Shown piece by piece: positions 1 through 64,000 of a DNA stretch of 64,000 nucleotides. The notes under the pieces were generated by a model, which saw only the letters and a list, made by a program, of their open reading frames with translations, ran no database searches and was not told the origin of the DNA. The position numbers and the translations under genes are program-made. The first letter of the stretch is position 1, and each line of letters starts with the position of its first letter. Source of the stretch: an uncultured Actinomycetes bacterium (lineage in GTDB: Bacteria; Actinomycetota; Thermoleophilia; UBA2241); assembly GCA_963755025.1 (NCBI GenBank), contig CAVWIH010000033.1, positions 1-64,000 of the forward strand, read 5' to 3'.

Positions 1-1
1 A

Positions 2-42
2 GACGAAAGGGCGAGACGCAACATGCGTCTCGCCCTTTCGTC
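2..42. terminator. 19-bp perfect inverted repeat, probable intrinsic terminator of an upstream gene
   Basis: gacgaaagggcgagacgca-aca-tgcgtctcgccctttcgtc. Confidence 0.7.
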
Positions 43-208
43 GTTCCGGGTTCCCTCTCGAGGCGCGTCGTGTCGTGCCGGGCCCCCTCGCGGCGCTCGC
101 CGCCGTGCAGTATGCTGGGCGCCACACGGGGCGCGACGGCGACCTGCGCGTCGCGACCCACAGGTTCGGTTTCCTTCTTGAGAGTCCAACCCCGGAAGGC
201 GGCAAGCC

Positions 209-1630
209 GTGGCCAGAGCGACGATCAGTTACCTGAGGGACGACGACAAGCAGTTCGTCCACGAAAAGACCCTGCAGGTGCTCTCCGAAGTAGGCGTCGC
301 CTACAACTCCCCCAAGGCCATCGAGCTGCTCGCCGCGGCGGGGGCCAAGGTCGACCGCGAGGCGCTCACCGCGACCCTCACCTGGGACGTCATCGAGCCC
401 GCCCTCAAGACGGTGCCCCAGCAGGTCCTGCTGGCGGGGCGCGACGCCGCCCACGACGTGCTGCTCGGCGGCGAGCGGCTGCTGTGCACGAGCGACGGCA
501 TGACCACCTACTGGTACGACGACCTGAGCGGCGCGCGCCGCCCCGGCACGAGCGACGACCTCGCGCAGATCACGCGCCTCTGCGACGCCCTGCCCGAGAT
601 CGACTACCTGTGGCCCACGTTGCAATGCGGCGAGGTCGACGGCCCCGTCATGCCGCTCGCCATGCAGGCGATCATGGTGCGCAACTCGCTCAAGCACGTG
701 CAGGACGAGGTGCGCACGCCTGAGATGGTGGGCCCCATCCTCGAGATCTACGAGGCCGCCTGCGGGGCGGCGCTCACCGAGCGCCCCTACTTCTCGGTGA
801 CCAACTGCACCATCGCCCCGCTGCAGCACGACAAGGAGATGACCGAGGCCGGCCTCATGCTCTGCCGGCGCGGCGTACCGATCTTCGTGCTGCCCATGCC
901 GCAGGTGGGCACGACTGGGCCGGGCACGGTGTTGAGCGACTGCATCGTCAACATGGCCGAGCTGCTCTCGGGCATCGTCCTGTTCCAGCTCGCCAACCCG
1001 GGCTGCGCGACCATCTCGGGCGTCGGAGCCGGCGTCGCCGACATGCGCACGGGGGGCTATATCGCGGCGGGGCCCGAGGTCGGCCTGATCAACATGATCT
1101 GCATCGAGATGAGCCGCTTTTACGGCTTGCCTACGCAGGCGACCGGCATGTCGTCCGACGCCAAGGCGGCCAACTTTCAGTGCGGTTCCGAGGGCGGCAT
1201 GACGGCGCTCGTCGCCGCGCTGCTCGGCTCCGACTCGCTGATCGCCGCCGGCGGGCTCGACGGCGTGCAGCAGTCGAGCCTGGCGAAGATCGTGCTCGAC
1301 TGCGACCAGATCGGCGCCCTGCGCCGCTACTGCCGCGACGACCCGATCGACGAAGCCCACGCCCTGATCGACGACATCAAGGCCGTGGGGATCGGCGGCC
1401 ACTTCCTGGGGCGCAGGAGCACGCGCAGCTTCGCACGCACCGAAGTGTGGCGGCCCGACGTCTTTCAGCGCGGCACGTTCGAGGAGTTCTGCGACACGCC
1501 GCTGGTCGACCAGGCGGTGGCGCGGGCCCGCGAGGTGCTCGCCGCCTACGAGCCGCCGCCGCTCGCCGACGACGCCGAGCGTCACATCGACGCGGTGATC
1601 GCCGACTACACTGCTGGCCTCAGGGCGTAG
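209..1630 (+). CDS. Trimethylamine methyltransferase (MttB) family protein, non-pyrrolysine, paralog 1
   Basis: 473 aa; N-terminal 'HEKTLQVLSEVGV', 'GTTGPGTV...NMAELLSG', 'SSDAK', 'VGIGGHFL' motifs typical of the MttB/MtgB superfamily; no in-frame TAG. Confidence 0.9.
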   Translation: MARATISYLRDDDKQFVHEKTLQVLSEVGVAYNSPKAIELLAAAGAKVDREALTATLTWDVIEPALKTVPQQVLLAGRDAAHDVLLGGERLLCTSDGMTTYWYDDLSGARRPGTSDDLAQITRLCDALPEIDYLWPTLQCGEVDGPVMPLAMQAIMVRNSLKHVQDEVRTPEMVGPILEIYEAACGAALTERPYFSVTNCTIAPLQHDKEMTEAGLMLCRRGVPIFVLPMPQVGTTGPGTVLSDCIVNMAELLSGIVLFQLANPGCATISGVGAGVADMRTGGYIAAGPEVGLINMICIEMSRFYGLPTQATGMSSDAKAANFQCGSEGGMTALVAALLGSDSLIAAGGLDGVQQSSLAKIVLDCDQIGALRRYCRDDPIDEAHALIDDIKAVGIGGHFLGRRSTRSFARTEVWRPDVFQRGTFEEFCDTPLVDQAVARAREVLAAYEPPPLADDAERHIDAVIADYTAGLRA

Positions 1631-1644
1631 TCGGCAACGCCGAC

Positions 1645-1764
1645 GCGCAGGCCCGCCGCGCACAGTCGCGGCGGCCGCGGGAGCGCGGGAGCGCAGGCGC
1701 CGCGCACGGTCGCGGCGACCGCGGGAGCGCGGGAGCGCAGGCGCCGCGCCCGGTCGCGGCGGCC
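1645..1764. repeat. About 2.7 tandem copies of a 44-46 bp GC-rich unit, each with an internal hairpin
   Basis: Unit gcgcaggcgccgcgcacggtcgcggcgaccgcgggagcgcggga starting at 1645, 1691 and 1735; stem cgccgcg/cgcggcg. Confidence 0.8.
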
Positions 1765-1893
1765 ACGCCGGCCGACGCGGCGGCGACTGCAGGCCGGGAT
1801 ACACGCGGGCGCGTCGCCCGGGGGCGGGCACGCGCCGGCTTTGGAGGGCGCGCGCCTGCGGCGCGCGCAAGTCACGACCGAAGTGGGGGAGAC

Positions 1894-3318
1894 GTGGCGA
1901 AAGCGAGAGTGCGGTACCTCTCAGACGCCGACCAGGAGTTCGTGCACGAACAGACCGTGCGCGTGCTCGAAGAGGTCGGCATAGCCTTCAACACCGACAA
2001 GGCGCTCGACCTGCTCGAGGCGGCGGGCGCTCCGGTCGATCGCCAGGCGCTCACGGCCAGGCTGCCCTGGGAGCTCGTCGAGCGCTGCCTGGCCACCGCG
2101 CCAGGCCGCATCCTGCTCGCCGGGCGCGACCCCAAGCACGACCGCTATCTGGGCGAGGGCGAACCCATCGTCTTTTCGACCGACGGCACGGCCACCTACA
2201 TGTACGACGACCTGACCGGCGAGCGCTGGGAGGGCAGCCAGGCCGACCTGCGAAACGTCATTCGGCTCTTCGAGGGCCTCGACGAGATCGACATGAACTG
2301 GTGCTCGATCTGTCCGCGCGACGTCGACCCGGCCATCTCGGGGCTGCGCATGGCGGCTATCGGCCTCACCGAGAGCGGCAAGCACCTGCAAGACGAGGTG
2401 CGCCGGCCCGAGCAGGTGCCGGCCTTCGTCGAGATGCTCGAGACCTTCGCCGGCGCCTCGCTGCACGAGCGGCCGATCTACTCGGTCACGAACTGCACGA
2501 TCGCGCCCCTGCAGCACGACAAGGAGATGACCGAGGCCGGCATAGAGCTGGCGCGCGCCGGCGTGCCGATCTTCGTGTTCCCCATGCCGCTGATGGGCAC
2601 GACCGGCCCCATGAGCGTGCTCGGCACCTGCATCGTCAACATGGCCGAGCTGCTCAGCGCGGTCGTGCTCTTTCAGCTGGCCGCGCCGGGCTGCTCGCTG
2701 GTGTCGGCGGTCGGCTCGGCGGCCGCCGAGATGCGCAGCGGGCTCTACCTGTGCGGCGCCCCCGAGGTCGGCCTGATCAACATGATCTGCATAGAGATGA
2801 GCCGCCGGTACGGCCTGCCCACCATGGGCAGCGCCGTCTCGACCGACGCCAAGGCCAGCAACCTGCAGGCCGGCGCCGAAGGCATGATGACCGGCCTCGC
2901 CTCGGCCCTGGCGGGCGCCGACTCCATCCTCGCCTACGGGCTGCTCGACGGCGCCCAGGCCGTCAGCCTCGCCAAGACGGTGCTCGACGCCGACACGGTC
3001 GGCGCCATACGGCGCTTCGTGCGCGACGACCCGATCGACGCCTCGACCGCCCTGTTCGACGACATCCGCGACGTCGGCATCGGCGGTCACTATCTCAAGG
3101 CGCGCAGCACCCGGGAGTTCCTGCACAAGGGCGAGCTGTGGAGCCCGGCGGTCTGGCAGCGGGCGCCCTTCGAGGCGTACGCCGGGCGCTCGCTGGTCGC
3201 CGACGCGGCGGCGCGGGCGCGCGAGCTCATCGACGCCAACCTGGCGACGCCGGTCGACGACGCCGTGCTGGCCCGGGTCGAGCAGGTGATCGCCGCGTAC
3301 CGGGCGGTGGCCGTCTGA
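1894..3318 (+). CDS. MttB family methyltransferase, non-pyrrolysine, paralog 2
   Basis: GTG at 1894 after GGGGAG; collinear with paralog 1 (shared 'SVTNCTIAPLQHDKEMTEAG', 'PEVGLINMICIEMSR'); the longer track ORF from 1180 is a spurious N-terminal extension. Confidence 0.9.
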   Translation: MAKARVRYLSDADQEFVHEQTVRVLEEVGIAFNTDKALDLLEAAGAPVDRQALTARLPWELVERCLATAPGRILLAGRDPKHDRYLGEGEPIVFSTDGTATYMYDDLTGERWEGSQADLRNVIRLFEGLDEIDMNWCSICPRDVDPAISGLRMAAIGLTESGKHLQDEVRRPEQVPAFVEMLETFAGASLHERPIYSVTNCTIAPLQHDKEMTEAGIELARAGVPIFVFPMPLMGTTGPMSVLGTCIVNMAELLSAVVLFQLAAPGCSLVSAVGSAAAEMRSGLYLCGAPEVGLINMICIEMSRRYGLPTMGSAVSTDAKASNLQAGAEGMMTGLASALAGADSILAYGLLDGAQAVSLAKTVLDADTVGAIRRFVRDDPIDASTALFDDIRDVGIGGHYLKARSTREFLHKGELWSPAVWQRAPFEAYAGRSLVADAAARARELIDANLATPVDDAVLARVEQVIAAYRAVAV

Positions 3319-3459
3319 ACGAGCCCGGGGACAACGAAGGGGTGCGCGAGGCCGCGACCAGCGACGTCGGCGCGTGCGTGGCAAAGGACGGCACGCGCGC
3401 GGCCACGAACAGCGCGCGCGTGGCACGGACGGCGCGCCGCGGCGACCGAGGGAGCGACC

Positions 3460-4129
3460 GTGGCTGAGCGGGCGGTCGTCGTCGAGCTCGGTCGTGGCCG
3501 CTCGGGCGAGCTCGTGCTGCTGCGCCGCGGCGACGAGCTGCAGCTGGTCTGCGACGGCGCCTTCGTGATCGCGAGCTGCAACGAGCGCTCGAGCCGCGCC
3601 TTGGTGGCGGCGGCGCGGCCGTTCCTGCCGGAGGGGCCGCTCGACGTGCTGATCGGCGGCCTGGGCATGGGGTATGCGCTTAGACGAGGCGCTCGACCTG
3701 CCCGGCCTGCGCAGCGTGACTGTGGCCGAGTACGAGCCGCTCATCGTGGAGTGGTTCGCGACGCACATGCGCGAGCGGGCGTCGCGCGCCGAGCGCGACG
3801 CCCGCTCGCGCATCGTCGTCGCCGACGTCGCCGACCTGTTGCCCGGCGGCCCGCGCTACGACCTCATCGCCCTCGACACCGACAACGGCCCGCAGTGGCT
3901 GCTCAGGGCCGACAACGCCCGGCTCTACGAGGCCGGCGGCCTGCGTCAGGTGGCCGCCGCCGTGCGTCGATCGGGCGTCGTCGTGTTCTGGTCGCCCGAG
4001 CGGTACGCCGAGTTCGAAGCCGTGCTTGCCGAGTCGTTCGGCGACGTGCGGGCAAGCCCGGTGAGCGACGTCGTCGACGGCCGCACCCTCGACTACACGA
4101 TGTACGTGTGCCGCACGCCGCGGGCCTGA
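3460..4129 (+). CDS. Spermidine-synthase-like class I SAM-binding protein (one frameshift near 3680)
   Basis: 'VLIGGLGMGYAL' in ORF 3460 continues as 'DEALDLP...VAEYEP...DLIALDTDNGP' in ORF 3674; extra T in gcgcttagacgag. Confidence 0.75.
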
Positions 4130-4310
4130 GGCGGCCGCTCGCGGCCCGGCCGTCGGCGTCGGCCGGTCTGCGGGCGGCCGCGGCGCCCGCTCGCGCCGGG
4201 CAGCCGCAGCGCTCCCTGTGTGCTTTGGTGTGACGCTTGCAGCGTTGCAGGGCATGGAGTGCGTGTGTAGGGTTGCCCGCACAGGCCCGCACCTGAAAGG
4301 ACCGACGCCC

Positions 4311-4508
4311 GTGGCACTGACCTGGGACCAGCCCGACGACATCGCCTTTGCGCTCATCGACGAGCATCCCGACGCCGACCCGCTCGACTTGAACTTCGTC
4401 GAGCTGCACGAGTGGATCGTGGCGCTCCCCGGCTTCGACGACGACCCCGAGGAATCGACCGAAGGCAAGCTCGAGGCTATCGTACTGGCGTGGCATGACC
4501 AGCTCTGA
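4311..4508 (+). CDS. iscX: Fe-S cluster assembly protein IscX (YfhJ)
   Basis: 65-aa acidic protein 'LTWDQPDDIAFALIDEHPDADPLDLNFVELHEWIVALPGFDDDPEESTEGKLEAIVLAW' matches the IscX pattern; AAGGA RBS before GTG. Confidence 0.9.
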   Translation: MALTWDQPDDIAFALIDEHPDADPLDLNFVELHEWIVALPGFDDDPEESTEGKLEAIVLAWHDQL

Positions 4509-5131
4509 GCGCACCATCGGGCTGTTTCCGCTGCCGCTCGTGCTGCTGCCCGGCGAGATCCTGCCGCTGCACATCTTCGAGGAGCGCTACAAGGCGCTGA
4601 TCGCCGCATGCCGCGCGAGCGGCGACGTCTTCGGCATCGTGCTGCACGACGACGACACCCTTGCGGGCCAGGGTTGCACGGCGGCGATCGACGACGTCAT
4701 CGACGAGCTCGACGACGGCCGCCTCAACATCATCGTCACGGGCCGCGAGCGCTTCACCGTGGGCGAGCTCCTCGCCCCCGACGACCCCGAGTCCGACTAC
4801 CTGCGCGGCCAGGTCGAGCTCTTCGACGACATCGACCTGGCCGTGGCGCCGCAGCAGTTCGCCGCCGCCTTGGCCAAGGACCTCTTCCGCACGCATGGTG
4901 CGGCTCATGGGCGTCGACGACCCGCGCGTGCCCGACGGCGCGAGTCCGCTGTCGTTCCGGCTGGCGGTGGCCGTCGACTTTGGCCAGCCGCTCAAGCAGC
5001 GCCTGCTCGAATCGCGCTCCGAGACCGAGCGGCTCGACCTGCTGATCGCCGTCATGAAGGCCCTCATTCCCGGGCTCGAGCTGCGCAAGGAGCGCGAGCA
5101 GGCGATCGGCGGCAACGGCAAGGGATACTAG
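4495..5131 (+). CDS. Lon protease N-terminal substrate-binding domain protein (frameshift near 4890)
   Basis: 'LFPLPLVLLPGEILPLHIFEERYKALI', 'DDGRLNIIVTGRERF'; C-terminal part 'LKQRLLESRSETERL' in another frame. Confidence 0.85.
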
Positions 5132-5206
5132 ACGCGGCGGGGTCGGACCGCTGCTGGGAGCGACGCTCGGCTTGGGCGCCCGGCCGCGACGTTCGGCCGC
5201 GACGCC

Positions 5207-6181
5207 TCAGGGCACCAGCACGATCTTGCCGAAGTGGTGCGCGGCGAGCAGCTCGTGCGCCTCGCGTGCCTGCGACAGAGGCAGCACGGCGCCCACCACG
5301 GGGCGCACCACGCCCTGTTCGACCAGGCTCACGACCTCGCGCAGGGTCTCGGCCACGCCGGCGCGGCCGGCGTTGCTCGAGCTGGCAAAGAGCACCGTGG
5401 CGTCGACCGCGATCGCCGGGCCGCTGGGGATGGTGACCGTGGGCTGCGGGCCGCCGCCGATGCCCACGATGCGGCCGCCCTTGACGATCATGCCGAAGTC
5501 GGCGGCCAGGTTGGCGGAGATGACGAGCTCGATGATGACGTCGACGCCCTTGCCGTCGGTCAGGCGCTTGACCTCGGCCGGCACGTCGGCGGTGTGGCGG
5601 TCGATGGTGGCGTCGGCGCCGAGCTCGCGCACGCGCTCGCCGTCGGCCGCGCTGTCGACCGTGGCCAGCACGCGGGCGCCGCGGGCGTGGGCCAGCTGCA
5701 CCGCGGCGCTGCCCACGCCACCCCCGGCGCCCTGCACCAGCACAGTCTCGCCGGCCGCCAGGGCGGCGCGTCGCACGAGGCCGTACCAGGCGGTCGAGAA
5801 GGCCAGGCCCAGGCCGGCCGCTTCTTCGAAGCTCACGTTGGCGGGCTTGTGCACGGCCTGCACCGCGGCGATCAACGCGTACTCGGCGTAGCTGCCCTCG
5901 CTGCCTATGCCGAGCCCGGTGAAGAAGACCTCGTCGCCCGGGGCCACGCCGGCCGCGTCGGGGCCGACGGCCGTGACCACGCCGGCGCCGTCGGAGCCGA
6001 GCGTCTTGGGCGGCTGCTTGGGCGTGGGGAAGGCGTTGCTGCGCACGGCCACGTCGACCGGGTTGACGGCCGCGGCCTTTATGCGCACCAGCGCCTGTCC
6101 GGGACCGGGCTCCGGCGTGGCGACGTCTTCGTAGACCAGCACCTCGGGACCACCGTGTTCGTGTATGCGCACTGCCTTCAT
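5207..6181 (-). CDS. NADPH:quinone reductase / MDR-family oxidoreductase
   Basis: 'MKAVRIHEHGGPEVL', 'VNPVD', 'GAGGGVGSAAVQLA', 'HFGKIVL'. Confidence 0.9.
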   Translation of the reverse strand: MKAVRIHEHGGPEVLVYEDVATPEPGPGQALVRIKAAAVNPVDVAVRSNAFPTPKQPPKTLGSDGAGVVTAVGPDAAGVAPGDEVFFTGLGIGSEGSYAEYALIAAVQAVHKPANVSFEEAAGLGLAFSTAWYGLVRRAALAAGETVLVQGAGGGVGSAAVQLAHARGARVLATVDSAADGERVRELGADATIDRHTADVPAEVKRLTDGKGVDVIIELVISANLAADFGMIVKGGRIVGIGGGPQPTVTIPSGPAIAVDATVLFASSSNAGRAGVAETLREVVSLVEQGVVRPVVGAVLPLSQAREAHELLAAHHFGKIVLVP

Positions 6182-6246
6182 GGACGTTGCCGCTCCCTCC
6201 GCGTCGTGCCGCACTGCCGGTCGCCGGGGTCATTCCCAGCGCCGCA

Positions 6247-7218
6247 TCATCTCACGCTCGGGCGTGCGGCGCGCGTGCGCGCCGCGCGTGCGACGAACCA
6301 GGCGGCCGCAGCGAGCACCGCGAGGAGCACGGCGAAGGGCAGCACGGCGCCGATCCCCACGACGATCGCCTCGAAGCCCGAGACCAGACGCCGCCACGAA
6401 GTCGACAGCGCGCCGAGAAAGCCGTGGCGATGGGCCGTAGCGTGTTGCGCGGCGCGCTCGCTCACGGAGACGGTCAGCGTGCTGTACGAGACCTGCTCGC
6501 GCAGGGCCTTGATCTGGCCGGTGAGCTCCTCGACCTTGAGCTCGGTCGAGTCGATGCGGCTCTGCACGGCGAGCGCTTCGCTGACCGTGGTGGTGCGGGC
6601 GAGAAAGCCGAGCAGGCGCTGGTCGACGCGCCTTGCCTGGACGAGCCGCGCGCTCAAGTCGACGTACTGGCTGGTGACATCGGTCGCGCTGGTCTGCACA
6701 CCCTGCACGCGGCCCAGTGTGCTGAAGCGCTGGATGGCCAGGTCGTACTGGGCGGCGGGTACGCGGACCGTGAGGTCGGCGAACGGGGCTGAGGCGCCGT
6801 CGGCGCCCGATACCTGGCTCGTCAGCACGTAGCCGCCGTAGCCGCTCGTGAGCGCGACGATGTGAGCGGCCGCCTGCGGCACGCCGCCTTTGGCCACGAT
6901 CAGGGACATCTCACCGGTGCGCACGAGAAAGCGGTGGGCGTCGAGTGGCGAGACGTCGCTGGCGATCGGCGGCGAGGTCGCGGGCGTGGCTATCGCGGCG
7001 CCCGCCGCATAGGCGCCCGACGCCGACCCGGCGGCGCCGCCAGCGGCGGCGCCGCGCACGGTGCCCGTCGAGTTCTCCGGTAAGCCGACCGTCGAGGAGC
7101 CGCTCGAGCCGCTCAAACCGCTCTGCGAAAGGTACAGGGCGGCGGCGGCGACCAGCACGAGCGCCGCCGCGACTGCCCCCGCGATGACGAACCGGCGATG
7201 ACGCAGTAGGAACGGCAT
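6247..7218 (-). CDS. DUF4349-domain membrane-anchored protein
   Basis: N-terminal TM; 'LTVRVPA', 'DVTSQYVDLSARL', 'VSYSTLTV'; C-terminal TM. Confidence 0.8.
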   Translation of the reverse strand: MPFLLRHRRFVIAGAVAAALVLVAAAALYLSQSGLSGSSGSSTVGLPENSTGTVRGAAAGGAAGSASGAYAAGAAIATPATSPPIASDVSPLDAHRFLVRTGEMSLIVAKGGVPQAAAHIVALTSGYGGYVLTSQVSGADGASAPFADLTVRVPAAQYDLAIQRFSTLGRVQGVQTSATDVTSQYVDLSARLVQARRVDQRLLGFLARTTTVSEALAVQSRIDSTELKVEELTGQIKALREQVSYSTLTVSVSERAAQHATAHRHGFLGALSTSWRRLVSGFEAIVVGIGAVLPFAVLLAVLAAAAWFVARAARTRAARPSVR

Positions 7219-7261
7219 GTCTTCTCCCTTGGTCGCGTTGCTCTCAGGCACGTCGCAGGGG

Positions 7262-7288
7262 AGACGCGCGCAACGGGGAGGATGGTTC
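7262..7288 (-). promoter_or_regulatory. Possible ECF-sigma promoter for the DUF4349 gene
   Basis: Minus strand GAACC-N17-CGTCT about 45 nt upstream of the start codon. Confidence 0.35.
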
Positions 7289-7335
7289 GCGCGCGCGGCC
7301 TAAAGCAAGCGCGCCGCCCGGGCGATACAGGGGAC

Positions 7336-8181
7336 ATGCTCCCCGTTTACAGTCACGAGGCCAAGACGCACAAGTGGCCTCACGCGACCGTGGCACTGAT
7401 CGGCATCAACGTGCTCGTCTTTCTGTTCGAGCTGTCGGTCGGCGTGCGCTTCGTGCCGTTCCTGCAGGAGTGGGGGCTGGTGCCTGCGCGCGTGAACGCC
7501 GAGGTCACCACCCACAACGTGCTCACCCTGGTGACGGCCATGTTCCTGCACGTGGGCTGGATCCACCTGATCGGCAACATGTGGTTCCTCTTCGTCTTCG
7601 GCGACGCCGTCGAAGACGCCTTCGGCTGGCGCTGGTTCGTGGCCATTTACCTGCTGTCCGGCTTCTTCGCCAACATCGCTTTCATGGTCGCCACCTCCGG
7701 GTCGTCGCTGCCCGCGGTCGGCGCCAGCGGGGCGATCGCCGGCGTCATGGGCGCCAGCCTCGTGCTCTGGCCTACGGCGCGGCTGAAGATCTCCACGATC
7801 CTGCTGTTCGTGTGGATCTTCTACGTGGTCTACGAGGTGATGGTGCTGCTCGGCACGCCGTCGATCCTGCTGGGCGGTTCGGTGCTGTTCGTGCTGTCGA
7901 GCCTGGCCACGCTCGTGTGGTATGCCGTCACGCGAGCGCGCAAGACGGGGCAGAACGTCGCCTACACCCTGCTGGTCGCGGTGAGCCTGCCCGCCTGGGT
8001 GGTGCTCGGCCTCTTCTTTTTGACCAACCTGTGGAGCGGCGCGCTGTCGGTGGTGAGCCCCGCCTACGGCGGCGCCGTGGGCTGGTGGGCGCACATCGGC
8101 GGCTTTGCCGCCGGCGCCGTCTTCGCCAAGCTGTTCCCCAAGCAACCGATCGTGCTGCGCAAGCGCGCCGCGCTCGACTAG
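7336..8181 (+). CDS. Rhomboid family intramembrane serine protease
   Basis: 'MFLHVGWIHLIGNMWFL', catalytic 'GASG' and 'WAHIGG'. Confidence 0.92.
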   Translation: MLPVYSHEAKTHKWPHATVALIGINVLVFLFELSVGVRFVPFLQEWGLVPARVNAEVTTHNVLTLVTAMFLHVGWIHLIGNMWFLFVFGDAVEDAFGWRWFVAIYLLSGFFANIAFMVATSGSSLPAVGASGAIAGVMGASLVLWPTARLKISTILLFVWIFYVVYEVMVLLGTPSILLGGSVLFVLSSLATLVWYAVTRARKTGQNVAYTLLVAVSLPAWVVLGLFFLTNLWSGALSVVSPAYGGAVGWWAHIGGFAAGAVFAKLFPKQPIVLRKRAALD

Positions 8182-8215
8182 CCGTGAGGGCGAGCAACGA
8201 CACCGGAGGGCGACG

Positions 8216-9226
8216 ATGGCGCGGCTGCTGAGCTGCCCCCACTGTCGCGCCCAGTTCACCTTCGACGACTGGGCCAGAGGCACGTCGTGTCCGGCCTGCG
8301 CCAAGCCGCTGAGCTTCTTCGAAGCGAGCAGCCAGGCAGCGCCGGTCGTGCCCGCGAGCCCAGCCGCCGCCCCGGCCGACCAGTGGACGTGGACGGCTCC
8401 CGACGACGCCGGCGTAGTTGCCGCCGAGCTGCCCGGAGCCGCCGCGCCGCCCGGAGCCGCTGTGCGGCTCGCCGCCGCGCAGCCCGCGGTCGCCGCGCCG
8501 CCGGTCGCCGCGCCGCTCGCGGTCGCCGCGTCGCCCGCGGTCGCCGGGCCGCTGGCCGCCGAGCCGCCGGCCGCCGAGGCGCAACCTGCAGCCGCCGCGC
8601 CGCCGGCTGCCGCGCCGCCCGCCGCCGACGAGCCCTCGACCGCTCCGCCTGCTGCCGTCGTGTTCGGGCCCTCAGCGACCTTTGCCGGAGACGCGCCGCC
8701 GCGTCGCGCCTACACCATCGGCGGCAAAGCTCTCGAGTGGAACGCCGCCTGGACGGTCATCGTCGTCATTTGGGCGCTGGTCGCCGTGGGCCTTGTGGCG
8801 ACGCGCGTCGAGATGGGCGACATCACCGTGATGACGCCCGCCGAGACCGCGGCCATCGCCGCGGTGCGTCAGATCAAGCTGCCCACCGGCGCGTCGACCG
8901 AGGCGGTGCTGCGCTACGCGGCCACCCACGACCTGAACATCGAGGGCCACGTCGCCAAGATCTCGCCGGGCGGCACGCAGATGTGGTACGCCTTCGACCG
9001 GCCCTGGGAGCACCGCATCTACGTGTACTCGCAGCTGCCGGGCACGAGCATGGTGGGCAAGGGCGCCGTGCTGTCGTGGACCTTCTCTGACGGGGTGGCT
9101 AAGGCCAACGCCGCCACCAGGGCGGCGCTGACCAAGACCGCCCAGACGATGGCGCACCCGCCGTCGTCGAAGTCGGTGCCGGCGATCCCGGGGATCATCC
9201 CCTCGCTGCCGGCCGACTTGCAGTAG
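8216..9226 (+). CDS. Hypothetical membrane protein: N-terminal Zn ribbon, Pro/Ala-rich linker, one TM, C-terminal domain
   Basis: GGAGG RBS; CPHC...CPAC; TM 'WTVIVVIWALVAVGLVA'. Confidence 0.7.
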   Translation: MARLLSCPHCRAQFTFDDWARGTSCPACAKPLSFFEASSQAAPVVPASPAAAPADQWTWTAPDDAGVVAAELPGAAAPPGAAVRLAAAQPAVAAPPVAAPLAVAASPAVAGPLAAEPPAAEAQPAAAAPPAAAPPAADEPSTAPPAAVVFGPSATFAGDAPPRRAYTIGGKALEWNAAWTVIVVIWALVAVGLVATRVEMGDITVMTPAETAAIAAVRQIKLPTGASTEAVLRYAATHDLNIEGHVAKISPGGTQMWYAFDRPWEHRIYVYSQLPGTSMVGKGAVLSWTFSDGVAKANAATRAALTKTAQTMAHPPSSKSVPAIPGIIPSLPADLQ

Positions 9227-9246
9227 AGGAGCGGGGGGCGCTGCGC

Positions 9247-9360
9247 GTCGGGGCGCTTCGTCGGGCGGCGGAAAGCCGCGGCGCGTCAGGGCGCTTCGTC
9301 GGGCGGCGCAACGCCGCGGCGCGTCAGGGCGCTTCGTCGGGTGGCGCAAAGCCGCGGCGC
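9247..9360. repeat. 3 x 38-bp tandem repeat copying the 3' end and stop codon of putA
   Basis: Units at 9247, 9285 and 9323, consensus gtcagggcgcttcgtcgggcggcgcaaagccgcggcgc. Confidence 0.9.
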
Positions 9361-12300
9361 AGCGTGTTCTCGGTGACCACGCGCGGCTCCATGAACTGCA
9401 GCAGGTAGTCGGGGCCGCCCGCCTTTGAGCCGACGCCGCTCATCTTGAAGCCGCCGAACGGCTGACGCTCGACCATCGCCCCGGTGATGCCGCGATTGAT
9501 GTAGAGGTTGCCCACGCGGAACTCGCGGCGGGCGCGGGCGATGGTGGCCGGACTGCGCGAGACCAGACCGCCGGTGAGCGCGTACGAGGTGCCGTTGGCG
9601 ATCGCCAGGGCCTGGTCGAAGTCACCCGCCTTCATGATGGCGAGCACGGGGCCGAAGATCTCCTCCTGGCCGAGCGCCGAACCCGGCTCGACCCCGGCGA
9701 AGATGTGCGGGCCCACGTAGAAGCCGTCGTCGGGCCAGCCGCCGGCCGGCGCGGGGGTCGCCAGGGCGACCAGGGCCTCGCGCCGGCCGCGCTCGACGTA
9801 GCCCTCGATCGTCGCCTTCGCTTGGGCGGTGATGACGGGCCCCAGCCGGGTGGCGGGGTCGTCGGGCGGCCCCACGACCAGGCTGCGCGTGGCTTCGACC
9901 AGGCGCTCGAGGAACTCGTCGTAGGCCTCGCGCAACACGATCACGCGCGAGCAGGCCGAGCACTTCTGCCCCTGGTAGCCGAAGGCCGAGGCGACCGTCT
10001 CGAGCACCGCCACGTCCAGGTCGGCGTCGCTGTCGACGATGATCGCGTTCTTGCCGCCGAGCTCGACGATGACGCGCTTGAGCCAGGCGCGGCCCGGGTG
10101 CTGCGCGGCATGCGCCATGATGCCCAGGCCCACCTCGCGCGAGCCGGTGAAGGCGATGAGGTTCACTTCGGGGTGGGTGACCAGCGTCTCGCCGATCTCG
10201 CGGCCGGGGCCGAAGAGCATGTTGAGCGTGCCGGGGGCGCGCCGGCGGCCCGCAGGATGCGGGCCAGCTGCGCGCCGATCACGGGCGTCGGTCCGGCCGG
10301 CTTGACCACGACGGCGTTGCCGGCGACAAGCGCGGCGCTCGTCATGCCGGTGAGGATCGCCAGGGGAAAGTTCCAGGGGGCGATCACCGCGGCCACGCCG
10401 AGCGCCTCATAGCTCAAGTCGTTGACCTCGCCAGGCACGTGGCCCAGGCGCCGCGGTACGTCGAGGCGCAGCGCCTCGCGCCCGTAGAACTCGAGAAAGT
10501 CGATGGCCTCGCCGACGTCGGCGTCGGCTTCGCGAGCCGTCTTGCCGGCCTCGAGCGTCTCGAGAGCGGCGAGCTCTGCGAGCTCGCCGCGCATGAGCTC
10601 GGCGGCGCGGAACAGCACGGCGGCGCGCTCGCGCGCCGCCGTGTCGCGCCACGCCGGGAACGCCGCGCGGGCGGCCTGCACGGCGGCCTCGGTCTCGCGC
10701 GGGCCGGCGACCTCGACCACGCCCACCACGCGGGCGGGGTGGGCCGGGTCGATCGACTCGGCCGTGGCGACGCCGCGCTGGTCGCGCCCGCCGACGAGCA
10801 GCGACTCGTGGCGGGCCGGCCTGGCCGCGGCCTGGCGCAGCGCCTGCAGGGTGGCGCGGCGGCTCTCGAGCCGGGCGAAGTCGGCGTGCGGCATGTTGGC
10901 GAAGGGGCCGGGCGCGGCGGGGTCGGTGGGCGCCACGAGCGGCAGGTGGGGCGGCGGCTCGTCGAAGCCGGCCGACGGCGCCGGCGGGGCGATCAGCTGC
11001 TCGACGTCGGCGCCCTCGACGAAGGCGCCGCGCAGGAACGACTCGTTGGCGGTGTTCTCGAGCAGGCGCCGCACGAAGTAGGCCATGCCGGGAATGAGCT
11101 CGCCCACCGGCGCGTACTCGCGCAGGCGCAGGCCCATGGCGCGCACCGCCCCTTTGATGGGGTCGCCCATGCCGTGCAGCATCTGGATCTCGAAGCCGTC
11201 GTCGGGCACGCGCAGGCGGCGGGCGGTGGCGATCGCCGCCGCGAGCGAGCGCACGTTGTGGCTGCCGAAGGCCGGCCGCACCACGTCGACGCTCTCGAGC
11301 ATGAGGCGCGCCAGGCGCTCGAACGAGACGTCGGCGTCGGGCTTGTGGGTGAAGACCGGCGTGGGCCAGCCCTCCTGGCGGGCGAGCACCGTCTCGTAGT
11401 CCCAGTAGGCGCCCTTGACGAGCCGCACCGTGAACGGCCGGCCGCGGCTGCGGCCCCAGTCGATCAGCGCCCGGAGGTCGTCGCGGGCGTCGCGCAGGTA
11501 GGCCTGCACGACCACGCCGGCCTGGTCGAAGGCGCGGAACTCTTCTTCGTCGAGCAGTTCGGTGAACACCGTGTAGGTGAGGTCGCGGTAGCGGAACTGC
11601 TCGAGGTCGAGATTGACGAAGGCGCCGTGCTGCGCCGCGCGGCGCACGACCGGGCGCAGCGCGTCTTTGACGGCGGCCGCCGAACCGCGAAAATCGAGCG
11701 GGTCGATCTGCGAGTACAGCGAGGTGATCTTGATCGAGACGTTGACGCGCGGCAGGGGCCCCCAGGCCGAGTGTTCGATCGCCGGCTCGGCGGGCCAGGC
11801 GGCGGTCTCGCGGGTGAGGTCGTCGAGCAGGTCGAGGTAGCGCTGCTGGTAGGCGGTCGCTTCGCGGGCGCTGACCGAGGCCTCGCCGAGCACGTCGATG
11901 GTGAAGCCCAGGCCGCGGTCGCGCAGCTCTTTGAGGCCGGGCAGCGCGGCGTGCCCGTTGGCGCCCAGAATGAAGCGGCGCGCGAATGACAGCATCTCGG
12001 CGCGCACGGCGCGCACGGCGGCCGGGCGCAGCGGCGAATGGCGTCCGGTGGCGCCGATCGCCAGGCGCAGGGCGCGCGGCGTCTCGACGCCGGGCTGCAG
12101 AAAGTACTCCTGCAGATGGCGGGCGATCTCGGCCGTGCTGCGCAGCGTGGGGAAGACGTCGACAAAGCGGAAGAGCTCGACCTTGAGGCGCTCGTCGGCC
12201 ATGGCCCAGTCGAGCATCTCGTCCTGCCAGCGCGACTGCGAGAGCAGAGTGGGCCGCGAACGGTCGATCAGCGCAAACAGGGCGCGGGCGGTCGCCTGCA

Positions 12301-12382
12301 CGTCGGCTTCGAGGCCAGCCGCGCCGGCGTCGCCGCGCGGCGCCGGATCGCCCGGCCGCGCCTGGCTTGTGAGGGTCGTCAC
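9324..12382 (-). CDS. putA: Bifunctional proline dehydrogenase / P5C dehydrogenase PutA (frameshift near 10240)
   Basis: PRODH 'VRLVKGAYWD', 'YFVRRLLENTANESF'; ALDH 'PWNFPLAI', 'FTGS', 'ELGGKNA', 'GQKCSACSR', 'EEIFGPV'; C-terminus 'ENTLRRGFAP'. Confidence 0.92.
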
Positions 12383-12463
12383 GTCACCATCCTTGAGAGG
12401 AGGTCGCTTGGCGATTCTACCAGCGCCCCCGACGGCGTTACCGTGGGATACACTACGCCGGCT

Positions 12464-13015
12464 GTGACCGACTCCGATCTCCCGATCCTGACCGACCTGC
12501 GCCTGCGCGAGTTCACGATGGCCGACTACGAGGCCGTCGACGCGCTGTGGCGGCGGGCCGGCCTGTGGATGCGGCCCTCCGACGGCGCCGCGCAGGTCGC
12601 CCTCAAGCTCGAGCGCGACCCCGACCTGTTCCTCGTGGCCTGCTTGGGCGCCGAGCTGATCGGGGTGGCCATGGGCGGCTGGGACGGCCGGCGCGCCTAC
12701 CTCTACCACCTGGCCGTCGACCCGGTCTGGCAGCGCCGTGGCGTGGCCGGCCTGCTGCTCGACGAGCTCGAGGCGCGCTTTCGCGCCAAGGGGGCGCTCA
12801 AGGCCAAGCTGCAGATCGTGGCCGGTAACGACGCCTCGGTGGCCTTCTTCACGGCGCGCGGCTACGCGCACGAGGTCGGCATCCTGCCCTGGGGCAGGGA
12901 GCTGGTCGCGGGCGGCGCGCCCGACGACCGTGCCTCCGACACGAGCGAGCGCACTGGTGCCGCTCCCGCCGACCGCACGCCCGCCGGCGGAGCGCCCGAC
13001 GAGGGCGAGGGCTAG
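12464..13015 (+). CDS. GNAT acetyltransferase (YpeA-like)
   Basis: 'MGGWDGRRAYLYHLAVDPVWQRRGVA'. Confidence 0.85.
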   Translation: MTDSDLPILTDLRLREFTMADYEAVDALWRRAGLWMRPSDGAAQVALKLERDPDLFLVACLGAELIGVAMGGWDGRRAYLYHLAVDPVWQRRGVAGLLLDELEARFRAKGALKAKLQIVAGNDASVAFFTARGYAHEVGILPWGRELVAGGAPDDRASDTSERTGAAPADRTPAGGAPDEGEG

Positions 13016-13017
13016 CC

Positions 13018-14028
13018 GTGCGGCCCGCCATCATCTGGGACCCGCTCTACAGCGAGCACGACACCGGCGACCACGTCGAGTCGCCCGACCGCGCCGCGGC
13101 GATCGTGGCGCACCTCGAGCAGACCGACCTGTGGCCCCGGCTGCCGCTGATCGCACCGCACCCGGCGACGGTCGACGACCTGCTCACCGTGCACACTGCT
13201 GAGCACGTCGAGAAGGTCCGCGAGACGGCGCTGTCCGGCGGCGGCTGGCTCGACGCCGACACCTACGTTTCGCCGCGCAGCTTCGAGGTCGCGCTGCTGG
13301 CCGCCGGCGGCACGCTCGACATCGCCGCCGCCTGGCACGACGGCCTGGCCCCGTTCGCCCTGGTGCGGCCGCCCGGTCACCACGCCATGCCCGACCACGC
13401 CATGGGGTTCTGCCTGTTCGACAACATCGCCATCCTGGCGCGCCGCCTGCTGGCCGACGGCCTCAGCCGCGTGCTCATCCTCGACTGGGACGTGCACCAC
13501 GGCAACGGCACCCAGGCCGTCTTTTACGACGACCCTCGCGCGCTGTTCGTGTCGCTGCACCAGTGGCCGTTCTTTCCCGGCACGGGCTGGTACTCCGAGG
13601 TGGGCACAGGCGACGGCGAGGGCTTCACGGTCAACGTGCCGTTCCCGCCGCGCTCGACCGACGGCGACTACGCTCACGCCTTCACCGAGCTGATCGAGCC
13701 GATCGTCGCGCAGTTCGGCCCCGAGGCGGTGCTGGTCTCCTCGGGGCAGGACGTCCACGTCGACGATCTTCTCGGCGCCATGTCGGTGACCGAGGCGGGC
13801 TTCGCCCAGCTCGGCGCGCGCGCCGCGGCGCTCGCCGAGCAGGCCGACGGCCGCCTGGGCCTCGTGCTCGAGGGCGGCTACAACAACGCCGCCAGCGGGC
13901 GCGCCGTCGAAGCCACGCTGCGCGCGGTGGCCGAGGGCTACGCGGCGCCGGTCGGCGGTCCCAGCGCGCAGGGCAAGGTGGTGATCGGCAAAGCCATCGA
14001 GACGCAGCGCCGCTACTGGGGTCTCTGA
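13018..14028 (+). CDS. Histone deacetylase family (AcuC/HdaH-like) Zn amidohydrolase
   Basis: 'HVESPDR', 'RPPGHHA', 'GFCLF', 'DWDVHHGNGTQ', 'LEGGY'. Confidence 0.95.
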   Translation: MRPAIIWDPLYSEHDTGDHVESPDRAAAIVAHLEQTDLWPRLPLIAPHPATVDDLLTVHTAEHVEKVRETALSGGGWLDADTYVSPRSFEVALLAAGGTLDIAAAWHDGLAPFALVRPPGHHAMPDHAMGFCLFDNIAILARRLLADGLSRVLILDWDVHHGNGTQAVFYDDPRALFVSLHQWPFFPGTGWYSEVGTGDGEGFTVNVPFPPRSTDGDYAHAFTELIEPIVAQFGPEAVLVSSGQDVHVDDLLGAMSVTEAGFAQLGARAAALAEQADGRLGLVLEGGYNNAASGRAVEATLRAVAEGYAAPVGGPSAQGKVVIGKAIETQRRYWGL

Positions 14029-14252
14029 GCGGCGCGAACGTTTGCGCGCGGCGGGCAGGAACGCGTCGCCCGGCCCCGAACATCTGCCGCGGGTCCGTCG
14101 TTCGCGGCCCTGATTCAACTTAGCGAGGCCCGCTGCCGACACAACAAGAAAGAGAGACAGACCCTAGGCGGGCAGGGGTTCGTATGCTACTATTTGGCCA
14201 CCGGGGGGCCGGCTCTGACGAGCCGGCTTTTATCATGAAGGAGGTAGGTAGG

Positions 14253-14606
14253 TTGTTGGTCGAAGAAGCGCTCGAGTGCCATGAGTGCGCCGCAATTTGC
14301 GAGAAAGTGGTCTACCCGGCCAACTGCCTCGCGTCGAGTTGCCGCTACCTGTACGCCTTCAAGGAGAGGGGCCGCACCTTCTTCGGTTGCATCGAAAAGG
14401 TCTTTCGCCATGAGATAGAGCTCGAGCTCTTCCGCGAGCTCGAGCGCACCAAGGGCGGCTTCGGCGTCGTCAAGATGGCGCGCCAGCCCCTGCAGCAGTG
14501 CGCGGTCGCCGTGCAGAGCTGCTACCAGTGCGCCGAAGTCCCGCTGTGTCGCAACATGTACTTCAGGCGTCGCGAGCGTCGCACGGTCGAGGCCTTCGAA
14601 GAGTAA
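14253..14606 (+). CDS. Cysteine-rich hypothetical protein (about 117 aa, 10 Cys)
   Basis: AAGGAGG at 14238-14244 before TTG; CHEC and CYQC motifs plus six further Cys; followed by a terminator. Confidence 0.75.
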   Translation: MLVEEALECHECAAICEKVVYPANCLASSCRYLYAFKERGRTFFGCIEKVFRHEIELELFRELERTKGGFGVVKMARQPLQQCAVAVQSCYQCAEVPLCRNMYFRRRERRTVEAFEE

Positions 14607-14612
14607 GAACAC

Positions 14613-14639
14613 GGGGCGGCTTGGCCGCCCCTTTCATTT
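14613..14639 (+). terminator. Intrinsic terminator
   Basis: ggggcggc-ttg-gccgcccc followed by tttcattt. Confidence 0.7.
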
Positions 14640-14785
14640 GTGGCCGGGTCGGCCTTGCGCGTGCGCGCCGGGCTGCGATTCGGCGCACCACAGTGCCGCT
14701 CTGCGACCATCAGTCGTACCGCCGGCGCAAACGGGTATACTCGTACCTGCGATCCACCCGGTCTTCTTTGCCGGCCGTCGCCCGT

Positions 14786-15135
14786 GGGGGCGAATTGGTT
14801 TCGACATGGAGTGACTCAGGTAGGAGCAGCAAGCCGAGGTCCGGTGGCCTCGTTAAACTGCCGGAACAAACCACATGCCGAGAGTAATCTCGCACTGGCT
14901 GCCTAAACAGTAGCCACGTCGCCTCTGCCGAGCCTGCGGGCAGAGAAGCGGCGCCGATAGCGGGCTAGGGAACGGCTGGTCGGCTCTGTCCGGCCGCGAC
15001 CGAAGCTAACCAGGGCTGGCAATCCAGATCCGGCCGACGCGGAGCTGGGGCGCGAGACGAAATGCGACGGCTAAGCTTGTAGAGACTCCGCTAGGGCCTC
15101 CGTGGACGCGGGTTCGAGTCCCGCCGCCTCCACCA
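14786..15135 (+). ncRNA. ssrA: tmRNA, encoded tag AESNLALAA
   Basis: 5' GGGGGCG pairs with 3' CGCCTCC-ACCA including the Ala G3-U70 wobble; GGTTTCGAC near the 5' end; T-loop GGTTCGAGTCC; tag reading frame 14877-14906 ends in ALAA-TAA; TATACT -10 near 14736. Confidence 0.96.
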
Positions 15136-15160
15136 ACGTTGTCGTTCCGGCGACGTTTTC
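15135..15160 (+). terminator. Intrinsic terminator after ssrA
   Basis: aacgttgtcg-ttc-cggcgacgtt followed by tt. Confidence 0.6.
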
Positions 15161-15283
15161 TGCTTGTACACTCTGGTTCCGGCCGCGCCGGGCCGCGCGC
15201 GCCCGTCGCCGCGGGCGAGCCACCCGAGGACCGGAGCCGACCCGAGCCACGCATCGTGCGCCCGCTTAAAGAAGGAGCCCCTC

Positions 15284-15658
15284 ATGGAGATCCCTGCGAA
15301 GCTGCAAGAGGTCCTCAAGAAGGACGGCGTCGTCGCCATCGCCACGCTGGGCGAAGACGGCCCGCACCTGGTGAACACCTGGAACAGTTACGTGCGTCTC
15401 ACCCCCGACGGCCGCCTGCTCATTCCCGCCGGCTACATGAACCAGACCGAAGCCAACGTCGCGTTCAACCCCGAAGTGCTGATCACGGCGGGCAGTAGCA
15501 AGGTGCCCGGCAAGAACGGCCCGGGCACGGGCTTTCTCATCGAGGGCACGGCGGCCTTCGTCACCTCGGGCCCCGAGTTCGACACGCTCAAGGCGACCTT
15601 CGGCTGGATGCGCGCGACAATGGTCGTCACTGTTCGAACCGCGATCCAGACGCTCTAG
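15284..15658 (+). CDS. FMN-binding split-barrel protein (pyridoxamine 5'-phosphate oxidase-like)
   Basis: AAGGAG RBS; 'GVVAIAT...PHLVNTWNSY...GPGTGFLIEGTA' resembles the Desulfovibrio FMN-binding protein family. Confidence 0.8.
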   Translation: MEIPAKLQEVLKKDGVVAIATLGEDGPHLVNTWNSYVRLTPDGRLLIPAGYMNQTEANVAFNPEVLITAGSSKVPGKNGPGTGFLIEGTAAFVTSGPEFDTLKATFGWMRATMVVTVRTAIQTL

Positions 15659-15664
15659 CTCGTC

Positions 15665-15808
15665 GTGGACGTCGTGCGCATCCACGACGACCTGCTGCGC
15701 TTCTCAAGCTACGCTGAGCCGATCGACCTGTCGTTCACCCGCGAGGCGCCGCTCGCCCTGCCGGTCGCTCTGGTCGCGCCCGGCCACGGCCCCTGCATCC
15801 GGCTGTGA
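15665..15808 (+). pseudogene. 47-codon remnant of a metallo-beta-lactamase-fold protein with a large in-frame internal deletion
   Basis: VDVVRIHDDLLRFSSYAEPIDLSFT-REAPLALPVALVAPGHGPCIRL*; resembles the N-terminus plus the C-terminal PGHG motif of MBL-fold proteins; HxHxDH core absent. Confidence 0.5.
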
Positions 15809-16782
15809 TGGGGTCGCCGGCCCCGGACGGCGCGCGCTTCACCGTCCGCCCCGTCCCGCCTTACGACTTCGACCGCTCACTCTCGATCTTCACGCGCTGG
15901 GGAGAGGCGAGCGTGCTCGACGTCTACGAACGCGGCCTCTACCGGCGCGTCGTGCCCACGCCGCACGGCAACGTCGCGCTCTCCTTTCGCACGGTCGGCA
16001 CTATCGACAAGCCCGAGGTGACCGTCTCCGCGTTCTCGCCACACGACGGTCTCGGCGAGGCCGAGCTGCGCGACATCGCCGAGCACGTGCTCAACGCGCG
16101 ACTCGACCCCGCACCGTGTGTCGCCATCATGAAAGCCGATCCGGTGCTCGCCGCGCACCTGCAGACGTTTCGCGGAGTGCGCCCGGCCCTGGTGCCGTCG
16201 CTCTTCGAGGCGCTCGTCATCGCCATCCTCGAGCAGCAGATCGCCCTGGCCGTGGCCATCCGGGTGAAAGCGCGCCTCGTGACCGGCTACGGCGAGACGT
16301 TCGCGCGCGACGGGCAGACCTTCTCCGCGTTCCCCTCGCCCGCCGTCTTGTCGGCGGCGGCGCCCGACGACCTTCACGCGCTCGGCATGACCCGGCGCAA
16401 GGCCGAGTACATCATCGGTCTCGCCGGCCTCGTCGCCGGCGGCCAGCTCGACCTTGCCGCGCTCGCCGCGCTCGACGACACCGAGCTCGTGGCCCGCCTG
16501 ACCGCGGTCCGCGGCATCGGACGCTGGACCGCCGAGTACGCCGCCATCAGGGGACTCGGCCGGATGTCGTTCCTTCTGGCCGACGACCTCGGCGTCAGGA
16601 ACGTCGTGTCGAAGCTCTACTGCGGCGGCCGCAAAGCGACGGCCGACGAGGTGCGCACCCTGCTGGCCGGCTGGGGAGACCAGAAGGGGCTCCTGGCGTT
16701 CTATCTGCTGAACCTGGAAAGGCTGGACGAAGGCCGGGCCGCGGAGGCCGTGCCGGCTGTGGAGGCGAGCGATGACCGGTGA
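15808..16782 (+). CDS. alkA: DNA-3-methyladenine glycosylase II (AlkA, HhH-GPD family)
   Basis: 'FEALVIAILEQQI', 'AFPSP', HhH 'VRGIGRWTAEY', 'DDLGVR'. Confidence 0.88.
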   Translation: MGSPAPDGARFTVRPVPPYDFDRSLSIFTRWGEASVLDVYERGLYRRVVPTPHGNVALSFRTVGTIDKPEVTVSAFSPHDGLGEAELRDIAEHVLNARLDPAPCVAIMKADPVLAAHLQTFRGVRPALVPSLFEALVIAILEQQIALAVAIRVKARLVTGYGETFARDGQTFSAFPSPAVLSAAAPDDLHALGMTRRKAEYIIGLAGLVAGGQLDLAALAALDDTELVARLTAVRGIGRWTAEYAAIRGLGRMSFLLADDLGVRNVVSKLYCGGRKATADEVRTLLAGWGDQKGLLAFYLLNLERLDEGRAAEAVPAVEASDDR

Positions 16783-17920
16783 CGACAAAGACTGGCTGAC
16801 CGACGACGTTCCCGAGCTGCGCGACGCGCCGCCCTGGGTGATGGAAGAGATGATCCTGGCGCAGCCGGCTCTGGCGGCGCCGATCCTCGCTGCCGATCGC
16901 CCCGAGGCGGCGCGGTTGCGAGACGCCGTGGCCACCGCGGCCGCCGCGGGCGAGCCTGTCGTCGTGACCGGCTGCGGCACCTCGGAGCACGCCGCCCTGG
17001 TCGTGGCCGAGCTCCTCACCGACTCGTTCCGCCGCGCGGGCCTCGGCGCGGCTCGCGCCGAGGCCCGCCAGGCGCTCGACGCCGCCCTCGACCCGCGGTC
17101 CGGCGGCGTCTGCCTCGCGATCTCCCACGACGGCGGCACAAGAGCGACCAGCCTCGCGCTGCAGGCGGCCCGCGAGAGCGGCGCCACGACCGGCCTGATC
17201 ACCGCCTGCGCCGCCCCCGCGTGCACGGCGGGCGCCGATCTCGTCTTCGTCACCCCCGTGCACGACGACTCCTGGTGCCACACGCTCGCCTATGTGAGCG
17301 CCATCCTGGCCGGGGCGCGGATCGCGGGCATCGCCGGCGACCAGGCCGCCACGGCCGCCGCGAGCACCATCGAGGCGACCCTCGAGCGCCGCGCCGACTT
17401 TGAAGCGGCGGCGGCGCACCTGGGCCGCTCCGGGCGCACCGTGACCGCCGGCATGGGCATCGACCAGGTGAACGCCGGTGAGCTCGCCCTCAAGATCGCC
17501 GAGGGCGCGCGCGTTCCTACGACCGCCTATCACCTCGAGACCCTGCTGCACGGCCACCTCGCGGGGTGCGACGCCGGCGCTACGAGCCTCGTGCTACTGG
17601 CGCTCGACCAGCGCCCCGGCGCGCGCCGCGACCGCCGTCTCGCGCTCGTAGCGCGGGCCGTGCGGGCGATCGGCATCCCGTCGGTCGCGCTGGCTCCACG
17701 GTCGGTGCTCGCCACGCTGCCGGGCGACGTCCACGGCGTCGCGCTCGAGCCCTCGGCTACCGAGCCGCTGCTCTCAGCCGCGCTGCAGGGCGCCGTGGCG
17801 GTGCAGCTCCTGACGCTCGCCGTCGTCGCGCTGGCCGGCACGAACCCCGACCTCATCCGCCGCGAGGAGCGCGCCTACCGCGAGGCCGCGCTCATCGGCG
17901 ACGCCACGCCCGACTGGTAG
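16772..17920 (+). CDS. Double SIS-domain sugar-phosphate isomerase/deaminase (GlmS C-terminal-like)
   Basis: 'MEEMILAQP', 'TGCGTSEHAA', 'ISHDGGT', 'ELALKIAE', 'LLHGH', 'NPD'. Confidence 0.85.
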   Translation: MTGDDKDWLTDDVPELRDAPPWVMEEMILAQPALAAPILAADRPEAARLRDAVATAAAAGEPVVVTGCGTSEHAALVVAELLTDSFRRAGLGAARAEARQALDAALDPRSGGVCLAISHDGGTRATSLALQAARESGATTGLITACAAPACTAGADLVFVTPVHDDSWCHTLAYVSAILAGARIAGIAGDQAATAAASTIEATLERRADFEAAAAHLGRSGRTVTAGMGIDQVNAGELALKIAEGARVPTTAYHLETLLHGHLAGCDAGATSLVLLALDQRPGARRDRRLALVARAVRAIGIPSVALAPRSVLATLPGDVHGVALEPSATEPLLSAALQGAVAVQLLTLAVVALAGTNPDLIRREERAYREAALIGDATPDW

Positions 17921-17930
17921 CGGGTCGCGT

Positions 17931-18677
17931 CTACAGCATCTGACGGGTGGGCCTGAAGAGGATCTCGTTGATGTCGACGTCGTCGGGCTGGCTCATGGCG
18001 AAGACCACGGCGCGGGCAAACGAGTCGGCGGGGATCGCGTACTTGTCGTAGAAGCCGTGCATGCTCTCGGAGATGTCCTGCTCGCTGATGGTGTCCGGCA
18101 GTTCGGTGGCGACAGCGCCCGGCGAGATCACCGTGGTGCGGATGTTGTAGGGCTTCACCTCCTGGCGCAGCCCTTCGGAGAGCGCCCGCACTGCGTGCTT
18201 GGTCGCGGCGTAGACGGCGCCGTTGGCCGACACCTTGTGGCCGGCCACCGAGGAGACGTTGACGAACTGGCCGGCCTTCTGCTCGATCATGTGCGGCAGC
18301 GCCGCGGCGATGCCGTAGAGCACGCCTTTGAGGTTCACGTCGACCATGCGGTCCCACTCGTCGACCTTGAGCCGCTCGAGCGGGGAGTGGGGCATGAGCC
18401 CAGCGTTGTTGATCATGACGTCGATGCGTCCGTACGTTTGCACAGCGGCGTCGACCAGCGCTTCGACCTGTTCGCGGTCGGTGACGTCGGTCTGCAGGGC
18501 GAGCGCCTTGCCGCCCTTACCCTCGAGCTCTTCGGCCAGAGCTTCGATGCGGTCGAGACGCCGGGCGCCCAGCACGACGGTCGCGCCCTCCTCGGAGAGC
18601 AGCCGCGCGGCGGCCTCGCCGAGCCCGCTGCTGGCGCCGGTGATCACGACGACTTTGCCTGCGATGTTCGCACTCAT
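17931..18677 (-). CDS. SDR family NAD(P)-dependent oxidoreductase
   Basis: 'TGASSGLG', 'NNAG', 'YAATK', 'DINEILFRP'. Confidence 0.93.
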
Positions 18678-18828
18678 GGAGCTCGCGATCCTTTCGGTCG
18701 ACTTCACGGTCCGGGTGCCACGCCCGACCTCGGTCAGGACTTTTGCGCGTAGCCTACACGCGGCAACGCCGACGGGGAGTGGAGCGCTATGATTGCCCGG
18801 CGCTGCAAGGCACGACACGGGGGACGGA

Positions 18829-19680
18829 GTGAGCCGCGACGGCAAGGTCTTCGACGAGATGGCGGCCGACTACGACCGCAACCGCCCCGCGTACCCCGAT
18901 GAGCTTGTCGGCCGGGCCTGCCGGATCGCCGGAGTGGGGAGCGGCGACAGGGTGCTCGAGGTCGGCTGCGGCAGCGGTCAGCTGACGCGCAGCCTCGTCG
19001 CCCGCGGCCTCGACGTCGTGGCCGTCGAGCCCGGCCGGAACCTGCTGTCGCTCGCCGCGCGCAACGTGGGCGGCGGCCCCGGCCGCGTGGAGTTCGTGAA
19101 CGCGCGCTTCGAAGACGCGCCGCTCGCCCAGGGCCGCTTTCGCGCGCTGTTCTCGGCGTCGGCCTTTCACTGGCTCGACCCCGACGTGAGCTGGCGCAAG
19201 GCCGCCGGCGTGCTCGTGCCCGGGGGCACGCTGGCGCTCATCCAGTACTGCGGGCTGCAAGAGGAGCGCAGCGCCGCCGACCAGCAGGCGCTGCTCTCGG
19301 GCCTGGCGCGGATCGCCCCCGAGGCGGCCGCTGCCTGGCCGCGCTACCGCGACCTCGCGGGCACCGTCGCGGGAGTCGAGGAACGCCGCGCGAACGTCTC
19401 CCAGGCGTGGGCGTGGGTCGGCAGCCACGACGTGGCCCGCCCGTACGCCGGCCGGCTGTTCGACGACGTGCGGGTCTCGTGCCTGCCGCAGCTCCTCGAG
19501 CAGACCGCCGACGAGTTGAACGAGCTGCTGGCCACGGCGTCGTTCTTTCCGCGGCTTTCGCCGGACCGACGGCGGGCCTTGCGGCGCGAGCACGTGGAGA
19601 TGTACGAGCGACTCGGCCGGCCGATCAGGTCGAGTACCGTCGCCGTGCTCGTCACGGCGCGGCGCGGAGCCGAGGCTTGA
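18829..19680 (+). CDS. Class I SAM-dependent methyltransferase
   Basis: 'YDRNRPAYP', 'VLEVGCGSG', 'AFHWLD', 'LVPGGTL'. Confidence 0.88.
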
Positions 19681-19970
19681 GCGGGCACACCTGCGAAGGG
19701 CCGCCTCGCGAGGTGCTCCCCGCGCGCTCCCTCGAGCTCGCCGGCGGTGTCCTTGACGACGGCCTCGCGCTGCTCGCCGTCCGCCTGCAGCCGACTCCCT
19801 CCGGCGCGTGCGCCCCTACCCCCGCAGGTACACCCGCGATTCCTACTCGGGGGTGACGACCCAAAGCTCGCCGTCCGGGTAAGGTTCAGGTTGACCCGTG
19901 TCATACGTGGCGCGGCGCGCGCTTGGGCCGTCGTGGTCGGGCGCGCACGACGCTACCAGGAGGCGCGCCG

Positions 19971-20804
<834 letters not shown>

Positions 20805-20808
<4 letters not shown>

Positions 20809-23373
20809 TCCGCCTGTCGCTGCGCGACCTGTGGAGCCGCAAGCTCCGCACGGTCCTCACCATGCTGGCGATCGTCCTGGGCGTCGCCATGATCGCCGGC
20901 ACGTACGTGATCACCGACCAGATCAACAACGGCTTTCACAACATCTTCGAAAAGGCGGCCGTCGGCACCGACGTGAACATCACCCACAAGGCGGCCTTTC
21001 GGCAGCAGCGACGTCTTGGCCGTCGGGCGGCACGCTGCCGGTCGGCCCTGCTCGACCAGGTGCGCGGCCGTGAGCGGCGTGGCCGACGCCGCCGGCACGG
21101 TCGACGGCAGCGGCGCCGTCGTGGTCAACGGCAAGTCGGTCAGTACCGGCGGCGCGCCCACGCTCGTCTTCTCGACGTCGCCGCCGCGCTTCAGCCGCAG
21201 CACGTATATCGCCGGCGGCCGGCCGACGCAAAGACGGCACCGTGGCGATCAACGCCAAGCTGGCCGCCGACAAGCACCTGAAGCTGGGCGACGCCATCGG
21301 CCTGGCGACCGAGCAGGGGGTGCAGCCGGTCGTCATCTCGGGCGTCTTCGACTTTGGCGACTCGACGTCGATCGGCGGCGCGACCCTGGTGGCCGACCAC
21401 GGTGGCCGACGCCCAGCGCTGGTACAACCTCGAAGGGCAGTACTCGAGCATCTCGGTGGCCGCCGAGCCGGGCGTCACGCCCGACACGCTGGCCGCGAAC
21501 CTGAAGAAGGCGCTGCCCGCCTACGCCGAAGTGAAGACCGTCGGCGCAGATCGATGGCCGACAACACCAAGGCCATCAGCGACGCCATCGGCAACGTGCT
21601 GCGCACGATCCTGCTGGCCTTCGGCGGCGTGGCCGTGATCGTCGGCGCCTTCATCATCTTCAACGCCTTCTCGATCACCGTGGCGCAGCGCATCCGCGAG
21701 TTCGCCATGCTGCGCTCGCTGGGCGCCACGCGCCGCCAGGTGCTGGCCAGCGTGATCGGCGAGGCCGGCGCGCTCGGTCTGGTCGCCTCGCTGCTCGGCA
21801 TCGCCGCCGGCATCGGCATCGCCAAGGGCATCAACGCCCTGTTCCAGGCGGTCGGCGCCGACATACCGACGTCGGGCATCGCGCTGGCGCCGCGCACCAT
21901 CATCGTCTCGCTCGTGGTCGGCGTCGGTGTGGCGCTGCTCGGCCGCGCTGGCTCCGGCGCTGCGCGCCACGCGGGTGCCGCCGGTGGCCGCCCTGCACGA
22001 GGGCGCCACGCTGCCGCCGTCGGCGCTCAGCCGCTTACACGCCCGGCCATCGCCGCGGTCGCCGCCGTGCGTCGGCGCCGCCGCCCTGGCCGCCGGCATG
22101 TTCGTCGCACGGCACGACCGGCAGCCGCCTGCTCGAGATGGCGCTCGGCGCGGTGCTCATCTTCGTGGCCGTCGCCATGGTCGCCAAGTACGTCGTGCGG
22201 CCCCTGGCCAGCGTGATCGGCTGGCCGGCGGCGCGCTTTGCCGGCAGCAGCGGGCGGCTGGCCCGCGAGAACGCCACGCGCAACCCGGCGCGCACTGCGG
22301 CGACCGCGGCCGCCCTCATGATCGGCTTGGGCGTCGTGGTGTTCGTCGCCGTCTTCGCGCAGGGGTTCAAGACCTCGTTCGTGAGCGCCGTCGACCGCTC
22401 GGTCAACGCCGCCATCGTGGTGAGCGGCACGGGCGGCGGCACGTTCCCCGACGCCGCGCTTGGCCACCGTGCGCGGCGTGCCCGGTGTCGACCAGGCCGC
22501 CGGCATCTACTCGACGAGCACGCAGGTCAACGGCGGCGGCACGACGGCCATGACGGGCGTCGACCCGATCACGTTCGGGCCCATGTGGCGCTTCCACTGG
22601 CTCAAGGGCGGCTCCAACGCGCTGCTCGGCCAAGCCTCACGGCAACGCCGCCCTGGTCGAGGAGCAGTTCGCCACCAAGTACGACCTGTCGAAAGGCAAG
22701 AGCTTCGTCGCACTCGGCCAGACCGGCGCGCGGGCAGCGCCTCACGGTGATCGGCGAGTACCGCGACCCGACGCTGCTGACCGGGTACACGGTCGCGCAG
22801 AGCACCTTCGACCAGCTCGCGCCGAGCACCGATCGCGACCCCATCTACATCATCGCCTCGAGCACCGGCGACCCCGCGCAGACCAAGGCCGCCGTCGCCG
22901 CGGCGCTCAAGCAGTTCCCCACGACCAAGGTGCAGACCAAGGCCGAGTACACCGCGTCGCTCAAAAAGCAGGTCGACCAGCTCCTCACGCTGATCTACGC
23001 GCTGCTCGCGGTGAGCGTCGTCATCTCGGTGTTCGGCATCGTCAACACGCTGGTGCTGTCGGTCTACGAGCGCACGCGCGAGATCGGCATGCTGCGCGCC
23101 ATCGGTACGACCCGCCGGCAGATGCGGCGCATCGTGCGCTACGAGAGCGTGATCACGTCGATCATCGGCGGCATACTGGGGACCGTGCTCGGCGTGCTGT
23201 TCGCCTACATCGTCTCGACGCGCCTGGCCTCGCAGGGCATCACCTTCTCGGTGCCCTGGACTCAGCTCGTCGTCTTCCTCATCGTGGCCGGCATCGTGGG
23301 CGTGGTCGCCGCCGTGCTGCCGGCTCACCGGGCGGCGCGGGTCAACGTGCTCGAAGCCATCCATTACGAGTAG
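20805..23373 (+). CDS. FtsX-like ABC permease (about 850 aa), many frameshifts
   Basis: 'RTVLTMLAIVLGVAM', 'IFNAFSITVAQRIREFAMLRSLGA', 'ENATRNPARTAATAAALMIG', 'VYERTREIGMLRAIG'; ATGA overlap with the ATPase. Confidence 0.85.
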
Positions 23374-23398
23374 GCGCTCGAGGGAATAGTCTGTACGC

Positions 23399-24091
23399 AT
23401 GAGCGAACCCGACGACAAGCGCGGCGCCGTGAACCCGGTGGCCGACCCCTTCGACGCCGAGATCGAGGCGCGCGCAGCGGAGCTGCGCGCGCTGATCGCC
23501 GCCACGCCGATGCCCACCTCGTACGGCCGCCCGCCCGGCTGGCTCGAGCTGCGCGAGCGCCGGCACAAGCGCTACCTGCTCGTCACCGGCGGTGCGCTCA
23601 TCGCCGCCGGCGCCCTCACGTTCGTGCTCATCATGACGGGCGTCTCGCTGCTGGGCGTGGCGATCTTCGCCCCGGGCGTGCTGATCTGCGCGCTGGCGAT
23701 CGGCTGGCGTCCGTACTACTCGCTCTACCTGCCCGGCCTGGCCCTCGCGGGCTGGGGCATGGGCATGATCGTCGACAGGGCGATCGACTCGCCCATGTTC
23801 CTGAGCGCCGTGGGCCTCGGTTGCGGCCTCGTGCTCGCCTGGGTGATCCGCCGCGTGCAGGTGGGCTGGGCGCATCTCTGGCCGCTGCTCTTCGGGTTGT
23901 TCTTCGCGGGCTTCGGCGTGCTCGCCGGCTTCGACCACCCCTGGTCGCTTGTCTGGCACGCCTGGCCGCTCCTGCTGGTCGCGCTCGGCCTGGTGTTCGT
24001 GGCGCGCGCCGTGCTGCCGCGGCGCCGGCCCTCGAGTCCGCCGGCGGGTGGCCCCCCGGTCGGCGGGCCGCCGGCGCGCGGCCAGGGCTGA
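23399..24091 (+). CDS. Hypothetical multi-pass membrane protein
   Basis: About six hydrophobic segments; 'WPLLLVALG' resembles LiaF/LiaI-like TM regions. Confidence 0.65.
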   Translation: MSEPDDKRGAVNPVADPFDAEIEARAAELRALIAATPMPTSYGRPPGWLELRERRHKRYLLVTGGALIAAGALTFVLIMTGVSLLGVAIFAPGVLICALAIGWRPYYSLYLPGLALAGWGMGMIVDRAIDSPMFLSAVGLGCGLVLAWVIRRVQVGWAHLWPLLFGLFFAGFGVLAGFDHPWSLVWHAWPLLLVALGLVFVARAVLPRRRPSSPPAGGPPVGGPPARGQG

Positions 24092-24201
24092 ACCGGCGCC
24101 GGGCGATCTGGCCCGCGCTGCATAGAGTTGCACTAAGGGCGCAACTCTGACGGCGGGCTTGCAGTCCATGAGGCAGGCAAGAAGAATCTGCGTGGTTCTT
24201 T

Positions 24202-24230
24202 TTGCGTTTCTCCGCGAAGCTCGATAGCAT
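24202..24230 (+). promoter_or_regulatory. Sigma70-type promoter of the symporter gene
   Basis: TTGCGT-N17-TAGCAT. Confidence 0.45.
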
Positions 24231-24266
24231 TACGGCTTCGGTCGCGTCGAATCTTTGGGGGAGTCC

Positions 24267-25835
24267 GTGGTCAAGTACGCCATTCTTGCCGTCTTCGTCG
24301 CCGTGCTGGTCTCGATCGGCATCTACTCGCGGCGCCGCACGCAGACCGTCGACGACTTCTTCATCGGCAGCCGCACCTTGGGGCCGTGGCTGTCGGCCTT
24401 TGCCTACGGCACCACCTACTTCAGCGCCGTGCTGTTCGTGGGCTACGCCGGCAAGATCGGCTACGGCTTTGGCCTGTCGGCGCTGTGGATCGTCATCGGC
24501 AACGCCTTCCTGGGCACCATGATCGCCTGGTGGCTGCTCGCCAAGCGCACGCGCACCATGACGGGGCGCCTGAACGCCCTGACCATGCCCGAGTTCCTCT
24601 CGCGGCGCTACGGCTCGAAGGCCATCAAGATCGTCGCCGCCCTCATCATCTTCATCTTCCTCATCCCGTACTCGGCTTCGGTCTACACGGGCCTCGCCTA
24701 TCTGTTCGAGAAGGTCTTCAACATCAACTTCACCACGGCGCTCTGGTCGATGGCGGTGCTCACCGCGGTCTACCTGGTGATCGGTGGCTACCTGGCGGTG
24801 GCCCGCAACGACGCCATCCAGGGCGTCGTCATGATCATCGGCGTGATCGTCATGATCTGGTTCGTGGTGCGCTCGCCCGAGGTCGGCGGCCTGCGCCACG
24901 GGCTGCACCATCTGCACGCCATCAGCCCGCAGCTCACCGCCATCTGGCCGGCCTGGGACATTCATGGCAGCGGCTTCACCGCCTTTCTCAACTCGCCGGG
25001 CGTCGAGCTGCTGGGGCTCGTGCTGCTCACCAGCCTGGGCGCGCTGGCGCACCCCAAGATGGTGCACAAGTTCTACGCCATGAAAGACGAGAGCGTGGTG
25101 CGCCAGGCCATCGTCATCTCCACCCTGTTTGCCCTGCTCATGACCTTCGGCGCCTACTTCACGGGCTCGCTCAGCCACCTGTTCCCGCAGGTCGCGCCGC
25201 TCGCGGCAGCGGGCAACTTCGACGCCATCATGCCCACCGTGATCGACGTGGCGCTACCCTCGACGCTGGTCGTGATCGTGCTGCTGCTCGTGCTCTCGGC
25301 CTCCATGTCGACTCTGGCCTCGCTGGTCATGGTCTCGGCGTCGGTCGTGAGCGTCGACTTCGTGCGCGACGAGCTCAAGCCCGACATGTCCAAGAAGTCG
25401 GTGGTCACGCTCATGCGCGTGCTGGTGGTCGTGTTCATCCTGCTGTCGGTGCTGCTGGCGCAGGCCAAGATCGCCATCATCATCACCATGATGGCGATCT
25501 CGTGGGGCGTGATCTCGGGAGCCTTCCTCGGCCCCTACATCTGGGGCCTGTTCTGGCGGCGCGTCGGCAAGGCTTCGGCCTGGGCGGGCTTTGTCGTGGG
25601 CGCCGGCTTCACCCTGTTGGTCGGCTGGCACTACCACTGGAACGCTGCCTACATGCCGGTCATCTCGAGCATCGCCATGCTGGGTTCGCTGGCCGTCGTG
25701 CCGCTCGTGGCGCTCGTCGCCAAGCCGGCCTCTGACGAGTGCATCGCCCTGGCCTTCGGCGACGGGGCGGCGCCCGCGGGCGCCGCTGCCGGCGATGCCG
25801 CGCTCGAACCGGCGCTCGAGCCCGAGGTCGTCTAG
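24267..25835 (+). CDS. Sodium:solute symporter family protein (PutP/PanF-like)
   Basis: 'DDFFIGSRTLGPWLSAFAYGTTYFS', 'LTMPEFLSRRY', 'GGYLAV..ND.IQG', 'LSASMSTLASL'. Confidence 0.92.
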   Translation: MVKYAILAVFVAVLVSIGIYSRRRTQTVDDFFIGSRTLGPWLSAFAYGTTYFSAVLFVGYAGKIGYGFGLSALWIVIGNAFLGTMIAWWLLAKRTRTMTGRLNALTMPEFLSRRYGSKAIKIVAALIIFIFLIPYSASVYTGLAYLFEKVFNINFTTALWSMAVLTAVYLVIGGYLAVARNDAIQGVVMIIGVIVMIWFVVRSPEVGGLRHGLHHLHAISPQLTAIWPAWDIHGSGFTAFLNSPGVELLGLVLLTSLGALAHPKMVHKFYAMKDESVVRQAIVISTLFALLMTFGAYFTGSLSHLFPQVAPLAAAGNFDAIMPTVIDVALPSTLVVIVLLLVLSASMSTLASLVMVSASVVSVDFVRDELKPDMSKKSVVTLMRVLVVVFILLSVLLAQAKIAIIITMMAISWGVISGAFLGPYIWGLFWRRVGKASAWAGFVVGAGFTLLVGWHYHWNAAYMPVISSIAMLGSLAVVPLVALVAKPASDECIALAFGDGAAPAGAAAGDAALEPALEPEVV

Positions 25836-25866
25836 CGCCTCCGTCGCGCCTGGGGACAGCCTGGGT

Positions 25867-25986
25867 CCGCCAAGCGACTGCGTCGTTGTCGCTCAGGCAG
25901 GCGTGACTTCGTTACGCGCCTAGTGCCGCCAAGCGACTGCGTCGTTGTCGCTCAGGCAGGCGTGACTTCGTTACGCGCCTGGTGCC
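25867..25986. repeat. 2 x 59-bp near-perfect tandem repeat covering the tetR 3' end, stop codon and downstream hairpin
   Basis: ccgccaagcgactgcgtcgttgtcgctcaggcaggcgtgacttcgttacgcgcct(a/g)gtg at 25867 and 25926. Confidence 0.92.
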
Positions 25987-26683
25987 CGATCGGACCGGTG
26001 AGGTAGCGCTGGATGGTCGGCCCCACGGCGGCCGCCACGGTGTCGAGGTCGGCCGACGCCAGGGGCTCGACCTTGCCCACGTAGCGCATGAGCGCGAGGC
26101 CGATGAACTGTGAGCCCGCCAGCGTGGCGCGCAGCTCGGCGTCGGGCACCCCGAGGGCGGTGGCGAGCGGCCCGAAGACCTCTTTTACGAGCAGGCGCCG
26201 CACGAGCTCGGCGGCCTGCTCGTTCGACACGATCGAACGCAGCATGGCCATGAAGACCGGCCGGTTGGCGGGGTCTTCCCACACCGTCAGAAAGCCCATC
26301 ACCACGTGCTCGCCTATGCGCTCGCGGTCGTCGGCCAGCAATGCCGGCAGCAGCGAGCCCGGCGAGACGGGCAGCTCGAGCGCCCGTTCGAAGAGCTGCT
26401 CTTTGGCTCCGAAGTAGTGGTGCACGAGGGCGGGGTCGACGCAGGCGCGGGCGGCGATGCCGCGGATGGTGGCGCCGTCGTAGCCGCCCTCGGCGAACTC
26501 GAACCGGGCGGCGGCTAGGATGCAGTCGCGCGCGCCGCTGTCGCCGGGGCGCCGGCCGGTGTGCGCCGGGCGGTGCCCGGCCGGCGTCGGCACCGGCTCC
26601 GACGCCGGCGCGGCGGCCGGCTCGCCGCCGGGCCGCCCGGCCGGAGCGGCGGCCGGCTCGGGCTGGGGCGTGGCGCGGTTCAT
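25952..26683 (-). CDS. TetR family transcriptional regulator
   Basis: HTH 'ILAAARFEFAEGGYDGATIRGIAARACVDPALVHHYFGAKEQLF'; ATGA overlap with the MFS stop. Confidence 0.92.
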   Translation of the reverse strand: MNRATPQPEPAAAPAGRPGGEPAAAPASEPVPTPAGHRPAHTGRRPGDSGARDCILAAARFEFAEGGYDGATIRGIAARACVDPALVHHYFGAKEQLFERALELPVSPGSLLPALLADDRERIGEHVVMGFLTVWEDPANRPVFMAMLRSIVSNEQAAELVRRLLVKEVFGPLATALGVPDAELRATLAGSQFIGLALMRYVGKVEPLASADLDTVAAAVGPTIQRYLTGPIGHQARNEVTPA

Positions 26684-28428
26684 TCGGCGGCGTCGGTCGC
26701 CGCGCCCAGGGCCGCCGCGTCGGCGTTCGCTTCGGAGCGTTCGGCGCGGTTTAGCTTTTCGTGACCCTCGTGCTCGCCGAGGCGGCGTCCGGTCATGAGA
26801 CCGGGGAAGATGGCCAGCAGCGCGGCCAGGGCGGCCGCGTAGAAGGGCCACTTGAACGACTTGGCGATGTTGACCGTGTAGATGGCTTTGACGTGGGCGA
26901 TCATCTGCTGCTCGCCGATGGCCTGGGCCGAGCCGGCCGCGGCCTGCGGCAGACCCTGCAGCGGGTTCGAGGTCATGGCCGTGGCGGCGTCGCCGCCGCC
27001 CGCCTTGGCGACCGTCGCGGCGGCCGCGTTGATCGTGGCGACGATCAGCGGCTTGTCGGCGGCGGGGATCTGCGGCTGCGCCATGACGTAGGCCACCGAC
27101 TGGCGGGTGGCGGTCTGGGCGTTGATCGCCACGGTGTGCGTGAAGATGGCGACGAGCACGGCGACGCCCAGCGTGAAGCCCACCTGACGCAGGGTGTTGA
27201 GCGAACCCGACCCGACGCCGCGCACCTCGGGCGGCAGCGACGCCATCGAGGCGGCCGAGAGGGTCGGCATGGCGAAGCCCATGCCGACGCCGATGAAGGC
27301 GATGCGCCACATGATGTCGACGACCGTCGTCGAGGCGTTCAGCTGCGCCAGCAGCACGAGCCCGATGGTGAAGAACACCGCGCCGACCACGGCCGGCAGG
27401 CGCGGCCCGATGCGGTCGACGAGGCGGCCTGCGTTGGGCGCGATGAGCAGCGCGACGACCGGCATGACGGTGAGCGCCACGGCGGCGCGCAGCTCGGAGT
27501 AGCCGAGCACCGAGACCATGAAGATGACGACCAGCAGGAAGGTGCCGCCCATCGCCATGCCGACGAAGCAGATGGCCGTGTTGGCCGCCGTGAACGAGCG
27601 GATGCGCAGCAGCTTCAGGGGGAACATGGGGTGGGCGGTGCGGCCCTCCCACCAGATGAAGAGGGGAAAGCAGGCCACGGCCGCCACGAACATGACGACG
27701 ACGCGCGCCGAGCCCCAGCCCCAGGAGTTGCCCTGCACCAGGGCGAGCGTGAGCAGGAACAGCCCGACGCCGGCGATCGCGATGCCGGGCAGGTCGATGC
27801 CGCCGGCCGTGTCCTTGCCCCGCACGGCCACCGGAATGACGAGCGCGGCGAAGACGATGGCGGCGAGGCCGATCGGCACGTTGACGAAGAAGATCCAGTG
27901 CCAGCTGCCGTAGGTGACGAGCAGGCCGCCCATGGTCGGGCCGACCGCCGCGGCGGCGGTGCCCAGGGCGCCCCACAGGCCGACGGCCATGCCCTGCTGG
28001 CGGCGCGGGAAGGCGCCCAGCACGATGGCCAGCGAGATGGTGAGCAGCGCCGCGCCGCCCAGGCCCTGACCGGCGCGGAAGGCGATCAGCCAGCCGATGT
28101 TGGGGGCGAGGCCGCAGAGCAGCGAGAACACGGTGAACGTGACGAGGCCGAAGATGAAGACGCGCTTCTGGCCCCACTTGTCGCCGATGCGGCCCATCGA
28201 CAGGAAGGCCACGGCGAGCACGAGGTTGTAGGAGTTCAGCACCCACGAGGCGCTGGTGACGGTGGTGTGCAGGCTGGTGATGATGCGCGGCATGGCGATG
28301 TTGACGATGGTGACGTCGAGCAGCGCCATGAACATGCCGATCGAGACGGCGACCAGGATCCACCACTTGCGCGGGTGGCCCTGGTCGAGGGTAGCGGCGG
28401 TCGGTGCGGGCGTTGCGGTCGTGCTCAA
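26680..28428 (-). CDS. MFS efflux transporter, DHA2 (EmrB/QacA) family
   Basis: 'FMALLDVTIVNIAMP', 'GRIGDKWGQKR', 'WHWIFFVNVPIG'; AGAGGAG RBS before TTG. Confidence 0.92.
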   Translation of the reverse strand: MSTTATPAPTAATLDQGHPRKWWILVAVSIGMFMALLDVTIVNIAMPRIITSLHTTVTSASWVLNSYNLVLAVAFLSMGRIGDKWGQKRVFIFGLVTFTVFSLLCGLAPNIGWLIAFRAGQGLGGAALLTISLAIVLGAFPRRQQGMAVGLWGALGTAAAAVGPTMGGLLVTYGSWHWIFFVNVPIGLAAIVFAALVIPVAVRGKDTAGGIDLPGIAIAGVGLFLLTLALVQGNSWGWGSARVVVMFVAAVACFPLFIWWEGRTAHPMFPLKLLRIRSFTAANTAICFVGMAMGGTFLLVVIFMVSVLGYSELRAAVALTVMPVVALLIAPNAGRLVDRIGPRLPAVVGAVFFTIGLVLLAQLNASTTVVDIMWRIAFIGVGMGFAMPTLSAASMASLPPEVRGVGSGSLNTLRQVGFTLGVAVLVAIFTHTVAINAQTATRQSVAYVMAQPQIPAADKPLIVATINAAAATVAKAGGGDAATAMTSNPLQGLPQAAAGSAQAIGEQQMIAHVKAIYTVNIAKSFKWPFYAAALAALLAIFPGLMTGRRLGEHEGHEKLNRAERSEANADAAALGAATDAAE

Positions 28429-28543
28429 GCGGGCTCCTCTTGGTCGGCGGCCGCCGATCCCAACAACGGGGTAGGGCGGCCGGGTCGGGGCCGCCGCCTG
28501 CGGCGACCGTGATGCACTGGACAGATGCTTCCGCACCGGCGGG

Positions 28544-28605
28544 AAATCAACACATGATGAATTGCCTGCCGTCGTGAATTCTACGCTTGATGAATTGTTC
28601 GTCAA
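28544..28605 (-). promoter_or_regulatory. MFS-tetR promoter overlapped by two 20-bp imperfect palindromic operators
   Basis: Minus strand TTGACG-N16-TAGAAT (28605-28578); sites AAATCAacacatgaTGAATT (28544-28563) and AATTCTacgcttgaTGAATT (28577-28596). Confidence 0.7.
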
Positions 28606-28664
28606 GCTGGCCGCGCCGCCGCGCGTGTCGTAGCATCGCCCCCACCAGACCAAGGAGGCGGCAA

Positions 28665-29486
28665 GTGCACGTCATCGTGAGACCTCCGGGCGAAGCCTTT
28701 CGCCGGGCCCTGTCCGAGCACCCCGGCAGGGAGACCATCGATCCGGCGGCGGCTCGCCGCCAGCACCAGGCGTTTGTCGCGGCCCTGCGCGCGGCCGGCG
28801 TGACGCTCACCGAGATGCCGGCCGACGACGAGCTGCCCGACGCCTGCTTTGTCTCCGACGTGCTGATCACGCTGCCGCGCGCCGGCGACCCCGGCGGTCC
28901 CGCGGCCGTCGCCGTGGCCACGCGACCCGGCGCGCCGAGCCGGCGGCCCGAGGTCGCCGCTGTGGTCGAGACGGCGCGGCGGTTGCTCGGCCCGGCCTGT
29001 GCGGTCGCCGAGATCGCCGCTCCCGGCACCCTCGAGGGCGGCGACGTCATCGTCTACGGCGACCGCGTCGCCATCGGCGTCTCCAAGCGCACGACCCGTG
29101 GTGGGGCCGCCCAGCTCGCCGACCTGGTGCGCGGCGCGGGCTACCGGGCGTTTCTCTGCCCGGTCGAAGACCGTCTGCACCTGGCGAGCTGGGTGAGCGT
29201 CGTGCGGCCCGACCTGCTCATCGGCACCGCCGGCGGCTTTGCGTCGCTCGACGCCGGCGGACCCGACACGGCGCCGCGCGGCGAGATCGAGCGCATCGTG
29301 CTCCACGACGACGACGTCGTGGCCGCCAACGTCCTGCCGCTCGGCGGGCGCGTCTTTCTGGCGGCCGGCACGCCGCGCGCGACGGCTGCGCTGCGGAACG
29401 CCGGCGAGCAGGCGGTCGAGCTCGATCTCGACGAGTTCACCAAGGCCGACGGCGGGCCTACCTGTCTCGTCTGCCACGTGTTCTAG
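28665..29486 (+). CDS. Dimethylarginine dimethylaminohydrolase / amidinotransferase superfamily protein
   Basis: AAGGAGG RBS; 'ARRQHQAF', 'LPDACFVSD', 'LEGGDV', 'LHL', catalytic Cys in 'DGGPTCL'. Confidence 0.85.
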   Translation: MHVIVRPPGEAFRRALSEHPGRETIDPAAARRQHQAFVAALRAAGVTLTEMPADDELPDACFVSDVLITLPRAGDPGGPAAVAVATRPGAPSRRPEVAAVVETARRLLGPACAVAEIAAPGTLEGGDVIVYGDRVAIGVSKRTTRGGAAQLADLVRGAGYRAFLCPVEDRLHLASWVSVVRPDLLIGTAGGFASLDAGGPDTAPRGEIERIVLHDDDVVAANVLPLGGRVFLAAGTPRATAALRNAGEQAVELDLDEFTKADGGPTCLVCHVF

Positions 29487-29708
29487 GGGCGCCGAGCGAC
29501 TCCGTCGTCGGCGCGCGGTCGCCGGGGCGGTGCCGTTTATGGCTCCGGCCCGGCCGGCCGCCGGCCCGGCGTTCGTTTGTCATGTTTCGCGGCGCGTCTG
29601 TCGACTAGTACCTGAGAGAGCGCGCGCGATACGTGAGGGGACGACGGAGCGGCCGCGAGCGGCTGCCGCCTCGCGCCCGCCCGCGTGCGACACCGCGGAA
29701 GAGGCTGG

Positions 29709-32700
29709 ATGGCTGGTAGACCTCGCGACGAGCGCACCGCTGAGCGGTTCCTCGTCGATGTCGGCGAAGAGAAGCTGCGCGCCCAGGCGCTCCTGGCGCT
29801 GGTCGACGCCGCCCCTGGGGCGATCGACGAGCTCGGCCCCGACAGGGGGCTGCCCCTGATCTGCGCCCGCTTGCTGCGGGCGATGGACTGCACGACCGCG
29901 GTGCTTTCGCTGGTCGACTTCGGGCGCGACACGCTCGAGTCGGTGGTCGGCTACGACGTGGGCGGGGTGCGCACCGCCGTACGCGGCTCGCGGACCCTGG
30001 CGGTCGACGCCATCGCGGCCCGCGTGATCGGCAACCGCGAGCCTCTGTTCGTCGCGCCCGACCCCGACCTCGCGCGCTCGCCGGGTTCCGCCACGCCGTT
30101 CGAAGGCGGCTGGCTGGCGCTGCCGCTCGTGCTGCGCGGCGACAGCATCGGCATGATCGAGCTGCTCGCCGGACACCGGGAGCGGCGCTACACGACCGCC
30201 GAGCTCGTGCTGGCCCAGGGCGTGTGCGCTATCGTCGTCCCGGGCCGTGGCCGACTCGCGGCCTTCGCCAAGTACCTGCCGCCCCCGAGTTCGGCGGGCG
30301 CCGACGGCGGCGGCCTCGCGGGTCGCGGCGCCGGTCCGCACGCCGCCGAGCGCACGCTGGTCGACGTCGCCCGCCGGCTGGCCGAGGGCCTCGAGGTAGA
30401 CCACTGCGACGTGCTGATCCGCAGGGAGGCCTCGGGGGCGGTCAAGGTGGTCGCTCGCTACCGGGCCGACGGCGAGCAGGGCGACGCGCCCGCCGAGCAG
30501 CCCTACGGCCTCGGCGACGTGGGCGCGCGAGCGCGCGCCGCCGCGACGCGGCGCATAGCGGCGGCTCACGACGACGACCTCACGCTGCCCGCCGAGGAGC
30601 GCGCCGAGATGGTCGCCCGCGGGCATCGCGCCGTACTGTACGTGCCGATCGTCGCCGACGACCAGGTGGTCGGCTTTCTGTGCGCCATCGAGCGGCGCCA
30701 CTCGCGCCGGTTCAGCAAAGCGAACGAGGCGTTCGCCGCGCAGCTGGCCGCCGAGGCCGGCGTGGCGGTCGAGAGCGCCCGCACCATCGAGCGGCTCGAT
30801 TCCCAGAACCGCGAGCAGCGCCTCATGCTCGAGACCGGCGCGGCGATCGCGTCGAGCGTCGATCTGCGCGCCACGCTGTCGACCATAGCAGAACGGCTCG
30901 TGCAGACCCTGGGCGTCGCCTGGTCCGACGTCTACGACTTTCACGCCACCTCCGGCGAGCTCGAGGTGATCGCCTACTACCAGGTCGCCGGCGTGCCGAG
31001 CGACCCCGCCTGGCTGGGCCGGCGCTTCACCGCGGAGTCGTGGCCCGAGGGCCTGGCCACGGTGCGCCTGCGCCGGCCGCACGCCAAGTACTACGACTAC
31101 TCGCGACTCTCGTTCGAGGACTTCGCCGCCATGGCCGCCTGGGGCGAGAAAGCCACGCTGTCGGTCCCGCTCCTCTGCGGCAACGAGGTCCTCGGCGTGC
31201 TCGACGTGGCCGAGTCGCGGTACCCGCGGCGGTTCACGGCCGACGAGGTGCGCCTGGCCGAGGCCATCGGTACGCAGGCCGCGCTCGCCATCCGCAACGC
31301 GCGCGCCTTCGACGAAGCCGAGCGGCGCAACGCCGACCTCGCCACGCTGCTCGGCGTGGCGGCCACGCTCACGTCGGCGGTCGATCGCGGCACCGTGCTC
31401 GCGGCCATCGCCCGGCACCTGCGCGAAGCGCTGCGTTCCACGGGCGCCGAGGTCTACCAGTTCGACACCGCGAGCCGCACGCTCGAGCTCGTGGCTCGCG
31501 ACGGCGACGAGCCCGGCGCGCCCGAGGGCGCCGGCCTCTACAGATTGAGCGACGATGCGCTGCTCGCCGGGTGCATCGACGAGCGCCGCGTGGTCGCCAC
31601 GCAGGCCGGCGACCCGGCACGCGCGGGGCAGCCCGGCGCGGGCCGTGCGGCGCAGGCCGCCGCGCTCCGGCAGGCGGCGGCCGGCGACCACCCGGCGGCG
31701 CTCTGCGACGCCGGCAGCCAGCTGTGGGTGCCGCTCGTCTATCAGGACGAGGTGCTCGGCCTGCTGGCGAGCTGCGACGCCGCGCCCGACCGCAGCTACT
31801 CGCACGAAGAGATCGGCCTGGCGACCGCCATCGCCGCCCAGGCCGCGGCCGCCCTGCAGAGCGCCCGGGCCTACGAGCGGCTCGAACAGGAGCGCGCCGC
31901 GCTGACCCGCCTGAACGCCCGCCTGTCGGCGTTCGTCGAGCTCTCGGGCCAGATGCGCGGCCTGCTCTCCGAGGAGCGTCTGATCGACCTGCTCGGCCGC
32001 GTGCTGCACGGAGCCCTCGAGTTCAACCAGTGGGTGATCTACCTGTTCGACCCCGACGAGCTGCTCTTCAACGTGGCCAAGGCGTTCGGCGGCACGCCCG
32101 AGATCGATGAGCACTACGCCGCGACGCCGATCCCGGCCCGCGTGATGAACGGGCTGATCGCCTCGGCGCGCACCATCTCGCAGTCGCACTTCGTCGACCA
32201 CCTGCTGCACACCTGGACCGACGAAGAGAACTACTTCCTGCCCGGCGAAGAGCTCGTCGGCGAGCGTCCCGAGGGCGAGTGGAACCAGTTCGATTCGCTG
32301 TTCGTGCCCATGCTCGGCCAGAAAGGCCAGCTGATCGGCTACATCGAGGCCTACGACCCGCTCGACCGGCAACGGCCGAGCGACGACGTCGTGCGCCTGA
32401 TCGAGGTCTTCGCCAGCAAGGCGGCCAGCAACATCGAGCTGCAGCGCGCCTACGGCGAGCTCGAGCAGCAGTCGCGCACCGACGGCCTCACCGGCCTCTA
32501 CAACCACCGCTTCTTTCAGGAGCGCCTGGCGGCCGAGGTCGCCCGCGCGCAGCGCTTCGAGAAGCCGCTCACGCTGCTCATGATCGACGTCGACAACTTC
32601 AAGGAGTTCAACGACGCCTTCGGCCACCCGCAGGGCGACCGGCTGCTCAAGGCCCTGGCCGACCTGCTGCTCGCCCAGACGCGCACCAACGTCGACTTCG

Positions 32701-33023
32701 TGGCGCGCTACGGGGGAGAGGAGTTCGTCGTGCTGCTGCTCGAGACCGGCGTCGGCGACGCCGCGATCGCCGCCGAGCGGTTGCAGGACCTGGTCGAGGG
32801 CCACCGCCCCGGCATAGAGGTGGCCGAGGCCATCCGCGCGGCGACCCAGGCGCAGACCTTCGACGCGCCGGGCGGCGCCGCCGGCGGCGTGACCGTGAGC
32901 GTCGGCGTCGCCACGTTCCCCGACCACGCCTCGACCGGCGACCAGCTCGTCGCCAACGCCGACAAGGCGCTCTACCTGGCCAAGCGCCTCGGCAAGAACC
33001 GCAGCTGCGTGTATCACCCCTAG
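29709..33023 (+). CDS. Multi-GAF diguanylate cyclase
   Basis: Repeated GAF signatures (LxVP...V/IG) followed by 'TDGLTGLYNHR', 'DVDNFKEFND.FGH..GD', 'RYGGEEF'. Confidence 0.92.
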   Translation: MAGRPRDERTAERFLVDVGEEKLRAQALLALVDAAPGAIDELGPDRGLPLICARLLRAMDCTTAVLSLVDFGRDTLESVVGYDVGGVRTAVRGSRTLAVDAIAARVIGNREPLFVAPDPDLARSPGSATPFEGGWLALPLVLRGDSIGMIELLAGHRERRYTTAELVLAQGVCAIVVPGRGRLAAFAKYLPPPSSAGADGGGLAGRGAGPHAAERTLVDVARRLAEGLEVDHCDVLIRREASGAVKVVARYRADGEQGDAPAEQPYGLGDVGARARAAATRRIAAAHDDDLTLPAEERAEMVARGHRAVLYVPIVADDQVVGFLCAIERRHSRRFSKANEAFAAQLAAEAGVAVESARTIERLDSQNREQRLMLETGAAIASSVDLRATLSTIAERLVQTLGVAWSDVYDFHATSGELEVIAYYQVAGVPSDPAWLGRRFTAESWPEGLATVRLRRPHAKYYDYSRLSFEDFAAMAAWGEKATLSVPLLCGNEVLGVLDVAESRYPRRFTADEVRLAEAIGTQAALAIRNARAFDEAERRNADLATLLGVAATLTSAVDRGTVLAAIARHLREALRSTGAEVYQFDTASRTLELVARDGDEPGAPEGAGLYRLSDDALLAGCIDERRVVATQAGDPARAGQPGAGRAAQAAALRQAAAGDHPAALCDAGSQLWVPLVYQDEVLGLLASCDAAPDRSYSHEEIGLATAIAAQAAAALQSARAYERLEQERAALTRLNARLSAFVELSGQMRGLLSEERLIDLLGRVLHGALEFNQWVIYLFDPDELLFNVAKAFGGTPEIDEHYAATPIPARVMNGLIASARTISQSHFVDHLLHTWTDEENYFLPGEELVGERPEGEWNQFDSLFVPMLGQKGQLIGYIEAYDPLDRQRPSDDVVRLIEVFASKAASNIELQRAYGELEQQSRTDGLTGLYNHRFFQERLAAEVARAQRFEKPLTLLMIDVDNFKEFNDAFGHPQGDRLLKALADLLLAQTRTNVDFVARYGGEEFVVLLLETGVGDAAIAAERLQDLVEGHRPGIEVAEAIRAATQAQTFDAPGGAAGGVTVSVGVATFPDHASTGDQLVANADKALYLAKRLGKNRSCVYHP

Positions 33024-33179
33024 GACCACCCCTGAGCCGCGCGCCCCATTCGCGGCCCGCGTCGCCCTCCTGGTGCCGCCGGGCGCCACGTTCGGGCGCC
33101 GTTCGACCTGCGTATGCTTGTGGCGTGAGCCTGGACAGGGCGCGCCGCGAGGGGTGCGTCGCGATCGGGGAGGTCAGTC

Positions 33180-34383
33180 ATGCACGCAAGCCTGAGCCGC
33201 ACAAGAGGCGTTGCTGCCGCGGGCGCCGTTGTCGGCGTCGCCGCGGTCGTCGCGGCGCTCGTGGTCGTGGCGCTGGCGGTGGGCGTCCCGCGCGCCGCGG
33301 CGGCCGGCGCGACGTCTGTCTCGGCGGCCGCGCCCGACGCCGCCGTGCCGACGGCCGGCAGCATCGTCGTGGTGCGCCGCATCGCCGGTCATGATTCGCT
33401 GTGGAGCGTCGATCCCGTCAGCACGACCGCCACGCAGCTCGTGGACCTGCCGTTCAGGGCGGCGCGCGCCGAGCGCTCGCCCGGCACCGCGCGGATCGCC
33501 TACCTGCCCATGACCGCGGGCCCGCGGGTGTACGTCTACGACACCGGCACCGGCGTGCTGCACGCCTGGTCGCTGGCCGCGCGCGGCGTGGAGGCCGTCG
33601 ACTCGGTCGCCTGGATCTCGTCGACCAGGCTCCTGGTCGCCGGCAAGCCGACGCACGGCTACGCGCTGCTACCCGTTCGCCGACCGCCTCTACACGGTGA
33701 ACGCCGTGACCGGCGCCGTGAAGAGGTTCGGGTCGCTGCTGGGCACTGAGCCCACGGTGGCGCCCGGCGCGGCGCTGGCCTTCGTGCGCCTGAGCGACGG
33801 CGGCCCCATCGCGGGCGCTTCGCCACTGCGCTGGGTCGTCGAGCGTCTCTACCGGCTCGCTCACGGCGCCGCCGCGAAGCCCCGCCTGATCGGCTCTGTG
33901 AAGTACGCCGACGGCTTCGACATCCGCGTGTTTCGCGACCCACGTCTGTCGAGCAGCGGCGCGTACCTGATCACCTCGACCACCGGCTCCGACATCTCGG
34001 TGCGCTACTCGGTGCGCTCGGCCACGACCGGCAAGGCGCTGCGCACGGTCGACACCACCCTCGCCGGACGCGACGCGACCGCCTGGAGCAACCTGACCCA
34101 GCAGGTGGCGTTCTGGGGCATGCCCGAAGCCGAGCCGGGCACGACCACCCGGTTGGCCATCTTCGACGCCACGACCAGGGTGCTGCGCGGCTCCGCCGAG
34201 CACCCGCAGGTCGCGGTCACCGGCCTTGCCTGGTCGTACGACGACGCCCTGCTCGCCTACAGCCTGCGCGGCCTGCAGGCCGCCGACGACGTCGCCGAGC
34301 TCTGGACAACCGACCCCGCGACGTTCGGCGCGCAGACCGATCTCGGCCCCGGTAGCTTCCCGGTGTTCATGCCCGGCTCGTGA
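33180..34383 (+). CDS. Secreted protein, probably TolB-like beta-propeller (frameshift near 33670)
   Basis: Long signal/TM N-terminus; repeated 'SP..RIAY', 'AWS...VAFW', 'LAWSYDDALLAY' blades; ORFs 33180 and 33697 join. Confidence 0.55.
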
Positions 34384-34526
34384 GGGACGCCCAGGTCGCG
34401 CCGCCGGCGGCGGCAGGTGCGCTCGACCGTATTGCCTGCTCACTCGCTGCGCAGTAGGGTCGGAAGTGACCAGAGGGCGCTGCCCCGTTCGGGCACGGGG
34501 CGGCGCCCCGACATAGAGGGGGGTCC

Positions 34527-36375
34527 ATGAAGCAGAAGCCGTTTGGCGGTGCGCGACGGGCCGTTGTCCTGGCGATCGTCGCAGTGCTCTCGGTCGGGCT
34601 GGTCTGGGGCCTGGCGACGGCCTTCGCGGCGAGCGCCTCGCCGACGCCGGGCGCCGGCCACGTCACCCTGAGGATCGGCTGGACCGAGGAGCCCGACAAC
34701 CTCAACCCGTTCATCGGCTACCAGAACGAGACCTACGAGATCTGGGCGCTGAACTACGACCTGCTGTTCGGCTACGGCGACCGCAACCAGCCCACGCTCG
34801 ACCTGGCGAGCCAGTTCCCGACCAAGGCCAACGGCGGCATCTCGGCCGACGGCCTGACCTGGACGATCAAGATCCGCTCGGGCGTCAAGTGGCAGGACGG
34901 CCAGCCGCTCACCGCCGCCGACGTCGCCTTCACGTTCAACTACATCGTCAAGAACCAGATGGCGAACTTCACGAACTCGACCTTCGGCATTAAGAGCGCC
35001 ACGGCGCTCGACCCGACGACCGTGCGATCGTCTGCTCCCACCCCAAGGCCGACCTCGAGAGCATGTGGGTGCCGATCATTCCCCAGCACATCTGGGAGCA
35101 CGTCTCGCCGAGCGTGGCGCAGAGCAGTTACGCGGTCAAGCTGCCGCTGGTGGGCAGCGGACCCTTCACAACCGTGCAGTTCAAGAAGGGCAGCTACATC
35201 CACCTGGTGCGCAACCCGGACTACTGGGGCCCCAAGCCGGCCATCACCGACATCTACTTCTTGGTCTACCAGGACGCCGACACCATGGTCACCGACCTGA
35301 AGTCGGGCAACATCGACGCCGCCTGGGGCGCTGCCGCAGGCGCAGTTCTCGGCGCTCAAGTCGGACCCGTCGTTCAAGGCGGTGCCGTACTCCTACTACA
35401 ACTGGAACTACGTCGAGTTCAACTCGTACGACAAGTCCAGCTCGCTGGGCAACCCGGTGCTGCGCGACCCCAGGTTCCGCAACGCCTTGAACTACGCGCG
35501 TCAACAAGCAGCGCCTCTCGACGCTCGCCTACGAGGGCTACGCGCAGCCCGCCACCACGATCATCCCGCCGAACGTCTGGAAGGACCCCGACTACCACTG
35601 GCAGCCGCCCGCCGACCAGGCGTACTCGTTCGACCTCGCCAAGGCGAGCAGCCTGCTCACCCAGGCCGGCTACAAGCTGAGCTCGAAGGGCGTGCGGCTC
35701 GACCTGCACGGCAAGCCCATCAAGCTGCGCCTGTACACCTCGACCGACAGCTCGTCCGAGCAGAGCGAGGCCAAGCTGATCACCGGCTGGCTCGACAGCC
35801 TGGGGCTGAAGATCACCCTCTCGGTGGTCGACCCGGGCACGCTGCAGTCCGACATCTACAACTCGCACGGCAAGGCCTGGGCCCCCGACTTCGACCTCGT
35901 GGTGTGGAACTGGACGGGCTACTTCGACCCCGGCCAGACCCTCGTGTGCTTCACCACGCCGCAGATCGGCAGCCTCGACGAGCCGTACTGGTCGAACGCC
36001 CAGTACGACGCGTTGAACACCCAGCAGGCTTCGATCATCGACCCGCAGGCGCGCCAGAAGCCGATCTGGCAGATGCAGCAGCTCATGTACCAGCAGACGC
36101 CCTGGATCGTGCTCACCTATCCCGACTACCTCGAGGCCTACAACACCTCCAGGTGGACCGGCTGGCAGCAGATGTTCGGCGGTAGCGGGCCGGCCTTCAA
36201 CACCGAAGGCTTCCTCGGTTCGTACCTGAACCTGCGGCCGCGGGCCGCCGCGGCCGGCGGGGGCTCGAGCAGCACGGCGCTGGTCGCGGTCGTCGCGGCG
36301 GCAGCGGCGCTGATCGTGATCGTCGCCGTGGTGCTGCTTCGCCGCCGCGGCCGTCCGCAGGTCGAAGAGGACTAG
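34527..36375 (+). CDS. ABC substrate-binding protein family 5 (peptide/nickel) with C-terminal TM anchor (about 3 frameshifts)
   Basis: 'DNLNPF', 'SADGLTWTIKIRSGVKWQDGQPLTAADVAFTF', 'GSGPF', 'NPDYWG', 'D.RFRNAL'; C-terminal hydrophobic stretch followed by RRRGR. Confidence 0.85.
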
Positions 36376-36393
36376 CGCGGCGCGGCGGCGTCG

Positions 36394-37107
36394 TCAGTCG
36401 GGCGTGATGGCGCGCGTGGCGCGCGAGGGCACGGCGTAAAAGAGCTCGATCGCGATGAGCACGGCCACGCTGGCCTTGGCGCTCGCAAAGGCCAGGCCAA
36501 AGGCCAGGGCAAAGGCGACGGGGCCAAAGGCGAACTGTCTGGTGACGGCGCGGATGTGGGCATCGGTGATGCCGGCGGTCACCAGGCGCCGGCCGCGCGA
36601 GGCGTAGAGCCAGAGCCCGACGAAGGCGACCGACACGAACAGCAGCGCCCCGCTGTAGACGAGAGCGCCGACGCGCTCGCTGGGGTGTCCGAGGTTGTCG
36701 GCCAGCAGGGTCGTCGTGAACGGCGTGGTCGTGATGCCGAGCAGCAGCAGGCCGTTCAGCAGCAGGAAGGTGTGGTCGACGCGGGCGATCACGTTGAACA
36801 CGCCGTGGTGGTTCGACCACATGATGAGGATCGACAAGAAGCTGATGACGAAGGCCACGTCGGTCGGCCAGTGGCCGAGCAGCTGATGCCAGAGGGCGGC
36901 CTCGCTTGCGTGCGTGGCCGGCACGTGCAGGGTGAGGACGAGCAGCGTGGCCGCGATGGCGAAGACGCTGTCCGAGAACGTCTCGACGCGGCTGGTCTCG
37001 TTGACCTCGAACGACGCGCGCCGGCCGTTGCCTGCTCCCGCCGAGGCCGCCGCAGGCTCGGTGGCGCGCGACTCGGGCACCGGGGTGTCGTCGGGGGGGC
37101 GCAGCAT
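36394..37107 (-). CDS. TMEM175 family potassium channel
   Basis: Signature 'RVETFSDSVFAIAATLLVL'; 'SFLSILIMWSNHH'. Confidence 0.9.
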   Translation of the reverse strand: MLRPPDDTPVPESRATEPAAASAGAGNGRRASFEVNETSRVETFSDSVFAIAATLLVLTLHVPATHASEAALWHQLLGHWPTDVAFVISFLSILIMWSNHHGVFNVIARVDHTFLLLNGLLLLGITTTPFTTTLLADNLGHPSERVGALVYSGALLFVSVAFVGLWLYASRGRRLVTAGITDAHIRAVTRQFAFGPVAFALAFGLAFASAKASVAVLIAIELFYAVPSRATRAITPD

Positions 37108-37258
37108 TACCCCAGAATCCTACCCGACGCCGCCGCGATCGGTGTCATACTGAGGCACGAAAGGCCGCATCGGCCGGCGGCCACCGCGCGGTCGCCGGAA
37201 CCAGAGCCAGGAACGCCGCCATCCGCCCGCTCGTGCGCGCGGGGCAAGGGGGACACAG

Positions 37259-38605
37259 ATGTCCGACACAGCCAGGTGCCCGTCGTGCGGCGGCGCCCTC
37301 GCCCCGACGGCCGCGGCATGCCCCGCTTGCGGCTTTGTGGTGCGCGGCGCGATGTCGCGCCGCGCCGCGGCTCCGGGCGCGGCGCTCAGCAGCCTCTTCT
37401 CTTCGTCGGACGGCGCGGTCGACGGCGCGGGCGACGGCGGCGCGGTGGGCTGGGCGCCCTCGGCGCCCAGCCCACCGCGCCGCGTGAGCGCGCCGTCGGC
37501 GGTCTCGGCGCCGCCCGGGCAGGTCTCGGTCGACGTGCTTGCGACCCGCTGGTCGGGGCGTTTCACCACGCGCACGACGCACAGCGCCACGACGACCGCC
37601 GCGCTCGGCGTGCCGGTCGCCGACACGTCGCCCGGGCGCCCGCGGGTCACCCCGGGCGGGGCCAGCGCCGGCCGTCACGGCGGCTCCGCCGCTACGGTCG
37701 GCGCCTCGTCGCGCACCGCCGCGCAGGTCTCCGGCGCCGGCACGCCTGCCGGCGCCTCGCGAACGGCCGTCGGGGCGACGCCCACGGCGCGCGCCGTGCC
37801 CGAGCCCCTCACCGTGGCGGCGGCGCGAGCGCGCGAGCGGGGGCGCGAGCTGCGCCGCGTGCTCAACGGTCGTCCCATGTCGGGCGGCGGTCCGGCGGGC
37901 GGGTTCGATCAGGTCCTCGGGTCAGACTTCCATACCGATTCGGCGATCTCCGGCGCCGATCCGCGCGACCGCGGGCCGGTCATGCCCCCTCCACGGGTAC
38001 CCCACCCGGGCGCCGCGCCGCTCGGGGTCGCTGCACCGGCCGGATCAGCGCCGTCGTCGGGGTCGCCGTGGTGGCACGACACGATCGCCGCGCCGGCGGC
38101 GGCGGTGCCGCCGCCGCCGTGGGCGGCGCGGCGGCGCGCCAAGGCGCCGCGCGGCCTGCGGCTCGCCACGATCGTCCTGGCGCTGGTGATCGTCGCCGTC
38201 GGGCTTGTCGTCTCCCACAACGGCGTGACGCCGTCGACCAGCGGCGGCGGCACGACGAGCGACACTCAGGCGGCGACGTTCGGCGCACCGACCGCGGCGC
38301 AGCTCACCGTGGTGCGGGCGCGCCTCGCCGCGCTCGCCGCCGTCGTGGCTGCGCCAGAGAGGCAGGTCGACGCGGCGCGGCCCGCGGCGGCCGCGCGGGC
38401 CCACACGCTGTGGGTGCGCCTCATCACCTGGCGCGACGCCGCCAGCCTCGACTCGCACCAGACGCGCGTGCTCGACAACGCCATCGCCTACGCCGGCACG
38501 TTGAGCCGCTGGCTCAAAGCGCCCCACAGCGGCGCGCGCCACGCCGCCGCCGTCAAGGCGTGGCGGCGCTGGACCCGCGACGACCCCGGCCTGATCGACC
38601 CATGA
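37259..38605 (+). CDS. Hypothetical protein: N-terminal Zn ribbon, long low-complexity region, one TM, helical C-terminal domain
   Basis: CPSC...CPAC; TM 'LATIVLALVIVAVGLVV'. Confidence 0.6.
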   Translation: MSDTARCPSCGGALAPTAAACPACGFVVRGAMSRRAAAPGAALSSLFSSSDGAVDGAGDGGAVGWAPSAPSPPRRVSAPSAVSAPPGQVSVDVLATRWSGRFTTRTTHSATTTAALGVPVADTSPGRPRVTPGGASAGRHGGSAATVGASSRTAAQVSGAGTPAGASRTAVGATPTARAVPEPLTVAAARARERGRELRRVLNGRPMSGGGPAGGFDQVLGSDFHTDSAISGADPRDRGPVMPPPRVPHPGAAPLGVAAPAGSAPSSGSPWWHDTIAAPAAAVPPPPWAARRRAKAPRGLRLATIVLALVIVAVGLVVSHNGVTPSTSGGGTTSDTQAATFGAPTAAQLTVVRARLAALAAVVAAPERQVDAARPAAAARAHTLWVRLITWRDAASLDSHQTRVLDNAIAYAGTLSRWLKAPHSGARHAAAVKAWRRWTRDDPGLIDP

Positions 38606-38615
38606 GACGCGGCGC

Positions 38616-39440
38616 GTGACCGGGCAGCCACGACCCGGCGCGGCGCGGCCGGCGCGCAGCCGTGCGGCGGCCACCTCCGAGGGCGGCCGTGCGGCGGCCA
38701 CCTCCGCCGAGGGCGGCCGTGCGGCTGCGGTCCTCGCCGAGATCGCGGCGCTTGGCAGCGAGGCCGATCGCGCCGGCATGGCGCGCTACGGCATCAAGGT
38801 CGACGACGCTTACGGCGTGTCGGTCACCGTGCTGCGACGCCTGGCAAAGGACCTCGGCCACGATCACGAGCTCGCCCTCGAGCTGTGGCGCACCGGCAAC
38901 CACGAAGCTCGCCTGCTGGCCGCCTTCGTCGACGAACCAGACAAGGTCGACGTGCGACAGATGGAGAGCTGGGCGGCCGACTTCGATTCGTGGGACGTCT
39001 GCGACGAGGTGACGACCGATCTCTTCGACCGCACGCCCTTCGCCTGGACGCAGGCGGTCGCCTGGGCGGGCCGGCCCGCGGAGTTCGTCAAGCGCGCCGG
39101 CTTCGCCCTCATGGCCGGCCTCGCCGTGCACGACAAGGCGGCTGGCGACGAGGCCTTCGTGGAGCTCTTGGAGCTCGTCGAGCGCGAAGCCTTCGACGAG
39201 CGCAACTTCGTGAAGAAGGCGGTCAACTGGGCGCTGCGCAACATCGGCAAGCGCAGCCTCGAGCTCAACCGCGAAGCGCTGGCGTGCGCTCGGCGCTTGC
39301 GCGCCGCCGCCGACGAGCGCGCCGGCGGCTCGCGCGGCGGCGACCCGGCGACCCGCGCCGCGCGCTGGGTGGCCACCGACGCCCTGCGCGAGCTGCAGTC
39401 GCCCAAGACGCAGGAGCGCTTACGTCGCCGAGGCGCTTGA
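38616..39440 (+). CDS. DNA alkylation repair protein (AlkD-like HEAT-repeat glycosylase); start uncertain
   Basis: 'GMARYGI', 'HEARLLA', 'DFDSWDVCD', 'DERNFVKKAVNWALRNIGKRS', 'ARWVATDALREL'; N-terminus contains a 30/33-bp duplication at about 38660-38730. Confidence 0.88.
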   Translation: MTGQPRPGAARPARSRAAATSEGGRAAATSAEGGRAAAVLAEIAALGSEADRAGMARYGIKVDDAYGVSVTVLRRLAKDLGHDHELALELWRTGNHEARLLAAFVDEPDKVDVRQMESWAADFDSWDVCDEVTTDLFDRTPFAWTQAVAWAGRPAEFVKRAGFALMAGLAVHDKAAGDEAFVELLELVEREAFDERNFVKKAVNWALRNIGKRSLELNREALACARRLRAAADERAGGSRGGDPATRAARWVATDALRELQSPKTQERLRRRGA

Positions 39441-39620
39441 CCGTCCGGGGCGCCCGAAAGGGCCGGGGCGCTCCGGACCTGCCGCGGCGCCAGCGCCGTC
39501 GGGGCGCGACCTTACCTTGACCGCAGGCGTAAGCTGTTCAGGGTGACGTACCGCGCAGAGGGCCGTCCGGGCCGGCACGCGGTCCGGCGGTCGACAGGGA
39601 ACACCGCGACAGGCGGTCCG

Positions 39621-42287
39621 ATGCCCGAAGACACAGCCACCCCGGTAGCGAACGAACAGCGGCACCCGCGTCTGCTGCAGGTGATGCGCTGGTTCCAGCG
39701 TCACCACCTGCCCATCCTCATCCTTGCGGCCGCCCTCATGGCCGCCGTGCTCGCCTTCGACCTGCTCACGCCGTCCGACTGGGTCGCCGGCGGTTTCTAC
39801 CTCATCCCGCTGGCGCTGATCGCCCTGACCCTGCGGCGCTACGCGATCGTCGTGGCGGGCGCGATCGCCGTCTGCCTGAGCTTCGGCGTGATGGTCGCGC
39901 AGCACGCGCTTCGCCAGTCCGCTGCACCTGATCTATCTCTATCTCCTGATCGTCTCCTGCGGCCGGCCTTGTCGTGGTCTCACGACCTGCTGGCGCAGCT
40001 CGACGAGGTCTCGAGCCGGGCGCTTGCCCGGGCGCGGCTCGCTCAGGCCGAGGCCGACATCGTGGGGCGCTCGAGCCGCCGCGGAGAGCCGCGCGAGCTG
40101 GTCGAGAACGCCGTGCGGCGCATCGGCGACGAGCTCGAGGCCGTCGTGGGCGTCGCCTTCGTGGTGCGCGACGGGCAGTGGTGCGGCGCAGCGGCGTTCG
40201 GCTCGGCCGCCGACCCGCAGGCGCTGTGCTATCCGTACGACGCGCTCGTCCTGTTGCGCCACGCGCTCGAGCATAACGAGGTGCTCCCGGTGCCCGACGT
40301 GGGCGCCTGGTTCGCCGAGCGCGGCCTGACGCCGCCGGCGTACCTGCGCGACTTCGAGCTGCAGTGCGTGCTCGTGGTGCCGCTGCGGGCCTTCGAGCTC
40401 GGCGTGGGGGCCATGGTCTTCAGCCGGCCGGCGGGCGCCCCGACGTTCTCCGCCGAGCAGGTGCGCTTTGCCGGCAGCGTCGGCGGCCACATCGCCGTCG
40501 CCGTCGAGAACGCCCGGCTCATGTCCGAGCTCGACGCCCGGCAGCGAGACCTGTCGCTGGTCGTCGAGTCGAGCCTCGACTTTGCCTCGAGTCTAGAGAC
40601 GCATACCGTGATCGAGGCGGTCGTCGAACGCCTGGTCGCGCTGCTCGACGTGAGCGCCTGCGACATCCACGTGCTCGAGCCGGGAGCCGACGCGGTGCGC
40701 ACGGTGGTGAGCTACGACCGCGAGCGCTTCGACTTTGGCGACGTCATCGGCCGGCTCTGGCCGCTGGCCGACTACCCCGCGACCGGGCGCGTCGTCGAGA
40801 CCGGTCGCCCGGTCGCCATCATGAGCGTCGCCGACCCGTCGCTGAACGAGCAGGAACGCCAGCTGCTGCTCAGGAACGGCAAGACCAGCCAGCTCGGGGT
40901 GCCGCTCAAGGTGCGCGACCGCGTGATCGGCGTGGTCGAGCTCTTCGACGACAAGCCCTCGCGGGCCTACTCGCCGGAAGACGTCGAGCTGGTCGAAGCG
41001 ATCTGTCAGTTCGCGGCGCTCGCCCTCGACAACGCCAACCTCTACGAGTCGCAGCGCGATTCCGCGGAGCGCCTCGAGCGCCTCGCGTCGCAGCTCGCCA
41101 CGCTGCAGCAGGTCTCGCTCAAGATCGCCCACCTGCGCGACGAGTCGAGCGTGGTGCGCGAGGTGCTCGAGTCGGGCGCCGAGCTGCTCGACGCCGACGT
41201 CGCGGCGTACGCGGTGCGCGACGGCGAGGTCGTCGTGGTCAAGGCCTTCCACGACCGCCACGGCTTCTCGGCGCCCGACGCCACGGCGGCCGAGAGCGTC
41301 GTGGCGGTGCTGCGCAGCGGGCTGCCCGAGATCGGCGCCACCGAGATCGGCGACGGCGTCGGGCAGCAGGCGCTGGCCGATCACGCCTTCGTCTATGGAC
41401 GGGCGTTGATCGTGCCGGTCCGCCGCCAGCGCGCCGACGCGCTCACCGCGGTCGTCTTTCAGCGCTCGCGCGAGAGCGCGCTGCACGACGGCTTCGACGA
41501 CGACGACGGCCGCCTGGCGACCACGCTCGCCGCGCAGCTCGCGCTCACGCTGCGCAACGTGCGCGCCTTTCAGCGCGAGCACGAGATCGCCGAGACCTTC
41601 CAGCAGGCGCTGCTTGTCGAGCCGCCGCTGCTGGCCGGCGCCGAGATCGGCGTGAAGTACCGGGCGGCGGCGCGCGCGGCGCGCGTGGGCGGTGACTTCT
41701 ATGACATCCTGCAGCTCGCTCCCGGGCGCGTGCTCATCGCCGTGGGCGACGTCTGCGGCCGCGGGCTGCAGGCCGCCGTCGAGACCGCGCTGGTGCGCTA
41801 CACGCTGCGCGCCTACGCGCAGGAGAGCTCGCCCGGCGAGGCGCTCTCGCGCTTGAACTCTGCGCTGCTCGCCCAAGACCCCAATCTGCCGTTCGCCACG
41901 GTGGTGCTGGTCTCGCTCGACGTCGGCCGCCGCTACCTCGAATACGCGGTCGCCGGCCATCAGCGGCCCATCGTGCTGGCCGGCGGGCGGCGCTTCGCCA
42001 TCGCCCAGGAGGGCGGCTTTCCGATCAGCCTGTTCGACGGCGAGACCTACCCCACGCACCGCTGCGTGCTGCCCGAAGACGCGACCATCGTGCTCTACAC
42101 CGACGGACTGACCGAGGCGCGCAGCGACGGCCGCATGCTGGGCGAGCAGGGTCTGCGCGAGGCCCTCGAGCAGCACCTCGACGAGCCCGCCCAACGGCTC
42201 GCCGAGTCGCTCATGGACCACGCGGCGCGCTACGCCGGCGGCGGCGCCGACGACGACATGGCCGTCGTCGTCGTCAAGCTGCCCTGA
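39621..42287 (+). CDS. Membrane-anchored multi-GAF PP2C/SpoIIE (RsbU-like) phosphatase
   Basis: N-terminal TMs (probable compensating indels at about 39915-39975), GAF domains, 'VGGDFYD', 'GDVCGRG', 'LYTDGLTEA', 'DDMAVV'. Confidence 0.9.
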   Translation: MPEDTATPVANEQRHPRLLQVMRWFQRHHLPILILAAALMAAVLAFDLLTPSDWVAGGFYLIPLALIALTLRRYAIVVAGAIAVCLSFGVMVAQHALRQSAAPDLSLSPDRLLRPALSWSHDLLAQLDEVSSRALARARLAQAEADIVGRSSRRGEPRELVENAVRRIGDELEAVVGVAFVVRDGQWCGAAAFGSAADPQALCYPYDALVLLRHALEHNEVLPVPDVGAWFAERGLTPPAYLRDFELQCVLVVPLRAFELGVGAMVFSRPAGAPTFSAEQVRFAGSVGGHIAVAVENARLMSELDARQRDLSLVVESSLDFASSLETHTVIEAVVERLVALLDVSACDIHVLEPGADAVRTVVSYDRERFDFGDVIGRLWPLADYPATGRVVETGRPVAIMSVADPSLNEQERQLLLRNGKTSQLGVPLKVRDRVIGVVELFDDKPSRAYSPEDVELVEAICQFAALALDNANLYESQRDSAERLERLASQLATLQQVSLKIAHLRDESSVVREVLESGAELLDADVAAYAVRDGEVVVVKAFHDRHGFSAPDATAAESVVAVLRSGLPEIGATEIGDGVGQQALADHAFVYGRALIVPVRRQRADALTAVVFQRSRESALHDGFDDDDGRLATTLAAQLALTLRNVRAFQREHEIAETFQQALLVEPPLLAGAEIGVKYRAAARAARVGGDFYDILQLAPGRVLIAVGDVCGRGLQAAVETALVRYTLRAYAQESSPGEALSRLNSALLAQDPNLPFATVVLVSLDVGRRYLEYAVAGHQRPIVLAGGRRFAIAQEGGFPISLFDGETYPTHRCVLPEDATIVLYTDGLTEARSDGRMLGEQGLREALEQHLDEPAQRLAESLMDHAARYAGGGADDDMAVVVVKLP

Positions 42288-42320
42288 CGGACTCGACAGG
42301 GGGGGCGGGCGGTGGCGGCG

Positions 42321-42390
42321 CGGCTGCCGGCGACCAGCGGCGACGGTTCGCCGCCGTCGGCTGCCGGCGGCTACGGGCGACGGCTCGCCG
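42321..42390. repeat. Degenerate 37-bp tandem duplication between convergent genes
   Basis: cggctgccggcgaccagcggcgacggttcgccg versus cggctgccggcggctacgggcgacggctcgccg. Confidence 0.6.
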
Positions 42391-42397
42391 AAGGGCC

Positions 42398-43549
42398 TTA
42401 AACGCCGACGCCGTCGTGGGCGGCGCGCGGCGGCGTCTGGCCGGTCTGCATGAAGAGCCCGATGCTCATGCCGTCGATGAATCCCAAAAAGCGGCCGTCC
42501 TGCACGACGGCGAGCTGCTCGGTCGCGGTCGTGGCCAGGCGGTGCAGGGCCGTCGCGGCCGACTCGTCGGGCGAGATCGTCTGCAGGTGGGCGGCGCCCG
42601 TCATCGCGTCCTGCACCTGATCGACGCCCCAGGCGCTCTGCTCGACGCGCTGCAGGTCTGACAGGCAGATCATGCCTTCGAGGGCGCCGTAGTCGTCCTG
42701 CACCGGCAGGCAGCGCGCGCCGAGCGGGGCGAAGTAGTCGTTGGCCGCCTTACGTAGCGTGATGTCGCCGGGGATCCAGGTGGGCGGCAGCGACATGAGC
42801 TCACCCACCCGAACGCCGGTGAGCGTGCTCTCGGCACGACTCTGCCGGCCGGCGACCTGTGAAGCCTGCAGCACGAAGAAGCCGATGAGGGCGAACCAGA
42901 GCGGCCCGATGTAGCCGCTGAAAGCGGCGCCGAACCCGAACACGGAGTACAGGCCGTAGGCGATCATCAGGGCGCCGATCACAAGACCGGCGCGAGCGGC
43001 CCAGCGCGTGGCCTTGAGGACGTCGCGGGTGATGCCCCACAGCGCGGCGTGGAGCACCTTGCTGCCGTCGAGCGGGAACCCCGGCACCATGTTGAAGACC
43101 GCCAGCACGAGGTTGATGAACCCGAGGTAGATGAGCACCGCATGGGCGATGCTCGAACCGACGATGGCGTGGCCGGCGTACCAGCAGACGAGGCCGATGG
43201 CGAGGCTCGACGCGGGCCCGATGCCGGCCAGCAGGGCTTCGCGCCCCGGGCTCGTCGCCTCAGACTCGATCGTCGAGACCCCGCCGAGCATCCACAGCGT
43301 GATGCCCCGCACGGGTATGCCCTGGGCGCGGGCCACGAACGAGTGCGCGAGCTCGTGGACGAGCACAGAGACGAAGAACAACAGGGCCGCGACCACCGAG
43401 ACGACCCAGAGCGTAGCGGTCGACCAGCCCTCGAGCTGGAACCACTGGGTGCCCACTGTCCAGGTCACGAGGGCGAAGATGAGCAGCCAGCTCGGCGTGA
43501 TGGAGATGTCGATGCCGAACAGCCGCGCTACCTTGAAGCCTGACCCCAT
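42398..43549 (-). CDS. Site-2 protease (M50) with CBS domains
   Basis: 'HELAH', 'FNMVPGFPLDG', two C-terminal CBS repeats; GGAGGAG RBS. Confidence 0.92.
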   Translation of the reverse strand: MGSGFKVARLFGIDISITPSWLLIFALVTWTVGTQWFQLEGWSTATLWVVSVVAALLFFVSVLVHELAHSFVARAQGIPVRGITLWMLGGVSTIESEATSPGREALLAGIGPASSLAIGLVCWYAGHAIVGSSIAHAVLIYLGFINLVLAVFNMVPGFPLDGSKVLHAALWGITRDVLKATRWAARAGLVIGALMIAYGLYSVFGFGAAFSGYIGPLWFALIGFFVLQASQVAGRQSRAESTLTGVRVGELMSLPPTWIPGDITLRKAANDYFAPLGARCLPVQDDYGALEGMICLSDLQRVEQSAWGVDQVQDAMTGAAHLQTISPDESAATALHRLATTATEQLAVVQDGRFLGFIDGMSIGLFMQTGQTPPRAAHDGVGV

Positions 43550-43713
43550 GCTCCTCCTCGGTCGGAACCCTCTGACGATCTCGTTTCGCAAGCTTTTGGT
43601 GGTTTGTTCCCCCCGGGTGCGAGGGGCGAACGGCCAGGCCGACGACCGACTCCGCCGGCGCGCGGCCGGGCCGACGATCGACTCCGTCGGCGTCGCTCAG
43701 GCATGCCTGGCGC

Positions 43714-44994
43714 CTAGTCGGCGAGCTCGACGACGGTGTCGAGGCCGTCGGCTACGGCCAGCACGCGGGCCGCGGGGCCGCGCGCGCGGCGCGCGGCGGC
43801 GACGGCTTCGTCGATCGTGCGGAAGGCGAGCAGCCCCATGCCCTCGATGAGGGCGCGGTCGCCGTCGCCCACCAGCGCGACGTGGTAGCTCGTCATGAGT
43901 TTGGCCATCATGTAGGCGCGCTGCCCGCCGGGCCCGAGGGGCTCGACGCGGCCGCGCGCCACCAGGTCGAGCGGCCGTTCGGCGGCCAGCAGCGCGCCGA
44001 AGTTGAGCTCGCTGGGGCCGTCGCCCACGCCGAGGGCGAGGTCGGCGCAGCAGGCGATCAGGCCGCCCGCGGCGATCGCCGGACGGGCGGCCATGCCCAC
44101 GTACGTGGCCGCCCGCGACGCCTGGTAGAGGCTGCGGTCCTTGGGCGCCGGGACGCCGGCGACGACCAGGTCGAAGGGCTGTTCGTGGCGCCGCACCCAG
44201 GCGGCGCCCCGGCCACGCGCCAGGCGTGCCTGGGCGCCGGCCGGGTCGCCGCCTGCTACCGCGGCGACCGCGCCTTGATCGTTCACCACGACGTTCAGCG
44301 CGTAGCGCAGCGTGGTGAACGCCGCGATCTCGCGCAGCGCCTGCTGAAAGGGGTTGCCCTCGAGCCGGCACAGGCTCACGGCGGGCTGGTCGAGGAATGC
44401 CGGGTGGTGGGTCCAGGCGATGGTCTGCTGCCCGGCGCAGCCGATCGCCACGGCCTTCACGCCGCCCGAGAAGCCGGCGTAGAGATGCGGCTCGACGATG
44501 CCCAGCGCGACCACCAGAGCGGCGCGCGCCACGACGTCGTTCATGAAGATCTCGCCGCCGCCAGAGGTGACGCCGAGCGGCACGCTGGTCTGGCTCAGGC
44601 CCTGGGCGTCGACCACACGCAGGCGGGCGCCCAGGGCGGGCCCGACGAGGGCCGCCTTCTCGGCGGCCGTGGTCGTGCGGTGCAGGCCACAGCCCACCAC
44701 GACGGTGATCTGATCGTCGCTCACGCCGGCCGCCGCGAGGCGCTCGAGCACGGGCGGCAGGAGCGCCGCCACCGGGCAGCCGCGGCTGGCGTCGGGCACG
44801 ACCACGGCGACGCTGCCGGCGCCGCGCGCGAGGGCGGAGAGCGGCGGCGCGTCGGGCGGCGCGTCGAGCGCCTCGGCGACGGCCGCCGGCAGATCGGGGA
44901 GAGCGGGCAGGCCGGAGGGCGCCTCAAAGCTGCAGGCCGCCTCGACCGGCAGGCAGCGCCGCCCCGAGAACACATACGGCGCCGGCGCGGTCAT
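43714..44994 (-). CDS. LarA-family (lactate racemase domain) nickel-pincer-dependent racemase/epimerase
   Basis: 'VVPDASR..P', 'GLHR', 'EPHLYAGFSGGVK', 'WTHH', 'LYQASRA'. Confidence 0.85.
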   Translation of the reverse strand: MTAPAPYVFSGRRCLPVEAACSFEAPSGLPALPDLPAAVAEALDAPPDAPPLSALARGAGSVAVVVPDASRGCPVAALLPPVLERLAAAGVSDDQITVVVGCGLHRTTTAAEKAALVGPALGARLRVVDAQGLSQTSVPLGVTSGGGEIFMNDVVARAALVVALGIVEPHLYAGFSGGVKAVAIGCAGQQTIAWTHHPAFLDQPAVSLCRLEGNPFQQALREIAAFTTLRYALNVVVNDQGAVAAVAGGDPAGAQARLARGRGAAWVRRHEQPFDLVVAGVPAPKDRSLYQASRAATYVGMAARPAIAAGGLIACCADLALGVGDGPSELNFGALLAAERPLDLVARGRVEPLGPGGQRAYMMAKLMTSYHVALVGDGDRALIEGMGLLAFRTIDEAVAAARRARGPAARVLAVADGLDTVVELAD

Positions 44995-45359
44995 GCGGCC
45001 GTCTCGCTGCCGCTCCGCCCGGCCGGCGCTCCACCGTTGCCGCCGCCCGGCGTGCTCGCCGCCGCGCCGTCGCCGTCGGGCTCGCCCGACGACGCGCCGT
45101 CGCGGGCCGAACCGGCGCGGGCCGCGCCGTCGCCGGCGCCGGCCGGCGGCCGGCGCTCGCGCGCCGGCGGGCAGACGAAGAAGAGCACGAGCGTGGCGAG
45201 CGCGCCCAGCGGCGGAAAGACGATGGCCGCGAGAAACCCGTAGACGAGCCAGTCGACCACGCGGCGCCCGGTGCGGCGGGCCGTGCGGTAGCCCACGTAC
45301 AGGCAGACCGGGAGCTGCACGGCGAACAGCGCTTGAACGACGGTCACGGGAAGGTGCAT
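44991..45359 (-). CDS. Small membrane protein
   Basis: Two to three hydrophobic segments; packed between pafBC (3-bp gap) and the larA-like gene (ATGA overlap). Confidence 0.6.
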   Translation of the reverse strand: MHLPVTVVQALFAVQLPVCLYVGYRTARRTGRRVVDWLVYGFLAAIVFPPLGALATLVLFFVCPPARERRPPAGAGDGAARAGSARDGASSGEPDGDGAAASTPGGGNGGAPAGRSGSETAA

Positions 45360-45362
45360 CGG

Positions 45363-47602
45363 CTAAGCGTACCGTTCGAGGAGCCGTGCGACGACACTGC
45401 GCAGGGCGGCTGCGGCCGCCGGCGGGTCGAGCGGCAGCGCCTCGCCACCGAAGCGCAGCATCTCGTGGATGAGCCAGCGTTCGTCCAGGTAGGGCAGCAG
45501 GGCGAGGCACTCGCCGCCGGGCAGCGCCAGCGTGGGCTCGCGTTCGGCGGCCCAGCGCGCGACCGCGGCGGCATACCACACTGCGGCGCGGCGCGGCGCG
45601 TAGCGCTCGGAGCTGCGCACGCCCTCGCGCCGGTAGAGCTCGATCTCGACGTCGGCGCGCGGCGCGAATCGCTCGTCGCGCAGCAGGGCGCGCTTGGTCG
45701 TGGCCAGGCGGAAGGTGCGGGTGCCCTGCGAACGGCGGCACCAGGCGACGTAGTACCACTCGCCCCGCGTGCGCACCAGCAGGTAGGGCTCGACGGTGCG
45801 GCTCGTGGTCGTGCCGCTGCCTTCCGACCAGTACTCGATGTCGAGCAGGCGGTGCTGGCCGATGGCGGCGTTCACCGCATCGAGGATGGGCTCGGCGGTG
45901 GCCAGACGCTCGCCGGCGGCCACCGCCGGCGGCGCCGCGCGCCGCGCGCCGCGCAGCTTCTGCGCAGCGCTGTGCAGCGCCGCGCCGTGCGCGGTGGGGA
46001 GCTGGCCGCCGAGGATCTCGACGGCCAGCAGCAGCGTGTCGACCTGCAGCGGCGACAGGCGCGCCGGCCGCGCGAAGGCCGAGCTCGCCACGTCGCAGGT
46101 GACGACCAGCGACGATCCCTTGATCTCGGCCCACACGAGCGTGCCCTCGCCGCCGAAGTTGACGAGGTTCAGCAGCCTGATGTCGGCCTTGAGCTGGGCG
46201 CGCCTGGTGTCGAGCGCGGCGCAGACCCGCGAGACCGGCACCGGCGTCTCCTCGGCGCCGCCGTTCGCCTGGCAGACGCCATGCAGGTAGGTCATGAGCG
46301 TCGCGAGGCGGGTGAAGCGGTCGGCTTCGACCTGCCAGTCGGGATCGCCCGGGGGCTCGCTGAGCGCGGCCGTCGTGACCGCGGCGCGACGCGCGCGGGC
46401 GGCCGCGGCCGCGCTCGCGCGCCGCGGGCGTGGGGGGCGCGCGTCGGCTGGGCGCGCGCGTGGCGCGTGGGCTCGCAAGGTGGTCGCCGCCGAGCAGCTC
46501 GACCGCCCGCGCCGCCTCGAGCGGAGGAGCGTCGAGACGGTCGGCGAGCTTGCGCAGCTGGGCGCCGAGGCGCTCGCGCAACTCGGGCGGCTCGAGCAGC
46601 TCAGCCGCCTCGCCCATAGAGAGCACCCAGGCCACGAGCTGCTGCGCCGAGTTGTACGGGGTCGCATACAGGATGTCGGCCTTGCCGCCGGCGTCGGCGT
46701 CGGCGTCGGCGTCTGGGTCGGCCTGCCGGCGCGATCGTGCCACAGCGCGAGAAGTGCGCTTCGACCCACCAGGCCATGTCGGCGGCCACGCGCACGGTGG
46801 CGCTGCCCACCGGCTCGCCGAGCTGCCAGGCGGGACGGTCGAGGTAGTCGTCGAGGGTGAAGTCGGCCGGCGGCGAGAAGTCGTGTGGGGCACGGGTGGC
46901 GAAGGTCACCCGCGAGCGCAGGCGCGACAGGCGGAAGGTGCGGATGGCGCGCCGCAGGTGGCACCAGGCGATCAGGTACCACTCGTCGCCGACGAGCAGC
47001 AGGCCGTAGGGGTCGACCGTGCGCAGGAGCTCCTCGTCGCGGCCGATCGAGTAGTAGACAAAGGACACCGTCTTGCCGGCGGCGACCGCCTGCTGCAGCT
47101 TGGGCAGCGCCGTCGCGGCGCGCCGCGCCTCGCGTTCGGGCAGCACGCTGACCGGCGTCGCGGCGGCGGGGGAGAGCAGCTCGGGGCGGCCGTGGGTGAG
47201 GCTCAGCAGCGCCAGGCGCAGCGGCTCGCTGTAGGCGAAGCGGTGTTCGAGCACGAACAGGCAGGCAGCCAGCGCCGAAAGCTCGTCGGGGGTGAACTCG
47301 ATGGCCGGCAGGTAGTAGGCCGACGCCGGCAGCGCGTAGACCTCGGTCTCGCCCTCGACCTCGGTGTCGCCGACGATGCCGATGCCCAGGCCGGCGAGCT
47401 CGGCGCGGTCTTCGTAGAAGCGCCGCTTGAAGGCGTCGTCGCTCATCAGCGCGTAGCCCTCGACGCGCTCGCGGATCTCTACGGCAGTGGCCGGCCGGCC
47501 CGGCCGCGACAACAGGAAGGCCACGAGCGACAGCCGGCGGATGAGCTTGTCGGCGTCTTTCGAGAACCCCTCTTCGCGCGGCGGTCCGGGCGCTTTGGTC
47601 AC
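45363..47602 (-). CDS. pafBC: Fused PafB-PafC WYL-domain transcriptional regulator (frameshifts near 46725 and 46470)
   Basis: Two wHTH-WYL-WCX modules: 'AFKRRFYEDRAEL...RTVDPYGL...WYLIAWCHLRRAIRTFRLSR' and 'RFTRLATL...RTVEPY...WYYVAWC...RTFRL'; no start codon or RBS evident for a separate second gene. Confidence 0.8.
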
Positions 47603-47611
47603 GTGGCCTCC

Positions 47612-48115
47612 TTAGCGTTCGTCGGGGCGCAGCGCGCGCGCCAGGACCTTGCGGTACTCGTCGTCGAACCCGTGGGCGGCAAAGAAGCCGCTCACGCCGT
47701 GGCGCAGCTCGCCGTCGGGACCGACCGCCACCCTGCAGGCCATGCAGCCCTGGTGCGCCGCCCAGGCCGCCGCGGCCTCGACGAGCGCCGCGCCGACGCC
47801 GCGGCGGCGCTCGGCCGGCGGCACGTAGAGCTCGCCGATCTCGGCCACGCGCAGGTGCTCGACGCTCGCCGACCAGCTCACGGTGACGACGCCGGCGGCC
47901 GGGCCGCTCGGGTCGTCGGGCGCGCCGCCCGCATCGTCGCGCAGCGCCAGCAGCACCGCGCCGCGCGGGTCGGCGAGCAGCGCAGCCAGGCCGGCGCGCT
48001 GCCGTTCGGCCGGCGCGGCGAGCCCCTCTTCGGCGAAGTAGCGACGCAGGAGGTCGCTTGCGACCTCCTGCGTCGCGTCGTCGGCCTTGCGTATGGTGAG
48101 TCCGCTGTCAGTCAT
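47612..48115 (-). CDS. GNAT acetyltransferase
   Basis: 'IGELYVPPAERRRGVGAALV'. Confidence 0.85.
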   Translation of the reverse strand: MTDSGLTIRKADDATQEVASDLLRRYFAEEGLAAPAERQRAGLAALLADPRGAVLLALRDDAGGAPDDPSGPAAGVVTVSWSASVEHLRVAEIGELYVPPAERRRGVGAALVEAAAAWAAHQGCMACRVAVGPDGELRHGVSGFFAAHGFDDEYRKVLARALRPDER

Positions 48116-48154
48116 GATCGGTGGTCGCGGCGCTGCGCCGCGGCGCAGCGCGGC

Positions 48155-49612
48155 TCAGACGGTCTGCTTTTCGGCCGCGGCGATGATCGCGTCGAACTCG
48201 CGGCCGAGGTCGTCGGGAAAGCCGATCGGCTCGGCGGCGAGGATCTCGCGCACCTTGGCCTGGGCCTTGTCGATGGTGCTGGGGGAGCCGGCGGACTTCC
48301 AGCCCTCGTAGGTGCCGGTCTCGCCGAGCTTGGCCTGCCAGAGCTCGCGCACGTGGGCGCGGGTGTGGTTGTCGAACAGGTAGTTGCCGTTGAAACCCAT
48401 CTTGACGATGAGGTCGCGGGCGATGGTCTCGTCGCTCACCTCGACGCCCCGCAGGATGCGCTTGATCATGCCGAGGATCTCGTCGTCGACCACCATGTTC
48501 TCGAGGCAGAGGATGCGCGAGCCGTCGAGCAGGCCGGTGCCGAAGGTCACGTCGGCGCCGTTGGCGTAGGCCATGAACATGGCGATCGTGTTCTCGTAGG
48601 CGCTCTGGATGCCCGGCTCTTTGGCCGTGGTGGCGCCGGCGCCGTACCAGGCCGGCACGCCGTAGAAGTCGGCCATGTGGCCCTGGACCGAGCGAATGAG
48701 GATGGCCTCGGGCGAGTTGCTGGCGTAAGCGCCGCTGTTCATGTACATCGCCGTGGGGCCGCCGCCGTGAATGACCGGCGCGCCGGGGTGAGCGAGTTGC
48801 ACGAGGGTGGCGCCGCTCACGAACTCGGCGTTGTTGACCACGGCCGAACCGGCGATGGTGATCGGGCCGGTGGCGCCGAGGATGGGCATGGGGTAGAAGC
48901 TCACCGGTATGCCGGCCTCGGCCAGCGTGAGCGCCAGGTCCATGCCGAAGCGCTCCTGGTGGAGCGGGCTCACGGTGCAGATGATGGCCGTGAAGGTGGG
49001 CCGTGCACGCAGCTCGTCGCGGCCGCCGGCCAGCGCGCTCGCCATCTCGATCAGGCTGCGCGCCTCCCAGTCCTCTTTGATCGACACCACGATGCTGTGC
49101 TTGGCCGAGTTGCGCACGCAGGCGTCGAACTCGTGCAGCACCCGGCTCTGCACGGGGCAGTCCTGGGCGCTGACCACGGCCGAGGTGGCCGAGACGTTGT
49201 CGAGCGCCTGCACGACGCGGGCGCAGTTTTCGAGGTCTTCTTTGCGCGACGAGCGCACCTCGCCGGTGACCGGGTCGCGGTACGACAGGCCGCAGCCGTC
49301 GGAGGAGATGTAGACGTGCTCGCCGTCGAGCGGCAGGTCGTACTCGGTGGTGCGTCCGCCCAGCGTGAAGGCGTGGGGCACGGTGGCGAGCGCCTTCTCG
49401 ACGACCTCGCCCGGGATCTTGGCGACGGTGGTCTCGCGGTCGACCGTGGCGCCGTGCTCTTCGAGCACGTCGAGGGCGTTCTGCGAGTGGAACATGACAC
49501 CGATGTTCTCGATGACGTCGAGGGTCGACTCGTGGATCTGCCTGATCTCGTCTGCGCCGAGCAGCTCGAGCTTGACTCGCTTGCCTACGTAGCAGCCGTC
49601 TGCGTGAGTCAT
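48155..49612 (-). CDS. MttB family methyltransferase, non-pyrrolysine, paralog 3
   Basis: 'IHESTLDVIENIGV', 'LGATGPITIAGSAVVNNAE', 'QSAYEN', 'MVVDDEI'; AAAGGA RBS; no in-frame TAG. Confidence 0.9.
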   Translation of the reverse strand: MTHADGCYVGKRVKLELLGADEIRQIHESTLDVIENIGVMFHSQNALDVLEEHGATVDRETTVAKIPGEVVEKALATVPHAFTLGGRTTEYDLPLDGEHVYISSDGCGLSYRDPVTGEVRSSRKEDLENCARVVQALDNVSATSAVVSAQDCPVQSRVLHEFDACVRNSAKHSIVVSIKEDWEARSLIEMASALAGGRDELRARPTFTAIICTVSPLHQERFGMDLALTLAEAGIPVSFYPMPILGATGPITIAGSAVVNNAEFVSGATLVQLAHPGAPVIHGGGPTAMYMNSGAYASNSPEAILIRSVQGHMADFYGVPAWYGAGATTAKEPGIQSAYENTIAMFMAYANGADVTFGTGLLDGSRILCLENMVVDDEILGMIKRILRGVEVSDETIARDLIVKMGFNGNYLFDNHTRAHVRELWQAKLGETGTYEGWKSAGSPSTIDKAQAKVREILAAEPIGFPDDLGREFDAIIAAAEKQTV

Positions 49613-49802
49613 GTGGGTGTCCTTTCGCGAACAGGGGATGCGACGCGCGCCCGCCGGGGGCGAGCGCGTGGCATCACGACAGCGTAGGTGGACCTACGCG
49701 GCCGGGTGGTCTCGCGCTGAAGACTTGAGGCGGTTTCGTTTCACGCCACCACTCCTGGCTGTCGTGGGTGAGCCTTGGGCAACGTCGAGCGCCAGTCTAG
49801 CA
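49613..49802 (-). promoter_or_regulatory. Extended -10 promoter plus a structured 5' leader of about 175 nt (candidate cis-regulatory RNA) for mttB paralog 3
   Basis: TGcTAGACT at 49802-49794; 9-bp stem 49675-49683/49758-49766 enclosing further hairpins; RBS-proximal hairpin 49637-49675. Confidence 0.45.
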
Positions 49803-51242
49803 CTCGGCTGCGGCGATGATGTCGTCGAACTCGCGGCCCAGGTCGGCGGGGAACGGGGGCGCGTCGGCGGCCAGCAGCTCGTCGACCCTGGCCTGGGCGC
49901 GCGCGCTGGTGCTCGGCGCGCCGGCCGCCTGCCAGCCCTCGTAGGTGCCGGTCTCGCCGAGCTTGGCCTGCCAGAGCTCGCGCACGTGGGCGCGGGTGTG
50001 GTTGTCGAACAGGTAGCCGCCCTTGAAGCCGAGCTTGCCGATCAGCTCGACGGCGAGGTGCTCGCGGTCGACCGTGACGCCGCGCAGCAGGCGGCTCACC
50101 ATGCCGAAGACCTCATCGGCCACGACGAGCTCTTCGAGCGACATCTGGGTGACCGAGTCGAGCAGGCCCGCGCCGAACAGAAAGTCGGCGCCGGCGAACA
50201 GTTCGAGCATCATGCCGAGGGTGTTCTCGTAGGCCGCCTGGGCGCCGGGCTCCTTGTCTTTGGTGCCGCCCCAGCCCAGGCCGGCCGGCAGGCCGTAGAA
50301 GCGCGCCATCTGCGCCTGCACGGCGCGCAGCAGCAGGGCCTCGGGGACGTTGGCGAAGTAGGCGCCGGTGCGCATGTACAGCGCGGTCGGCCCGCCCGCG
50401 TGGATGAGCCGGGCGCCGGGGTGGGCGAGCTGGATGGCGGTGATCGCGCCGAGGATCTCGGCGTTATTGACGACCGCCGTGCCGGCCGGCGTGACGGGCG
50501 CCGTGGCGCCCAGGATGGGCATGGGGTAGAGCATCATGGGAATGCCGGCGTCGGCCAGCGTGAAGGCGAGGTCCATGCCGAAGCGCTCCTGGTGGAGCGG
50601 GCTCACGGTGCACAGGATGACCGAGAAGGTGGGGCGCTCGTAGAGCTCGGCGGCGCCCCCGGCCACGGCCTCGGCCATGCGGATGAGGTCGCGTGCCTCG
50701 GTCTCGTCTTTGACCGAGACCACGATGGCGTGCTTTTCGGAGGCGCGCATGCAGGCGTCGAACTCGTGCAGCACGCGCGTCTCGACGGGGCAGTCCTGGG
50801 CCGACACCAGGGCCGAGGTGGCGGAGATGTTGTCGAGGCCCTGGACGACCTTGGCGGCGGCGCTCACGTCGGTCTTGGTCGAGGCGCGCACCGTGCCGTC
50901 GTGCTCGCGCACGAACGTGGCGCAGCCGTCGGAGGTGATGTAGGCGTGCTGCCTGTCGAGCGGCAGGTCGTAGGCAGGCGTGCGGCCGCCGAGCGTGAAG
51001 CCGTGGGGCAGCGTGGCGAGGGCGCGCTCGACCAACTCGGGCGGCAGCTTGGCCACGGTGGTCTCGTAGTCGACCTGCGCGCCGGCTTCGGCGAGCACGT
51101 CGAGGGCGTGCCGCGAGTAGTAGACGCAGCCCACCTCGCTCAAGATGTCGAGCGAGGTCTCGTGGATGCGGCGTACCTCGTCGGGCGAGACGATCTCGAG
51201 CGGCCGGCGAGTGCCTACGCGGCGGGTCTCGGCGTGGGTCAC
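49797..51242 (-). CDS. MttB family methyltransferase, non-pyrrolysine, paralog 4
   Basis: AGGAGG RBS then GTG at 51242; collinear with paralog 3 ('CTVSPLHQERFGMDLA', 'LFDNHTRAHVRELWQAKLGE'). Confidence 0.9.
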   Translation of the reverse strand: MTHAETRRVGTRRPLEIVSPDEVRRIHETSLDILSEVGCVYYSRHALDVLAEAGAQVDYETTVAKLPPELVERALATLPHGFTLGGRTPAYDLPLDRQHAYITSDGCATFVREHDGTVRASTKTDVSAAAKVVQGLDNISATSALVSAQDCPVETRVLHEFDACMRASEKHAIVVSVKDETEARDLIRMAEAVAGGAAELYERPTFSVILCTVSPLHQERFGMDLAFTLADAGIPMMLYPMPILGATAPVTPAGTAVVNNAEILGAITAIQLAHPGARLIHAGGPTALYMRTGAYFANVPEALLLRAVQAQMARFYGLPAGLGWGGTKDKEPGAQAAYENTLGMMLELFAGADFLFGAGLLDSVTQMSLEELVVADEVFGMVSRLLRGVTVDREHLAVELIGKLGFKGGYLFDNHTRAHVRELWQAKLGETGTYEGWQAAGAPSTSARAQARVDELLAADAPPFPADLGREFDDIIAAAEC

Positions 51243-51250
51243 GGGGCCTC

Positions 51251-52333
51251 CTAAAGGTCGGTGGCGGTCGCCGGCGAGTCGCCGGCGGCGATGAAGCGTT
51301 GCGTGACGTACGGCGACGTGACGGCGCGTACCAGCGCGTCGTAGTCGCAGGCGAACTCGACGATCGTGCCCGGGCGCAGCTCGCGTGGCGTGATGAGCAC
51401 GCCGACGTCGCTCGTCATGCCGGCCAGCCAGGCGCCGTCGATCAGGGGGCGCAGGCCCTGCGGCTCGCAGTCGCGGCGCCCGAGCGCCACGAGGGTGTGC
51501 CAGGCGGGCTCGTCGGGCAGCGCGGTGTCGGGCACGTGGCCGAAGGCGTCGAGCCCGGCGGCCCCGGGCGGCGCCGGGGGCTTGAAGATCGATTCGAGCA
51601 CGGTCGCGCTGAGGATGGGGTCGACGCGGTCGAGTCCGTCGAGCGGCGAGTTCGACACGAAGTCGTAGCCGTACAGCGGTCCGCCGCCGGCGCGGATCTC
51701 GGTGCGGAAGCGCGGCTTGAAGCCGTCGAGGTGCTGCAGGCAGCAGGAGCCGCCCAGCGAAAGCACGGGCGTGTCGATCGCGGCCGCCTCGGCGACGGCG
51801 GCGAGCACCCGTTCGGCGCGGCGGAACATCGCCAGGCTGGGGAGCTGGCCCGACAGGCAGGCGAAGTTGACCGAGATGCCGGAAAGCACGGTGCCGGGCA
51901 GGCCGGCGAGCCGGCGGGCGGCCTCGCCGGCCAGGCCGGGCAGCACGCCTTCGCGGCGGTCGCCGAGGTCGACGGTGAGCAGCAGTTCGATGGGCAGGCC
52001 GGGCGCGCGGACGCCCAGGGCGGCGGCCGTGGACGGGTCGCACAGCAGGACGCGATCGGCGACCTGGGCGGCCGCCGGTACGTCGCGGGGCTCGGGCGCG
52101 CGCAACAGGGTGAGCGGCGCCAGCGCGTGCGCGGCGAGGCGCACGAGGGCGGGCAGGCGGGAGTCGGCGAGGCCGGCTGCGCCGGCCTCGAGCATGGTGC
52201 GCCCGACCGACGGCTCGCCGTCGATGGCTTTGGTCACGCCGACGAGCTCGATGCCGGCGAGCAGCAGTCGTTCGGCGAGGGTGCGCGTGGCACGGTCGAT
52301 GGCGTCGAGATCGAGGGTGAGCTGGGGCTGCAT
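51251..52333 (-). CDS. Alanine-racemase-fold PLP enzyme, ornithine racemase (Orr)-like
   Basis: PLP Lys in 'GVTKA', 'ADSRL', 'VDLGDRREG', second-base Cys in 'VNFACLSG', 'SLGGS', 'GMTSD'. Confidence 0.8.
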   Translation of the reverse strand: MQPQLTLDLDAIDRATRTLAERLLLAGIELVGVTKAIDGEPSVGRTMLEAGAAGLADSRLPALVRLAAHALAPLTLLRAPEPRDVPAAAQVADRVLLCDPSTAAALGVRAPGLPIELLLTVDLGDRREGVLPGLAGEAARRLAGLPGTVLSGISVNFACLSGQLPSLAMFRRAERVLAAVAEAAAIDTPVLSLGGSCCLQHLDGFKPRFRTEIRAGGGPLYGYDFVSNSPLDGLDRVDPILSATVLESIFKPPAPPGAAGLDAFGHVPDTALPDEPAWHTLVALGRRDCEPQGLRPLIDGAWLAGMTSDVGVLITPRELRPGTIVEFACDYDALVRAVTSPYVTQRFIAAGDSPATATDL

Positions 52334-52552
52334 GGCGACCTGTGGTGTCGGCGTTGGCCTGCCCGGACGGCAGGGGGACCCACCTGCTTCTAGTAGTCGT
52401 GAAACGTGTCGCCGAAGGTGGCGGCGCAGCGCTTTCGCGAGATGGATGTCGGGCGTGTACGCAAAAGTCGAACGCTCGGTCGGTGGCCGCGCGGGGACAG
52501 TATAATCGGGCGGCAGGGTTGCGCCAACTGAGGCACGGACGGTGAGGCAGGC

Positions 52553-54010
52553 ATGGGCGATCTCGGCGGCGACATCACGGTGCGCGACGGCCACCTTACC
52601 CTCGACGGAGTCGACCTGGTCGAGCTCGCCCGGCGGGCGCCGACGCCGTTCTTCGTCTACTCGCCGCGGCGCATCCGCTGGAACGTGAGCAGCCTGGTCA
52701 ACGCCTTCACCCGGCGCCACCTCGACACCGAGATCTACTTCGCCAGCAAGGCCTGCTCGAACCTGTGGTTCCTGGGCGAGGTGCGGCGCACCGGCATCAA
52801 CGTCGAGGTCAACTCGGGCGGCGAGCTCTGGAAGGCGCGGCGCGCCGGCTTTGCCCCCCGGCAGATCATCTTCAACGGCGTCGCCAAGACGCGCGACGAG
52901 ATCGGCGCCGCGCTGGTCGCCGGCGTCGCCGGCCTCACGGTCGACTCGCTCTACGAGCTCGAGCGCATCGGCGAGGTGGCCGCCGCGCTCGACTGCGCCG
53001 CGCCGGTCGACTTGCGCATCGACCTGAACGTGCCGACGCTGACCCACCCCGGCCTGGTGACCGCCCACGGCGGCAAGTTCGGCATCGACTTAGACGACGC
53101 GCCCGACGCCTTTGCCTACGCGGCCGCTAGCAAGGCGCTCGACCTGCGCGGCCTGCACGTGCACGTGGGCTCGCAGATCACCGGCGCCGAGCCCTACCGG
53201 GCGGCCCTCGGCAAGGCGCTCGACCTGGTCGACGAGCTCGCCGCGGGCGGCATCCGCCTGGAGCGCCTGAACGCGGGGGGCGGCTTCGCCATCCCGTATC
53301 GCGACCAGTCCGTGTGCGAGTCGTCGGATTACTTCTGCGCGCCGCTCACGATCGACGACTACGCCGAAGCCATCTGCGAGACCCTCGAGCGGCGCGCTCC
53401 CGGGCTCAAGCTGCTGCTCGAGCCAGGCCGCTTCATCGCCGGGAACACGGCCCTGCTCGTGACGACCATCGAGAACGCCAAGGTCAAGGGCCTGCGCGAC
53501 CCCGCGGGCATCCGCGTGGGCGAAGAGCGCTGGCTCACGGTCGACGCCGGCTTCAACACCCTGCTCGAGCACACCAACTACCGCTGGTACTACCGCGCCG
53601 TGGTGGCCAGCCGCGCCGACGAAGACGCGGACACGCCGTTCCGCCTGGCGGGGCCGCTGTGCGACGGCGGCGACGTGTTCGCCGGCGACGACGACACGCC
53701 CTACCGGCGCTTTCCGGCGGCGAGCGCGCCCGGCGACGTGGTCGCGTTCTTCGACGCCGGCGCCTACACGCTCGAGCTCATGACCCCCTACAACGCCCGG
53801 CCCACGGCCGCCGCCTACGCCGCCGAGCGCGGCGAGGCCCGTCCGATCCGCCTGGCCGAGGGCCTCGAGGGACTGGTGTCGGCCGACGTCGCTCCCGGCG
53901 TCGCAGCAGACCGCTCGAGCGCTCCTGCGGCCGCGCCCCGCTCGAGCGCTCCCGCCGCGGCGCCCGCAACGCGTGCAACGCGCGGCGCGAAGGCCGACGA
54001 CTGCGGGTAG
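52553..54010 (+). CDS. lysA: Diaminopimelate decarboxylase-like fold-III PLP decarboxylase
   Basis: 'FASKAC', 'NGVAK', 'KFGI', 'HVHVGSQ', 'GGGF', 'EPGR', 'GPLCDGGD', 'GAY'; TATAAT at 52501; substrate not certain. Confidence 0.75.
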   Translation: MGDLGGDITVRDGHLTLDGVDLVELARRAPTPFFVYSPRRIRWNVSSLVNAFTRRHLDTEIYFASKACSNLWFLGEVRRTGINVEVNSGGELWKARRAGFAPRQIIFNGVAKTRDEIGAALVAGVAGLTVDSLYELERIGEVAAALDCAAPVDLRIDLNVPTLTHPGLVTAHGGKFGIDLDDAPDAFAYAAASKALDLRGLHVHVGSQITGAEPYRAALGKALDLVDELAAGGIRLERLNAGGGFAIPYRDQSVCESSDYFCAPLTIDDYAEAICETLERRAPGLKLLLEPGRFIAGNTALLVTTIENAKVKGLRDPAGIRVGEERWLTVDAGFNTLLEHTNYRWYYRAVVASRADEDADTPFRLAGPLCDGGDVFAGDDDTPYRRFPAASAPGDVVAFFDAGAYTLELMTPYNARPTAAAYAAERGEARPIRLAEGLEGLVSADVAPGVAADRSSAPAAAPRSSAPAAAPATRATRGAKADDCG

Positions 54011-54130
54011 CGCGCGTAACGCGCGGTGCGAAGGCCGACGACTGCGGGTAGCGTGCGTAATGCGCGGTGCGAAGGCCGACGACTGCACGTAGCGCCGGCC
54101 GCCAAGTCCGACGACTGCGGGTAGCGCGCG
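53977..54130. repeat. About 3.6 copies of a 41-bp unit containing the lysA stop codon
   Basis: aacgcgcgg(c/t)gcgaaggccgacgactgcgggtagcg(c/t)gcgt at 53977, 54018, 54059 (degenerate) and a partial copy near 54103. Confidence 0.9.
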
Positions 54131-54153
54131 CGGCGACTGGTCGGAACGGCGGC

Positions 54154-55254
54154 CTACAGCGCGGCGGCGAGCTGCGCGTCGAGGCCGGCCGTGACGGCGA
54201 ACTTGAGCGCGAGGTCGCAGAAGGCGCGCGTGTTGGGCAGCGCGCGACGGTGCAGCTGGGCGGGCTGGGCGAACGCAGCCACCGGCATGATGACCTCGAC
54301 GCCGGCCGCCCGGCAGGCCGACACGACCTCGTCGCGGCGCGCGCGCGACGGCGCCAGGGCGATCGTCCACTGCCAGTTGGGCTCTCCGCCCTCGCCCACG
54401 TCGAGCACCGCCAGGCCGGCGGCGTGCAGCCGCCGGCTCACCGTCGAGGCGAGCTCGCGGCGGCGAGCGACGGCCTCGGTGAGCCCGGCGAGCACGCGCG
54501 CTCCGGCCGATGCCGCAGCTTCGTCGATGCGGTAGCCGTTGACCATGCCGTCGGCACAGTCGTGCGAGAAGCATTCGTCGTCGGTGGCGATGACGGTCGA
54601 GCGCAGCGCGATCAGGTGGCGTTCGAGGTTCTCAGCGGCGGTCGAGATGAGGCCGCCCGCCGACGGCGAGCCGCCGAAGGCGAAGGTCGCGAGCTTGCCG
54701 GTCGAGCCCACCGGGTGGCCCCCGACTGTGGCGCCCAGCGCCGCGCGGCAGTCTTCGATCAGGGCGATGCCGCGGTCGTCGGCGACGCGGCGCAGATCGT
54801 CGGTGGGGGAGGGGTACCCGGCTTCGTGGACGGTGAGCAGTGCCCGCGTACGCGGACCGATGAGGCGGTTGGCGTCGGCGGCTTCGAGGAACGGCCGGTG
54901 AGGCGCCTCGATGTCGGCGAAGATGGGGCGGCCGCCGGCGAGGATGACGAGGTTGGCGATCGCCGACGACGAGACGGCCGGCATGATGACTTCGCCGCCG
55001 TCGCCCACGTCGATCGCGAGCAAGGCGAGGTGCAGGGCGGCCGAACCTCCGGCGACCGGCACGACGCGCCGTTCGAGGAGGGCCTCGGCGGCCTTCTGCA
55101 GGCGTACCGCCGCGGCTCCCTGGGTGAGCCAGCCGGACTTAAGGGCGCCCGCTGTAAGGTCGGCGCTCTCGCGCTCGCTGTCGCCGGTCACGGTCCGCTT
55201 GCGTGGGAACCTGACCACCTTGTCGTCGCTCGATTCCACCTGCTTGCCCCTCAT
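54154..55254 (-). CDS. DegT/DnrJ/EryC1/StrS-family PLP aminotransferase homolog, degenerate active site
   Basis: 'SGWLTQG', 'GSAALHLALLA...GEVIMP', 'IEDCRAALGA', 'NGYRIDE'; the segment expected to hold the PLP lysine reads 'FAFGGSPSAGG'. Confidence 0.75.
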   Translation of the reverse strand: MRGKQVESSDDKVVRFPRKRTVTGDSERESADLTAGALKSGWLTQGAAAVRLQKAAEALLERRVVPVAGGSAALHLALLAIDVGDGGEVIMPAVSSSAIANLVILAGGRPIFADIEAPHRPFLEAADANRLIGPRTRALLTVHEAGYPSPTDDLRRVADDRGIALIEDCRAALGATVGGHPVGSTGKLATFAFGGSPSAGGLISTAAENLERHLIALRSTVIATDDECFSHDCADGMVNGYRIDEAAASAGARVLAGLTEAVARRRELASTVSRRLHAAGLAVLDVGEGGEPNWQWTIALAPSRARRDEVVSACRAAGVEVIMPVAAFAQPAQLHRRALPNTRAFCDLALKFAVTAGLDAQLAAAL

Positions 55255-55419
55255 CTGTCGCTACCGCATGACACCGCAAGAGCTGCGTACCCGTTCTCGC
55301 TGGAAACAAGGCGTGTGGCGGCGGGCGGCGGCGGGGCGGCGGCGGGCGGCGGACGGGGGTCGTAGCGCCGCGACGCGAGGCGGGGGACGGGCGGTCCGCG
55401 GGAGCGTGGAACCGCGACG

Positions 55420-55468
55420 CGCGGCGGGCGGCGGCGGGCCGGGGACCGGCCCGCCGCCGCCCGCCGCG
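55420..55468. terminator. 23-bp perfect GC hairpin downstream of the amidase gene
   Basis: cgcggcgggcggcggcgggccgg-gga-ccggcccgccgccgcccgccgcg. Confidence 0.65.
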
Positions 55469-55528
55469 AGCACCGGTCGGCTGCAGGATGCCGCGCGCAT
55501 GCTCTGGCGTGAGTCGCGACGCGGATGG

Positions 55529-56695
55529 TCAGATGACGACCGTGGCCCGCGTATGGGCGAAGCGGTAGCGGCAGGAGGAGCTGCCCAGCTTCCAGTAGAC
55601 GTGGTAGTGGTCGGTGGTGTGGGCGTCGACCACCCGTTGCCCGGCGCTGTTGGTGCCGACGAGCTCGGCCACGTGGTCCCAGGTGCCGTCGCCGGTCCAG
55701 TCGTAGTAGATGAAGTCGCCGGTCGTGAGGTCGCTGACCGACGACACGAAGTCGGTGTATTTGAGGTTCCAGGCGCCCTGCTGGTTGGTGACCGCGATCC
55801 AGGCGTGGCTGTAGGTGTCGTTGCCCGGCGCGCTGCTGCCGTTCTTGTCGTACCACCAGCCCGAGGCGTAGGTGCTGCCGAACTGCGGGTAGCCGCCGGC
55901 GTACATGACCTGCGAGCCGAAGTTCGCGCAGTCGGCGCTGAAGCTCGTGTAGGTGGGGTTGTAGGAGAGCGCGTAGCGGTCGGCGTAGGCCTTGGCGGCG
56001 GCGCGGTCGTAGCTGAGCTGGGCCACGTAGCCGGGCGCCGCGTCGACGGCCGTGGGCGCCGGCGCGACCGTGGGTACGTTACGCACGCGTTGTTCGAGGC
56101 GGCTCGCCGCCGCCGCGACGGCCTTTGCCGGCGCACCGGCGGCTTCGAGCAGGCGCGGCGTGAGGTCGGACGTGTAGCGGTCGGCGGTGACCAGCCAGCG
56201 GCCGTGACGGTGCACGAGGGTGAGCACGTGATCGAGGCCCTCGCCGTCTGAGTCGGTGCGGCCGGCGCGGCTTGTCCAGGTGTCGAGGGTGACGGCGCGA
56301 GCGCCGACCGTGGCGACGCCGGTCGTGGGCGAGACGTGCACGGCGCTCAGCGTGATGTGGCAGGCGACCGCCGTGGTGGTGTGGCCCAGTGCGGCGGCCA
56401 GACGGCGCGCGCCGACCGCCAGGGTAGCCTCGCGGCGCGCGAGCGCCGTGCCCGGCGCGCAACGCGCGGCGAGGCTTCGGGCCTGGGCGGGGCCGAGCAC
56501 GGCGTGGGCGCGCGCCTGCAGGTAGGCGGCGGCCGCCGCCGCGGGCCCGGCGGCGGCGCGGGCCGCGGCGGCACGCGGGCCGTGGAGCGCCGCCGCGACC
56601 GGGGCGCGGTGTGCGGCGGCCAGCGGCGGCGCCGCGGCGAGTGGGACGACGAGCAGCGCAAGCAGCGCCGTTCGCGGGTGCGGGAGGTGGAGCAT
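55529..56695 (-). CDS. Secreted putative amidase (Amidase_6 / NlpC-P60-like) protein
   Basis: Signal peptide; 'YDRAAAKAYADRYA', 'DCANFGSQ', 'GDFIYYDW', 'DHVAELVG', 'DAHTTD'. Confidence 0.85.
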   Translation of the reverse strand: MLHLPHPRTALLALLVVPLAAAPPLAAAHRAPVAAALHGPRAAAARAAAGPAAAAAAYLQARAHAVLGPAQARSLAARCAPGTALARREATLAVGARRLAAALGHTTTAVACHITLSAVHVSPTTGVATVGARAVTLDTWTSRAGRTDSDGEGLDHVLTLVHRHGRWLVTADRYTSDLTPRLLEAAGAPAKAVAAAASRLEQRVRNVPTVAPAPTAVDAAPGYVAQLSYDRAAAKAYADRYALSYNPTYTSFSADCANFGSQVMYAGGYPQFGSTYASGWWYDKNGSSAPGNDTYSHAWIAVTNQQGAWNLKYTDFVSSVSDLTTGDFIYYDWTGDGTWDHVAELVGTNSAGQRVVDAHTTDHYHVYWKLGSSSCRYRFAHTRATVVI

Positions 56696-56717
56696 GGCGA
56701 CCCCCTTTCGGGTCGGT

Positions 56718-57359
56718 TTACGGGCTTGTGCGGACCGCCTTGACCAGCCAGTCCCCCGCGCTCCGGTCTCGCGCCAGAGTGAAGTACAGCGTCGTCGGGC
56801 CGCCCGGCAGCGGGCAGCCCCGCCGCACCGTGAGGCGCACGGTCGCGGCGAGGGTGACGACGTCGGCGCGAGAGTCTCCCCAGACTCGCGCCGAGATGAA
56901 GTCGATACGACGGATGGTGTGCAGGCTGCGCCACGGCCAGTCGCGCCTGCCGGCGAGCAGCCGGTGGGCGGCCGCCAGGCGGCGCTTGCTGACGAGGCGG
57001 CTGAACTGCGCGACGGTGCAGGCCGCTTCGAGGCCCCTGGTGCCGACGCTCTCGGCAGCCTGCGTGCCGCCGGCCGGTGCGCCCTGCACCGGTGCGCCGC
57101 CGGCCGACGCGCCTTGCACCGGCGTGCCCTGCGCTTGCGCGTCTTGCACCGGCGCGTCGCCGGCCGACGCGCCGGGGAGCGGCGAGCCCGAGGCCGCAGG
57201 CCTCGGGCTCGCCGCTACGGCGGTGGGCCCTGCCGGCGCCGAGGGGCCGAGTGCCGTCCGCCCGCAGGCCGCCCAGACCCCCACGACCGCGAGCACCGCG
57301 GCGCCGGCGACCAGCCAGCGGGCGGCGGCGACGAGCAGGCGATGGGAGCGCAGGTCCAT
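56718..57359 (-). CDS. Hypothetical exported protein / possible lipoprotein
   Basis: Hydrophobic N-terminus ending 'WAAC'; three '(A/T)PVQ' repeats; C-terminal '...YFTLARDRSAGDWLV'. Confidence 0.55.
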   Translation of the reverse strand: MDLRSHRLLVAAARWLVAGAAVLAVVGVWAACGRTALGPSAPAGPTAVAASPRPAASGSPLPGASAGDAPVQDAQAQGTPVQGASAGGAPVQGAPAGGTQAAESVGTRGLEAACTVAQFSRLVSKRRLAAAHRLLAGRRDWPWRSLHTIRRIDFISARVWGDSRADVVTLAATVRLTVRRGCPLPGGPTTLYFTLARDRSAGDWLVKAVRTSP

Positions 57360-57469
57360 GCCGTCGATGCTGCGCCCGTGCCGCGAGAGCGACAAGGATG
57401 ACGACCGGCTCTTCGCGGTGACGTTCGCGAGGGGAGCGACGATGGCCACGTTCGGGCCGCGACCCGCGC

Positions 57470-57510
57470 GGGTATTGTTGACAAGACTTATCGAGTTCCT
57501 GTACGAATCG
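57470..57510 (+). promoter_or_regulatory. Promoter and probable Rrf2 operator of the cysteine operon
   Basis: AT-rich island ggtattgTTGACAagacttatcgagttcctgtacgaat just before the start codon; no RBS, so possibly leaderless. Confidence 0.55.
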
Positions 57511-57517
57511 ACCGTCG

Positions 57518-57961
57518 ATGAATATCTCCGCCAAAAGCAAGTACGCCGTGCGCGCCTTGGTCGAGCTCGCCGAACGCAGCCAGTCGCAGCCCGAGCGCCT
57601 CGTGCGGCTGACCGACGTGGCCGGCGCGCGCGGCATCCCGCTGCAGTTCCTCGAGCAGCTCTTCGCGGCGCTGCGCCGCGCGGGGATCGTCAACAGCCGG
57701 CGCGGCGCCAGCGGCGGGTTCCTGCTCGCCCGGCCGGCGGCCAAGATCACCGTCCTCGAGGTGGTCGAGGTGCTCGACGGCCTGGTGTCGCCGGCGGTGT
57801 GCACCCAGGGCGAGTGCCAGCGCATCGAAGAGTGCGGCCCCGCGGCCGTGTGGCTCGAAGCCAAGGAGGCCCTCGAGCAGGTGTTGCGCCAGACCACGAT
57901 CGCCGATCTCGTCGAGCGCGAGCGCCTGCGCGTGCCGCACGAGGCCATGTACTACATCTAG
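57518..57961 (+). CDS. Rrf2 family regulator (CymR/IscR-like) with three Cys
   Basis: 'KYAVRALVELA', 'FLEQLFAALRRAGIVNSRRGASGGF', 'CTQGECQRIEEC', C-terminal 'MYYI'. Confidence 0.92.
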   Translation: MNISAKSKYAVRALVELAERSQSQPERLVRLTDVAGARGIPLQFLEQLFAALRRAGIVNSRRGASGGFLLARPAAKITVLEVVEVLDGLVSPAVCTQGECQRIEECGPAAVWLEAKEALEQVLRQTTIADLVERERLRVPHEAMYYI

Positions 57962-57973
57962 CCGGAGGACCGC

Positions 57974-58927
57974 GTGAACATCGCAGACGACATCACCACC
58001 CTGATCGGCGGCACCCCGCTCGTGCGCCTGCGGGCGCTCTCGGAGCGCAGCGGCGCGAACATCGTGGGCAAGCTCGAGTCGTTCAACCCGGGCGGCAGCG
58101 TCAAGGACCGCATAGGCCTGGCCATGGTCGACGCCGCCGAGCAGGCCGGCACCATCGCGCCGGGACGCACCACCCTGGTCGAGCCGACCAGCGGCAACAC
58201 CGGCATCGCCCTGGCCCTCATGGCCGCGGCGCGCGGCTACCGGCTCGTCCTCACCATGCCCGACACATTCAGCATCGAGCGGCGCAACCTGCTGCGCGCC
58301 TACGGCGCCGAGCTCGTGCTCACGCCCGGTGCCGAGGGCATGCGCGGCGCCATCGCCCGCGCCGGAGAGCTCGTGGCCGCGGCCGACGACGCCTTCATGC
58401 CGCAGCAGTTCGAAAACCCGGCCAACCCGGCCATCCATCGCGCCACCACCGCCGAAGAGATTTGGCGCGACACCGACGGCGCGGTCGACGCGTTCGTGGC
58501 CGGCGTGGGCACCGGCGGCACTCTCACGGGCGTGGGCCAGGTGCTCAAGGAGCGCAAGCCCGGGGTCAAGGTCTACGCGGTCGAGCCGGCCAAGTCGCCG
58601 GTGCTGTCGGGCGGTCAGCCCGGGCCGCACCGCATCCAAGGCATCGGCGCCGGCTTTATCCCCGCCGTCCTCGACGTCGACGTCTACGACGAGATCATCA
58701 AGGTGCCGGGCGACAAGGCCATGGAGACGGCCCGCGCCCTGGCGTCGGGCGAGGGCATCCTGGTGGGCATCTCGGCCGGCGCCAACGCCTTCGCCGCCGC
58801 CGAGATCGGCGCGCGCCCCGAGTACCGCGGCAAGCTCATCGTCACCGTGCTGTGCGACACCGGCGAACGCTACCTCTCGACGCCCCTGTTCGCCGATCAG
58901 GGCGCGCCGGCCATGACGGGCGGCTGA
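57974..58927 (+). CDS. cysK: Cysteine synthase A
   Basis: 'NPGGSVKDR', 'EPTSGNTG', 'GVGTGGT', '[10 protein letters not shown]', 'DTGERYLST'. Confidence 0.96.
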
Positions 58928-59823
58928 TGGGCGACGTCGCACACGACGGCCCCGCCGGCGCGGCGCCGCTCACCGCCGGCGCGGCGCCGCCCGCCGCCGT
59001 GGGCCCGTTGCTCGACTCGCTCGAAGCCCAGCTCAAGCCGCTGGGGCGCGTCTGCGTGGCGTTCTCGGGCGGGGTCGACTCGAGCGTGGTGCTGGCGGTC
59101 GCCGCGCGTGTGCTGGGCGCCGCCCAGGTGCTGGCGTTCACGGCGGTCTCCGAGACCTACCGCGACGACGAGCTCACCGCCGCGCGCGCCCTGGCCAAGG
59201 GGCTCGGCGTGCGTCACGTCACGTGGCGCACGCGCGAGCTCGACGACCAGCGCTTCGTCGACAACAGCCGCGAGCGCTGCTACTACTGCAAGGCGACGCT
59301 GCTCGAGGCCATGACGAAGGCCGCCTCAGAGGCCGGCGTCGGCGCCCTGATCGACGGCGCCAACCGCGACGACCTGGGCGACGAGCGTCCCGGTATGCGC
59401 GCCTCAGCCGAGCGCGGTGTACGCCACCCGCTGATCGACGCCGGCCTCGGCAAAGACGAGGTGCGCGCCCTCGCCCGGGCGCTCGATCTGCCCGTCTGGA
59501 GCAAGCCGGCCGAGGCCTGCCTGGCATCGCGCATCGCTTACGACGAGCCGGTGACCGCCGACAAGCTGCGCCAGGTGGCCGCCGCCGAAGACGTGCTGCG
59601 CGAGCTCGGCCTGGGCCCCGTACTGCGCGTGCGCTACCATGGCGACGTCGCCCGCATCGAGCTCGCCGCCGACGCCGTGTCGCGCGCCGCCGAGCCCGCC
59701 GTGCGCGACGCCATCGTGGCCCGCCTGCGCGCCCTGGGCTTCACCTTTGTCACCCTTGACCTGCAGGGTTTTCGCTCCGGAAGCATGAACGAAGCACCCG
59801 CGATTCCGAAAGGAGCGGCCTAA
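58927..59823 (+). CDS. larE: LarE family ATP-dependent sulfur transferase (PP-loop)
   Basis: 'AFSGGVDS', 'RCYYCK', 'DGAN.DD...RPG', 'ACLASRI', 'LDLQGFRSGSMN'; TGATG overlap with cysK. Confidence 0.92.
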   Translation: MGDVAHDGPAGAAPLTAGAAPPAAVGPLLDSLEAQLKPLGRVCVAFSGGVDSSVVLAVAARVLGAAQVLAFTAVSETYRDDELTAARALAKGLGVRHVTWRTRELDDQRFVDNSRERCYYCKATLLEAMTKAASEAGVGALIDGANRDDLGDERPGMRASAERGVRHPLIDAGLGKDEVRALARALDLPVWSKPAEACLASRIAYDEPVTADKLRQVAAAEDVLRELGLGPVLRVRYHGDVARIELAADAVSRAAEPAVRDAIVARLRALGFTFVTLDLQGFRSGSMNEAPAIPKGAA

Positions 59824-60627
59824 GTGAACCGCACCATGGGCACCGCCGCCGACCTAGCCGAGGGCGCCTGGTGCGCCGCGCGCAAGGCCAGGCCGCGCCA
59901 TTTCGTCGAGCGCATGCGCCGCGACGTGCAGGCGGTCAAGGACCGCGACCCGGCGGCCACCAGCACCTTCGAGATCGTCACCTCGTACTCCGGCCTGCAC
60001 GCCCTCTGGATGCACCGCCTCGCCCACCCGCTGTACCGCTGCGGCATGCCGGTCGTGCCGCGCTGGATCAGCCAGTTCAACCGTTTCGTGACCGGCATCG
60101 AGATCCACCCCGGGGCGACGATCGGCGAGGGCTTCTTCGTCGACCACGGCTCGGGCGTGGTGATCGGCGAGACCGCCGAGATCGGCGACAACGTCACGAT
60201 CTACCAGGGCGTGACCCTGGGCGGCACCGGCAAGGAGCACGGCAAGCGCCACCCCACCCTGGGCGACAACATCGTGGTGGGCTCGGGCGCCAGCGTGCTC
60301 GGCTCCATCCACATCGGCGACAACGCCAAGGTGGGTTCGGGCAGCGTGGTCGTGCACGACGTGCCGGCCAACGCCACGGTGGTCGGCAACCCGGGCCACC
60401 CGGTGATCGTCGACGGCCAGCGCGTGGGCATCCCCGACATCGACTACACGCACCTGCCCGACCCTGTGGCCGAGGCCCTCAAGTGCGTGGTCGACCGCAT
60501 CATCGCCCTCGAGCAGGAGCTCGACGAGGTCAACCCCGAGCGCAAGGCCTTGCGCCGCGACCGCATAGTGCGCAACCAGGAGAAGCTCGACCGCCTGCTG
60601 CACTTCAGCGAGGGTGGCGGCATCTGA
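59824..60627 (+). CDS. cysE: Serine O-acetyltransferase
   Basis: 'DRDPAA', 'TGIEIHPGA', 'DHGSGVVIGET', 'GVTLGGTGKEHGKRHPT'. Confidence 0.95.
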   Translation: MNRTMGTAADLAEGAWCAARKARPRHFVERMRRDVQAVKDRDPAATSTFEIVTSYSGLHALWMHRLAHPLYRCGMPVVPRWISQFNRFVTGIEIHPGATIGEGFFVDHGSGVVIGETAEIGDNVTIYQGVTLGGTGKEHGKRHPTLGDNIVVGSGASVLGSIHIGDNAKVGSGSVVVHDVPANATVVGNPGHPVIVDGQRVGIPDIDYTHLPDPVAEALKCVVDRIIALEQELDEVNPERKALRRDRIVRNQEKLDRLLHFSEGGGI

Positions 60628-60708
60628 GCGCGCAGGCCGGTCCGGCCCGGTTTGCGGGTATGCTACTATCGGCCGTCAATCAGCACACAGGGAGAGTGAT
60701 CTGCAGCC

Positions 60709-61017
60709 GTGAGTCACGTCCGACGTCTCGTTCTTGACGTTCTCAAACCGCACATGCCCACCATGCTCAACCTGGCCGACAAGCTCGGCGACCTCGAAGG
60801 CATCGCCGGCGTCGACATCACCCTGTTCGAGATCGACAACAAGGTCGAGAACATCAAGATCACCCTCGAAGGCAACGACATCGACTACCAGGAAGTCGCC
60901 GAGGTCATCCAGGACTCCGGGGGCAGCATCCACTCCATCGACAAGGTGTCGACCGGCCGCCAGCTCATCGACGAAGCCGAGACCCCGCAGGATGCCAGCG
61001 CCCGCTGGATGCGGTGA
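60709..61017 (+). CDS. DUF211 family protein
   Basis: 'RRLVLDVLKPH.P', 'KITLEG..IDY', 'GGSIHSID.V..G' are the DUF211 (COG1888) hallmarks. Confidence 0.85.
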   Translation: MSHVRRLVLDVLKPHMPTMLNLADKLGDLEGIAGVDITLFEIDNKVENIKITLEGNDIDYQEVAEVIQDSGGSIHSIDKVSTGRQLIDEAETPQDASARWMR

Positions 61018-61039
61018 CCGTCAGCCACCGGCCTAGCAC

Positions 61040-61663
61040 ATGAGCCCCGCGACCGCCCCCGGCGCCACGGGCTGGCTGCGCGACAAGATCGCGACCCTGC
61101 GCCACTACCACCGCGTCGCCGAGGTCGGCGAGATCGCCCGGCGCTACTTCGCCATGAACGCCTTCGACGGCGTGCTCACCACCCTGGGCGTGCTCGTGGG
61201 CAGCTACATCGGCCGCGTGCACTCGGCCCACCAGGTCATCGCCGTCGGGCTGGGCGCGGCCGTCGCCATGGGCATCTCCGGTTTTTACGGCTCCTATCTG
61301 ATCGAGCGCGCCGAGCGCGACCGCTCGCTGCGCGAGCTCGAAGACGTCACCCTGTCGAGCCTCGAAGACTCCGACATCGCGGCCGCCTCGACCTACGCCA
61401 CCATCGTCATCGCCTGCGTCGACGGCATCTCGCCGTTCGTGGCCGCGGCGCTCGTGCTGCTGCCCTTCTTCTTCGGCTCTGTCGTCAGCCTGAACGCCGC
61501 GTACGTGAGCGGCGTGGTCATCGCCTTCGTCGAGCTCTTCGCGCTCGGTCTCTTCTTGGGTCGCGTGTCGCGCCAGCGCCTGATCTGGTCGGGCATGAAG
61601 CTCGCCGTGGCCGGCGTGCTGTGCCTCGCCCTGAGCGCGCTGCTCGACTGGGGCCTGCGATGA
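61040..61663 (+). CDS. VIT1/CCC1 family membrane protein (TIGR00267-like)
   Basis: 'ARRYFAMNAFDGVLTTLG', 'AMGISG..G.YL.ERAE', 'LGLFLGRVS'. Confidence 0.8.
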   Translation: MSPATAPGATGWLRDKIATLRHYHRVAEVGEIARRYFAMNAFDGVLTTLGVLVGSYIGRVHSAHQVIAVGLGAAVAMGISGFYGSYLIERAERDRSLRELEDVTLSSLEDSDIAAASTYATIVIACVDGISPFVAAALVLLPFFFGSVVSLNAAYVSGVVIAFVELFALGLFLGRVSRQRLIWSGMKLAVAGVLCLALSALLDWGLR

Positions 61664-61673
61664 GGCGGCCATC

Positions 61674-64000
61674 GTGAGCGGCGACGATCCCCAGGGCCGC
61701 CTGTCGGGCGAGGACGGCTCGGGCGCAGGCTCGGTGGCAGACGACGCCGCGAGCGCGGCGTCGGCCGCCGGCGAGCCGCGGTCGGCGGCCGCCGAGCTGC
61801 TGCTCGGCGGCCTGAACGAGCCGCAGCGCGAGGCCGTGACCCACTTCGAGGGGCCGCTGCTCATCCTCGCCGGCGCCGGCTCAGGCAAGACGCGCGTGCT
61901 CGCCCACCGCGTGGCCTACCTCATCCGCGTGCGCCGCGTGCGCCCCGACGAGGTGCTGGCCATCACCTTCACCAACAAGGCCGCCGCCGAGATGCGCGGC
62001 CGCATCGGCGCGCTGGTCGGTCCCATGGCGCGCGTCATGTGGATCTCGACCTTCCACTCGATGTGCGCCCGCATACTGCGCCGCGAGGCCGAGCGCCTGG
62101 GCTACAAATCGACCTTCTCGATCTACGACGCCGACGACGCCAAGCGCCTCGTCAAGCGCTGCCTCGCCGAGCTCGACTTAGACGACAAGCGCTTCACCCC
62201 CGACGCGCTGGCGCGCGCCATCTCCGACGCCAAGAACCGCCTGCAGGACCCTGCCGCCTTTCGCGAGATCACCGGCGGCTTCTTTCAGCGCGCCGCCGCC
62301 GACGTGTATGAGCTCTACGAGAAGAAGCTCATGGAGATGAGCGCCATGGACTTCGACGACCTGCTCATGAAGACGGTCAACCTGCTCGAGATCTATCCCG
62401 ACCGCCTGCAGCACTACCAGCGCACCTTCCGCTTCGTCATGGTCGACGAATACCAGGACACCAACCACGCCCAGTACCGCATCGCCAACCTGCTGGCCGG
62501 CGCCTCGGGCAACCTCGCCGTGGTGGGCGACGACGACCAGTCGATCTACTCGTGGCGCGGCGCCGACATTCGCAACATCCTCGAGTTCGAGCGCGATCAC
62601 CCCGACGCCAAGGTGATCCGCCTCGAGCAGAACTACCGCTCCACGACACGCATCCTCGACGTGGCCAACGCCGTGGTCTCGAACAACCGGCGGCGCAAGG
62701 GCAAGAACCTGTGGACGGCGCGCGGCACGGGCCGGCCGGCCCACGTCGTCGAGGTCGCCGACGAGCACGCCGAGGCGCGCTACATCGCCAGCGAGGTGCG
62801 CAAGCTCCTGGACGAGGGCGCGGTGAGCGAGGGCTCGGCGCAGGTCGGCCCGCTCGCGCCGCACGACATCGCCGTGCTCTACCGCACCAACGCCCAGTCG
62901 CGCGTGCTCGAGGAGGAGTTCGGACGCTACGCCATCGCCTACCAGGTCGTCGGCGGCACGCGCTTCTACGAGCGCGCCGAGGTCAAAGACGCGCTCGCCT
63001 ACCTGGCCATCGTCAACAACCCGGCCGACGAGCAGCGTCTGCTGCGCATCGTGAACACGCCGCGCCGCGGCCTGGGACCGACCGCCATCGGACGGCTGCA
63101 GACCGAGGCGCAGAGCCTGGGCGAGCCGCTGTGGAACGTGATCGAGCGCGCTGGCGACCTGCCCGGCCTGACCGCCGCGGCGGCCTCGTCGCTCACCCGC
63201 TTCGCCGCCGTGGTCGACACCTGGCGGGCCGAGGCGCCGACCATGACGTCGGTGGCCGCGCTCGTGCGCCGCGTGCTCGACGAGAGCGGCTACTCGGCCA
63301 TGCTCCAGGCTCAGGACACGCTCGAGTCGGAGGGTCGCATAGAGAACCTCGAGGAGCTCGTCGGTGTGGCCGCCGAATACGACCAGCGCGCCGAGAACCC
63401 GACCCTCGACGGCTTTTTGCAGGAGATCTCGCTCTACTCCGACATCGACACCATGGCCGACACGAGCGAGCTCATCACCTTCATGACGCTGCACAACGCC
63501 AAAGGGCTCGAGTTTCCGGTCGTCTTCATCACCGGCCTCGAAGAGGGCGTGTTCCCCCACCAGCGCTCGCTCGACGATCAGAACCTAGAAGAGGAGCGCC
63601 GCCTGGCGTACGTGGGCATCACGCGCGCCATGGACCGCCTCTACCTGCTCCACGCCCGCCAGCGCAACCTGTGGGGCGGCAGCCTGTACGGGCTGCCCTC
63701 GCGCTTCTTGACCGAGATCCCGGCCGACCTGGTCGAGGTCACGCGGGTCGCGGGGCCCTCGTATGGCGGCGGCGCCTGGCAGGGCGGCGGCCAGGGGGGC
63801 GGGCGCGGCGGCGGCCGGCGCGACTGGGACGACCGCTCGAACTGGCGCGAGCGCGACGACGACGTGCCGCTCGGTGGGGCCGGACCGCGCATCACCGGCC
63901 TTGAGAAGAAGGAGGGCGAGGCGACGGTCGAGTTGTTCTTCGCCCCGGGCGATCGCGTGCTGCACGCCACCCTGGGCGAGGGCACGGTGACGGCCGCCGA
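61674..64000 (+). CDS. pcrA: ATP-dependent DNA helicase PcrA/UvrD (runs off the window end)
   Basis: Translated by hand: 'LNEPQREAV...LAGAGSGKTRV', 'AITFTNKAA', 'VDEYQDTN', 'VGDDDQSIY', 'LEQNYRS', 'TLHNAKGLEF', 'EERRLAYVGITRA'; absent from the ORF track because no stop is reached. Confidence 0.95.
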   Translation, partial: MSGDDPQGRLSGEDGSGAGSVADDAASAASAAGEPRSAAAELLLGGLNEPQREAVTHFEGPLLILAGAGSGKTRVLAHRVAYLIRVRRVRPDEVLAITFTNKAAAEMRGRIGALVGPMARVMWISTFHSMCARILRREAERLGYKSTFSIYDADDAKRLVKRCLAELDLDDKRFTPDALARAISDAKNRLQDPAAFREITGGFFQRAAADVYELYEKKLMEMSAMDFDDLLMKTVNLLEIYPDRLQHYQRTFRFVMVDEYQDTNHAQYRIANLLAGASGNLAVVGDDDQSIYSWRGADIRNILEFERDHPDAKVIRLEQNYRSTTRILDVANAVVSNNRRRKGKNLWTARGTGRPAHVVEVADEHAEARYIASEVRKLLDEGAVSEGSAQVGPLAPHDIAVLYRTNAQSRVLEEEFGRYAIAYQVVGGTRFYERAEVKDALAYLAIVNNPADEQRLLRIVNTPRRGLGPTAIGRLQTEAQSLGEPLWNVIERAGDLPGLTAAAASSLTRFAAVVDTWRAEAPTMTSVAALVRRVLDESGYSAMLQAQDTLESEGRIENLEELVGVAAEYDQRAENPTLDGFLQEISLYSDIDTMADTSELITFMTLHNAKGLEFPVVFITGLEEGVFPHQRSLDDQNLEEERRLAYVGITRAMDRLYLLHARQRNLWGGSLYGLPSRFLTEIPADLVEVTRVAGPSYGGGAWQGGGQGGGRGGGRRDWDDRSNWRERDDDVPLGGAGPRITGLEKKEGEATVELFFAPGDRVLHATLGEGTVTAA

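Follow-up and report, generated by a model that had tools for sequence, protein, structure and literature searches.

A conserved gene block in a family of peat-soil Thermoleophilia: an Orr-family racemase gene and two non-Pyl mttB genes facing a divergent decarboxylase gene

Genes of the block

The DNA analysed here, referred to below as the window, is a 64 000-nucleotide stretch at the start of contig CAVWIH010000033.1; it belongs to a Thermoleophilia MAG that uses pyrrolysine and encodes approximately 30 MttB paralogs. Genes were called from the list of open reading frames (ORFs), GC3 frame plots and Pfam scans of the window, and the features of the block are collected in table 1. From orr to larA, the gaps computed from ORF coordinates are, in order, 8, 184, 39, 9, 3 and −4 bp, and orr is separated from the divergent decarboxylase gene by 219 bp. 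Genes, strands and gaps are those given by a sequence-only reading of this DNA, our recomputed coordinates yielding identical gap values, with the exception of pafBC. A search of positions 42000–57000 for promoter-like sites returned a single match, upstream of orr, against a mean of 0.2 in shuffled sequence.

Table 1. Predicted genes and promoter-like site of the block, with their positions in the window.
Feature	Position	Strand	Remarks
DOKDC/DokD-like fold-III PLP decarboxylase	52553..54010	+	Pfam Orn_Arg_deC_N 1.5e-46; divergent from orr
Sigma-70-like promoter match, upstream of orr	52499..52527	-	Consensus match only; within the 219-bp divergent spacer
Orr/OrnR-family PLP racemase, first gene of the operon	51251..52333	-	Pfam Ala_racemase_N 1.5e-16
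MttB4, non-Pyl MttB-superfamily methyltransferase	49797..51242	-	Pfam MTTB 2.3e-88
MttB3, tandem paralog of MttB4	48155..49612	-	Pfam MTTB 7.8e-87
GNAT acetyltransferase	47612..48115	-	Pfam Acetyltransf_1 7.9e-10
pafBC-type fused WYL regulator	45363..47602	-	WYL in each half; three frames here
Small membrane protein, 122 aa	44991..45359	-	Coding-like GC3
LarA-family (nickel-pincer nucleotide) 2-hydroxyacid racemase/epimerase homolog	43714..44994	-	Lar_N 8e-44, LarA_C 9.4e-08

The Orr-like protein matches the NCBIfam model racem_Orr over the full profile length with 125.7 bits; as the cut-off is 480, it is a member of the Orr family but not an equivalog. In an alignment of 13 orthologs and paralogs, its residues K35, R126/R127, F157, A158, C159 and R214 show no variation, and N156, which opens the motif N156-F157-A158-C159, is found in 12 of the sequences. 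By position and local motif, these residues appear to correspond to the OrnR pattern K36, R129, N161, C164 and R220, by which the ornithine racemase family is defined. According to the OrnR report (PMC13397332), K36 binds PLP, R129 and R220 are arginines of the PLP site, the catalytic cysteine C164 replaces the tyrosine of AlaR and N161 its stacking histidine, Phe-162 being described as well.

MttB3 and MttB4 are 64% identical, MttB4 being the nearest to MttB3 among the 22 paralogs of the genome, and the two genes are tandem non-Pyl duplicates. Indeed, neither has an internal stop codon, and at the alignment column of pyrrolysine, where five paralogs have a TAG codon, MttB4 has Gly and MttB3 Ala, in agreement with their earlier assignment to the non-Pyl MttB enzymes. 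MttB4 scores 382.5 bits on TIGR02369, below the cut-off of 525, and the closest solved structure to the MttB proteins reaches only approximately 203–222 bits. In the alignment with MtgB, residues Y97, R312, H348 and F356 of the latter face G106, G321, F356 and V364 of MttB4, which therefore has none of the four glycine-betaine-binding residues of MtgB, and MttB3 has Trp at the R312 column. Every MttB protein of known function is stated to retain this arginine (PMC13080624); it is found at this column in one of the 22 paralogs of the genome. No gene for a B12-binding or corrinoid protein was detected in the whole window, nor in the fetched flanks (10 kb) of any of 66 loci. The genome has 17 B12-binding matches, of which approximately 10 are small corrinoid proteins, as well as formate-THF ligase and FolD (both on contig C10).

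The divergent gene had been labelled lysA-like, a label that has to be abandoned: the gene is a D-ornithine/D-lysine decarboxylase paralog, and the housekeeping LysA is a separate gene on contig C26, which scores 462.6 bits on NCBIfam lysA (TIGR01048; cut-off 297.9) versus 304.1 bits for the window decarboxylase. The best solved match of the latter is 6n2h, a D-ornithine/D-lysine decarboxylase (DOKDC), with 286.6 bits, whereas bona fide DAP decarboxylase structures do not exceed 200.2 bits, so that the protein is closer to DOKDC than to DAP decarboxylase. Its score on NCBIfam DokD is 339.2 bits, under the cut-off of 700. Tyr-413 of the window decarboxylase aligns with chain residue 430 of 6n2h, and Tyr-430 of D-ornithine/D-lysine decarboxylase reportedly affects stereospecificity, as the title of one study has it.

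The pafBC gene is read here in three frames (46601–47602 for the pafB-like part, approximately 46480–46680, and 45363–46379 for the pafC-like part), with shifts near 46677–46726, inside a short GC-rich repeat, and near 46352–46482. In relatives, it is one continuous fused ORF (loci L003 and L009) or shows one frame change (L001). Relatives thus have the single gene first described, but the present assembly interrupts its frame at two points. As other genes of this assembly are split in the same manner (PutA at approximately 10163–10253, PylD and several MttB fragments), these breaks are probably assembly errors. HTH_PafC, WYL and WCX domains are found in the C-terminal half, and WYL with a WCX-like stretch in a shifted frame in the N-terminal half; the gene is predicted to carry two HTH-WYL-WCX modules. 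This two-part organization, fused into one protein in relatives, resembles that of mycobacterial PafBC, a WYL-domain activator of the DNA-damage response. Unlike the latter, the window gene, the only PafBC-type WYL regulator of its genome, lies outside any pupylation locus, since no match to a Pup ligase (PafA/Dop) was found in this genome or in five relatives of 94–100% completeness.

In the small membrane ORF, detected in 11 of 46 loci, approximately 70 hydrophobic N-terminal residues are conserved (tblastn matches the first 65–77 residues in near relatives) and the tail is of low complexity; the ORF has no Pfam or NCBIfam match. The LarA-like protein has the Lar_N and LarA_C domains of the LarA superfamily of NPN-dependent 2-hydroxyacid racemases and epimerases, and LarC (Ni_insertion) is encoded on contig C10 of the genome, in two frames. 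Among solved structures, the LarA-like protein is matched best by 9eia (146 bits), a broad-spectrum LarA, followed by the malate racemase Mar2 (6d6z, 138 bits). The stretches GLHR, EPHL..SGGVK and THHP are conserved with respect to 9eia and align with the GLHR, EPH...SGGxK and HxP of the superfamily; we take them to be cofactor and catalytic motifs. The LarA-like protein differs from this superfamily in missing every NCBIfam equivalog cut-off, the best match being LarAH6 malate racemase (245.6 bits, cut-off 500).

Conservation and gene loss across the family

The arrangement is more than chance, since 63 related loci, counted at species level and each with an orr ortholog, share it: the block of ten kilobases is genuine and has been conserved within a family of actinobacteria from peat soil. 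The co-location of orr, mttB and decarboxylase genes recurs among these loci with conserved gene order. An mttB gene directly follows orr in 58 of the 59 loci with sufficient downstream DNA; 53 of 55 loci have the two mttB genes, and the divergent decarboxylase was found in 52 of the 55 loci with sufficient upstream DNA. The median gaps, 19 bp between orr and mttB4 and 29 bp between mttB4 and mttB3, suggest that the three genes form a single transcript. The sequence-only reading is borne out as regards a tight, conserved co-directional unit of orr and two mttB genes diverging from the decarboxylase.

Conserved adjacency alone nevertheless proves little, as approximately 19 kb from SpoIIE to cysK are collinear across the family, unrelated flanks included. 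Moreover, all loci come from one Thermoleophilia family, no second lineage with the same arrangement having been found, and are therefore not independent. Matches of the MttB3/4 type were likewise restricted: among the 41 relatives searched, they occur in 18 of the 24 same-family genomes other than that of the window and in none of the 16 genomes of other families, and 400 other Actinomycetota genomes gave none. The case for a unit formed by orr, the two mttB genes and the decarboxylase (unit 1 below) thus rests on gap sizes, on the positions of insertions and on co-loss.

In all 63 loci, orr, mttB4 and mttB3 stand together without any insertion between them. Insertions of unrelated genes do occur just beyond mttB3, between this gene and GNAT or pafB, and the boundary of the unit accordingly lies after mttB3. 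The gap between mttB3 and pafB has a median of 197 bp and a maximum of 3787 bp; in approximately ten loci it holds a gene for a secreted repeat protein without a Pfam match, and in two genera (L013/L029 and L012/L033) mttB3 is immediately followed by a DDAH/arginine-deiminase-like gene. In the genome of the window, a paralog of orr (contig C29, 53% identical) is accompanied by another DDAH-like gene and by a lysine/arginine/ornithine-type ABC transporter. The only other large gaps in the block are five between larA and M50 or SpoIIE (approximately 1.4–1.6 kb) and one between the decarboxylase gene and orr (4.9 kb).

The GNAT gene, detected in five of 46 loci, always adjoins pafB, at a median distance of 35 bp, whereas its distance from mttB3 reaches 2004 bp; in L004/L024 and L006/L026 it remains with pafB despite a secreted-protein gene inserted after mttB3. 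It is a genus-level addition that travels with pafBC. Units of the block are gained and lost in a modular manner. Locus L093 has kept the decarboxylase and pafBC-larA without orr or mttB, and L092 only pafBC and the small ORF; the decarboxylase and orr stand without mttB in L015/L034, orr-mttB-mttB without the decarboxylase in L016, L067 and L068, and pafBC without larA in L020 and L092. The parts are separable, and these loci reveal no obligate three-way dependence of decarboxylase, orr and mttB.

Functional interpretation

The pairing of a racemase with a D-specific decarboxylase has already been described as a module in Salmonella (PMC13397332). There, in S. Typhimurium, STM2358–STM2360 (OrnR and DOKDC) likewise combine an Orr-family fold-III PLP racemase with a D-specific decarboxylase derived from DAP decarboxylase, and the window racemase has the same Lys / Arg / Asn-x-x-Cys / Arg pattern. 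The Salmonella genes form one operon, however, whereas those of the window diverge; the window unit has no amino-acid transporter gene, and two MttB genes follow its racemase. The window proteins, characterized here by sequence, are also distant from the known ones (Orr 125.7 of 480 bits, DokD 339 of 700).

The characterized non-Pyl MttBs act on glycine betaine (MtgB), proline betaine (MtpB), carnitine (MtcB), gamma-butyrobetaine (MtyB) and phosphocholine (MthB). MttB3 and MttB4 share with them the TIM-barrel MTTB family, an ordinary residue at the pyrrolysine position and a host with corrinoid proteins and a THF C1 pathway. They depart from MtgB at all four of its glycine-betaine contacts in MttB4 (Y97G, R312G, H348F and F356V) and in the Trp at the R312 column in MttB3, and from characterized MttB systems in that the unit has neither a nearby cognate corrinoid gene nor a transporter. 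A literature search returned no description of an MttB operon with a PLP racemase. The novelty first claimed for the whole set of genes hence holds for the tight orr-mttB4-mttB3 operon but not for the pair of racemase and D-decarboxylase, which is already known from Salmonella (PMC13397332).

We read the block, with moderate confidence, as a chromosome segment conserved in this lineage and composed of at least three separate units. Unit 1 would oppose the divergent DOKDC-like decarboxylase gene to orr-mttB4-mttB3, the four products sharing a basic-amino-acid substrate; unit 2, (GNAT)-pafBC, is devoid of any pupylation system, and unit 3 consists of the small membrane protein and the LarA-family racemase, both being separate from unit 1. 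A functional link seems likely for no genes other than those of the racemase, both methyltransferases and the decarboxylase; this four-gene core is a plausible candidate module acting on a basic amino acid or on an N-methyl derivative of it.

The main competitor is a narrower account, possible though in our view doubtful, in which orr and the DOKDC-like gene make putrescine or cadaverine (L-Orn/L-Lys to the D form, then to the diamine), a route proposed for Salmonella (PMC13397332), and in which the MttBs act on an unrelated methylated amine and are co-transcribed through regional history. Indeed, with 34 MTTB matches in a genome of 3.37 Mb, four of them in the window, an MttB beside any gene is not rare, and the decarboxylase of L093 and the orr-decarboxylase pair of L015/L034 persist without mttB. 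LysA and the window gene are the only fold-III decarboxylases found in the genome, so that the latter could be its source of putrescine or cadaverine. MttB4 also lacks the carboxylate-binding arginine of all characterized MttBs for acidic quaternary amines (PMC13080624). This account is less easily reconciled with the confinement of MttB3/4-type genes to the position just downstream of orr (16 of 18 genomes, those of the other two being on short separate contigs), with a trio free of insertions although these occur beyond mttB3, or with gaps that suggest a single transcript.

It is highly unlikely that all seven or eight minus-strand genes and the decarboxylase form one pathway that racemizes, demethylates, acetylates and decarboxylates an N-methyl amino acid, under regulation by PafBC and with a 2-hydroxy-acid product as the substrate of LarA. 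WYL regulators often control adjoining genes, the window gaps beyond mttB3 are short throughout (39, 9, 3 and −4 bp), and in all 46 loci with sufficient DNA the mttB genes are followed by pafB, pafC and larA; yet the unrelated flanks (M50 protease, SpoIIE phosphatase, rrf2-cysK) are equally syntenic. Moreover, GNAT is infrequent and stays with pafB upon insertion, pafBC, the only copy in its genome, is retained in L092 and L093 without orr or mttB, and larA is lost separately. The inclusion of GNAT, PafBC, membrane protein and LarA in the pathway, as initially proposed, is therefore not supported.

Extremely improbable is a supply of D-ornithine by the Orr-like enzyme to PylC/PylD, yielding desmethyl-pyrrolysine for methylamine methyltransferases. 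D-Ornithine can chemically enter the Pyl pathway, and the genome encodes PylS, PylB and PylD beside its five MttB genes with TAG at one alignment column. However, PylB, which makes the normal precursor, scores above its curated cut-off in five of five genomes checked, which makes a bypass unnecessary; the genes of MttB3 and MttB4 are themselves free of TAG codons, and the adjoining D-specific decarboxylase would destroy the D-ornithine.

Family assignments, operon architecture and the modular gain and loss of units are shown by the data above, whereas in the favoured reading of a four-gene unit we infer both the individual substrates and their sharing by racemase, decarboxylase and MttBs. In this reading, the Orr-family racemase would interconvert the L and D forms of an ornithine-, lysine- or arginine-type basic amino acid, and the DOKDC-like enzyme would yield a diamine by decarboxylating the D form, by analogy with the OrnR/DOKDC pair. 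MttB3 and MttB4 would transfer methyl groups from an N-methylated amine, most economically this amino acid or its diamine in N-methylated form, to a corrinoid protein whose gene lies elsewhere in the genome; the methyl groups would then pass to the methyl-tetrahydrofolate C1 metabolism of the organism.

Candidates for the N-methylated amino acid are methyl-arginine, methyl-lysine and methyl-ornithine, the last two of which had been suggested earlier and are possible substrates. The missing carboxylate-binding arginine, the DDAH-like gene within the operon of two genera and the Lys/Arg/Orn context of the racemase paralog are compatible with a further reading, which we nevertheless consider unlikely: MttB3 and MttB4 may be the first MttB-superfamily enzymes whose substrate is not a betaine but a basic amino acid N-methylated on its side chain, or the diamine derived from it, and may act in conjunction with the PLP racemase and a D-specific decarboxylase of the stereo-inverting type. 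If this were true, peat Thermoleophilia would gain a corrinoid-dependent harvest of methyl groups from protein-derived methylated amino acids.

Gene content of the block

The G+C content of the window is about 72% and long spurious ORFs are common; genes were called from third-position GC and frame plots, followed by domain scans (table). Gene order, strands, the gaps of 8, 184, 39, 9, 3 and −4 bp and the 219-bp divergent spacer agree exactly with the sequence-only reading, which had joined the seven minus-strand genes into one candidate new pathway. The gene set was likewise recovered, with one amendment: pafBC, a single fused ORF in two related loci (L003 and L009), changes frame twice in the window.

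Genes of the block at 43714–54010 of the window
Feature	Position	Strand	Basis
LarA homolog	43714–44994	−	domain scans
Membrane ORF, 122 aa	44991–45359	−	
PafC-like part, HTH-WYL-WCX	45363–46379	−	domain scans
PafB-like part, WYL	46601–47602	−	domain scans
GNAT	47612–48115	−	domain scans
MTTB protein (mttB3)	48155–49612	−	domain scans
MTTB protein (mttB4)	49797–51242	−	domain scans
Ala_racemase_N protein (orr)	51251–52333	−	domain scans
Fold-III decarboxylase	52553–54010	+	domain scans

One frame change in pafBC lies near 46677–46726, where there is a short GC-rich repeat, and the other near 46352–46482; another related locus (L001) has a single one. We think that these breaks are probably assembly errors, because PutA, PylD and several MttB copies are similarly split in this assembly. 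PutA (proline dehydrogenase plus aldehyde dehydrogenase; 9324–12247, minus strand) forms two overlapping ORFs, with its Aldedh domain cut at profile position 183, apparently another frameshift like those in pafBC. The repeat in the pafB part (46689–46722) encodes Asp-Ala or Thr-Pro repeats depending on frame and appears to differ in length from strain to strain; the first frame change falls on it, as do irregular joints in the RNA contigs of relatives.

Upstream of orr, a sigma-70-like match at 52527–52499 is the sole one in 42000–57000. A PafBC-type promoter motif matched once, with one mismatch, inside mttB2, and was discarded since 33 of 100 shuffles equalled it. The stretch 54154–56695 (minus strand), which converges on the decarboxylase gene from its 3′ side, carries a DegT-type aminotransferase and an Amidase_6-domain protein, the latter retained in most related loci and the former in fewer.

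Extent of the unit among relatives

A search of 41 relatives gave 20 loci with an orr homolog, an ortholog in 18 and a 52–53% identical paralog in two, and a scan of species-representative genomes gave 66 more. Three of the latter were dropped, two holding only a 52–54% paralog (L035 and L038) and one anchored on a 31% paralog (L083), leaving 63. Of these, 55 reach 2.2 kb or more upstream, and 52 of the 55 have the decarboxylase. In 58 of 59, orr is followed by one mttB gene or more, and both mttB genes occur in 53 of 55. All 46 loci that extend 9.5 kb or more downstream have pafB, pafC and larA, with GNAT detected in five and the small ORF in 11. Adjacency is uninformative by itself, because the counted loci come from one family, hence are non-independent, and the genes on either side (SpoIIE phosphatase, M50 protease, rrf2-cysK), which are unrelated, are equally collinear.

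Spacing, insertions and natural deletions separate the two possible extents of the unit. Median gaps are 19 bp between orr and mttB4 and 29 bp between mttB4 and mttB3, and no insertion was seen inside orr-mttB4-mttB3 across the 63 loci; mttB3 and pafB are a median 197 bp apart, and up to 3787 bp. About 10 loci carry, between mttB3 and GNAT/pafB, the gene for a secreted repeat protein that gave no match in Pfam. GNAT stays with pafB (median 35 bp) even where this insertion parts it from mttB3. One locus has the decarboxylase adjoining pafBC-larA without orr or mttB (L093), another pafBC and the small ORF only (L092), L015/L034 the decarboxylase and orr without mttB, and L016, L067 and L068 orr-mttB-mttB without the decarboxylase; larA is absent from L020 and L092. 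The seven-gene pathway is thus not supported, given the insertions after mttB3, the pairing of GNAT with pafB and these deletions. What stands is a core of four genes, a decarboxylase resembling D-ornithine/D-lysine decarboxylase (DOKDC) divergent from orr-mttB4-mttB3, which is a real, clade-specific arrangement. A full-text literature search found no published description of it; the only paper to combine the relevant terms is, by its title, a survey of sigma-54 regulons.

The inserted secreted protein is 450–516 aa long (L014:4741–6291, L006:4631–5986 and some eight further loci) and variably inserted; it has repeated ‘VVVAW.D.RD’ motifs and, in one copy, a signal-peptide-like start.

Genes of the MttB3/4 type (E ≤ 1e-120) occur in 18 of the 24 family genomes besides the host's, 16 times beside orr and twice on short separate contigs, and in none of 16 genomes from other families of the class; an MttB4 ortholog was found in none of 400 other Actinomycetota genomes. 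The species-representative scan returned only Thermoleophilia-type metagenome-assembled genomes (MAGs) and one labelled Deltaproteobacteria, with the same gene order, and the best 120 of 328 protein matches are all 62–95% identical. In one wetland metatranscriptome run, which contained 5% of the sampled words, contigs were only 180–300 nt long and mostly 90–95% identical, none spanning a gene junction.

No link was found between the MttB unit and LarA, the membrane ORF, pafBC or GNAT. The LarA homolog aligns with solved LarA homologs through conserved motifs. LarC is present at C10:45848–47018 of the host genome, reading in two frames; a programmed frameshift is used in LarC of some bacteria. 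Its neighbours are formate-THF ligase, a cyclodeaminase-domain protein and FolD. The sole other LarA copy was considered as a link, since some 5 kb separate it from another MttB/MtbB cluster. It is, however, preceded by GAPDH and PGK and followed by a malic enzyme; we read it as part of central metabolism, lending no support to a LarA–MttB connection. The PafBC-type regulator, single-copy in the host, is conserved despite the Pup ligase family (PafA/Dop) not being found in the host or in five relatives 94–100% complete (six genomes, 84–100%).

The racemase and decarboxylase

The racemase matches the NCBIfam Orr model end to end, weakly (125.7 bits; cut-off 480), and had no match among solved structures at E 1e-5. 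Across 13 sequences, orthologs and paralogs together, K35, R126/R127, F157, A158, C159 and R214 do not vary, and N156 hardly does. This is the residue pattern of the ornithine racemase family, whose hallmarks are given in PMC13397332 as Lys-36, Arg-129, Asn-161, Phe-162, Cys-164 and Arg-220. According to the same paper, Salmonella ornithine racemase shares a small operon with DOKDC and with transporter genes, and putrescine is the end product; racemase plus D-specific decarboxylase is therefore a known module. The divergent gene had been taken as lysA-like; it is instead a paralog, a stronger LysA lying on contig C26 (462.6 versus 304 bits, TIGR01048). By homology, the four-gene core is a known two-enzyme module plus two MttB paralogs. 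A relocated decarboxylase in one relative (G024) was rejected, the other fold-III gene there being 23% identical and not an ortholog. Elsewhere (L091; G011:C2:665000–673200) a fold-III PLP decarboxylase homolog that shares 26% identity with the window's has two other MttB paralogs some 3 kb away.

The surroundings of the racemase family hint at its substrates. Directly after mttB3, two genera (L013/L029 and L012/L033) have a DDAH/arginine-deiminase-like gene, whose top NCBIfam match, dimethylargininase, reaches about 100 bits, falling far short of the cut-off. An orr paralog on contig C29 of the host (53% identical) forms an operon with another DDAH-like gene downstream of it (G000:C29:43384–48500, equivalent to L019:8382–13474). 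Divergent from this operon is an ABC transporter, the binding protein of which is closest to the lysine/arginine/ornithine type. The DDAH-like neighbours and the transporter context place the racemase family of this organism in basic-amino-acid metabolism, and possibly in that of methyl-arginine; by itself, this context leaves the MttB substrate unassigned. As the fourth operon gene, the DDAH-like copies lie at L013:5616–6479 and L012:748–1599 and are 71% identical to each other; the pair of orr paralog and DDAH-like gene also occurs in L035. A role of D-ornithine in feeding pyrrolysine synthesis was set aside because PylB is present.

The MttB pair and its host

Non-pyrrolysine MttB enzymes number in the thousands, yet to our knowledge only about five substrates are known, all betaine-like. 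MttB3 and MttB4 are mutual closest paralogs (64% identical; at most 35% to any other copy) and have Ala and Gly, respectively, at the pyrrolysine column. The four glycine-betaine contacts of MtgB, Y97, R312, H348 and F356 (PMC13080624), correspond to G106, G321, F356 and V364 in MttB4 when aligned to the MtgB structure 2qne, whose chain is offset by 16 residues from the paper's numbering, as derived from all four contact residues; at the R312 column MttB3 has Trp. The same paper describes R312 as conserved in all MttB members of known function, with acidic quaternary amines as their substrates throughout. Judging from this alignment, the substrate of MttB3 and MttB4 is not predictable from the known members, because the contact residues are replaced and R312 is kept in all of those.

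The host genome (3.37-Mb MAG, 84% complete, 5% contamination), of which the window is contig C33, holds 34 MTTB matches, five with one in-frame TAG each, all at the same alignment column, and PylS, PylB and PylD (split in two frames) lie together at C10:67664–76259. From these features the organism appears to decode pyrrolysine. The TAG-bearing genes are on C14, C16, C21 and C34, and a pyrrolysine-type dimethylamine methyltransferase on C16 adjoins two corrinoid proteins. No corrinoid gene was found in the 66 scanned loci or in the window. The genome has 17 B12-binding matches and encodes roughly 10 small corrinoid proteins, as well as formate-THF ligase and FolD. Near the window start, mttB1 and mttB2 (230–1630 and 1924–3318, plus strand) form a second tandem non-pyrrolysine pair, 56% identical to each other and 56–58% to a copy on C11.

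MAGs with related loci are labelled Thermoleophilia or Actinomycetota, and many bear peat-type isolate names (bog_, palsa_, fen_), among them bog_752, of the same genus as the host. PMC10805028 counts genus Bog-752 among the most active bacterial methylotrophs of a thawing permafrost mire and already reports expression of pyrrolysine-type mttB and mtbB by Actinobacteriota.

The racemase, decarboxylase and MttB proteins may share one substrate. The core would extend to Actinomycetota a racemase/D-decarboxylase route so far known from enterobacteria. With a clade-specific MttB pair that lacks the usual carboxylate-binding residue and is tied to an amino-acid racemase as well as a D-amino-acid decarboxylase, the unusual substrates that can be tested as candidates come down to a short list. 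Since the host belongs to a genus reported as an active methylotroph, the MttB substrate bears on which methylated nitrogen compounds feed peat carbon turnover.
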